40,607 nt of DNA from Methanocellales archaeon (lineage in GTDB: Archaea > Halobacteriota > JAWCLZ01). A model generated the notes under the pieces. The model had not been told where the DNA came from and ran no database searches. It was given only the letters and a program-made list of their open reading frames with translations. Positions 1 to 40,607 of this stretch are shown in pieces (the stretch's first letter is position 1; the number at the start of each line of letters is the position of its first letter). The DNA is taken from positions 1 to 40,607 of the forward strand of contig JAWCMA010000011.1 of the NCBI GenBank assembly GCA_038850285.1, written 5' to 3'. Made by a program: the position numbers and the translations under genes.

Positions 1-96
1 ATGACAGCTTCAGTTGAGGAATTGCTTAAGGTGGAAAAAATAGGTCGAAAAACGGCTAAAAAAATAAGGGAAGTGGCAAGTAGTAAATATGAATAG
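1..96 (+). CDS. 3' end of a gene with a C-terminal helix-hairpin-helix motif (Hef/XPF-type nuclease-like), partial
   Basis: Frame 1 reads MTASVEELLKVEKIGRKTAKKIREVASSKYE*, an HhH-like pattern typical of ERCC4/Hef C-termini. The gene presumably starts before the window. Confidence 0.6.
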   Translation: MTASVEELLKVEKIGRKTAKKIREVASSKYE

Positions 97-150
97 AAAA
101 TTCATAGAAATTAGAAGTTAGAAATAAATAAATAGAGTTTATTTTATTCT

Positions 151-1533
151 TTATCTTATTTCATTCAGCCATGGATATAGATCCCTTAGCCTCTTCACTG
201 ATTTCTCTATCTCTTGAGTTGGATATTCATAGGGCGGGAGCTTGCCTTCAAAGTAGTCTTCATATGCCTTCATATCAAAGTGTCCGTGTCCGCAGAGCAA
301 GAAGAAGATTGTTTTCCCCTCGCCTGTTTGCCTGCATTTGATTGCTTCATCCACCACTGCTTTAATGGAATGCGCGGGTTCAGGGGCGGATATTATTCCC
401 TCTGTTCTAGCGAAGAGTACAGCTGCGTCGAAGACTTCCAGTTGATTGTATGCCTTAGCTTGAACAATGCCTTCTTTAACAAGCAGGCAGAGAGTGGGAG
501 CATCTCCATGATATCGCAGTCCGCCAGCGTGTATTGGAGCTGGGATGAAGTCGTGGCCCAGTGTATACATCTTCATAAGTGGGGTTAGTCTAGCGGTATC
601 GCCGTGGTCATAGGTATAAATTCCCTTGGTTAGAGTTGGACAAGCTGTTGGCTCAGTGGCGAGGAATTGAATATCCTTCTTAGCTTTTCCCGAGACTTTG
701 TCGTAGTAAAATGGCCAGAAGGTGCCTGAGAAGCTGCTTCCACCGCCCACGCAGCCAACTATTAAATCTGGATAGTCATCTACTAGGGCGAATTGCCTTT
801 GGGCTTCTAAGCCGATTACTGTTTGATGGAGTAAAACGTGGTTTAATACACTGCCTAGGGTATATTTGGTTGCTTCGTGGGTAACAGCATCCTCCACAGC
901 TTCACTTATCGCTATACCTAGGGAGCCTGGATTATCTGGGTCTTCTTTCAATATTCTTTTGCCAAACTGGGTTTTATCACTCGGGCTTGGACTTACATTT
1001 GCTCCCCAAGCTTCCATGAGCATTCTTCTATAGGGCTTTTGATAGTAGCTTGCCTTGACCATATATACGGTTGACTGCAATCCAAACATATTGCAGCCGA
1101 AGGCAAGGGCTGAGCCCCACTGTCCAGCACCTGTTTCAGTTGTAAGCCGCTTTATGCCTTCCTTCATATTGTAATATGCCTGTGCAACCGCTGTATTCGG
1201 CTTGTGGCTTCCAGGCGGGCTTACACCTTCATATTTATAGTAAATTTTGGCAGGTGTTCTAAGTGCTTTTTCCAAATTAATAGCTCTATAAAGTGGAGTT
1301 GGGCGCCACAGGCGATAGACTAAGCGCACTTCCTCTGGTATGGGTATCCATCGCTCCTGTGAGACTTCTTGCTTTATTAGCTCTTTGGCGAATACTCGCT
1401 CTAGGTCTTGAGGTTTTATGGGCTCTTTGGTAACTGGATTCACCGGCGGGGGAAGTGGCTTTGGTAGATCGGGCAAGATGTTGTACCAGTTTTTGGGTAT
1501 ATCCTCTTCATCAAGTAGAATCTTGTTTTTCAT
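151..1533 (-). CDS. trpB2: TrpB2-type tryptophan synthase beta chain (PLP enzyme)
   Basis: Motifs GSHKPN (PLP lysine), [16 protein letters not shown] and HAGGLRYHG. Stand-alone, 460 aa. Confidence 0.95.
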
Positions 1534-1620
1534 ATCTGCACCTCTAAACGATCGTTTTTAGACATTAATGTATTTTATTGGTTATTTGATAAATCGCAAG
1601 CTATTTATACTTAACGAAAA

Positions 1621-2886
1621 TCATCTGCTCGGGAAAATATCTTTTCTCAAATTTCGCATTCGAATCAAAGGCATTGCCAAGTGCCTTCTAGCGCTAGGCG
1701 GTACCTCATATAGCCCTAGAGCTAGGTCTCTTTTTATTTTAATTTTTTCCGCCTCTCGAGCAGTGGTTTTGCAGCGCTTGCAGCGATATCCCTGTGCTTT
1801 ACCTGCTGATTTCATTCGCTTCCCACATATCCCGCATTTTGGATTGTGCACTTCATAAACCTTGGCGAGTTTTAAAATTTCAATTTTCTCTAGATTTAAA
1901 GTCCAGTTTTTAATGCTTCCATATACAGAAATTTCATCCCCAGTGCATAGCTTTCTTATGATATCGCGAAATTGACGGGTTGGCTGATAAGCTGCGCAAT
2001 CAATTTCATACTCGCCCTTCGCTATTGAAAAGATCACGTGCCCTCCTTCAATGGTTCTGGGCTCCTTTGAAACTATGCCTGTAAGTTTGTAGGAGCGCCA
2101 GTTTCTAGCTTCCCTAATTTCAGCTTCAATTATATGCATATCTGTACCTTGATTTGTTCTATATAGCACTGAGCGCTCCACAGGCTCGCATTTGATCATT
2201 GAAAAAGCTCTTTTAATCGCCTTGATATCATCGCCTCTTATTCCGAAGAGCACTGGGTCTGGAGAATGCGGAGCGAAGACTATGAGCTCATTTTTTAGAT
2301 CAACGGTATCCCAAGTAAGGGGATATGTGGCTGCATCTGCTTCCAAGACGCTTGCTCGATCGATGAAGCGCTTTGTACCAGTTCTAGCCTTCTCTCGATA
2401 GGCTATGAGTTCATAGGTACATGGATCAAGCTCAATTGAAGCAGCAGCTAGAGCGCCTATTAACCCCCTTTGATTTTTATATCCCTTGGCTTTAATCTCA
2501 TATTTAGCTATTAAAGCTCGAGCTTCTTTTATGGTGAGCACATCTCTAACTGCGCGCATTGCAAAAGCTCGAAGTTCCGCTGGAGGTTCGCCTTTTAATA
2601 GCACAGCTCCGGGATTTGTCTTGGGGTCTTGAAAGTGCGCTAGTTCTTCGATTGTTGCAAGCGTGGTTTCCCAGATCTTGGTTATTTCTTTCTCCTCGCT
2701 AACGTTTAACTTCAGTGCTACTGCAGCATTTCCCCGGGTTTTATATTTTATCGTTGGATTTAATCTCACCAAGCGCGGGAGGTCTGCTAAGCTGTAGTTT
2801 TTAAGTTTTTCAATGAGTATTGCTAGTAAATAAGTGGTGCACATTCCTTCAATCGAATCTGTATCATCTATGCCAATTGTTATCAT
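1621..2886 (-). CDS. tiaS: tRNA(Ile2) 2-agmatinylcytidine synthetase
   Basis: N-terminal IGIDDTD..GMCTTY, RLNP..KTRGN, an OB-fold region and a C-terminal Zn ribbon (CGIC..CKRC) with RRHL. Start placed at MITIG (2886); the ORF track starts at 2934. Confidence 0.93.
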   Translation of the reverse strand: MITIGIDDTDSIEGMCTTYLLAILIEKLKNYSLADLPRLVRLNPTIKYKTRGNAAVALKLNVSEEKEITKIWETTLATIEELAHFQDPKTNPGAVLLKGEPPAELRAFAMRAVRDVLTIKEARALIAKYEIKAKGYKNQRGLIGALAAASIELDPCTYELIAYREKARTGTKRFIDRASVLEADAATYPLTWDTVDLKNELIVFAPHSPDPVLFGIRGDDIKAIKRAFSMIKCEPVERSVLYRTNQGTDMHIIEAEIREARNWRSYKLTGIVSKEPRTIEGGHVIFSIAKGEYEIDCAAYQPTRQFRDIIRKLCTGDEISVYGSIKNWTLNLEKIEILKLAKVYEVHNPKCGICGKRMKSAGKAQGYRCKRCKTTAREAEKIKIKRDLALGLYEVPPSARRHLAMPLIRMRNLRKDIFPSR

Positions 2887-3029
2887 TTTATGAAAAATAG
2901 GAGACAGGGTTATAAAAATTAATGGCCTCTGCATAATATTGTCAGGATTTTAAGAAGGTCTGAAGAGCAACTAGAATTGGTATTTGTAAGTATATCAATA
3001 AGTTATCAATAACTATCTAACTATCTCTC

Positions 3030-3164
3030 TTAAACTCTTGAAATGATATATTGAAGCATGGATTTCTTTGCACAATAGCCATTGAATTTGCAGAGATGGC
3101 TATTTTTAGCGAGGTATTTACAGGTGCCGCATATCGCAGTGCCAAGGTTTTTGGTCGATCTCAT
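3030..3164 (-). CDS. Putative 44-aa four-cysteine microprotein (not in ORF track)
   Basis: Manual translation MRSTKNLGTAICGTCKYLAKNSHLCKFNGYCAKKSMLQYIISRV* (C-x2-C-x9-C-x5-C). A TATA-like element lies upstream on the same strand. Confidence 0.55.
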   Translation of the reverse strand: MRSTKNLGTAICGTCKYLAKNSHLCKFNGYCAKKSMLQYIISRV

Positions 3165-3278
3165 CTTATCATTATAATACTCAACATAATATTTATATTT
3201 TTTGATGTTTTTAACAAATTATTAACATTTTTTTTAAATTTTTTTTAATTTTGTCGCCAAATTTTTTGTTCAATTTTT

Positions 3279-3316
3279 TACGAACGTTCGTATTTATGCG
3301 AACAAAATTTATATAG
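3279..3316 (-). promoter_or_regulatory. TATA box with overlapping palindromic operator sites
   Basis: Perfect palindrome TACGAACGTTCGTA (3279-3292), overlapping TTCGTA-N4-TGCGAA (3287-3302), and minus-strand TATATAAA at about 3308-3315. Confidence 0.6.
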
Positions 3317-3348
3317 TTTGCGCCAGTCAAGTGATCCAAAAAAACAAA

Positions 3349-3633
3349 TTATTCCTCTCCCGTGCCTCGCTTTTCATATTCCCCAGGCTTTCGAGAACCG
3401 AAAATCTTATGGCCTTTTTTAATCACCAAAAAACGCAGCGCCTTAGCATACTCAGGAGATATCTCTTCGCGCTGCTCAAAGAAATTTATTATTTCAATTG
3501 CTTCATCCTCGCTGGAGCAGCGCTGAAGGTGATCTGTAACCTTAGGAATCCAAATGCAATGCTCACTGAAATCACCTTCCAGTTCGCGAGCCAGAGCTGG
3601 GAAGTCCTTTTTTAAATCAATTGCTTTTTTCAT
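3349..3633 (-). CDS. Conserved archaeal small protein (DUF2095-like)
   Basis: Pattern FPALAREL..P.V.D.L.RC...EA.EII.F...R.EI....A..LR......G...FG.RKPG.Y. Confidence 0.75.
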   Translation of the reverse strand: MKKAIDLKKDFPALARELEGDFSEHCIWIPKVTDHLQRCSSEDEAIEIINFFEQREEISPEYAKALRFLVIKKGHKIFGSRKPGEYEKRGTGEE

Positions 3634-3641
3634 TCAAAAGA

Positions 3642-4241
3642 TCATTGTTTGCGCTTAGATATAAATTCATAGCTTGCTAAAATCAAAATGATCAAAAAAC
3701 AGCCGAGTAAAAACCACAAGCTTGCGTGACCCCAGATATCTTGAGCCAGTGGAATACTATCCGCAAAACCCTTGGCTGCACTTTCCCTCGCAGGAGCGAG
3801 GGCAATAGGTTGGGTGCTTTGAATCAAAAACTCAATAGCGCTAGCTGAAACAAAAGCAAAAAATAGAAGCGCTATGTACTTCTTCAAAATACCGAGCACA
3901 TCTGAGGAGTTAGTTTTCTCAGGCACAAGTACAATCAGCTTTTGCCTGGGTGTATAAATTTTTACCTCCCTCCCCTTCTCGCTATATTTCACTCTATCGA
4001 TTTTAATCAGCCCAATGCTCATCAAATTATCTATATTATACTGCACCGTGGTTATTGGTAAATTAAGCAACTCAGAAATCTGAGAAGTGGAAAGCGGAGA
4101 TTCTGCAAGGAGCTCTAAGATTTTCATCGCTGTTTCATTAGAAATAACTTGAGTAAGCTTCTTGGATTGCTCTCCAAGAGGCAAAATCAAAAGTTTTTTA
4201 AACTCCTCTTGGCCTTCATTGCTTTCCGCATCGCTTTCCAT
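3642..4241 (-). CDS. ArsR-family HTH regulator with two C-terminal transmembrane segments
   Basis: wHTH (ILELLAESPLSTSQISELLNLPITTVQYNIDNL..SEKGREVKIY) followed by two hydrophobic stretches. Confidence 0.85.
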   Translation of the reverse strand: MESDAESNEGQEEFKKLLILPLGEQSKKLTQVISNETAMKILELLAESPLSTSQISELLNLPITTVQYNIDNLMSIGLIKIDRVKYSEKGREVKIYTPRQKLIVLVPEKTNSSDVLGILKKYIALLFFAFVSASAIEFLIQSTQPIALAPARESAAKGFADSIPLAQDIWGHASLWFLLGCFLIILILASYEFISKRKQ

Positions 4242-4300
4242 AATATATAATAAGAAAGACTATATTAATACCCTTTCTATAACTTCGAATGAAATCGCAG

Positions 4301-4921
4301 TTAATACCCAGCTGCACCCGCTTCCTTCGCTGCCTCAGCCATCTTGAACTCAGGCTCGATCTCTGACTTAGTGATTTCAACCCTCCTCAGGGGATAAATC
4401 ATCTTAGCTTCTTTGTAGATATCCGAAGCCACTTTTCCAAGTATTAGTTCTTGAATGAATTGATCTAGGGTTAAAAGCTTAGCTCTATCTAAAACAACGC
4501 GCTCCATAACCTTGCGAATGGCTTCGATCTGCGGGTGATGTGCCCTCTTCGTGGTAAAGCAAGAGGATTTAACCCTTATTTTCTTACCATCCAACGTGGT
4601 TGCAGCCACATTTGAATCTATCTTCGAAGTCCTGCGCTTGACCAAAGAGCGCATGTAATCGCGAGTTAACTCATGTCCAATGAAAGAGGTATTGCAGTTT
4701 TCCCCCGCTATACTATCTATCCTGAACATCATTTTAATATTCTGCTTCGACCAGTCATTTACCAACTCGCCAAGTGTGGTTTCAATCACCCTCCCTATGA
4801 GCTTGCTGGGGTCATCGCTTGGCGTTGTACCAATGTTCGCTCTACCAAATAGCTCTGGTGCTAGAACATTGTACCACTGCTTGGCTTTCCAACCCTCTAC
4901 TTTTTTCACAGCACGCGCCAA
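4301..4921 (-). CDS. rps3ae: 30S ribosomal protein S3Ae (eS1)
   Basis: WKAKQWYNVLAP, GHELTRDYMRSLVKRRTSKID and IYPLRRVEITKS. Confidence 0.96.
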   Translation of the reverse strand: MARAVKKVEGWKAKQWYNVLAPELFGRANIGTTPSDDPSKLIGRVIETTLGELVNDWSKQNIKMMFRIDSIAGENCNTSFIGHELTRDYMRSLVKRRTSKIDSNVAATTLDGKKIRVKSSCFTTKRAHHPQIEAIRKVMERVVLDRAKLLTLDQFIQELILGKVASDIYKEAKMIYPLRRVEITKSEIEPEFKMAEAAKEAGAAGY

Positions 4922-4933
4922 GTAATTTCCCTC

Positions 4934-4960
4934 GGATAAACTTATGGATAAACTTATGGA
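4934..4960. repeat. 12-bp tandem duplication upstream of rps3ae
   Basis: GGATAAACTTAT x2 followed by GGA. Confidence 0.8.
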
Positions 4961-5227
4961 ATATAGCCTCTTGCTATATATAACTATTCATCCTATCCTC
5001 GGTGCTGTTAATATAGACAATTTGAGGAGGATAGGGACAAGCCATCATACTTTTCCTATTATCTGACTTCCCAACTGAGATTATGGTTTAAGGTTTGGGT
5101 TTGAGTTATATCCCCTTATTATATTTGGGTTTAGAAATTGCATTTGCCTCCGATATCACAGAATGACCTTATCTCTAGCTCTTACCCATAATATAAAAAG
5201 CGCTGGAGATTCCAAACTTTAGAGTTG

Positions 5228-6748
5228 TTATAGAAACTTGAATACCTCAGGGAGCTCGCCCACTATAGATCTGAATTTCCCAGGCCAGTTATTAATATCA
5301 AAGCCCTTCTGTGCTAGAAACACTGCAGCCCAGCGCTCTAAACCAATTCCAGAGCACCCGCTCCACAGTTCCTTTCCACTTTGCAGCTTCACATTAAAAC
5401 CCTTGGGATATTTATCGCCATTAACGCTGAGATTTTGAAATTCCAGATAGCTTGCCTTATAGGGTAAATAGCCTTCGTAATCAATTGTTCCCACTTCTTT
5501 CTTCTCAGCCACGCCAGTCAAGCCCTCCTGCGCCATAAACCAAGGAGTGACCCAAGCAGTGCGCCATTCCAGATCTAAAATTTCATTGAAAATATATTTA
5601 TAGCGCAGCTGCATCTCTTTTGCATGCTCCACAACCTGCTCCGGCGTGCCTATGAATAGCAATTCAATTCTATGAAATTCATCCAAGCGCTCTATCCCAT
5701 GTATTCCTCCACTTTCATAGCGATGCGAAGTCCCAGAGCGATCGAAGACCTTCACCGGGAAAATTCCATCTGGCAAGGTAGCACCCTGCAGGAATACCCA
5801 GAATGGGGGGCACTGGGCAAAGCACATTCCACCAATTGGTAAATCGAGTTTTTCCTTAATTTTATCCAGCGGCAATTCATTTGTAACCTTATAGTAATCC
5901 ACAACCTCTTCCCAGAACTCCGGGTCTCGAGTTTTCGGCGGGCAGATGAAATATGGCTCAAAACCGCCTTGATATAATCCCTTCAAGTGTCCAGATCGCT
6001 TCCATACCTCCCAAGTCACTAATTTCGGGAAGATCATTTCAATATAGCCAAGCGGTTCCAGGATCTCTTTTTCAACGATTCGCTCAAAGGCTCGGAATAG
6101 CTTAGTTATCTGCGGGCCATAAATCCACTGCCCTCTGCTCGAGCCTCGCTTGATCCAGAAGCGCTTGATCATTTCCTCAGTGGGATCGCTATTGTAGAAA
6201 TGCTGCTTTTTACCGCTATCCCACATCAGCTCCCAATGCTCGCCCTTGCCGCCATATAGCTGAGCAACAATTTTTTCCTCTAGCAAGGTAATTATTCTAT
6301 CGGGCACTCGATTCTCAAGCTCAGCTTCTCCAACGCTTAGCGAGAGTAAAATTTTTCCATCGCTATACTTCATTTCCTTGATGAATGGAATTTTGAGTTC
6401 TTTCAAAGGCTGCTCTGCTTTAACTTCAATATTAAAAGCCTCAACCTCTATGCCTCTTATTCCAATGCGATATTTTTGCCCCAGCAGCGCTGCAAGCGGC
6501 TTTCTAAGTCTAAGGATGGCATCGTGCGCCCTTACATATCTCCCTGAAATAATTTCAAGTTCAAGTTTTTTCCCGCTTAAATTAAAGCTTGCCACTGCTG
6601 CTCCCTTTCCCTTGGGAGCGCCCTTCTGCAGTAGATTTTGTTTGGCATCTTCAATCAATGCCTCTATCTCCATTTTAGCTTGATCCGCATCTCCACTTAA
6701 CTTATAGTTTGCTTTGAGATAGAATTTCATTTCAACTTGCTCTTGCAT
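5228..6748 (-). CDS. serS: Methanogen-type (Zn-dependent) seryl-tRNA synthetase
   Basis: Extended N-terminal domain ([14 protein letters not shown]) and Zn-ligand motifs AQCPPF, DEFHRIE and WSGCSG, plus GLERW. Confidence 0.93.
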
Positions 6749-6954
6749 GCTTCCACCAAGCTCTCGGCAATCTTCAAATTCATTATGTAGTCATCGATGG
6801 TTGAAATCAAGGTGCCAATTTCACCCACTTCTATCTCTGTGATGATATAATCTTTGCTCACACTCAAGTGCATATTAGGTAAATTATCTGGTTCAACTGA
6901 TTTTGCAATAATTGGAGAAACATTTGGAATTATGAGTTTGCAATAGCACCTCAA
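6727..6954 (-). CDS. pcc1: KEOPS complex subunit Pcc1
   Basis: 75 aa with S..PDN and L.STIDD...NLKIA, in the conserved position after the DHH gene in the rps15 cluster. Confidence 0.8.
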
Positions 6955-8315
6955 GTTTTAACCTTTTTCTCCTCAATTTTAACTTCAATTTTCAGCTGCT
7001 TTGCTACAATTTCTTCAACTGCTTGGATAAATATATTTTCCATTCCCTTTGGTATCGAAGCCCCGGAGGCAATGCTATGCCCGCCACCTGTTCCCTGAGC
7101 TCTCTCCGCTGCTATCCTGAGCGCTGCTCCAAGGTCTAAGCCATTTTCAACCAACTTTCTACTGCCACGCGCTGAGACCTTGATCTTGCCTGCTTCCTCG
7201 GATAGCACAAGCAGGGGTAGCTCAGGCGAGATATATCGCATTATGCAGCTGGATACCGAGCTTGTTACAGCTGCATCTTTAATTTGAACATATTGAATTG
7301 CCTTAAGCTGCTTAACCTTCCCCTCAATGGCCTTTAATTCCGCTATTACTCTTCTTTGATATTCATGGTAATATTTCTTAGCCTCCTCCAGCTGCGTTTT
7401 ATCTCTCAAGCATAGAGATAGCGCGAGGCCTGTTTTCCCAAGCTTTCCACAGGCATTCAAAAGATTTGCAAAACCTAGGGCTTGAGGATATACCTCTTTA
7501 TTCAAGAGATAGGCTTCCCCAATTAGCTCTGCTAGAGCCTCGGCGCTGCTGCGCTTCATAGCTTTGAGCATAACCGCGCTGAGAAAGCGCCTTTTTTCCT
7601 CCTCATTTAGATCGCTATAGCTAGTCTGAGGCTTTAGTTTGATTTTCTTGAGAAATTCTTCTATTTTCTGCGCATCACCAGTTATCTCGAGATATGGCTC
7701 AAAATTATATTCCAATATCTCCCCAAGGGTACAAGTTTCAGTGCCGCCGCAATAGGCATATAAAAAGTCTCTTTTAATTGAAACCACCCCTTTTCGCAGT
7801 GCTTCTTCAAGGACCTCTCTATTTGCACCTATCATTTGCTGCTTGTCACCCACGATGCCTGCAATCGCTAAACCTGAGAGGTCAATATTTGCAGAATCAA
7901 TCTGCCTAGCTATCGCATAAGCAGTACCGCTAGCAGATAATTCAAAAGCACCATCTATGCCAGCTAAATGGGGATTCACTTGTAAATGTCCTGCATTCTC
8001 CACCACGGGTTTATGGTGATCTACTATTACAGCGCTCTTTAAATGCGAAAGCAGCTTGGTCTGCCCGCTGCCCATATCGCAGAAAATAACATTAACATTT
8101 CCCTCTATGTCCTTAACTGCTTCTTCATCAAGTTTGCTTAAAAAAGTTGCTTGAAATGGGATTTTCTTTCTAAGCAGAGAGAGGCAGATTATACCTGCAG
8201 CTGTAATGCCATCTGCATCATGATGCGAGAATACTCTTGCAAAATCAAAGCTCTTAATTTTCTCAGCAGCAGTTTTAGCAAGTGCATCAAGCCTCTCAAG
8301 CATTTTCTGCCTCAT
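6951..8315 (-). CDS. DHH/DHHA1 phosphoesterase (RecJ-like)
   Basis: HHDADG, FCDMG, VDHH, VNPH and GGGH motifs. Confidence 0.92.
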   Translation of the reverse strand: MRQKMLERLDALAKTAAEKIKSFDFARVFSHHDADGITAAGIICLSLLRKKIPFQATFLSKLDEEAVKDIEGNVNVIFCDMGSGQTKLLSHLKSAVIVDHHKPVVENAGHLQVNPHLAGIDGAFELSASGTAYAIARQIDSANIDLSGLAIAGIVGDKQQMIGANREVLEEALRKGVVSIKRDFLYAYCGGTETCTLGEILEYNFEPYLEITGDAQKIEEFLKKIKLKPQTSYSDLNEEEKRRFLSAVMLKAMKRSSAEALAELIGEAYLLNKEVYPQALGFANLLNACGKLGKTGLALSLCLRDKTQLEEAKKYYHEYQRRVIAELKAIEGKVKQLKAIQYVQIKDAAVTSSVSSCIMRYISPELPLLVLSEEAGKIKVSARGSRKLVENGLDLGAALRIAAERAQGTGGGHSIASGASIPKGMENIFIQAVEEIVAKQLKIEVKIEEKKVKT

Positions 8316-8773
8316 TATTTAGCTGCCATTAGCTCGGCTATCTCAGGTCGATACTCCCAGTCAGCTGGCAGTACTCCTTCCTCGCGATAGTAATTAACAA
8401 GTCTTCTTATCTTAGACTCAGTATTTTGAAGCGATCTTTTATTATGCAAGTCCTTTGGAGAATTAGCTAAATGCGCTTTTAATCTAAGTGCCTTTTTAAT
8501 TAGATTTTGAAGATCCTCAGGAATCTCAGGAGCTATTTTATTTTCCCTCAGGATTTGAGTGATTTTTTTACCAGTGGCAACTTCTACATCTGGCACGCCA
8601 TATTTATCTCGCAGTACAATGCCAATCTTACTCGAAGATAAACCTTGAGTTCGCAGTTTAACAGCGAGTTTTTCAATCTCTTTAGGCGAAATCATAAGCC
8701 ACTCTGGGGGGGTCTTTCGATTCACACGAGAGGACTTCGAAGATCCCCTTCGCCTAGTATGCATCTTAGCCAA
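8315..8773 (-). CDS. rps15: 30S ribosomal protein S15 (uS15)
   Basis: MAKMHTRRRGSS, IGIVLRDKYGVP and ESKIRRLVNYY. Confidence 0.97.
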   Translation of the reverse strand: MAKMHTRRRGSSKSSRVNRKTPPEWLMISPKEIEKLAVKLRTQGLSSSKIGIVLRDKYGVPDVEVATGKKITQILRENKIAPEIPEDLQNLIKKALRLKAHLANSPKDLHNKRSLQNTESKIRRLVNYYREEGVLPADWEYRPEIAELMAAK

Positions 8774-8856
8774 ATTAATTCCTCCGAATAAATCTCTTAA
8801 ATATTAGCCTTTATGATAAAAATCTTTTGCTAGCTGCTAATGCTAATCGCTTCCTC

Positions 8857-9471
8857 TCACTTAAGCGGTGTAATTATATATTTACACATTCTATCGCCTT
8901 TTGCTAAACACATAGCTCGAATCAAAGTGACATTTCCAAGTACTTTAACAATTGTTTTAGCATCCACTTCGCAAACTATATCTTCATTTTGCTTGGCTAA
9001 ATCCCAAAATACACAGTTGCGCTTTATAAGCGCATAGCTGCCATCTTCCTCCTTAGAATATGAAGCATAGCAGCCGAATTCAGTTAAATAAGCTGCAAAT
9101 GCCTTTATCCTTTCCTCAAGAAAGCCCTCTTTAGGTTTGAAGTGCTTAACTATTTCATCAGATACCTCTTCCAATATAGCCTTAGCATATTCTTTACCAC
9201 TGCGCTCGATAATCTTTGTCAAGAGTAATGAAGCCATTAAGGAGTATCGCTTCACAAAGGAATCCCTAGCTTTATCGGTAAGTGAATATATCTTCTTTGG
9301 CCTGCCCATACCAATTTGCTTAAAGGTAAAGGTGACCAAGCCTTCTTTTTCCATGAAATCAAGATGCCGGCGGATGGCAAATTCTCTTATCCCAAGTTGC
9401 TTTGAAAGCTGTATTGTACTCATATCCTCGAAAAGCAGGTACTCCAATATTTTTTTCTTAGTATTAATCAT
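8857..9471 (-). CDS. ArsR/SufR-like HTH regulator with a Cys-containing C-terminal sensor domain
   Basis: AIRRHLDFMEKEGLV..GRPKKIYSLT, then NCVF..VC..C..GD..C. Start placed at MINTK (9471); the ORF extends to 9534. Confidence 0.85.
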   Translation of the reverse strand: MINTKKKILEYLLFEDMSTIQLSKQLGIREFAIRRHLDFMEKEGLVTFTFKQIGMGRPKKIYSLTDKARDSFVKRYSLMASLLLTKIIERSGKEYAKAILEEVSDEIVKHFKPKEGFLEERIKAFAAYLTEFGCYASYSKEEDGSYALIKRNCVFWDLAKQNEDIVCEVDAKTIVKVLGNVTLIRAMCLAKGDRMCKYIITPLK

Positions 9472-9778
9472 ATATTTATTAAAAGTTTTAATTTCAACAG
9501 CATTGGGCGTTTCAAATCCCCCCACTTTAAACACTAAATGTTATTCTAAAATATAAATTTATTGAAAAGAGAAAAGATGTAATGGCTGTTTGCTCTGAAT
9601 AATGCTGTAATTGTAACCATAGTTGAAACTAATCATAATTTTCGCATCCAACAATTATAATAACGCTATCCTCGAATCAAGTTGGACATCATCAACCATT
9701 ACAAAAGATAAAGATAATAATATTAAGATAAACAAAAGATAAAAGATAAATATAAATTCCTCTCCAACGAACAATTTT

Positions 9779-10639
9779 TTGATGGGCAGAATAGATCAGC
9801 AGCGGTGGGAAATGCTCTTGAAAAAAGAATATGATCGCTGCCAGAAATGCAGTCGAGAGCTAAAAAATTTAGATAAAGAGAGAAATGGTTTCAGTGTATA
9901 TTGCGATGCCTGCGACTTAGGCTACTATGTGGGAAGAGTCATGGATGTTTATTATGAGAGATTTTATACCTATAGAGAAGTCTGTGCAATTTGCAGCAAA
10001 GAGATCTTGAAAGAACAAGCAACCATGCATTTTTTAGAAAGCATAGTTGATTTTAAATACAACGTTTATGCTTTAGGTGTATGTGAAAATTGCAAGCAAA
10101 GTCAATTTTATAAGAAACTCGAAAAAGTTTTTTTAGACGAAGACATAAAGGCAAAGCTTATCTTCCAAGCACGGCAGATCTTTGCCAAACTTAAAAGCAG
10201 TAAAAAATTCAAGCGCTTGCCCCATGAAACTTTAGTTGAAATCTCGCTAAAGCTAGCTTGCGATGAAAATGGCTGCATTGCTCCATTTGAACCCAAAATG
10301 AGCTATTTAACTCAAGCTCGGAAAATAATTGGTATAAGGCAGCGGATGACGCCAGTTGAATACACTGAGGCTCAAATGATGATCCTGGCGAGGAGAAATG
10401 AAGAATTAAGCGTACATAGCTTTAAAATCGAGTCACTAGCCAAGGAAATTTTAAGCAAATTAAAACCAATTGGCCATAATCCAGCTGTGCTATCCGCAGC
10501 CGCTATATACCTCTCCTCAGAGGGCTTACTTTCTCAGAGAGAAATCGAAAAAGCGCTTAACATCTCTCAAGTTAGCATTTCTAATATAAGTAGAAAAATG
10601 AAAGCAGAGCTCAAGCTAGAGAGAGGCGGAGGGGGGTAA
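9779..10639 (+). CDS. Divergent TFB/TFIIB-like protein with four N-terminal CxxC pairs
   Basis: C-terminal PAVLSAAAIYL..SQREIEKALNISQVSISN aligns with the second cyclin repeat of the TFB at 25925. CQKC, CDAC, CAIC and CENC lie N-terminally. Confidence 0.7.
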   Translation: MMGRIDQQRWEMLLKKEYDRCQKCSRELKNLDKERNGFSVYCDACDLGYYVGRVMDVYYERFYTYREVCAICSKEILKEQATMHFLESIVDFKYNVYALGVCENCKQSQFYKKLEKVFLDEDIKAKLIFQARQIFAKLKSSKKFKRLPHETLVEISLKLACDENGCIAPFEPKMSYLTQARKIIGIRQRMTPVEYTEAQMMILARRNEELSVHSFKIESLAKEILSKLKPIGHNPAVLSAAAIYLSSEGLLSQREIEKALNISQVSISNISRKMKAELKLERGGGG

Positions 10640-10678
10640 AGCTTAAAAACATCTGCGATATAATGTTAAGCCAAGCAC

Positions 10679-12019
10679 ATGCAAAATAAGCAAATCGAAA
10701 AGCTATATTCCTTCGTCAGTGAGAACCTCTATTTCAACATCCCAGATATCCAAGTTGAGGAAAAAGGATATAACTCAACTCTGCTTTTAAGCCTCATCAC
10801 AGCACTCACAGGGGGTAAGGAGTTAATAGTAGGCGAGCCAGGACTGGGCAAAACCACGAGTGCAGAGTACATTTCCTGCTTGATCTATCAGCTCCCACTT
10901 GATATCATTTGGGATTCTGAAGTAGAGGGACACCCGGAGCAAACTGAGGAGAAAATTAAAGGCAGACCAGACCTAGGTGAGTTAAATATAGGTAGAGAAG
11001 AAGTTATTTGGTCTAATTTCACTCAGCTTCAGCCTAAAATAGTTGACGAGATCAACCGCCTCCCCCCTTCGAAGCAAAGCATTATATTAAAGGGCTGCGA
11101 CACAGGAATATGGCGATACCTCGACGAGCTGCTGGTGAATGAAGAATATTGCTTATTCGCCACCGCTAACTATTCAGATAGAGGAACAACTGAGCTTTTA
11201 CCCCCTTTGCTTGACCGCTTCGACGTTGAAGTTGAATCTAAGCACCCTGGTGCAATTTTTTCCTCTGAAATAAATGGAAGGAAGAAAGAAGTAGAGAGAA
11301 TTATAAGAGACATACAGCTCACTAAGGAGATAAATAAAGTTCTCAAAAGCAAAGTGGGATATGAGGAGAAAATCAAGAAAGTAAGAGAGCTATCAAAGCT
11401 ATATGCTGCGAAGCTGGAGAAAGAATTCGGGATTGCAACTCCAAGCTATGAAGATAGAGAGAAAATTAGAAGGGAAATTAAAAGCATAGAGCTAAGCGAA
11501 GATGCAGCTGCCTTTCTGCTAACCCTCATTGCTGAACTCAGCTTCTGCTATGTTTACGGGCAGAAGAGAACTGCACAGAGCTGTGAAGAAGGCTGCCATT
11601 ACATTGGATATCTCTGCCATGCGATTGAAAACTGCGCTTCCAATAGAATACCTAGGTCCATAAAGGAATACTCCCGAGCCTTAACTTGGTTTTTAGCTGG
11701 GAAAGAGGTAAGCATTGAGCATCTCCGCGAGATTGCACCCTATGCACTTGCTCATAGAATTCGCTGGAGCGATGCTTTTCTCTCGAAATATAAAAAGGAA
11801 TTAAGAAAGGATCCAGCTGATATATTCCTTGCAAAAAAAGCTGTAACAGAAGTCTTCAATCGCTATGCTGAGCAGAAGAATGAAATAAAGAGCGCGCTTA
11901 AAACCGCTTACTATGTCGCTGAGGGCAAAGCAGGGGTTGAGGCACTTGTAGAGGGGGATCACCCGATTTATAAGGAAATTAAGAAATATGTGGTAAAGAA
12001 TGAGTATGAGTATACTTAA
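10679..12019 (+). CDS. MoxR-like AAA+ ATPase with a Cys/His-rich insertion
   Basis: Walker A GEPGLGKT, Walker B IVDEINR, FATAN, LLDRF and ALAHRI. Confidence 0.88.
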   Translation: MQNKQIEKLYSFVSENLYFNIPDIQVEEKGYNSTLLLSLITALTGGKELIVGEPGLGKTTSAEYISCLIYQLPLDIIWDSEVEGHPEQTEEKIKGRPDLGELNIGREEVIWSNFTQLQPKIVDEINRLPPSKQSIILKGCDTGIWRYLDELLVNEEYCLFATANYSDRGTTELLPPLLDRFDVEVESKHPGAIFSSEINGRKKEVERIIRDIQLTKEINKVLKSKVGYEEKIKKVRELSKLYAAKLEKEFGIATPSYEDREKIRREIKSIELSEDAAAFLLTLIAELSFCYVYGQKRTAQSCEEGCHYIGYLCHAIENCASNRIPRSIKEYSRALTWFLAGKEVSIEHLREIAPYALAHRIRWSDAFLSKYKKELRKDPADIFLAKKAVTEVFNRYAEQKNEIKSALKTAYYVAEGKAGVEALVEGDHPIYKEIKKYVVKNEYEYT

Positions 12020-12773
12020 AAAATTCAAAGACTTCAGCCCTAGTGGAAGGGAGATACCCAAGCGCTTAGATAAATTGGAAGAAGTCATTGATGACTATGA
12101 AAGATGGCTTGCCGAAGTTGAACTATGCTATATATACGATATATTCAAAATCCCTAAGCCCCGGAGCCATAGCGCGAGGGATATCCATAGATTTTCCAAA
12201 TATCCCTATGAAGTTAAAGATAGAGAATTCACCCACTCAGGGGTATTTCTCTCACTGCTAGTGAATGAATCAGAGGATAGTGAATTTGAACTTGAACTCG
12301 AGGAAAGGATAAACTACATGGGCAAGGAAAATCGTAAAAAGATCACAATCAAAGGCGATGTCGGTAGCTACCTAGGTTATTATATGCAGGGAGGGGAGAT
12401 AATTGTTCAAGGCAGCGCGGGAAGTAGAGCTGGAAGCTGCATGAATGGAGGTAGAATAATAATAAAAGGAGAAGCAGGGGACTGGCTCGGGGAGAGCATG
12501 CAAAATGGAGAAATAATCGTGGAGGGCAGCGCTGGAGCAGGCGTGGGCTTTAACATGGCGGGCGGGAGAATTATTATAAAGGGAGATACCTCTCATTCCC
12601 TAGGCTATGGTATGAGAGCGGGGGAAATAATCATCGAGGGAAACGCAGGTCCTGGCACTGGGGGCAATATGCTAGGTGGAGAGATCTGGGTTAAAGGCAA
12701 GATAGAAAGCCTTGGTGCAGCTAAAGCTGGAAGAATATACGAGGGAAAGGAGAAGATAAAAATCTATGGATAA
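12000..12773 (+). CDS. GXGXG beta-helix protein (FwdC/GltB C-terminal-like)
   Basis: About six repeats of roughly 19 aa, G..M.GG.III.G.AG, preceded by an unrelated N-terminal region. Confidence 0.85.
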   Translation: MSMSILKKFKDFSPSGREIPKRLDKLEEVIDDYERWLAEVELCYIYDIFKIPKPRSHSARDIHRFSKYPYEVKDREFTHSGVFLSLLVNESEDSEFELELEERINYMGKENRKKITIKGDVGSYLGYYMQGGEIIVQGSAGSRAGSCMNGGRIIIKGEAGDWLGESMQNGEIIVEGSAGAGVGFNMAGGRIIIKGDTSHSLGYGMRAGEIIIEGNAGPGTGGNMLGGEIWVKGKIESLGAAKAGRIYEGKEKIKIYG

Positions 12774-14460
12774 CTGGCCGAGTATAGTTAGAGAGCAAGT
12801 TGAGCAGCTTAATTATCAAAGAATAATAGATGAGCTCTGGCCAGAGCTGAGGAAAAAACACCTTTATCCAGCTATTCCCAAGCCAAAGGTTGCATTTCTA
12901 CCTAAGCACTCTGCGCTTCAAATGAAGGACAAGCAAATTAAGGTCAGCAAGGATTTCTGCACCAAACTAGCTGAGAAGATGGAACTAGCTCAAGTTTTAG
13001 AAGCCCTGCTTGATCACGAACTCGCACATCATAGCTTCTGCCCCTTTGACTTAACCACGCATTTATTAATCTATGCCTCAGCAAAAGAAGTACTTGGGAA
13101 CCACGAGAAAGCAGCTAAAGCCGCAGATTGCTTCATGGATATAGCAGCGAATACCTACTGCGTTATGCAAATGGAAACAGCCATACCTGAGCTCTATAGA
13201 AATATGGAGAAATCAGAGCTTGAAAGAGCAATTTGCTCTCTCTATCAAGAGCTCTGGAGAATAGACCTAGGAGTGGAAGAACATATTATTACTAAGAAAC
13301 TTGCTTCAGTGAATTATACCAATAAAGCCATGTGGGAAGCGGAGAGCAAGCGATTTGCAAGATATATAAGAGAACTCCTCCACTTCGATGCAAATCCCAT
13401 GCTAGCCCATGGTTTTGAGAGATACTCAAAAGCAGAAATTGAAAGCAGCCTTCGCGATTTTGCTAAGCGAATTGAAGATCCCAAGAAATTCGGGGAGATA
13501 GTTAGAGATCTGCAGAATTTAATGGTAGATGCTGAAGCTGAAAAGCAAGCTGAGGAAAACGGATCAAAGATACCTTTATATTATAAATATATCGAGAAAA
13601 AAACACTTATGGGGCGAGGTATAGGCAGTTTGATTGATGCAAATGTGCTATTCTATCAAAAACTAGCTGAAAACTATATCATTCCAGTGCAAAAATTGCC
13701 CCTAGAGAAAGACGGCTCGCTCTATCCTTATTCCCTCTCGGAGTGGGAAGTTGAAAGGCCGATTCAAGATATAAACTACTGGGGATCCTTCGGCAAGCTT
13801 TTGCCTGGGATCACGAAGCTATGGAGAAAAGCAGAGGGCGAGACTCACGGTTCTCTGGGGGGCATACCTGATTGCTTGATAGTAATTGACTCCTCAGGCA
13901 GCATGACAAATCCAAGGGAAACCCTTTCCCACGCGGTATTAGGCAGCTTCTGCGCTGCCAATGCCTATCTCGAGAATAGAGCTAGAATAGCGGTTTATAA
14001 CTACAGCGATGCCTTTGGTGGAAATGATATAATTTTAGATTACACTAGAGATAGAAAGCAGATTTATGAAACCCTCTGTAAGTACTTCGGAGGAGGCACT
14101 GCTATTAATTTGAATAAAATTGAAGCACTCAGGAATAAAGCTAATAAACCTGATATCTTTATGATAAGTGATATCGCAATTACCAATTTACCGAGCGTTA
14201 TAGAGTATTTCTCAAGAATTGAAAATAGAACCACACTTGTCTACCTAGGCTTGAATGTTTATGCGGAAGAGCTAATTGAAAAAATTGGCTTGAAAGAAAA
14301 CATAAGTTTATTCAATGTTGAGAAAAGCGAGGATATACCCAAAATCGTGCTAGGCAAAGTTGAGAGCTATATAACTAAGATAGCCAAGCTTCCAGAAATA
14401 ACTAGAAAAGACTTCTACGAGCAGCTTGATAGAGAAATCACCGATGCTTGGAAGACTTAG
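12766..14460 (+). CDS. HExxH metallopeptidase-like / von Willebrand A fusion protein
   Basis: DHELAHH near the N-terminus. MIDAS motif IDSSGSM, GGGT and MISD in the C-terminal third. Confidence 0.85.
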   Translation: MDNWPSIVREQVEQLNYQRIIDELWPELRKKHLYPAIPKPKVAFLPKHSALQMKDKQIKVSKDFCTKLAEKMELAQVLEALLDHELAHHSFCPFDLTTHLLIYASAKEVLGNHEKAAKAADCFMDIAANTYCVMQMETAIPELYRNMEKSELERAICSLYQELWRIDLGVEEHIITKKLASVNYTNKAMWEAESKRFARYIRELLHFDANPMLAHGFERYSKAEIESSLRDFAKRIEDPKKFGEIVRDLQNLMVDAEAEKQAEENGSKIPLYYKYIEKKTLMGRGIGSLIDANVLFYQKLAENYIIPVQKLPLEKDGSLYPYSLSEWEVERPIQDINYWGSFGKLLPGITKLWRKAEGETHGSLGGIPDCLIVIDSSGSMTNPRETLSHAVLGSFCAANAYLENRARIAVYNYSDAFGGNDIILDYTRDRKQIYETLCKYFGGGTAINLNKIEALRNKANKPDIFMISDIAITNLPSVIEYFSRIENRTTLVYLGLNVYAEELIEKIGLKENISLFNVEKSEDIPKIVLGKVESYITKIAKLPEITRKDFYEQLDREITDAWKT

Positions 14461-14773
14461 TTCTTATATTAGTTTCAAAACTGCCAATAATTTAAGCCGC
14501 TTTTTGAACCAAGGTGCAAGCATGCTGACTTAAACCAATTGTTTTCCACCATTCATCCATGATCACTGACATTGCGAACATTGCTGGTGTGCCCGATAAT
14601 GCTATTGTTCTGTAGTTGGGAGGCTTGTTTGATTGGTTTTTTGGGTTTTGTTTGGTGTGTTTGTTTTGGTGTCTTGGTCTGTGGGGGATAATTTTTTTTA
14701 TTGGGAAGGTGTGATTTAGTGATGGGGTAAGCTAACCTGGCTTGCTCTTGAGGTGGTTGTTGGTCGCGGCTTT

Positions 14774-14788
14774 GCCCCTTTTTGGGGC
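14774..14788 (-). terminator. Hairpin immediately after the transposase stop codon
   Basis: GCCCC-TTTTT-GGGGC abutting the stop at 14789-14791. Confidence 0.4.
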
Positions 14789-15798
14789 TTACAATGTGTT
14801 GTATCCTAGTCTGAGTGCATTGTAGGCTGCGACTTTCAACTGCACTTCTTTTTTCTGACACTGGCGCTTCTTGGATAGCAGTGTTTCGCTGAATCTGCGT
14901 TTTATGCTGCGAATCATTGCCTCCATGATTGCTCGTGGATTGTAGTGGCGCTTCCACTTGGGCTTATTCTGATAGTGGTTTTGGATCATTTGTTTCCAAG
15001 CTGGGCAGCCTCTTGCTCTAGTGTTGAGCTGGATGTTTTTCTTGGGTTTGAGATAGGGTGTGCCTCCATTGTCAGCTACGTATTGGGCATTTCGTCTTGA
15101 GAGCAATCCTGGATCTGTGGCAATGTTTCCCAGTTCCATGATGGGTGGTCTTTTCTTCAGAACTTTGATGAAGAGTGGTGCTTCATTGGCATAGCCATGG
15201 CTAACGAGGATTGAGCCAAACATTTGCAGATCTAGGTCAGCAAATCCCTCTAATTTGAGGAATTCTCTCCGAGTAGTGCGCTTTTTAATTCGGATGCTAT
15301 ACCAGAGTGCTCGATTGATGGTTGCAAAACCAGTACCATCGATGGCTCTACGCTTCCTCGGTCTTCCGCGGTTCTTTTTTTCCTTTCAACACCCACTGTA
15401 TAGAGATTTCCTATTAGGCTGTCGAGGTATTTGGCTGGTAATTTTGCCATGTAGTCGTTCATTGTGTTGTAGTGTGGTAGTTCTTTAATGCCTGCTAGCC
15501 TTCGGAGACTGCGATCACTTTTCAAAAGCGAATAAAGCTCTCGATAGGATTTCTTCAAGATCACTTTGAGCAAGAGACACATTATCACTGAGATATAGTC
15601 AGCTGGTTTTCGACCGCGCTTCTTACCTCGGTAGTTTCCTTTCTGCTTTCGTGGAAAGGGATTCGACATAGCTGAAACCTGCTCAAGCAGATTCCGAATC
15701 ATCAATTCCTTATCACGAGTGCGCCAATGATTGTACTTCCGCCAATCTCTAAACTTCTTTTTCTCCCTCTTCCTGTTCTTATTACGTCTAAGTTCCAT
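14789..15798 (-). CDS. DDE transposase split by a -1 frameshift at an A7 run
   Basis: ORF A (from 15798) joined in the -1 frame at 15375-15381 gives ..KNRGRPRKRRAIDGTGF.., continuing into ORF B with ATDPG and Y-x2-R-x3-E-x6-K (YNPRAIMEAMIRSIK). Confidence 0.88.
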
Positions 15799-15902
15799 CC
15801 CCGAACCAATAAAGAATAATAATATAATACCAATAATTATATGCTTTCTGTGTCAAAAACTAATTTTCGGGCACACTGGAACATTGCAAAAAGTTTATTA
15901 AT

Positions 15903-16499
15903 ATGAACATTCATTATATTTTTCTTACGTGTAATGCTGAGAGGGAGAGCTTGTGCGCTGACTATGTATTCCATAAGAAAACCAATAAACCCATAGCTGT
16001 GGTGGTGGACTGGGCACAGTGGGAAGATCGAAGGTATCTATGCAATAGCGAGAAGTGGAAGTACTCTATTTTTGGATGGCGTGAGAAAGCCAATGATGGC
16101 TGCATGCTCCGCGTATTGAAGAATAAGAAAACTGGTGAAGTGCTAGGTGTCTATGCATTTTCACTTGATAAAGAACAAAACCATCTTTATATAGATTGCA
16201 TTGAATCCATAGTAAATAAAGAGATTCGATTAGTGGGTACAATACTCATGAAGGATGCAGTGGAGCAGTCAATACTCAATGGCTTCAATGGACGTGTTAA
16301 GCTTACCTCGAGATGGGAGAAAGATGAAGCTAGAGCGCCTGAGAAATTCTTTTCCAAAATTGGCATGCTTAAAGAAGAAGGAAATATCCATTGCTTGGAG
16401 GAAAACATTCATTTCTGGAAGTTCTATTTCGACGAGCAAACCGCTCGAGAGTTTCTAGAGCGCTATAGAAAAATGGCTCTTAAGCCGCAGATGGGGTAG
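15903..16499 (+). CDS. GNAT-fold N-acetyltransferase
   Basis: LYIDCIES..RLVGTILM..AV..S...GFNGRV.L.S..EKFFSKIGM resembles GNAT motifs A and B. The true start may be the TTG at 15951 after GAGGGAG. Confidence 0.7.
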   Translation: MNIHYIFLTCNAERESLCADYVFHKKTNKPIAVVVDWAQWEDRRYLCNSEKWKYSIFGWREKANDGCMLRVLKNKKTGEVLGVYAFSLDKEQNHLYIDCIESIVNKEIRLVGTILMKDAVEQSILNGFNGRVKLTSRWEKDEARAPEKFFSKIGMLKEEGNIHCLEENIHFWKFYFDEQTAREFLERYRKMALKPQMG

Positions 16500-16505
16500 C
16501 TATTT

Positions 16506-16961
16506 CTATTTCTCCTCAGATTTCTTCGCCAGCAGCCTCATTATCATTGCTTTATCAGCGAATCTATGGGTCTCGTCCTCCCCCATTGTTGGAGAGAGGG
16601 CATGTGCAAGTTCATGTAGGGTGATGCGCTCTAGCATGAAAATTAAAGCACCAGTGTCCTCTTTAGTTAAAGCCAAGAGGTTATCGAGGTAAATCTCTAT
16701 TTTTCGATCAACAACCGTTCCCAGCACACATTTCCTCTGCTGAGGGAGTACTCTACTTTTAACAATTTCATCAGCTTCTCTGAAGAGCTTGAATTCAATT
16801 TTGATCTCCCTTCTGCCTTTTTCTATCTCAAGTTCTCTTCCGCATTTCTCGCATATTAAGTAAGGCAGCTCGAAAACATCAAGCCTTTCAATCACACTCC
16901 ACTTGCACCTAGGACAAGTTTTGATTAAAACCAGTCCCTCTTCGCTTTCCAGCTTGGGCAT
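16506..16961 (-). CDS. Zn-ribbon plus HExxH mini-zincin protein
   Basis: CPRC..CEKC, then IEIYL..ITLHELAHAL..E.. Confidence 0.7.
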   Translation of the reverse strand: MPKLESEEGLVLIKTCPRCKWSVIERLDVFELPYLICEKCGRELEIEKGRREIKIEFKLFREADEIVKSRVLPQQRKCVLGTVVDRKIEIYLDNLLALTKEDTGALIFMLERITLHELAHALSPTMGEDETHRFADKAMIMRLLAKKSEEK

Positions 16962-16964
16962 TAT

Positions 16965-17177
16965 TTATATTCTCTCCATATATTCATATTCGCAGTAGGG
17001 AAAGTCATCTGACCCCACTTTTGCAAATATGCAAGTAGAGCAGTGCTTCGCTACCTCAACCATTTTCTTTTCCACAGGACAGAAGGTTACCTCTGGAGGT
17101 ATAAGCTGGCTTCCAATTCTAGATCTCCATCTCCTCAAAAGTTCTAAATCGCTGGTCACGCATGAATGTATCTCCAC
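16965..17177 (-). CDS. Small Cys-rich hypothetical protein
   Basis: FCP-x-HCSTC-x12-C pattern, 3 bp from the downstream gene. Confidence 0.6.
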   Translation of the reverse strand: MEIHSCVTSDLELLRRWRSRIGSQLIPPEVTFCPVEKKMVEVAKHCSTCIFAKVGSDDFPYCEYEYMERI

Positions 17178-17438
17178 ATAGAATATAAAACTTAGTGATA
17201 GATAAAAAAATATAATTTAAATAAAAATTAAAAAATATAATATAAAGCTGTGTTCATAACAAAACAATAAATACTATTTATAATTTATGTTTTTCTTGGA
17301 TGAATAATAATTATTATTAATAAGTAATGTTATAAAATATAAATTACGAAAAATATAAGTAATTGAAAATCATTAAAATCATGCTGCCGGATAAATGGCA
17401 GGATTTTTAAATAGAATGGAGGTAAAGGAGGTAGAAAA

Positions 17439-18932
17439 TTGACACAAAAAGAGTTGAAAATAAAGGACTTCAAAGACACTTTGATCGAACAGCCATGGCC
17501 AGTGAGAAAAGTGCCATTGAAAGAAGTATGGACTGAACTCTATGCCAAAGAAACAGGTCCAGATCGAGCTTATTCAGACTTCATGGAAGCAAACCTGCAT
17601 CCTAGGCACATGTGGTTAAAACCATTTAATCTCGATGGACTACTAGTGATTGACTGCGCTCCAGACGACCCCAAAGGCTGGTTGCTAGGAACAATGTATG
17701 GCGAGCAAGGCGCATTTGTCATTAAAGTAGAGCCGCCAGGCGGCGAAGAATTTAGAAAGCTGACGCCATTCGGCAGAGAAGAATACATGCTAAAATCACG
17801 AGTCACAGGGGAAGCATGCGGCTTGGACTACATTAACGAGGTTAGAAATAGATACCACATTACCTTAGACCTTACCAAGGAAAAAGGCAGAGAGATATTG
17901 AAGGACTTGGCAGCGAAGGCAGATATATTGTTTGAGAGCTATCCACCGGGCCAATTCGACGCTTGGGGTATTGGCTATAGACAGCTTTCCAAGATTAATC
18001 CACAGCTTGTATATGTATACATCGCTGAACTTGGTGGATGGGGATCAGGTAAGGATAGAGTAAGCAAGCACGGGCAGAGGATGATAGAACCATTTGGACT
18101 ATGCGCTAGCGAATTTGTACATAGCACTGGTTTCCCCCCAGATCAATTACCAAGAGAAAGAGGAGGAAATCCAACTAGATCATCAGCTTACGCAGCTGAT
18201 TTTATTTGTGCTGAGCATGCATTCTTTGCTTCAGTGGCCACGCTCCTTGCTAGAGATGGCGTGACTGAGTGTTCCCAATTGCGAGGAAAAGGGCAGTTCA
18301 TAGAGGTTGCAGCTTCAGAGGCATTTATGGAGCTAAATGACTTCAATGTACCCTGGTACGGCTTCGATGGCAGTATAAAAGCGAGAACAGGCGGTTGGGA
18401 TCCCAATCTCAATCAATATGCTTGGAATCCATGTGCAGATGGCTTCATGATGATCGGCGGACAAAGCGACCGACTTTGGTATCGCATTAACCAGTGCCTT
18501 GAGAGAGATGTACCAGAAGCAGGGAGATTGATCTGCGAAGACCCTATCTGTAAAGAATTGGGTGCGAGGAATCAGCTGGAGATGCTAGTCAAGGCTTATA
18601 CGCTAACTGCTTACTGGCTAGCTAGAAATCCACGTGCCTTTGCTGAGAAGAAGCTGCTTGAGTATGGCATTGCTTCAGGTCCACTCTTGCAGATCGACGA
18701 GGTCTGCGAATATCCAGAGTTCATATACAGACAGCACGTTACACAGATTGAAGATGAGCATTGGGGCAAATTACTGGTGATGAATTCTCCAGTTGCGCAT
18801 CAGCATCGCTGTCCAGCGAGGATAAGATGGCTAGCAAAACCAGTTGGATTTGACACCTACGAGGTATTCGCCAGATTGCTTGGAATGGGACCAGATCAGG
18901 TAGATGAACTTAAAAAGGAGGGCGTGATTTAG
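17439..18932 (+). CDS. Class III (CaiB/BaiF) CoA-transferase, subunit A
   Basis: GAFVIKVEPPGGE, ITLDL....GREIL..L...ADIL.E, GIGY..L..INP.LVY and YAADF. Double GGAGGT ribosome-binding site before a TTG start. Confidence 0.9.
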   Translation: MTQKELKIKDFKDTLIEQPWPVRKVPLKEVWTELYAKETGPDRAYSDFMEANLHPRHMWLKPFNLDGLLVIDCAPDDPKGWLLGTMYGEQGAFVIKVEPPGGEEFRKLTPFGREEYMLKSRVTGEACGLDYINEVRNRYHITLDLTKEKGREILKDLAAKADILFESYPPGQFDAWGIGYRQLSKINPQLVYVYIAELGGWGSGKDRVSKHGQRMIEPFGLCASEFVHSTGFPPDQLPRERGGNPTRSSAYAADFICAEHAFFASVATLLARDGVTECSQLRGKGQFIEVAASEAFMELNDFNVPWYGFDGSIKARTGGWDPNLNQYAWNPCADGFMMIGGQSDRLWYRINQCLERDVPEAGRLICEDPICKELGARNQLEMLVKAYTLTAYWLARNPRAFAEKKLLEYGIASGPLLQIDEVCEYPEFIYRQHVTQIEDEHWGKLLVMNSPVAHQHRCPARIRWLAKPVGFDTYEVFARLLGMGPDQVDELKKEGVI

Positions 18933-18945
18933 GAGGTGAAAAGCA

Positions 18946-20370
18946 ATGGTAACATTTGAAGAAAAAATCTTTGGTGCAAAACCAGAAGAACTCGACAAAC
19001 TTCCATTTGAGGAATACTGCAGAAAGATCTTCGACCCAAAGATGACCTATAAGAAACCAGAGCTATTGAAAGGTTGGCGACATTTAAGCCAGACAATGTA
19101 TATCTTATCGCCCCACGTAGGTGCAACAATTGCGGAGTATGGAGCGCACGTGATAAAATTTGAGATGCCCAGACTCGCGGATCCAATGAGGCATACCTCG
19201 CCCTTCAACGAAGCATACTACTATCCGCTGACTGATACCCGTCCTTACACTGGTACAGGGTTTGGCTTTGCGCAAGCTAATAGAAACGAGGACTTCATAA
19301 CAATTGACTACCACCATCCAGAGGCCAAAGAAATAATGAAGGTCTTCTGGAGGATGTCGGATTCACTTGCAGAATGCTATCGCCCGGGTACATTTAATCG
19401 CTGGGGAATTGGCTATCCACAAGTGCTAGAGGTAAATCCAAAGTTAATTTATTGCTGGCTGGGCGGCTTTGGAGGCGTTGGTCCAGGGAGAAGAAGAGGA
19501 TCTTATGATATTCTAGGGCAGAGCATAGGTGGATTGGCGCATACTACTGGGCAGCATGAAGATTTGATCAAGATAGGAGACAAATATGAAAAGCGCTATT
19601 TGCAAGGCGGCTTTCCAGCGAAGCATAGCAATTGGATCATTGACTGGACATCTGGATTATACTGCGCTTGCGGTATAATGGCAGCTGGCTGGTGGAGGAG
19701 AAAATCAGGATTAGGCACGATGATCGACCTCTCTCAAGTTTCCTGGTCGAATAGATTGTCGCGCTTTGGTTCACTAATGTATGGTAGATTTGGCGTGGTT
19801 AGGCAGAGATGGGGCAACTGGGACGAGCAACTATGCGTGCATGGTATAATTATGACTGGCAAGAGCGACTTCCCAGATAGCGATAATCCACAGGAGAGGG
19901 ATGAAGCAAGATATGTATTAATAAGCGCTTTCAAAGATGCGGACTTTAAAGATCTATGCTATCTTATAAAGCGACCTGATCTCTGGGAGAAATACAAGGA
20001 CACCAAAGTGCGGTTGAAGCCAGAGTCACAAATGGAAATCTATGGTGCACTTGAACTCTGGGCAAAGGATAAAACACGAAGCGAAGTTGTGAAGATACTT
20101 ACTGACGCTGGCTTGCTAAGCATCGCAGTTATGAACGATAGAGATTGCTATGATTTCTCGCAATTCTGGGAGAGAGGTACGCTGACATGGATGAACGACC
20201 CACTGTATGGAGACTTCCTGATGTGCGTTCCAACGCTGGGGTCGCACGCACCACCTAGAGTCAAGTGGGAAGCAAGACCACTTGGCGCGGATAATGTGAA
20301 GATCTATCACGAGTTACTGGGCTTCTCAATGGAGAAGATCAAAGAACTCTATGCAAAGGCGGTGATCTAA
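18946..20370 (+). CDS. Class III (CaiB/BaiF) CoA-transferase, subunit B
   Basis: GAHVIKFE.P...DPMR, YRPG...RWGIGY, YDILGQ..GG, IIDWTSG and LGADN. GGAGGTGA ribosome-binding site. Confidence 0.92.
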   Translation: MVTFEEKIFGAKPEELDKLPFEEYCRKIFDPKMTYKKPELLKGWRHLSQTMYILSPHVGATIAEYGAHVIKFEMPRLADPMRHTSPFNEAYYYPLTDTRPYTGTGFGFAQANRNEDFITIDYHHPEAKEIMKVFWRMSDSLAECYRPGTFNRWGIGYPQVLEVNPKLIYCWLGGFGGVGPGRRRGSYDILGQSIGGLAHTTGQHEDLIKIGDKYEKRYLQGGFPAKHSNWIIDWTSGLYCACGIMAAGWWRRKSGLGTMIDLSQVSWSNRLSRFGSLMYGRFGVVRQRWGNWDEQLCVHGIIMTGKSDFPDSDNPQERDEARYVLISAFKDADFKDLCYLIKRPDLWEKYKDTKVRLKPESQMEIYGALELWAKDKTRSEVVKILTDAGLLSIAVMNDRDCYDFSQFWERGTLTWMNDPLYGDFLMCVPTLGSHAPPRVKWEARPLGADNVKIYHELLGFSMEKIKELYAKAVI

Positions 20371-20371
20371 A

Positions 20372-20929
20372 ATGGTAGACTGGATCGATTGCAAGCACTG
20401 TAGAACCATTAACTACATAGATCCTTGGTACTTCTGGAACTGGAAGGGCAAGATCGCTTGTGCGGGCTGCGGCACAGTTTATTATATTGAGTATTCAAAT
20501 GGCCTCGCAGCGCCTGGAACACCTAAGGAACTGCCCAAGGGCGAGAAGCCAGATGAACTTGTGCTCTATGCCGATAAACCACTTAATGGCTATGAATTCA
20601 TACGCCCAGGCACACCTGGTAAAACAAGGCCATATCTCTGCTTAATGCGAGACCCCAAGACCTACACTGGCAAGGCAAGAAGAATTACTCATAGTATTCG
20701 AGGCTACCCATTTCGAGGTTGGGCGCCTCAGCCACCCTCAGCGCACATTGCGGATAGCCATAGGCACGATGATCGCAATTACTGGGTTCCAGAGGCAGAA
20801 AAGCTAAAGCTATATCCGGAGGTGGTCACGAAGTATGGTCCAAGACCAGCACCAGTAGTCGGCTATGGCTGGTACAATCAGCCTTCGGATAAGCCGCTTA
20901 TTAAAACAGGACCTCATAAGGAGAAGTGA
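20372..20929 (+). CDS. Zn-ribbon protein with a Pro/aromatic-rich tail
   Basis: CKHC..CAGC, tightly coupled to both neighbouring genes. Confidence 0.8.
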   Translation: MVDWIDCKHCRTINYIDPWYFWNWKGKIACAGCGTVYYIEYSNGLAAPGTPKELPKGEKPDELVLYADKPLNGYEFIRPGTPGKTRPYLCLMRDPKTYTGKARRITHSIRGYPFRGWAPQPPSAHIADSHRHDDRNYWVPEAEKLKLYPEVVTKYGPRPAPVVGYGWYNQPSDKPLIKTGPHKEK

Positions 20930-21108
20930 TGGAAATGGCAGAGCATATTTGCAAGGAATGCTATCACTTTAGACCAATTCAACTAGGCACAATCATACCC
21001 CCTGAACATTTAATTGGTTATTGCAAAGCAATCCACTGGCCATATTTCTGGGCAGTGCAGCGAGACTTAGTAGTAACTGAATGTAAATGGTTCGAGAAGA
21101 AGAAATAA
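20926..21108 (+). CDS. 60-aa four-Cys protein resembling BssC/HpdC-type small Fe-S subunits
   Basis: CKECYHFRP..IGYC..W..C-KW-F-EKKK, overlapping the upstream stop, with GGAG upstream. Confidence 0.65.
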   Translation: MMEMAEHICKECYHFRPIQLGTIIPPEHLIGYCKAIHWPYFWAVQRDLVVTECKWFEKKK

Positions 21109-21117
21109 CTTCTTCTC
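21094..21117 (+). terminator. Stem-loop at the end of the CoA-transferase operon
   Basis: GAGAAGAAG-AAATAA-CTTCTTCTC followed by a T-rich tract. Confidence 0.6.
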
Positions 21118-21272
21118 AAATTTTTAATTTGCTGATGAAAGGGAAGAGCCCAGGGTTGTTGAGCCAATTGAATTACCTCCAAATATAATTCCCTCCGAGC
21201 TCTTCCCCATTACCGAATGGTAGAATTTATTAATTTAAATTTAAATATTAAATAGATAAAGAAGTAAGTAAC

Positions 21273-21959
21273 TTGAGATATGCTAAAAATATGCTAAAAG
21301 TAGTTGCTTTGAGTGAAACTCGTATTAAAATTCTAAAGCTGCTTCTGGTTGAAGACAACTGCCCGAGTATGATATCCAAAAAACTGGGAATTAAAGAATT
21401 TGCCATAAGAAGACATCTAGATCTGCTTGAGAAAGAAGGACTTGTAACTTTTTCCTATAAAAAAACAGGCGACGTAGGACGCCCTCTTAAAGTTTACACT
21501 CTTACTGAGAATGGCAAAAAACTTGAAATTTTTCCGAAGCAGCATGCCAAGATGCTTGCTCTTTTGATAGATGACCTCATAAAGCGTTATGGAAAGGAGT
21601 TCGCTATTTCAATCTTTTCAGACGCTGCCAATGAAATGGCAAAGCAATTCTCTAGCTATATTAAAAGTCAGGATCTTGAGTCTAAGTGCAGAGAGCTTAC
21701 AAAAGCATTGAATAGCTTTGGAAAATGCAGCGATTTAGCGAGGGAAGGGGAATGGTACGTTGTATATATTCACAACTGCGTATTCAATGAGATAGCCAAG
21801 ATCTATGGAGATTTAATTTGCGGTTTCATGGATCAAGCCATAAAAAATGCACTTGGAGGCAATATATTGATAGTACGCCAGTTTTCAATAGCCAGAGGCG
21901 ATAAATTTTGCAAGCGATTAATCAAAGAGCTAGCGCCTGATCAATTGGATAAACTATAA
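21273..21959 (+). CDS. ArsR/SufR-like HTH regulator, paralog of 8857-9471
   Basis: LGIKEFAIRRHLDLLEKEGLVTF..GRP.KVY.LT, then HNCVF..IC..RGDKFC. Confidence 0.87.
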   Translation: MRYAKNMLKVVALSETRIKILKLLLVEDNCPSMISKKLGIKEFAIRRHLDLLEKEGLVTFSYKKTGDVGRPLKVYTLTENGKKLEIFPKQHAKMLALLIDDLIKRYGKEFAISIFSDAANEMAKQFSSYIKSQDLESKCRELTKALNSFGKCSDLAREGEWYVVYIHNCVFNEIAKIYGDLICGFMDQAIKNALGGNILIVRQFSIARGDKFCKRLIKELAPDQLDKL

Positions 21960-21997
21960 TAGGGCTAGTGCTATTGATAGACTAAGGAGGTCTAGCT

Positions 21998-23272
21998 TTG
22001 AAGAAGACTTCAAAGGTTTCGGGTTTTTACAAATTAAGTTTTAAAGAGAGACTTGAGTTCGTGAGAAACTTCGCTAGTCTAAGCGAGGATGAAGTTAAAA
22101 TTCTTTCAAATACAGGTGCACTTGGAGTAGACCTAGCTGATAGAATGATTGAAAATGTAATAGGGGGCTTGACTTTACCTCTTGGAATAGCGGTGAATTT
22201 CCTAATAAATGGCAGAGATTACCTCATTCCCATGGCCATAGAAGAGCCCTCGGTTGTTGCAGCTGCGAGCAATGCAGCGAAGATGGCTAGAGATGGAGGG
22301 GGATTTTTCACCAGCAGCTCAGGTGCACTTATGATTGGCCAGATACAGGCAACTGGGATTAAAGATCCCTATGCTGCGAGAAATCGCATTCTAGAGCGCA
22401 AAGAAGAAATCTTAAAACTTGCGAATGAACAAGATCCAGTGCTGGTTAAATTAGGGGGTGGAGCTAGAGATGTTGAAGCAAGGGTGATTCATACAAATAG
22501 CGGTGCAATGGTGATAACTCATTTAATCGTAGACTGCCGAGATGCAATGGGGGCTAATGCTGTTAATACCATGGCAGAGGCAGCTGCGCCTTTAATCGAG
22601 GAGATAACCAAGGGCAGGGTATATTTAAGGATTATTTCAAACTTCGCTGAAAAGCGCTTAGCTAGAGCTCGAGTTGTGTTCCCAAAGGAAGCAATTGGAG
22701 GCGAAGAAGTGGTGGAGGCGATTCTCATTGCTTATAATTTCGCTGCTTCAGATCACTATCGCGCCACCACTCATAATAAGGGAATTATGAATGGAATAAC
22801 CGCTGTAGCTCTAGCAACTGGAAATGATACTCGCGCTATTGAAGCAGGGGCGCATGCCTATGCGAGTAGAAGCGGTAGATATGAGCCTCTCTCGATATGG
22901 GAGAAGAACCGCGAGGGAGATCTAGCTGGTGCAATTGAGCTTCCCTTAGCAGTTGGAATAGTAGGTGGAGCAACTAAAACCCATCCAACCGCTAGAGTTA
23001 ATCTCAAAATTTTAGGAGTGAAAACCGCTGCTGAACTTGCAGAGGTAATGGCTGCAGTTGGACTTGCCCAGAATTTCGCCGCACTTCGAGCTCTAGCGAC
23101 TGAGGGGATTCAGCGAGGGCATATGAGTCTGCATTCTAGGAATATTGCAATTGCAGCTGGGGCTACAGGTGAATTAATCGATAAAATCGCGGAGATAATG
23201 GTAAAAGAGAGAAAAGTGCGCTTGGATCGAGCGAAGGAACTCCTTGAGGCTGAGAAAGGCTCTAAGCCTTAA
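21998..23272 (+). CDS. mvaA: HMG-CoA reductase, class II (MvaA-like)
   Basis: [28 protein letters not shown] and [10 protein letters not shown]. Confidence 0.93.
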
Positions 23273-23894
23273 TGCTTAGAAAACACGCTGGTATTGGCTC
23301 AGATAAACAAATATCTCCCACCTTCATTATCTTCACCCCACTCTCCTGCGCTCCCTTGGCATCGACGGTTACAATTATGGGCTTGTCGGTGTGGATATTT
23401 GCCACTGTAACAGCGTTTTCTATGGTTCTGCTTAAATGCACATAGCGCTGCTTAACCGGCTTCAAGCCTGTTACCAAGATCATCTCCGCTTCTTCCTCAC
23501 TCGTGCCATAGTATAAAACCGCTTGATCGTTATCTGGGAAATCCAGTTCAACGTTTATAGAGTGCCCATAAGTGGCTCTTATTCTCCCCTCCTTCATCTG
23601 ATATCTCCCTTTTTCATCCGATTCTACCAGTGCTCGAATATGATATTCCTTGGCCCAGTGATAGCGCTTCTGCACGGCTTTAACCAGTTCGCTGTAGCTT
23701 GTCCAACCTTGTTTATCTATATTCAACTCAAGTTTATTGGGAAAATGGCGAAGGGCTCCGCTAACGATCTTGCCGAGTTTCTCCGCTTTATAAGCTGAAA
23801 GCACGAAGCGCCCGATCTCGCCACATTTGCATTTCTCCCCCCGGAAATAGCCATGGGTCAAGCAGAATCTAATCATCTGCTGCTTCATATTCAC
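23262..23894 (-). CDS. kptA: RNA 2'-phosphotransferase (KptA/Tpt1)
   Basis: [18 protein letters not shown] and RYVHLS, with an N-terminal C-x2-H..C-x-C motif. Confidence 0.92.
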
Positions 23895-25072
23895 ACCAGT
23901 GCTTCCGCTATATTCTTAACAGTTTCAATTAGAAGATCAACTTCTTCCATGGTATTATATAAACCAAACGAGGCTCTCACGGTGCCTTCAACTCCCAGCT
24001 GTTTGATCGCCAGCGAAGCACAGTGATGCCCGCTTCTAACGCAGATTCTCCTAGTTTCATCCAAGATCAGCGCTACATCGTGGCAATTCATGCCCTTTAT
24101 ATTGAAGGAAACAATACCGTGTTTAACGCTAGCACCATATGTTTCAACATTTTCTATCTCCTTCAATCCTCTATCGAGATGTGAACTTAAACTCTCTATA
24201 TGCTGCCTTATATTTTCAATGCCAGTTTCTTGGACATACCTCAAACCTCTGCCCAGGCCAATTACCCCTGGTAAATTTGGCGTGCCAGCTTCAAAGCGAG
24301 CAGGTGAAGCGATCCATTTAAAACTCGAGGGAGTGACATCTTGCACTGCACCTCCACCCACATAAACTGGTTCAAGCAGCGAGGGATCGCGAGCATAGAG
24401 AGCACCAGTACCCTGAGGGCCAAGCAGTCCCTTGTGGCCTGAGATGGCGATGAAATCGCAGTCAAGTTCTTTCACATTTACCCTCAAATGACCTATGGAC
24501 TGCGCAGCATCAATGAGCAGGAGAATATTGCTATCTCGCGCGAGCTTCGCTATCTCCTCAACTGGCTGAATGGTTCCAAAGGTGTTTGAAACTTGGGTAA
24601 TTGCAATTAGCTTAGTTTGCTTGGTAATTGCTGCTTCAACAGCACTAGGGGTAATTACTCCATTTCCCCCCGCTGCTGCAATTTCGAGCTTCACCCCGTG
24701 TTTTTGCAATCGCTGCCAAGGTAAGAGATTTGAATGATGCTCAATCGAGGTAGCAATAACTTGATCCCCTCTTTCCCATTGAAGGCCAAGGGCAACTAAG
24801 TTTATAGCTTCAGTGGTGCTTTTGGTGAAGATAAGCTCCTCAGGCTGCGCGCCTATGAATCTAGCTATTTCCTCGCGCACCGCTTCATATCGCTCAGTCG
24901 CTTGCTTTGCAAGTCTATGTGCACCTCTGCCATAGTTGGCGGAGTATTCATAGAAAAATTCTTTCATAGCTTCTAAAACTTGAACTGGCTTGAGACTTGT
25001 TGCCGCGCTATCTAGATAAACCACTTTATCTAGAATTGGAAAATCCCCGCGCACTTTCTGCACATCATACAT
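23891..25072 (-). CDS. Cysteine desulfurase (SufS/CsdA-like)
   Basis: YLDSAATS, DAAQS, SGHK, FEAGT and RSGHHCA. Confidence 0.93.
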   Translation of the reverse strand: MYDVQKVRGDFPILDKVVYLDSAATSLKPVQVLEAMKEFFYEYSANYGRGAHRLAKQATERYEAVREEIARFIGAQPEELIFTKSTTEAINLVALGLQWERGDQVIATSIEHHSNLLPWQRLQKHGVKLEIAAAGGNGVITPSAVEAAITKQTKLIAITQVSNTFGTIQPVEEIAKLARDSNILLLIDAAQSIGHLRVNVKELDCDFIAISGHKGLLGPQGTGALYARDPSLLEPVYVGGGAVQDVTPSSFKWIASPARFEAGTPNLPGVIGLGRGLRYVQETGIENIRQHIESLSSHLDRGLKEIENVETYGASVKHGIVSFNIKGMNCHDVALILDETRRICVRSGHHCASLAIKQLGVEGTVRASFGLYNTMEEVDLLIETVKNIAEALV

Positions 25073-25113
25073 ATTCTTGCAACATGCACTTTAGATTGAA
25101 AAGAGTTTTGGAG

Positions 25114-25920
25114 CTATTTAGCATTGAGAACTTCATCGAGGCTTCCAGATCTATAGCCTTCTAAATCTAGAGTTATATAGCTATATCCAAGTTTCCTCAA
25201 TTCCTTAGCAATGTTAATTGAATTCTCTAAAATATTTCTATTCTCCTCTACTGGCACTTCTATCCTCGCTATGCCATCGTGGTCTCTAACTCTCACTTGT
25301 TTAAAGCCCATTTTAAGGAGAAACCTCTCAGCTTGCTTAACTCTATCTAGCTTTTCCCTGGTGATCTCAAGTCCATATGGAAAGCGAGAGGCAATGCACG
25401 CCATGGAAGGCTTATCTGCATTGGGTAGGTTTAATTCCCTAGCGATGGCCCTAACCTCTGCCTTGCTTACTTTGAATTCAGCGAGGGGAGAATAAACATT
25501 GAATTCACGCAGAGCTTTTAATCCAGGTCTGTGGCCTAGGTAATCATCTGCATTGGTGCCATCGGCAATTACTTTTAATCCCTCTTCTCGTGCCACTTTA
25601 CTTAAAACCTTAAGCAGGCTTTTCTTGCAGTAATAGCAGCGATCAAATGGATTTCGCCTGAATTCCTCGGAATCAAGCTCGCTATATTTAACTATCCTAT
25701 GTGCTATTCCAATTTTCCTAGCCACTTCAATGGCATTTTCAAGCTCAAAGGGCGGAAGTGTTTCTGAGTCAGCTGTAACAGCAAGTGCTTTTTCACCGAG
25801 GGCTTGAAAAGCCAGTGCTGCCACCACTGAGCTATCCACTCCCCCTGAGAAGGCAATGACCAGGCCTTGCTTTGCTTTCATTGCCTCCTTTATTTGCTCG
25901 ATCTTATCCTTGAGTTCCAT
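25114..25920 (-). CDS. larE: LarE-family PP-loop sulfur insertase
   Basis: SGGVDS, RCYYCK, DGTNADD..RPG, ACIASR and QVRVR. Start placed at MELKD (25920); the ORF track starts at 25941. Confidence 0.9.
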   Translation of the reverse strand: MELKDKIEQIKEAMKAKQGLVIAFSGGVDSSVVAALAFQALGEKALAVTADSETLPPFELENAIEVARKIGIAHRIVKYSELDSEEFRRNPFDRCYYCKKSLLKVLSKVAREEGLKVIADGTNADDYLGHRPGLKALREFNVYSPLAEFKVSKAEVRAIARELNLPNADKPSMACIASRFPYGLEITREKLDRVKQAERFLLKMGFKQVRVRDHDGIARIEVPVEENRNILENSINIAKELRKLGYSYITLDLEGYRSGSLDEVLNAK

Positions 25921-25924
25921 GAAT

Positions 25925-26902
25925 TTAAAGGATGATTTCAATGTCCAATTCTTCCGCCAGCTCTTTATAGCGATTGCGAATGGTAACTTCTGTCACACCC
26001 GCTACCTCAGCGACCTCGCGTTGGGTTCTGCGTTCTCCGCAGAGAATTGAGGAGATGTAAATTGCTGCTGCGGCAACCCCAGTTGGACCTCTACCGCTCG
26101 TGAGTTCCTTCTCCCCCGCTTGCCTCAAGATTTCAATTGCCTTTGACTGCACTTCGCCCTTGAGGTTTAAACCTGAGCAAAATCTAGGCACATAGTCTAT
26201 GGGTGAAGTTGGCATGAGCTTTAACCCGAGTTCTCTGGAGATGAATCTATAGGTTCTGCCGATTTCTTTTCTGCTCACCCTTGAAACTTGGGCTATTTCA
26301 TCCAGCGTTCTCGGCACGCTAATTTGCCTGCACGCTGCGTATAGAGCAGCTGCTGCCACTCCCTCAATGCTTCTCCCTCGAATCAAGTTCTTGTCAACTG
26401 CCTTGCGATATATAACTGCTGCGGTTTCGCGTACATTTCTCGGCAGACCAAGTGCACTTGCCATTCTATCAAGTTCAGATAATGCAAAGGCAAGGTTGCG
26501 CTCAGTTGCATTGCTCACTCTAATTCTCCTCTGCCACTTCCTCAAGCGATAAAGCTGTGCTCTATTTTTAGAGGAAATTGGCTTGCCATAGGAATCGCGA
26601 TTCCTCCAGTCGATCATCGTTGAAAGACCTTTATCGTGAATGGTATAGGTCATGGGTGCGCCTACTCTTGAGCGCTTCATCCTTTGGTCGTGATCAAAAG
26701 CTCGCCACTCAGGTCCCATATCTATGAAATCCTTGTCAATCACCAAGCCGCAGTTATCGCATACAAGTTCAGCTCTTTCATAATCATGAACAAGCTGCCT
26801 GCTCCCGCATTCAGGACATTTCAGCTTTGTTTCCTCCTCTTCTTCTATATCTAGAGTTTTTTCTTTTTCCTTTTCCTTCTCCTTTTCAATTTCTCTAGCC
26901 AC
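25925..26902 (-). CDS. tfb: Transcription initiation factor IIB
   Basis: CPECG..CDNCG Zn ribbon, GPEWRAF B-reader and two cyclin repeats. Confidence 0.97.
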
Positions 26903-26917
26903 GATCTCACCTCGTCC

Positions 26918-27160
26918 TCAATCTTTAATATATAGTTTCTCGCCAATCAGCGCGCGGAGTTCATTTATTGCTTTTTTATATGGCTTCACAGAGATATAGG
27001 GCGAATCCACAGGGCCGAAGATATCCCTTATCATTCCAATCTTGCTCAGTTTCTTGTCTACAACTATAGAATCAATCCTAGGAAGCGAATTACTCCTATC
27101 TTTCTTCAAGATCAAGTCTCCACGCGCAGAAACGTGAAGCACAACACCTAGCTTTTTCAA
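26918..27160 (-). CDS. gar1: H/ACA RNP subunit Gar1
   Basis: IG.I.DIFGPV.SPYISVKP. TTG start at 27160 follows GAGGT; upstream of tfb as is usual. Confidence 0.85.
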   Translation of the reverse strand: MKKLGVVLHVSARGDLILKKDRSNSLPRIDSIVVDKKLSKIGMIRDIFGPVDSPYISVKPYKKAINELRALIGEKLYIKD

Positions 27161-27255
27161 GCTTTTACCTCGAAAGTAATATATAGAGGAAATTTCTATT
27201 ATATAAAGTTTTCGTAAAGCATATATATCAATGTAATTGAGAGTCAAAAATTGAT

Positions 27256-27278
27256 TTAGGATTGCCTAATTTTATATA
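27256..27278 (+). promoter_or_regulatory. DtxR-family-like operator adjacent to a TATA box
   Basis: TTAGG-ATTG-CCTAA (27256-27269) immediately before TTTATATA (27271-27278). Confidence 0.65.
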
Positions 27279-27313
27279 GTTTTGTGTACATTAATTTAAT
27301 TATAGTGATTAAA

Positions 27314-28141
27314 ATGATTGGGCAGTATTTGATCGCCTTTCGAGAAGGATTTGAAGCAGCAATGATCTGTAGTATCATGCTCGCATATCTCCATAGAACC
27401 AAACGTAGCCATCTCTCGAGATATATGTATTATGGCGCTGCAATCTCAATAGCAAGTAGCATTTTCTTAGGTGGAACGATATTAGCAATATATGGCTCCA
27501 TATCCAAGCCATTACAAGTGCTATTCGAGGGGACTGCTGCACTGATCGCGGTCTTCGTGCTTACTTGGATGATCTACTGGCTGGCATTAAGGGGAAGAAC
27601 GATTAAGCAGGTAATTGAGAGGGAGATCGAAAAAATCTCCAATGCTAAAGCTAACTATGGAATAATGACATTTACAATTATTGTAGTATTCCGTGAAGCA
27701 CTTGAAACGGTGCTATTCCTCACGCCATTCTTGATAAGCGATCTAGGAGCAACGCTAGCGGGCATGTTGCTTGGCTTGATCTCCGCATTTGCATTCAGCT
27801 ATATCATTTTTATATTCGGGATGAAAATTAATATTAAGAATTTCTTTTACTATACTAGCATTCTCCTCATTTTGCTTGCAGCTGGCCTGCTTGGATATGG
27901 AGCGCATGAACTTCTAGAGTATAGCGAGCTGAATGGTGTGAAGCTTGCGTGGTTGAGTGAAATAGCATATGACTTGCACATACCAACAGACAGTATATGG
28001 CATCACAAGGGAATTATTGGTTCCATCTTAGCAGTTATATTTGGATATGCGGTAAAAGCCGAGTGGCTCAGAGTAATCCTCCACATTGGATATCTCTTAA
28101 TTATCCTCCCCATAATCATCCGAATATACAGAAGATCATAA
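27314..28141 (+). CDS. FTR1-family iron permease
   Basis: Two RExxE motifs (FREGFE, FREALE) and multiple transmembrane segments. Start placed at MIGQY. Confidence 0.92.
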   Translation: MIGQYLIAFREGFEAAMICSIMLAYLHRTKRSHLSRYMYYGAAISIASSIFLGGTILAIYGSISKPLQVLFEGTAALIAVFVLTWMIYWLALRGRTIKQVIEREIEKISNAKANYGIMTFTIIVVFREALETVLFLTPFLISDLGATLAGMLLGLISAFAFSYIIFIFGMKINIKNFFYYTSILLILLAAGLLGYGAHELLEYSELNGVKLAWLSEIAYDLHIPTDSIWHHKGIIGSILAVIFGYAVKAEWLRVILHIGYLLIILPIIIRIYRRS

Positions 28142-28624
28142 TTACACTTTTATTTTTATTTTTTATTATTATTTATTATTTTTTATTTATTTTTAATTAA
28201 CTTTGATTTTGTATCGCTTAAATGGCCTTCCAGACCTTTGCAAGGCTCTCTCTATGCACGTGAATCTCAAATTCAAGGTCCCTTAGATGCTAATTCTCTT
28301 TCATTAGTTCAAGTATTTCTTTTGCAAATTCAATGCTTGCCTTGCTCTCAGATATAAATGAGCAAAGGAGTGAAGTAATTCTACTTCTCCTTTTTTCCAC
28401 TTTAATTGGACAATTTGCAATCGCCAAGTCTGTTGTTCTTTTCTCTTTTTCAAAAGCTCGGAATTTTCTTCTTCGAGTATATCTTCAGCCACATCTGTAT
28501 TGGGAGGCGCCGAAATTGATCGCTAAGGAGCTGAAATATCAGGCAGAATTCTAGTAAGATAGCTCTAATGGTATAGCTCTTAATTCTCCAAGAAGAAATG
28601 AGGGTTTTTGTTTGCAGATAGAGC

Positions 28625-28900
28625 TTAGCATCCTCTTATATGATCCCATAAGAATACAGTATGTTCATAACCAAACTCTTTCTTGAGCTTTTCTACTAGC
28701 TCTTCAAAGTAAGCCATCATCTCGGAGTAATCCTCTGGGCTTATAGATTTAGTTCGATATAGCTCAGCAAGATATGTCTCTGCAAGTCTATTTATGATAT
28801 CAATAAACATAACTATGACTGATTCATCGCGCTCCATATTTCTATAACTCTCATACCAAGTCGTGATCATGTTTTTTATCGTCAGCAACTGTTCATCCAT
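28625..28900 (-). CDS. Hypothetical protein
   Basis: 91-aa ORF with helical, protein-like composition. No family recognised. Confidence 0.55.
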   Translation of the reverse strand: MDEQLLTIKNMITTWYESYRNMERDESVIVMFIDIINRLAETYLAELYRTKSISPEDYSEMMAYFEELVEKLKKEFGYEHTVFLWDHIRGC

Positions 28901-29488
28901 ATCATACCCTTAAACTAATCCTATGTCCTGCCACATTCACTCTTTGAGATCTTATTTCTTAGCTTATCTCAATGATTTTCCCTTATTACATTTTTTATTG
29001 TGAACCGTGAATTATCAAATTGTTTCAGCAATCTTAACCTTCTCCCATAAATTCCTCTAGAGCTATAATTATATTCTCCGCAATCTTAATTATTTTTCTA
29101 TCAATCTATATTACTCTTGATTTGCAATTCCTCTTTTGCTGCTTCTTTTCAACTATCCTTGAGAGTTTTTCACTCCAGAAAAATGGACTTTGGATAGCGA
29201 GCACATCAAGTCCTGAGAGCTGCTCGTATAGCTAAATTTGGGAAAAACGAGTTGGAGCTTTTGAACAAGCACTAGTGGAGAAATCACTAGAGAGGAATAT
29301 CTAGATTTTTATAAATAAATTTTTTATTTAATAATTTAATGATTATTTTTAATATCACATCATCCACCTTGGGATTGAGCTTATATATCCCATTCCTTCC
29401 ACCTGCTTAATAGGTTTAATGCAGCTATGAAAAGCTTATTATTCTAGGCGCATATATATGCGCTGTTCGCGATAATAGGAGGAATTTA

Positions 29489-29872
29489 ATGAAGGAACAA
29501 ACTGAGGTTGGAAAATTAAAAGAAGGTCGCTATGTGGTGATAGATGAAGAGCCCTGCACTATTTTAAGCATAACGCATTCTAAGCCTGGGAAGCATGGCT
29601 CTGCTAAAGCACGGATAGATGCAGTTGGCATCTTCGATGGGCAGAAGCGATCCATAGTTTCACCAGTCGATGCCAAAATTTATGTCCCAATTGTGGAGAG
29701 AAAGCGAGCTCAAGTGCTATCCATCTCTGGAGATATAGCTCAACTCATGGATATGGATAATTATACAACTTTTGAGCTAAAACTAGCCACCGCGGATAGA
29801 GCTAAAATAGAAGTTGGAGAGGAAGTGCCATATATTACAGCTATGGGCAAGATAAAGCTTGATATTAGGTGA
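29489..29872 (+). CDS. eif5a: Translation factor aIF-5A
   Basis: Hypusine loop SKPGKHGSAKAR and GGAGG ribosome-binding site. Confidence 0.97.
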   Translation: MKEQTEVGKLKEGRYVVIDEEPCTILSITHSKPGKHGSAKARIDAVGIFDGQKRSIVSPVDAKIYVPIVERKRAQVLSISGDIAQLMDMDNYTTFELKLATADRAKIEVGEEVPYITAMGKIKLDIR

Positions 29873-29878
29873 GATGGT

Positions 29879-30739
29879 TTGCTGATAAAGCCATTTTTTG
29901 CAGATGCAAATGCCAACTATGAAGCAGCTGATTTTGTGATATATGGCGCGCCATTTGACGGTACTTCTTCCTTTAGAGCCGGGGCTAGGAATGCTCCAGC
30001 TGAAGTGAGAAGAGCTAGCTATAATTTTGAAACCTATATGCATGAATATAAACTAGACCTCGAGAGTGTTAAGATCTGCGATTTAGGTGATCTCGAGGTA
30101 AGCTCAAGTGTAGATGAAACCCTTGAGCTCGTGCAAAAATGCACTCAAAGGATAGCGAATGATAATAAAATACCCATAATGCTGGGCGGGGAGCATTCCC
30201 TGAGCTATGCTTGCATCAAATCCTTCAAGCAAATAGCAGCTATTATTTTCGACGCACATTTAGACTTAAGAAAGAGGTATTTAGGTGTTAAGTTTAGCCA
30301 CGCTTGCGTTTCCCATCATATAGTGAAATACGTTGGTAGAGAAAACTACGTGGCAATTGGAATTAGAAGCGGCACTAAAGAAGAATATAACTTTGCTGAT
30401 AAGAACCTGCGCTATTACAGCGCTGAGCAAATCTCTGCTTCAGGCATAGAAAATATCATTAAAGAGGTACTTGAGTATTTAAAACCTGAGAATATCTATT
30501 TATCAATAGACTTCGACGTCTTAGATCCAGCCTTCGCTCCAGCTGTTTCAACACCTGAGCCCTTTGGCTTGAGTTCAAGAGAGCTAAGGAGAGCCATTAG
30601 AATGCTTGCTCCTCGCGCGGTTGGGTTTGACATCGTGGAAATTGCCCCTGATTACGATCGAGGTGAAACTGCGCTTTTAGGCGCTAAATTAGTGCGTGAA
30701 TTCATTGCAGCGAGGAGTTATCATGGCAAATCGATTTAA
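29879..30739 (+). CDS. speB: Agmatinase (ureohydrolase family)
   Basis: GGEHS, DAHLD, SHAC and SIDFDVLDP..AP.V.TPEP. Confidence 0.92.
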   Translation: MLIKPFFADANANYEAADFVIYGAPFDGTSSFRAGARNAPAEVRRASYNFETYMHEYKLDLESVKICDLGDLEVSSSVDETLELVQKCTQRIANDNKIPIMLGGEHSLSYACIKSFKQIAAIIFDAHLDLRKRYLGVKFSHACVSHHIVKYVGRENYVAIGIRSGTKEEYNFADKNLRYYSAEQISASGIENIIKEVLEYLKPENIYLSIDFDVLDPAFAPAVSTPEPFGLSSRELRRAIRMLAPRAVGFDIVEIAPDYDRGETALLGAKLVREFIAARSYHGKSI

Positions 30740-31649
30740 ACAGGCGATAAAGCATTTGAAGATAAAGCCCGGGATGAGCGTGGATTTACTTTTAAAAGAG
30801 ATGGAGGGCTGTGCCTTTGGAGCTTATAGACTAAGTAAAGCGGTGAATATTTATGAAGAGATGCTCAGTGATAAAAAGGTCAAGAAATTCTTCGGCCTAG
30901 CAGGTGCACTGGTACCTGCTGGTATGAAGCAAGTTATCGTGGATTTAATTCAACTAGGCTATATAGATGTACTTGTTACCACGGGAGCTAATTTGGTTCA
31001 CGATTTAGTTGAAGCATATGGCGGAGGGCATTATAAGGGATCAAGCTCTGCGGATGATCGAGTGCTATATGAAGAGGGAATTAGTCGAATATACGATGTT
31101 TACTCCCCAGTGGAGGATTTTGAATTGTTGGAGAAGAAACTGGGGGAAATTTTAGTGGAACTTGAGAAGCAAGAGCTATCTACTAGGGAATTGCTTTATG
31201 AAATTGGACTAAGGGTTAAAGCTAAAAGCGCTATCTTGAGTGCAGCTGCTGAGAGTAAAATTCCAATTTTTTGCCCTGGATTAGCGGATTCAATGATAGG
31301 TTTGCATGCATCGCTGCGCTCTCAAATAACCCTTAATACCCTTAAAGATATAAAGGAGATGGCAGAGATCTGCTTTATTTCCAGAAAAAATGGCGCTTTA
31401 TTCGTAGGTGGGGGATTGCCTAAGAACTTTATTTTGCAGTCAATGCTGATGTCACCAAATTACTTTAATTATGCAATTCAAATCACTATGGATAGACCTG
31501 AGCACGGCGGACTCTCAGGTGCTACACTTGAAGAGGCAATCTCCTGGGGTAAAATCGCTAGCGATGCTAAGCTTGTGACTGTTTACTGCGATGCAACAAT
31601 TGCACTCCCATTGATAGTGGCAGCAGTGAGAAGTAGAATGGAGAGGTAA
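30723..31649 (+). CDS. dys: Deoxyhypusine synthase
   Basis: TGANLVHD, GGGLPKN, GGLSGATLEEAISWGK and DATIALP. Start placed at MANRF. Confidence 0.93.
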   Translation: MANRFKQAIKHLKIKPGMSVDLLLKEMEGCAFGAYRLSKAVNIYEEMLSDKKVKKFFGLAGALVPAGMKQVIVDLIQLGYIDVLVTTGANLVHDLVEAYGGGHYKGSSSADDRVLYEEGISRIYDVYSPVEDFELLEKKLGEILVELEKQELSTRELLYEIGLRVKAKSAILSAAAESKIPIFCPGLADSMIGLHASLRSQITLNTLKDIKEMAEICFISRKNGALFVGGGLPKNFILQSMLMSPNYFNYAIQITMDRPEHGGLSGATLEEAISWGKIASDAKLVTVYCDATIALPLIVAAVRSRMER

Positions 31650-31651
31650 GC

Positions 31652-32056
31652 GTGAAAAAGGAAGTAAAGGGTATCGCGCGGGATACCTTGAAATTCATTC
31701 TAGCTGTGAGCCGAGATTCCCATCCCTGTGAATTCGCTGGCTTGCTTAGAGCACAAGAGGGAGTTATAACCGAGGTTTTAATTCTGCCTGGCACTGAGAG
31801 CTCAATGGAGAGTGCTATTTTAAGGCTTGAGATGATGCCGTTGGATACAAGTGTCATTGGAACTGTACATAGCCATGGTTCTATGAATCTCAAGCCAAGT
31901 AGAGCAGACCTCGAGCTTTTCGCGAAGCGCGGGAGCTATCATATCATCACTTGCTATCCCTATGGAGAAACCAACTGGCGCTGCTATGATTCACTTGGAA
32001 GGCAAAGAGATTTAAAGGTATTTGATATTGAATTTGATGATATAGAGGAAATATGA
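31652..32056 (+). CDS. JAMM/MPN+ metalloprotease
   Basis: E...H-S-H-x7-S-x2-D (HSHGSMNLKPSRAD). Confidence 0.88.
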   Translation: MKKEVKGIARDTLKFILAVSRDSHPCEFAGLLRAQEGVITEVLILPGTESSMESAILRLEMMPLDTSVIGTVHSHGSMNLKPSRADLELFAKRGSYHIITCYPYGETNWRCYDSLGRQRDLKVFDIEFDDIEEI

Positions 32057-32490
32057 TTAGGGTACTTGCAACTGGCACTTTCGACATCCTTCATCCAGGG
32101 CACATAGCATATCTTGAGGAGGCAAAAAAACTGGGAGATGAGCTTATTGTGATAGTTGCTAGAGATGCCAATATAAAGCACAAGCCAAAACCAGTTATTC
32201 CTGAGAATCAGCGCTTGCGCATGGTTAAAGCGCTTAAGATCGTCGATGAAGCAATTCTAGGCAGCGAAAGCGATATTTTCGAACCGCTTTTTCAAATCAA
32301 ACCAGATATCATTGCACTTGGATTTGATCAAAAGTTTGATGATGCCTGGCTCGAAATGGAATTGAATAAGAGGGGTATAAAGGCAAAGGTTGTTAGAATT
32401 GAAAAATTTGAGGACTGCGAGCTCTGTTCAACTGCTAAGATCTTCAATAGAATTGTGGAGCGACACAGCGAAAATATGCTCAATAAATGA
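32053..32490 (+). CDS. ribL: Archaeal FAD synthetase
   Basis: GTFDILHPGH, PDIIALGFDQ and a C-terminal C-x2-CST. Confidence 0.87.
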   Translation: MIRVLATGTFDILHPGHIAYLEEAKKLGDELIVIVARDANIKHKPKPVIPENQRLRMVKALKIVDEAILGSESDIFEPLFQIKPDIIALGFDQKFDDAWLEMELNKRGIKAKVVRIEKFEDCELCSTAKIFNRIVERHSENMLNK

Positions 32491-32531
32491 ACAGTTTTAT
32501 CTATCTTGATTGACAAATTTTTTGGTATGCG

Positions 32532-34832
32532 GTGGTGGTGATGAGCGAAAAGAAGTCAAGCAAAGGCAGAGCTAGGTCAATTAGATTAAAAGTTGCTGAA
32601 GCTGATCAGCATGATGTAGGCAGAGGGATTGTTAGAATTGGAGAGGAATATAGAAATCAAATTGGAGTTAAAATTGGAGATGTAGTTGAACTAGTTGGAA
32701 GTAAAACCACGAGTGCAGTGGTGGGAAGAGCCTATCCCTCTGATGAAGGACTAGATATCATAAGGATGGATGGATTAATTCGTTCAAATGCAGGTGTGGG
32801 AATTGGGGATCATATTGAAGTTAGCCCAGCTGAATGGAGAGAGGCGAGGAAGGTCACATTCGCGCCTGCTCAAAAGGGTTTGCGCATATATGCTTCAAGC
32901 GAGAGCTTGAAGGCCAGTTTTATGAATAGAACTGTGAATCAAGGTGATATTTTAAGCACCTCTACATTTCGCAGGCCTAGAAGAAGCTTTGGCAGTGATG
33001 TTCTCTTCGAGGAGTTCTTCCACGATTTCCTTGAAGCTCCAGCTTTTGGCCTTGGCGAGATAAAATTGATTGTGGTTAGCACAAATCCAGGGGGTATTGT
33101 TAAAATCACCGAGGATACTGAAATTGAGCTTTTACCAGAGGCAGTAGAGATTCCAAAGCGCGAGATACCCGAGGTAACCTATGATGACGTAGGGGGGTTG
33201 AAGCATGTGATTCAAAAGCTGCGCGAGATGGTGGAGCTGCCTTTGAAACATCCCGAGCTATTCGATCGCTTGGGAATCAGACCTCCCAAGGGAGTTTTAA
33301 TATATGGCCCGCCTGGTACTGGTAAAACCCTGCTCGCTAAAGCAGTTGCCAATGAAAGCGATGCTTATTTCACCTCTGTAAACGGCCCTGAGATAATGTC
33401 TAAATTCTATGGCGAGAGCGAGCAGCGCTTGAGGGATGTTTTCAAAGAAGCTGAGGAGAATGCTCCTGCGATTATATTCATAGATGAAATCGATTCAATT
33501 GCACCTAGGCGTGCAGAGGTCACTGGAGAGGTGGAGAGAAGAGTGGTGGCTCAGCTGCTCTCTTTAATGGATGGCTTGAAGGAGAGAAAGAATGTAATTG
33601 TAATTGGTGCAACGAATCGGCCGGAAGCCGTAGATCCCGCGCTTCGCCGACCTGGGAGATTTGACCGCGAGATCGAACTTCGGGTGCCTGATCGCGATGG
33701 ACGTAAAGAGATCTTTCAAATTCATACCCGCGGCATGCCCCTCGCTGAAGATGTAGATTTAGATGAGCTCACTGATATTACACATGGCTTTGTTGGCGCA
33801 GATATAGCCAATCTCTGCAGAGAAGCTGCGATGAATGCACTGCGCGAAATACTCCCTAAAATTGATTTGGAGGAGAAGATCTTGCCCAAGGAAGTTCTGG
33901 ATAATCTAGTGGTAACTAGGAAGCACTTTGAAGATGCACTTAAAGAAGTGGCTCCATCTGCACTGCGCGAGATCCTTGTGGAAGTACCCAATGTTACTTG
34001 GCGAGATATAGGCGGTTTAGAGGAAGTTAAGAATCTACTTAGAGAAGCTGTTGAATGGCCCCTTCGCCATGCCGATGCCTTCAGAAGAATTGGAGTTGAG
34101 GCTCCCAAGGGTGTGCTACTATTTGGCCCGCCTGGTACTGGTAAAACCCTGCTCGCTAAAGCAGTTGCCAATGAAAGTGAAGCGAATTTCATAACTGCCA
34201 AAGGCAGCGATTTACTATCAAAGTGGTATGGCGAGAGCGAGAAGCGAATTGCAGAGGTATTTAAGAAAGCTAGACAAGTGGCGCCTGCGATTATTTTCCT
34301 AGATGAACTAGATGCTCTCGCGCCCATGCGCGGTACAGCTGCTGGAGAACCTCATGTGACTGAGAGGATTGTGAATCAGCTTTTAACTGAGCTAGATGGA
34401 CTTGAGGAGCTCCGCGGAGTGGTGGTAATTGGCGCTACAAATCGACCTGATATAATAGATCCAGCATTGCTTAGACCAGGGAGATTCGATGAATTGATAC
34501 TTGTCCCAGTTCCAGATGAAAAAACAAGGCTGGAGATATTCAAAGTTCATACTAGGAAGATGGCCCTTGCTAAGGATGTGGACTTGAATGAGCTTGTTAA
34601 ATTGACAGAGCAATATACAGGTGCCGATATAGCCGCGGTTTGCAAGAAAGCCGGGAGATTTGCCCTTAGAGAGAATCTGCAAGCCACTGAGGTAAAGCGA
34701 GCTCATTTCTTGAAGGCAATTAGTGAAACAGGACCGAGTGTTACTCCTGATATAATGAAGTTCTACGCTGGGCTTGCTAAAGAGCTCAGGCAGAAGAGGG
34801 CAAAGGAAATCGAGACATCCTTCTATGCTTAA
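32532..34832 (+). CDS. cdc48: Cdc48/VCP AAA+ ATPase
   Basis: N-domain plus two GPPGTGKT / FxDE / RPGRFD modules, ending in ..FYA. Confidence 0.96.
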
Positions 34833-34859
34833 TATTTAAATATATTTATTAATTTTATT

Positions 34860-35450
34860 CTAATCTAAATCGAGAATTAAACTGGGTATGATGCTCAGAT
34901 TTTTTATTTTTGGCTTTATTTCCTTTACTAAAAGTGGGTCGATATAGGCAATTAAAATCTTTCCCTCCTCGCTGGCTTTAACTCTCCAGTACCTCTTCAA
35001 ATCTTTTTCAGCTAGCTTTCTTCGGCCGCTTAAGTTATTTTGCCTTGCAAGTTCTATGGATCTTAAATAAAAATCAGTTATGGAGTAGTTAGCAAGCCTT
35101 AGATTGAACTTCAATCCCTTGTCCTCGATTCTCTCCCTTGTTTTCAATTCTGCAATTATCAAGTCCTTAAAATCAATCAAGCTTTCTTCTTTAAGGATGA
35201 GCAATGGGCAAATGAACTTTGAAGCTTGAAGGAGAGAATCTAGAGCAGCATTTGCTTCAATTCTAGGCAAAATTATGAGTTTCTTCCATTGCTCCTCGAG
35301 CTTTAAGTTCTCAGATATCCCAAGTTCTCTATATCTAAATTTCTTTTTAAGCCATTTGAACTCAAATTCCGGATTAACTTTGGCTGAATAGTAAATAATT
35401 CCCCTGAGGTTTTTAACTAAATAGGGATAAGCGGGATCTATTTCCTGCAT
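34860..35450 (-). CDS. Hypothetical protein
   Basis: 196-aa ORF, 3 bp from the upstream wHTH gene. Confidence 0.7.
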   Translation of the reverse strand: MQEIDPAYPYLVKNLRGIIYYSAKVNPEFEFKWLKKKFRYRELGISENLKLEEQWKKLIILPRIEANAALDSLLQASKFICPLLILKEESLIDFKDLIIAELKTRERIEDKGLKFNLRLANYSITDFYLRSIELARQNNLSGRRKLAEKDLKRYWRVKASEEGKILIAYIDPLLVKEIKPKIKNLSIIPSLILDLD

Positions 35451-35453
35451 ATT

Positions 35454-35696
35454 TTATCTTTTCTTTAAGAAAAAATCTGCAGTAATAGGTGTTCCTTTAA
35501 ACTTATATTTCTTAGGAGTATTTTCACTGCCTTCTTTGCTTACTTTATCATTTCTCATCAAAAAGGTTAAGGCGCTGCGCACTGTTCCTTCTGGCAAACC
35601 TGTTTTTTCAATTATTTCCTTCACGGTTAATACTTTGCCCTCCAAACTTTTAGCCACTTTTACGATATTTTGCTTATGTTTAAGGGTCAGCTGCAA
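35454..35696 (-). CDS. Small winged-helix DNA-binding protein
   Basis: LTVKEIIEKTGLPEGTVRSALTFL...KV......PKKY, with a GAGGTGA ribosome-binding site. Confidence 0.75.
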   Translation of the reverse strand: MQLTLKHKQNIVKVAKSLEGKVLTVKEIIEKTGLPEGTVRSALTFLMRNDKVSKEGSENTPKKYKFKGTPITADFFLKKR

Positions 35697-35773
35697 ATTC
35701 TCACCTCAAGCGCAATTAAATATTTTTATTTTTCTTTTTCTAAAACAGCTTAACCTTTCCCTATTTATTCTTA

Positions 35774-35843
35774 TGACTATTGACTATTGACTTGTGACTT
35801 TTGACTTTTGACTTGTGACCTTTAATTTGTGATTTGTGATTTG
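35774..35843. repeat. Degenerate 7-bp tandem repeat, 10 units
   Basis: TGACTAT TGACTAT TGACTTG TGACTTT TGACTTT TGACTTG TGACCTT TAATTTG TGATTTG TGATTTG. Confidence 0.9.
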
Positions 35844-35924
35844 TTTAGTTATTGCGAATATACGATGGACTTTGCATTTCTAAAAAAGTAAATTGAACCT
35901 GCGATTTCGATAAGTTAAAAAAAA

Positions 35925-37295
35925 TTATGCATACCTCAAATAGTTCTCAATCTCCCAGCTTGTCACTTGGATTCTGAATTCATCCCATTCTCTGCGCTTG
36001 GCGCGCTTGAAATTTTCATAGATATGGCTGCCAAGCAGCTCTCTCAGCATGCTATCTTTCTCAAGTTCATCAAGCGCTTCAGCAAGAGTCTCAGGAAGGG
36101 CTTCTATTCCAAGCTGCTTCTTCTCCTCTCTAGTCATCGAATAGATATCTGCTTCAACTGGCTCAGGGGGCGTAAGTTTTCTCTTTATTCCATCCAAGCC
36201 AGCGGCGCACATTGCACCGAAGGCTAAATATGGATTGCAGCTGGGATCAGGGCATCTGAATTCAACGCGAATTGCTCTCTCCATGCCTGGGAAATACTCA
36301 GGCACTCTTATCAATGCAGAGCGATTTTTATGCGCCCAAGAGATGTAAACTGGGGCTTCATAGCCTGGTACAAGTCGCTTGTAGGAATTTACCGTTGGTG
36401 CTACTATGGCTGAGAGAGCTCTAGCGTGCTTAAGTAAACCTCCTATGAAGTACAGGCAATTATCACTGAGCGCATCGCTTCTCTTCATTTCTGGATCGTA
36501 AAATGCATTTCTATTACTATTTATATTCCAGAGGGATTGATGGGTATGCATTCCAGAGCCATTCTCTCCATATAATGGCTTGGGCATGAATGTAGCTATA
36601 TATCCAAGCATGTGAGCCACTGTCTTTGCTACCATCTTATAGGTTATAACGCGATCAGCAGTTGTAACTAAATCGCCGAATTTGAAATCAACTTCATACT
36701 GCGAGGGAGCAACTTCATGGTGGCTCATTTCCACAGTTATCCCAAAGTTTTCAAGTGCGAATATCATCTCTCTTCTGAAGTCCTCTGCTAGATCTAGGGG
36801 ATGGAAGTCAAAATAGCCTCCATGGTCTATGATCTTGGGCTTGCCATTCTCAAGTTCTTTGCCGAAGAGGAAGAACTCCAGTTCAGGGCCGCAGTTATAT
36901 ATATAGCCCATTTCCCTAGCTACAGCTGAAGCTCGCTGGGCTATATAGCGCGGGTCGCCTTCGAATCTTTTACCGCTAGGGTGATATACATCGCAGATCA
37001 CTCTAGCAACTCGCTTTGGCGCGGGGCGCCATGGTAAAATTGCAAAGGTACTTGGATCTGGCATTAAGATCATGTCTGATTCATATATAGGCGTATAGCC
37101 CTCGACCGATGAGCCATCGAATCCAATTCCATTTTCCAGTGCTTCTTCGAATCCCTCGACTGGTATAGCTGTGCTTTTAATCGCCCCATTTATATCTGTA
37201 AACTGCAGGCGGATAAACTTCACATCCTCCTGTTTCGCTTTCTCCAGCACTTTTGCCTTCAATTCATCGCTACAGTTGGTTTTTATTCTACCCAT
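35925..37295 (-). CDS. glnA: Glutamine synthetase type I
   Basis: FDGSS, HHEVA, MPKP..NGSGMH, PGYEAP, NRSALIR and PDPSCNPYLA. Confidence 0.96.
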   Translation of the reverse strand: MGRIKTNCSDELKAKVLEKAKQEDVKFIRLQFTDINGAIKSTAIPVEGFEEALENGIGFDGSSVEGYTPIYESDMILMPDPSTFAILPWRPAPKRVARVICDVYHPSGKRFEGDPRYIAQRASAVAREMGYIYNCGPELEFFLFGKELENGKPKIIDHGGYFDFHPLDLAEDFRREMIFALENFGITVEMSHHEVAPSQYEVDFKFGDLVTTADRVITYKMVAKTVAHMLGYIATFMPKPLYGENGSGMHTHQSLWNINSNRNAFYDPEMKRSDALSDNCLYFIGGLLKHARALSAIVAPTVNSYKRLVPGYEAPVYISWAHKNRSALIRVPEYFPGMERAIRVEFRCPDPSCNPYLAFGAMCAAGLDGIKRKLTPPEPVEADIYSMTREEKKQLGIEALPETLAEALDELEKDSMLRELLGSHIYENFKRAKRREWDEFRIQVTSWEIENYLRYA

Positions 37296-37297
37296 AT

Positions 37298-38038
37298 TTA
37301 CACCTCTTTTAATCTCAATATTCTTTCAATATTCCCTCCCAAGATGAGCTTCCTTTCTTTTTCTGGAAGTGAATCGAATTTTTTAATCTCTCTTTCCATT
37401 TCTATATAAGGGGAGTCTGAGCCTGCGATTAATTTTTCAGCTCCAAGTTTCTCAAGAGCTTCTTGAATTTTACCAGCATTGAACATACAAGCGGTGCCTA
37501 GAAAGAGATTGCTATGTTTTTTCACCACCTCCATATAATTCTCGCCTCGCATGTGTGCCATGATAATCTTGGCTTCTGGCACTGCTTCTGCTAGTTTTGC
37601 AAATGCACTGGGCTGGGAATCAGGCTTTCCAGAATCAAATATCACTGGCACTCTTAACTCTGCTGCTTTTTCTAAGATTTGCAGTAGGCAGGGGTTATGT
37701 AAGGTGAATCTCTGGCTGCTTGGGTGTAGTTTTATTCCTTTCAATTCAAGTTTATTTATCGCTCTCTCCAGCTCATTCAAAGCTCTAACGCCATAGTTGG
37801 GGTCTAGCCTTGCGAATCCAATTAATTTATCTGGATAGCTCTTAACTGCCTTTGCAATGTGATCATTAGCCTTGGAAAATGAGATGCCTGGGTCGATTTC
37901 ATTGAATGGAAAGATCACTGCCTTATCCACGCCTGCTCTATCCATATTTGCAATTATTTCCTCTGGCGATTGTTTAGCGCCATCGGTTTTATCAGGCCCG
38001 CCAACGTGGTTGTGCGCATCGATTTTCATGCATTTCAC
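37298..38038 (-). CDS. Amidohydrolase_2-type TIM-barrel metallohydrolase
   Basis: DAHNH, GIKLHP, IMAHM and GSDSP. Confidence 0.88.
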   Translation of the reverse strand: MKCMKIDAHNHVGGPDKTDGAKQSPEEIIANMDRAGVDKAVIFPFNEIDPGISFSKANDHIAKAVKSYPDKLIGFARLDPNYGVRALNELERAINKLELKGIKLHPSSQRFTLHNPCLLQILEKAAELRVPVIFDSGKPDSQPSAFAKLAEAVPEAKIIMAHMRGENYMEVVKKHSNLFLGTACMFNAGKIQEALEKLGAEKLIAGSDSPYIEMEREIKKFDSLPEKERKLILGGNIERILRLKEV

Positions 38039-38055
38039 ATCTACTTTACTTTACT

Positions 38056-38406
38056 TCAAGCCTTTCGAATTCTAAAATACTGCCTCACATAATCCATAAG
38101 CTCAGCTTCTGAAAACCTGCTTTTTCCACTTTTTTCAAATTGACTTTGAAGTTCTTGCTTTATGGAGAGTAATCTTACATCATTTTCTCTTATCCAAACT
38201 TTCGCGCCTAGAAGAGTGCTAAGGGTTTCCTGTACTTTGAGTTTTATAAGTTCTTCGCTAACTGGCAATTCTATGCTTGGCATTTCTCTTCCTCCATCTT
38301 CAATTTCCCCCTTCTTCAGCTCCCAGCTTTTAATTCTTTGCAATCCAAACTTTTTTAATTCCTCGCGCTTCACATTTATCCCTTTCAACGAATGATTCAT
38401 TTTCAA
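38056..38406 (-). CDS. Hypothetical protein
   Basis: 116-aa ORF co-oriented within the cluster. Start uncertain. Confidence 0.55.
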   Translation of the reverse strand: MKMNHSLKGINVKREELKKFGLQRIKSWELKKGEIEDGGREMPSIELPVSEELIKLKVQETLSTLLGAKVWIRENDVRLLSIKQELQSQFEKSGKSRFSEAELMDYVRQYFRIRKA

Positions 38407-38484
38407 ACTTATTGTATTGTAATAGAATGAATATTTATAGTTTTAGTTTACATTTGTTTATTAATTATTATTTTATCTTAACAA

Positions 38485-40014
38485 TTATTCCCATTCAATT
38501 GTGGAGGGGGGTTTGTGGGTTATATCATACACAACTCTTGTGACCTCTGGAATTTCAGCGGTTATCCTAGTGGAGATATTTTCCAAAATACCATATGGAA
38601 TTTTAGCAAAAGTAGCTGTAAGCGCTTCTTTGCTCACTACCGCCCTAATAGCGACCACGCACCCATAGGCTCGCGAGCCTTTTTTAATTCCAGTGCTTTT
38701 TGTATTTGTTAAAATTGCAAAATACTGCCATAGATCAACACTCACCCCGCTTTTCTCTAGTTCTTCAGCCACTATTTCATCACAGCTTCTTAGAATTCTC
38801 AGCTTCTCAGCTGTAACTTCACCCACTATTCTTATAGCTAGCCCTGGGCCTGGGAATGGCTGTCTCCAGACGATTTTTCTAGGCAGTCCTAAGTATTCTG
38901 CGATTTTTCTAATTTCATCTTTATATAAATCCTTTAATGGTTCAATTATTCGCTTAAACTTAATTCTCGTTGAGAGTCCGTGCACATTATGATAGGTCTT
39001 GATTTTATCATATCCTCGACTGCCAGATTCTACTCTATCTGTATAAATTGTGCCTTGAATTAGAAATTCTGCACTGTTTTTCCTCGCGGCATCTTCAAAT
39101 ACTCTAATGAATTCCTCTCCAATTAGCTTTCTTTTCTGCTCAGGATTTTTAATCCCGCGGAGTTTTCTAAGAAATCTCTGTCTAGCATCCACTTGAATGA
39201 GATTGAAGTTTAATTCTTTAAAGCTCTGTTTGACAAATTCCACTTCATCTTCCCGAAGAAATCCATTGTCCACGAATATCGCTATAAGATTTCTTCCAAT
39301 CGCTTTTGAAGCAAGCACTGCGGCTGTGCTTGAATCAATCCCGCCGCTTAAAGCAATTACTGCTTTTTTATCACCTGCTATTTGCTTTATTTCTTTAATT
39401 GCATTCGCTGCAATTTGCTCAATCTTCCAACTGCGCCTGCATTTGCAGATATTTATAAAATTATTGAGCATCTTAATGCCATTCTCAGTATAAATCACTT
39501 CAGGTTTCCATATCACGCCATATACTGGCTTATTTCTATGCTGAAAAGCAGCAATTGCATTATCTTCTGTTTTTGCTAAAACTTCAAATCCCCCAGGCAG
39601 TTCAATAATGATATCCCCGCGAGTAATGAAAACCTTCTCCTTAGAACGAAACCCCTCGAGCACGCCAGTGGGTATTTCTATCTTTATATTTACAATTCTA
39701 TCCTCTTTCAAACCCTGCTTTATCTTTCCATTGAAAATCTGAGCAATTAAATAACACCCATAGGATATGCCTAGAATAGGAATGTTTAGATTTAGTATAT
39801 CGGAGAAGCACTTTATGCTTAGCTCTTGCGAATCTGAATCTGGAAGGATTATTCCTTTGATATCGAACTTCTTGGTCAATGCCTCAATTTCTCTCGCAGT
39901 TATATTATGCGGCACGATCTCTGAGTATACCTCTAGCTCTCTAATTTTCCGCCCTATAGTATAGCAGTGAGGTGAATTTAAATTTAAAATCAATATACCA
40001 TTTCGCTTGTTCAT
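38485..40014 (-). CDS. guaA: Fused GMP synthase-like protein with a degenerate glutaminase domain
   Basis: ATP-pyrophosphatase motifs SGGIDS, QGTIY.D, PFPGPGLAIR and KPPSTIEWE are present. The GATase motifs read LGISYG and VIWKPE. Confidence 0.88.
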   Translation of the reverse strand: MNKRNGILILNLNSPHCYTIGRKIRELEVYSEIVPHNITAREIEALTKKFDIKGIILPDSDSQELSIKCFSDILNLNIPILGISYGCYLIAQIFNGKIKQGLKEDRIVNIKIEIPTGVLEGFRSKEKVFITRGDIIIELPGGFEVLAKTEDNAIAAFQHRNKPVYGVIWKPEVIYTENGIKMLNNFINICKCRRSWKIEQIAANAIKEIKQIAGDKKAVIALSGGIDSSTAAVLASKAIGRNLIAIFVDNGFLREDEVEFVKQSFKELNFNLIQVDARQRFLRKLRGIKNPEQKRKLIGEEFIRVFEDAARKNSAEFLIQGTIYTDRVESGSRGYDKIKTYHNVHGLSTRIKFKRIIEPLKDLYKDEIRKIAEYLGLPRKIVWRQPFPGPGLAIRIVGEVTAEKLRILRSCDEIVAEELEKSGVSVDLWQYFAILTNTKSTGIKKGSRAYGCVVAIRAVVSKEALTATFAKIPYGILENISTRITAEIPEVTRVVYDITHKPPSTIEWE

Positions 40015-40015
40015 A

Positions 40016-40607
40016 TCACTCTCCCGTTAATGCTGCAACTGGAGCTGGCTCTATCTTGCGATAGACCTTCTTCGGGTTCATTATTCGACCATTAACTGTT
40101 AATAACTCCTCAATTTTGATTTCAAAAAGACGCTCGTTTTCTTTGAGATATGGTAGAATTAATTCCCAGTCTTTTTCAGTGAATGGAGCAAATCTTCCTC
40201 CATTTAATTGATCTACGCCTACTCTGCAATGCGGGTCTCGAATGAATATTGCTCCACCGCTGGCTAAAGAGAAGAGATTTCCCCCTGGATAAGGGGTTTC
40301 AAGTTCAACCATTTTCCCTTCCCAGTTGAATTCAATGCCATTTAAAATTACGAATCCACCGCCATTATGAGGATCGCCAGCCATAAAGGACTCAGCGAGG
40401 TAGTCTAAGCAAGTGCCATTGATCACAACTCTTGGTTTACCAACTGCATTTATCAGCGGGCGCCCAGCAGCATTGCCAAGCACATATACCTCGCCCCCTT
40501 TCGCGCCGTACATAAAAGCCTGGCCTACGCTGCCATATATCACAAGCTTTCCAGATTTTAAGATCTGCGCCACTTGGTCTTGAGCATCTCCATGCACATA
40601 GACCTCA
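40016..40607 (-). CDS. C-terminal part of a glutamate synthase-related protein (GXGXG domain), partial
   Basis: GSVGQAFMYGAKGG..GNAAGRP..DYLAESFMAG..ASGGAIFIRD. The frame appears to stay open to the window edge. Confidence 0.8.
   Translation of the reverse strand, partial: EVYVHGDAQDQVAQILKSGKLVIYGSVGQAFMYGAKGGEVYVLGNAAGRPLINAVGKPRVVINGTCLDYLAESFMAGDPHNGGGFVILNGIEFNWEGKMVELETPYPGGNLFSLASGGAIFIRDPHCRVGVDQLNGGRFAPFTEKDWELILPYLKENERLFEIKIEELLTVNGRIMNPKKVYRKIEPAPVAALTGE

Follow-up and report, generated by a model that had tools for sequence, protein, structure and literature searches.

We propose, with moderate confidence, that four adjacent genes of a Methanocellales archaeon specify the central part of a hetero-oligomeric CoA-transferase of family III, and that this core is one portion of a larger module of wide distribution, primed by an acyl-CoA ligase in the manner of CaiB/CaiC. 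The case is built on computed properties, namely, the arrangement of the genes and its persistence across genomes, the protein families, retention of a candidate catalytic Asp, modelled docking of one small subunit and co-occurrence of a ligase. The genes lie in a 40,607-nt stretch of DNA (the window), for which a sequence-only reading had suggested paired class III CoA-transferases with two small metal-binding partners; a heteromeric enzyme of this kind, accompanied by two small proteins rich in Cys, is supported by the analysis. The four open reading frames, A-B-C-D, are all co-directional and, together with the flanking elements, are arranged as follows.

17421..17438, + strand: ribosome-binding region of A, GGAGGTAAAGGAGG, 8 nt 5′ of the TTG start, read directly from the DNA
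17439..18932, + strand: subunit A gene, 497 aa, TTG start (from the list of open reading frames)
18946..20370, + strand: subunit B gene, 474 aa (same list)
20372..20929, + strand: subunit C gene, 185 aa (same list)
20926..21108, + strand: subunit D gene, 60 aa, GTG start (same list)
21094..21117, + strand: terminator-like hairpin with a 9-bp stem and a T-run, overlapping the D stop codon
21273..21959, + strand: ArsR-type HTH regulator gene (HTH_5, 33.9 bits) with a Cys-bearing, SufR-like C-terminal domain

The genes are separated by 13 nt (A/B) and 1 nt (B/C) or overlap by 4 nt (C/D), and these tight or overlapping junctions argue for translational coupling. A long AT-rich spacer lies upstream of the ribosome-binding region of A, and Shine-Dalgarno-like sequences precede each gene: GGAGG/GGAGGTG 7-8 nt 5′ of A and B, GGCGGTGA for C and AAGGAG for D, for which GTG at 20926 and ATG at 20929 are equally good starts, yielding a protein of 59-60 aa. 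A scan of positions 17000-21400 returned 8 terminator-like sites, compared with 3.5 ± 1.8 in shuffled sequences. The four-gene operon with ribosome-binding sites and a terminal hairpin, as initially described, is thus confirmed on the DNA. The regulator encoded further downstream scores 54.9 bits against SufR_cyano, under the cut-off of 178.8, and its gene is conserved beside the module in this archaeal lineage alone, with homologues 3′ of the module in two other loci (L002 and L003).

Both large subunits match the Pfam family CoA_transf_3 (PF02515) along profile positions 1-366, A with 188.1 bits over residues 65-473 and B with 209.7 bits over residues 41-450, against a cut-off of 23.3. The two CaiB/BaiF paralogs, at 497 and 474 aa, are indeed long and N-terminally extended, with 64 residues ahead of the domain in A and 40, which are conserved, in B. 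The candidate catalytic aspartates pointed out by the sequence-only reading, Asp254 in the AADF motif of A and Asp233 in the IIDW motif of B, both align with Asp212 of human SUGCT (PDB 9br7), the top solved relative of B, in which this residue is proven to be catalytic, the D212A variant being inactive. This column is, presumably, that of Asp169 in Frc, and Asp254 of A also aligns with the Asp of the ‘FADIFTG’ motif in 4ed9. Asp233 is invariant in the B orthologues (73/73), and Asp254 is retained in 62 of the 67 aligned A orthologues. The DCAPDDPKGW stretch of A, to which the same reading had drawn attention, is real but lineage-specific, not being conserved among A orthologues. Overall, B shows a mean column identity of 76% (37 sequences), and its archaeal and bacterial orthologues are 54-60% identical. 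A and B themselves are old paralogs with 25-30% identity and a long branch between them in the tree, each with an invariant residue set of its own that includes Cys332 and Cys353 in A, and Cys25 and Cys338 in B.

It is scarcely credible that A and B are an ordinary formyl-CoA:oxalate, carnitine or glutarate CoA-transferase pair, even though the best NCBIfam rows carry those names, SUGCT tops the solved relatives of B, and both subunits have their fold and the column of the catalytic Asp in common with SUGCT, Frc, YfdW, YfdE and CaiB. The scores of A and B, respectively, are 81.7 and 112.2 against a cut-off of 504.2 for formyl-CoA transferase Frc (TIGR03253/NF003809), 81.7 and 116.4 against 442 for the formyl-CoA transferase subfamily model, 58.5 and 51.5 against 413 for L-carnitine CoA-transferase CaiB (NF002914), and 73 and 84 against 750 for the succinate-glutarate transferase model; the NCBIfam cut-offs for oxalate and mesaconate transferases are likewise far above the scores of both proteins. 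Thus, A and B fall 4- to 9-fold under the cut-offs of the SUGCT and Frc/YfdW/YfdE/CaiB families, so that these identities are refuted at the sequence-family level, and the grouping with ordinary formyl-CoA or carnitine transferases against which the initial proposal was to be checked does not materialize. Furthermore, those enzymes, unlike the present pair, are homodimers in which the two sites are equal and accessory subunits are absent, and neither oxalyl-CoA decarboxylase nor cai genes recur in the 80 loci described next.

A pattern scan with C as the bait confirmed 362 of 428 stretches, the best 80 of which were kept for all locus counts. Among these, A-B precedes C in the same order in 65 of the 67 loci whose upstream DNA is long enough to tell, and C is followed by D in all 78 loci with room for it, so the arrangement is not due to chance and the four-gene order is non-random. 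The conserved block continues downstream with genes for a 100-aa protein (74/76 loci), a 143-aa protein (69/73) and a metallo-beta-lactamase-TPR protein, MBL-TPR (60/66), and neighbours outside this core differ between loci. The hosts, hundreds of mostly anaerobic bacteria and archaea, span at least 10 phyla, with Archaea and at least eight bacterial phyla represented, and over this range the small genes remain beside homologous A-B pairs, so that the other condition set to refute the initial proposal does not apply either; strict autotrophs with 1.3-Mb genomes, such as Thermosulfidibacter, carry the module as well. Sigma-54/PAS activators are encoded inside the locus in 21 of the best 80 cases, and some lineages have UbiU/UbiV-like U32 pairs and dehydrogenases for alcohols or aldehydes as recurrent neighbours.

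Neither C nor D matches a Pfam or NCBIfam family. C comprises an N-terminal, zinc-ribbon-like CxxC...CxxC beta domain (residues 1-90), a conserved Arg/Pro-rich arm (91-130) and a tail. In 15 sequences, Cys10, Cys30 and Cys33 show no variation, and conservation of Cys7 is 90% or more; across 82 sequences, each of the four is kept in at least 97%, and an alignment of 36 sequences contains 37 invariant columns. When C is modelled alone, residues 1-90 form a beta-rich head (pLDDT 80-95) and the remainder is disordered; an arm that is conserved yet disordered in isolation is what would be expected of a segment that becomes ordered on a partner. The head matches only zinc fingers and LysW, with Z scores of at most 2.6, and fold searches identified no clear structural relative of C. 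Small zinc-ribbon proteins that hold CoA-ester enzymes together have a precedent in the DUF35 scaffold of the archaeal thiolase/HMG-CoA synthase complex and in BbsA, but C has neither an OB fold nor a match to the DUF35 model.

A model of A (65-497), B (38-474) and C (1-130), with C as the partner, scored 0.71, compared with 0.00-0.04 for 3 controls; the mark for this score is reached by 116 of 157 solved complexes versus 2 of 215 mismatched pairs. Agreement between the runs extends to 73% or more of the contacts, and the partner pLDDT is at least 75. The modelled contacts involve residues 13-22, 65-79 and 88-120 of C, 306-316 and 330-333 of A, and 86-95, 313-316 and 415-425 of B, and coincide with family-specific invariant residues. 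The model thus supports placement of C across the A-B interface, which is the only new information it provides, given that the A-B pair resembles the solved BbsEF. Because it relies on alignments of our own making and is a three-chain job unlike the calibration set, it supports binding of C but falls short of showing it; both N-terminal extensions and D lie outside the modelled segments.

These observations also bear on the alternative that C and D are separate small proteins, for instance, regulators or chaperones, which merely share an operon with the transferase. One Thermoplasmata locus (L018) contains C, D and the downstream genes without A-B within 7 kb upstream, and the 143-aa protein looks AbrB-like, if only as an Atlas lead at 0.76, so that some module members may be regulators. 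However, archaea and bacteria share both the gene order and the overlapping junctions, the residues of A and of B that C touches in the model are invariant, and the arm of C is conserved despite its disorder in isolation. We consider a purely operonic association very unlikely.

Among the conserved residues of D are Cys9, Cys12, Cys33 and Cys53, along with His7 and His37 (alignment of 35 sequences); the four Cys are invariant or nearly so in both 35 and 80 sequences. As a set, they could bind one [4Fe-4S] cluster, although, judging from the residues themselves, they could equally bind Zn or Fe. The D model (pLDDT 82) retrieves 2y8n_B, 4pkf_B, 9pzj and 9o8u as the top, weak Foldseek matches (E 1-4). 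In VIA-align, only 7 of 48,161 chains reach Z ≥2, again weakly: among them are 9o8u_B (3.3), 9pzj_E (3.2), 4pkf_B (3.1), 2y8n_B (3.1) and the HiPIP 1isu_B (2.3). Thus, the same small Fe-S subunits head the list, if weakly, in two independent aligners, and matches of this strength (Z about 3, E about 1) are as expected for 60 residues. D is similar in size and number of Cys, and weakly similar in predicted fold, to the beta and gamma small subunits of benzylsuccinate synthase and (1-methylalkyl)succinate synthase, to HiPIP and to the 4-hydroxyphenylacetate decarboxylase small subunit (Z 2.3-3.3 overall); no other chains match it consistently in structure. The HiPIP-like small subunits of the synthases decorate glycyl radical enzymes, whereas D follows C of a CoA-transferase module.

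An Fe-S-like subunit has no known precedent in a plain transferase, which speaks for an enzyme that converts CoA esters, such as a racemase, a lyase or a redox enzyme (compare AMACR and DddD), in which A would provide a second, different site and the cluster of D would take part in chemistry or electron transfer. Family III racemases are among the PDB matches, the ancient divergence of A and B has left each with its own invariant set, and the U32 pairs and dehydrogenases noted above are found near the module in some lineages. Nevertheless, we regard such a conversion as improbable: the transferase nucleophile in B is kept without exception, a HiPIP-type cluster held by four Cys ligands offers no free iron for Lewis-acid chemistry, no U32 gene was found in the genome of this archaeon, and no redox neighbours are conserved across the best 80 of the 362 loci.

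The favoured reading, a ligase-primed CoA-transferase, draws on a further partner. In all 5 module genomes tested, there is one clear orthologue of an AMP-forming acyl-CoA ligase (52-65% identity), the next paralog being at most 38% identical. Among 151 sampled Thermodesulfobacteriota genomes, 14 encode the C family, 14 the ligase orthologue, 13 both and 136 neither, with C lacking the ligase orthologue in one genome, and among 151 genomes of the window's own phylum, the ligase is present in 7 of the 7 with C and in six Archaeoglobi-type genomes without C; these counts are drawn from related, non-independent genomes. The ligase is dedicated to the module, with an almost one-to-one co-occurrence with C, and its gene resides inside the locus in 13 of the best 80 loci. 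Liv-type ABC transporters adjoin the ligase gene in three genomes. The closest solved relatives of the ligase are anthranilate-CoA ligase (317 bits) and benzoate-CoA ligase (266 bits). Against the benzoate-CoA ligase family (TIGR02262, cut-off 375.25), however, the ligase of this genome scores 273.4 and three orthologues 281-348; scores against all NCBIfam families are under the cut-offs, and the ligase therefore names no substrate. Such a pairing is familiar from the carnitine pathway of E. coli, in which the family III transferase CaiB is accompanied by the AMP-forming ligase CaiC, able to prime the CoA cycle. Here, the pairing takes the form of genome co-occurrence, but there is no crotonase-type CaiD or any other cai gene, and the heteromeric transferase comes with four to five additional proteins.

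The sequence-only reading had favoured activation of an organic or aromatic acid by a BbsEF-like module with Zn and Fe-S helpers, for anaerobic degradation. BbsEF (PDB 9fn0), likewise a family III enzyme with two paralogous subunits encoded side by side, is a detectable relative (E 1.1e-13 for A against 9fn0_A and 1.1e-19 for B against 9fn0_B), albeit not the closest solved one for either subunit. The affinity of the ligase to anthranilate- and benzoate-CoA ligases and the weak resemblance of D to benzylsuccinate synthase subunits point in the same direction, and the sigma-54/PAS activators and Liv-type transporters are typical of inducible catabolic operons. By contrast, A and B are set apart from BbsEF by their N-terminal extensions and by many invariant residues peculiar to them, partners for bbs-type beta-oxidation are absent, and BbsEF is not known to have dedicated small subunits. 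None of the bbs-, bam- or bcr-type genes recur in the best 80 of the 362 loci, nor do those for acyl-CoA dehydrogenase, enoyl-CoA hydratase or thiolase/DUF35. The ‘Magic’ gene cluster found in ORM2a, a benzene-degrading member of the Desulfobacterota, includes MaoC-type hydratases and a GlcDEF-like flavoprotein complex (PMC13101534); at the level of gene content, these recur in none of the 80 loci.

The genome itself argues against such a degradative role. In its 1.28 Mb (93% complete), there are two copies of the A-B-C-D operon but no match to acyl-CoA dehydrogenase (PF00441) or enoyl-CoA hydratase (PF00378), and the suggested search for benzoyl-CoA reductase and beta-oxidation genes turned up only one thiolase and one minimal two-gene HGD-D/BcrAD-type unit, set among tRNA-modification genes; a four-subunit benzoyl-CoA reductase was not found. 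This kind of minimal pair is also matched in Methanocaldococcus jannaschii. The presence of the module in small autotroph-type genomes, such as this one and that of Thermosulfidibacter, also speaks against aromatic catabolism, which, given two operon copies and no beta-oxidation genes, is unsupported here: in this archaeon, the operon does not serve as the entry to aromatic degradation of the benzoyl-CoA type. We thus deem a BbsEF-like catabolic module unlikely, whereas the co-occurrence of the module with a dedicated AMP-forming acyl-CoA ligase keeps the other half of the original suggestion, acid activation, plausible. The description of the host as methanogen-like needs a qualifier, as McrA was searched for and not found. 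The second operon, A′B′C′D′, is on contig C38, next to genes for a 145-aa protein and MBL-TPR, a long form of the 100-aa helical protein is on contig C8 and the dedicated ligase on contig C15; with the module scattered over four contigs, co-regulation cannot be read from the DNA.

From these data we infer a physical complex, its metals, a logic of priming and cycling, and a role for the hydrolase. In the proposed CoA-transferase, B would be the obligatory catalytic subunit, with Asp233 as the residue on which the family III mechanism builds its acyl-aspartyl anhydride and CoA-thioester intermediates, and A its interlocked paralogous partner, in which the nucleophile is usually kept but can be lost. 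C, probably a zinc-binding ribbon protein, would clamp the heterodimer by laying its head and extended arm over the A-B interface, and D, a HiPIP-like four-Cys miniprotein that probably holds a [4Fe-4S] cluster, would have a structural or gating role similar to that of the benzylsuccinate synthase small subunits. The ligase would spend ATP to make the first acyl-CoA of a carboxylic acid, after which the ABCD transferase would pass CoA from product to fresh substrate, and the glyoxalase-II-like hydrolase may clear dead-end thioesters. More tentatively, the whole might be a machine of about eight components, with the A-B pair, clamp C, Fe-S protein D, the helical 100-aa protein, the AbrB-like 143-aa protein, a thioesterase-like MBL-TPR protein bound to the conserved ‘...DW-COOH’ tail of C, and the ligase, serving a widespread step of anaerobic carbon metabolism and representing the first CoA-transferase with an iron-sulfur subunit. 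If so, this step would be common to sulfate reducers, Aquificota-type autotrophs, Methylomirabilota, Acidobacteriota and several archaeal lineages.

In the current view, a family III CoA-transferase is a dimer that suffices by itself. In the present module, the A-B pair never occurs without two, and usually has five, family-less protein partners, one of which resembles an iron-sulfur miniprotein, and by a dedicated ligase, and the assemblage is apparently undescribed as an enzyme module. The partner genes, the 54-60% identity of B across domains and the presence of two copies in a 1.28-Mb genome jointly suggest an important function that is absent from the metabolic maps of anaerobes, a gap that extends to such well-studied groups as Desulfacinum, Desulfobacca, Methylomirabilis-like bacteria and Archaeoglobales. 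With cultured and harmless hosts at hand, namely, Desulfacinum infernum, D. hydrothermale and Desulfovirgula thermocuniculi, the question is ready for the bench.

The paired family III CoA-transferase subunits A and B and their two Cys-rich partner proteins, C and D, form the four-gene operon with ribosome-binding sites and a terminal hairpin that had been described from the sequence alone, and our analysis of the window confirmed its layout:

17439-18932, + strand: A, ORF of 497 aa
18946-20370, + strand: B, ORF of 474 aa
20372-20929, + strand: C, ORF of 185 aa
20926-21108, + strand: D, ORF of 60 aa, or 59 aa if the ATG at 20929 is the start
21094-21117, + strand: hairpin of 9 bp with a T-run, ending the A-B-C-D unit

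All four ORFs are co-directional, with 13 nt between A and B, 1 nt between B and C and an overlap of C and D, and each is preceded by a Shine-Dalgarno-like sequence. The Pfam CoA_transf_3 profile is spanned in full by both A (188 bits) and B (210 bits); C and D have zero matches in Pfam or NCBIfam. The operon stretch is contained in four DNA sequencing runs, all from one hot-spring study, and the sequencing-run search listed no RNA run containing it. Elsewhere in the window, two ORFs at 14553-15798 (- strand), some 1.6 kb before the operon region, are pieces of a DDE transposase (DDE_Tnp_1, DUF772), and a pair of paralogous regulators, each with an ArsR-type HTH and a Cys-bearing SufR/ATC-hydrolase-like C-terminal domain, is encoded at 8857-9534 (- strand) and 21273-21959 (+ strand).

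Judged by sequence family, A and B are not ordinary transferases. None of the curated NCBIfam equivalogs was reached by either protein, every score falling far below the cut-off: 82 for A and 112 for B against 504 for the formyl-CoA transferase model, 58 and 51 against 413 for the carnitine model, 84 and 100 against 700 for the mesaconate model, and 73 and 84 against 750 for the succinate-glutarate model. Scores this low give no sign of the clustering with formyl-CoA or carnitine transferases that the sequence-only reading had regarded as incompatible with its proposal. Among solved structures, B is closest to SUGCT (85 bits) and A to 4ed9, an uncharacterised CaiB/BaiF protein (68 bits), with the BbsE and BbsF chains of the solved BbsEF complex ranking after these (E of 1e-13 for A and 1e-19 for B). 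According to the SUGCT paper, Asp212 is the conserved catalytic residue, the D212A variant is inactive, and the construct covers residues 38-445 (PMC10871334). Chain 9br7_A (412 residues) has this Asp within 'vamtDlatG'; Asp233 of B ('IIDW') aligns with it, and Asp254 of A ('AADF') matches the catalytic column via 'FADIFTG' of 4ed9. Thus, the candidate catalytic residues picked from the sequence of both large subunits were the right ones. The upstream 'SYD' motif (Asp188 in B, with Gln213 of A in the same column, which would make A a dead subunit) was considered as the nucleophile and withdrawn, because the spacing in AMACR and Frc, together with the SUGCT paper, puts the nucleophile at the later 'xxDxxxG' Asp. 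The catalytic Asp is present in 73/73 orthologues of B and in 62 of the 67 aligned orthologues of A, the exceptions having Glu (L006), Ala (L007) or Ser (L035, L051 and L072). This pattern marks B as the obligatory catalytic subunit and the site of A as less constrained. B has a succinate-hydroxymethylglutarate transferase as its top solved relative, which raised the question of whether the HMG-CoA reductase encoded two genes downstream of the operon (21998-23272; class II, 'degradative', NAD-type; TIGR00532 at 522 bits) could be a functional partner. L002 and L003, the loci most closely related, do not share this adjacency, and the idea was therefore dropped.

A word-based search with C returned 14 relatives, all unnamed. 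Of the 428 stretches from a pattern scan with C (one genome per species), 362 were confirmed, and the best 80 were retained. Among these 80 loci, A-B is upstream of C and co-directional with it in 65 of the 67 with room for it, the exceptions being L008, where A-B is divergent, and L018, which has none within 7 kb, and D follows C in 78/78; the small genes are thus kept beside the transferase pairs, the lack of which the sequence-only reading had named as counting against it. The same 80 loci typically continue with a helical protein of ~100 aa (74/76), a ~143-aa protein (69/73), for which an ESM Atlas feature search gave a weak AbrB lead (0.76), and a ~400-aa metallo-beta-lactamase protein with a TPR domain (MBL-TPR; 60/66), the MBL domain of which is nearest to LACTB2 and glyoxalase II. 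As labelled, the hosts of the best 80 loci include archaea (Methanocellales-labelled MAGs, Hydrothermarchaeota, Thermoplasmata and Archaeoglobales) and bacteria (Aquificota, Thermosulfidibacter, Thermodesulfobacteriota, Acidobacteriota, Methylomirabilota, Chloroflexota, the Bacillota Ammonifex and Desulfovirgula, Margulisiibacteriota, Deferrimicrobia and one member of Sulfurifustaceae). Across domains of life, B orthologues share 54-60% identity with that of the window, and the mean column identity is 76%. A quick maximum-likelihood tree was computed from 73 B rows, 4 A rows serving as outgroup. In it, a 64-row bacterial clade (support 99) is separate from the archaeal rows; B of the window clusters with that of L003 (support 100) and then stands beside Hydrothermarchaeota (87, not starred), and the second copy in the same genome groups with L004 and L005. 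When the C profile was run against 1.84 billion cluster representatives, only 55 proteins were found at E <= 0.001, of which 8 reached E <= 1e-30; this is a small, tight family with a more distant 'type 2' branch. No fused or longer forms of C were found among 399 candidates; an apparent C-D fusion, a 243-aa ORF at 7001-7729 of L022 from a Chloroflexota MAG, may be real or an assembly error, given that the coverage of the contig is below 1. A literature search found no description of paired family III CoA-transferases with such partner proteins. The nearest published counterpart found, the 'Magic' cluster of ORM2a, a benzene degrader, differs from the module in gene set and carries MaoC-type and GlcDEF-like genes (PMC13101534).

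The partner proteins were modelled with 36 (C) and 35 (D) sequences. Residues 1-90 of C form a beta-rich head (pLDDT 80-95) that bears the CxxC...CxxC pair; beyond residue 90, C is disordered when folded alone, yet residues 91-130 are strongly conserved. With the C model, Foldseek retrieved nothing at E <= 0.001, VIA-align found no clear relative (best Z 3.2 for the GluRS C-terminal domain and 2.6 for LysW), and the ESM Atlas feature search with C gave chance-level rows only (0.84, PemK). The C-terminal end '...G-E-V-x-(D/E)-W' is exact in 74/82 C sequences (orthologues in L006-L081), and an extension past the terminal Trp is confined to the Methanocellales-labelled copies, that of the window included. 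This conservation suggests that the Trp may belong to a docking tail, the partner of which is possibly the TPR domain of the MBL protein. For D (pLDDT 82), the top Foldseek rows, at E 1-5, were the small subunit of 4-hydroxyphenylacetate decarboxylase, beta/gamma of benzylsuccinate synthase, small subunits of (1-methylalkyl)succinate synthase and a HiPIP; only 7 of 48,161 chains reached Z >= 2 in VIA-align, led by the same entries (Z 3.1-3.3), with the HiPIP 1isu at 2.3. Given its four conserved Cys in CxxC-x20-C-x19-C spacing (35 sequences), D is best, if tentatively, read as a HiPIP-like [4Fe-4S] miniprotein.

For the complex model, residues 65-497 of A, 38-474 of B and 1-130 of C were used, C being the partner, with D and both N-terminal extensions left out. 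The best of 3 controls scored 0.04 and the A-B-C model 0.71, a mark reached by 116/157 solved complexes and 2/215 mismatched pairs, counts that hold only roughly here because our own alignments were used and a three-chain job differs from the calibration. At least 73% of contacts agree between runs, and the partner pLDDT is at least 75. The model supports binding of C to A-B; only the placement of C is new in it, since A-B resembles the solved BbsEF. Predicted contacts of C fall at residues 232-237, 306-316, 330-333 and 361-396 of A and at 86-95, 223, 313-316 and 415-425 of B, and the contact side of C comprises the NY(I/L)DPxxFWNW motif, 'YADKP..GY', Cys90 and the arm 100-120. Family-specific invariants make up nearly all of the modelled contact residues.

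The window's own genome (G000; 1.28 Mb, 39 contigs, 93% complete) contains further parts of the module, and an HGD-D/BcrAD-type pair, on other contigs:

L001 (contig C38), 634-6114, - strand: second operon, A'B'C'D'
L082 (contig C8), 7099-8263: long archaeal form of the 100-aa protein and its neighbour
L094 (contig C5), 6259-7923: HGD-D and BcrAD/BadFG-type ATPase pair, amid queuosine and thioredoxin genes

The four CoA_transf_3 genes of the genome are A-B of the window and the pair of the second operon, the A', B', C' and D' products of which are 71, 74, 85 and 63% identical to their counterparts in the window. This operon is divergent from 145-aa and MBL-TPR module genes, and the duplication is common to related MAGs (L003/L004 and L005). 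On C8, the long form of the 100-aa protein stands alone, the next gene being carboxymuconolactone-decarboxylase/AhpD-like (121 aa). In the closest relatives, L002 and L003, it comes immediately after D and is followed by an ArsR/SufR-like regulator; in the window, the regulator comes directly after D and the long form is missing there. The 217-237-aa gene found after D in related archaea was rejected as an equivalent of the window's regulator, being the long form of the 100-aa protein.

McrA, acyl-CoA dehydrogenase and enoyl-CoA hydratase were not found in this 93% complete genome. The search for benzoyl-CoA reductase and beta-oxidation genes suggested by the sequence-only reading yielded one thiolase and one two-gene HGD-D/BcrAD unit, that on C5, which lies amid tRNA-modification genes and is a minimal pair, not a four-subunit benzoyl-CoA reductase; both families also match in the M. 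jannaschii control. Domains of CdhC, pyruvate:ferredoxin oxidoreductase and ADP-forming acetyl-CoA synthetase are present. This combination of missing and retained genes points to a Wood-Ljungdahl-type, non-methanogenic relative of methanogens that has no visible route of aromatic- or fatty-acid degradation. Thus, of the proposed acid-activation module with accessory proteins, the accessory part is borne out by conserved partner subunits, and aromatic degradation in this host is disfavoured by the missing acyl-CoA dehydrogenase and enoyl-CoA hydratase. The genome also encodes an O-phosphoseryl-tRNA synthetase in the window (5228-6748, - strand) and a canonical cysteinyl-tRNA synthetase on C5 (L094, 2625-4073, - strand).

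An AMP-forming acyl-CoA ligase gene lies within 13/80 of the best 80 loci, and the orthologue of the window's genome is on contig C15 (L083, 7447-9138). This ligase has a single clear counterpart in 5/5 module-bearing genomes examined (52-65% identity, 585-772 bits), the next paralog being at most 38% identical. In an evenly drawn sample of 151 Thermodesulfobacteriota genomes, a C-family gene occurs in 14 (11 strong, 3 with the weak type 2 form only) and the ligase orthologue in 14, with 13 genomes having both, 1 C only, 1 the ligase only and 136 neither. Among 151 genomes of the window's own phylum, C occurs in 7, with the ligase in 7/7 of these, and the ligase occurs without C in six more, all of one family. 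The counts from both samples carry no statistic because related genomes are not independent. The nearest solved structures are anthranilate- and benzoate-CoA ligases; the ligase falls below the cut-off of every NCBIfam family and therefore does not name the substrate. One orthologue, at G108:C16:24624-26255 (in L086), was read through an in-frame TGA, which could reflect a pseudogene, a sequencing error or selenocysteine.

The ligase is also part of the type 2 module of Thermodesulfobacteriota:

L084 (G034:C11), 6356-13514: type 2 module; further copies in L085, L086, L087 and L088

In L084, A2-B2-C2-D2 is followed by a relative of the 100-aa protein, then by the ligase, an HDAC-like protein and a 4HBT thioesterase; upstream of the module are conserved uncharacterised genes of 474-493 aa and 68 aa. 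The ligase of Desulfovirgula (L093) shares an operon with a Liv-type ABC transporter and two U32 genes, and this operon runs divergently from the module. U32 'peptidase' genes, 2-3 in tandem, adjoin the ligase at L090 4457-7188, L093 4717-6600 and L084 13475-14281, the hosts being Thermosulfidibacter, Desulfovirgula and one Thermodesulfobacteriota genome. Their products resemble the O2-independent hydroxylases UbiU/UbiV, at scores below the cut-offs for these. U32 genes were not found in the window's genome, and they were rejected as an obligatory part of the module for that reason.

Computation established the gene architecture and its conservation, the docking of C in the model and the co-occurrence of the ligase. 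We infer a physical complex, its metals and a working logic for the module. The ligase would spend ATP to prime a carboxylate as a CoA thioester, and Asp233 of B would drive the family III cycle, moving CoA between product and fresh substrate, a cycle known from the literature on Frc and CaiB. C would clamp the A-B heterodimer, D would supply an Fe-S-bearing cap, and the MBL-TPR protein, which is glyoxalase-II-like, may remove dead-end thioesters by hydrolysis.

The sequence-only reading is thus partly supported: the operon was confirmed and the interpretation of the partner subunits held, and aromatic degradation in this genome did not.
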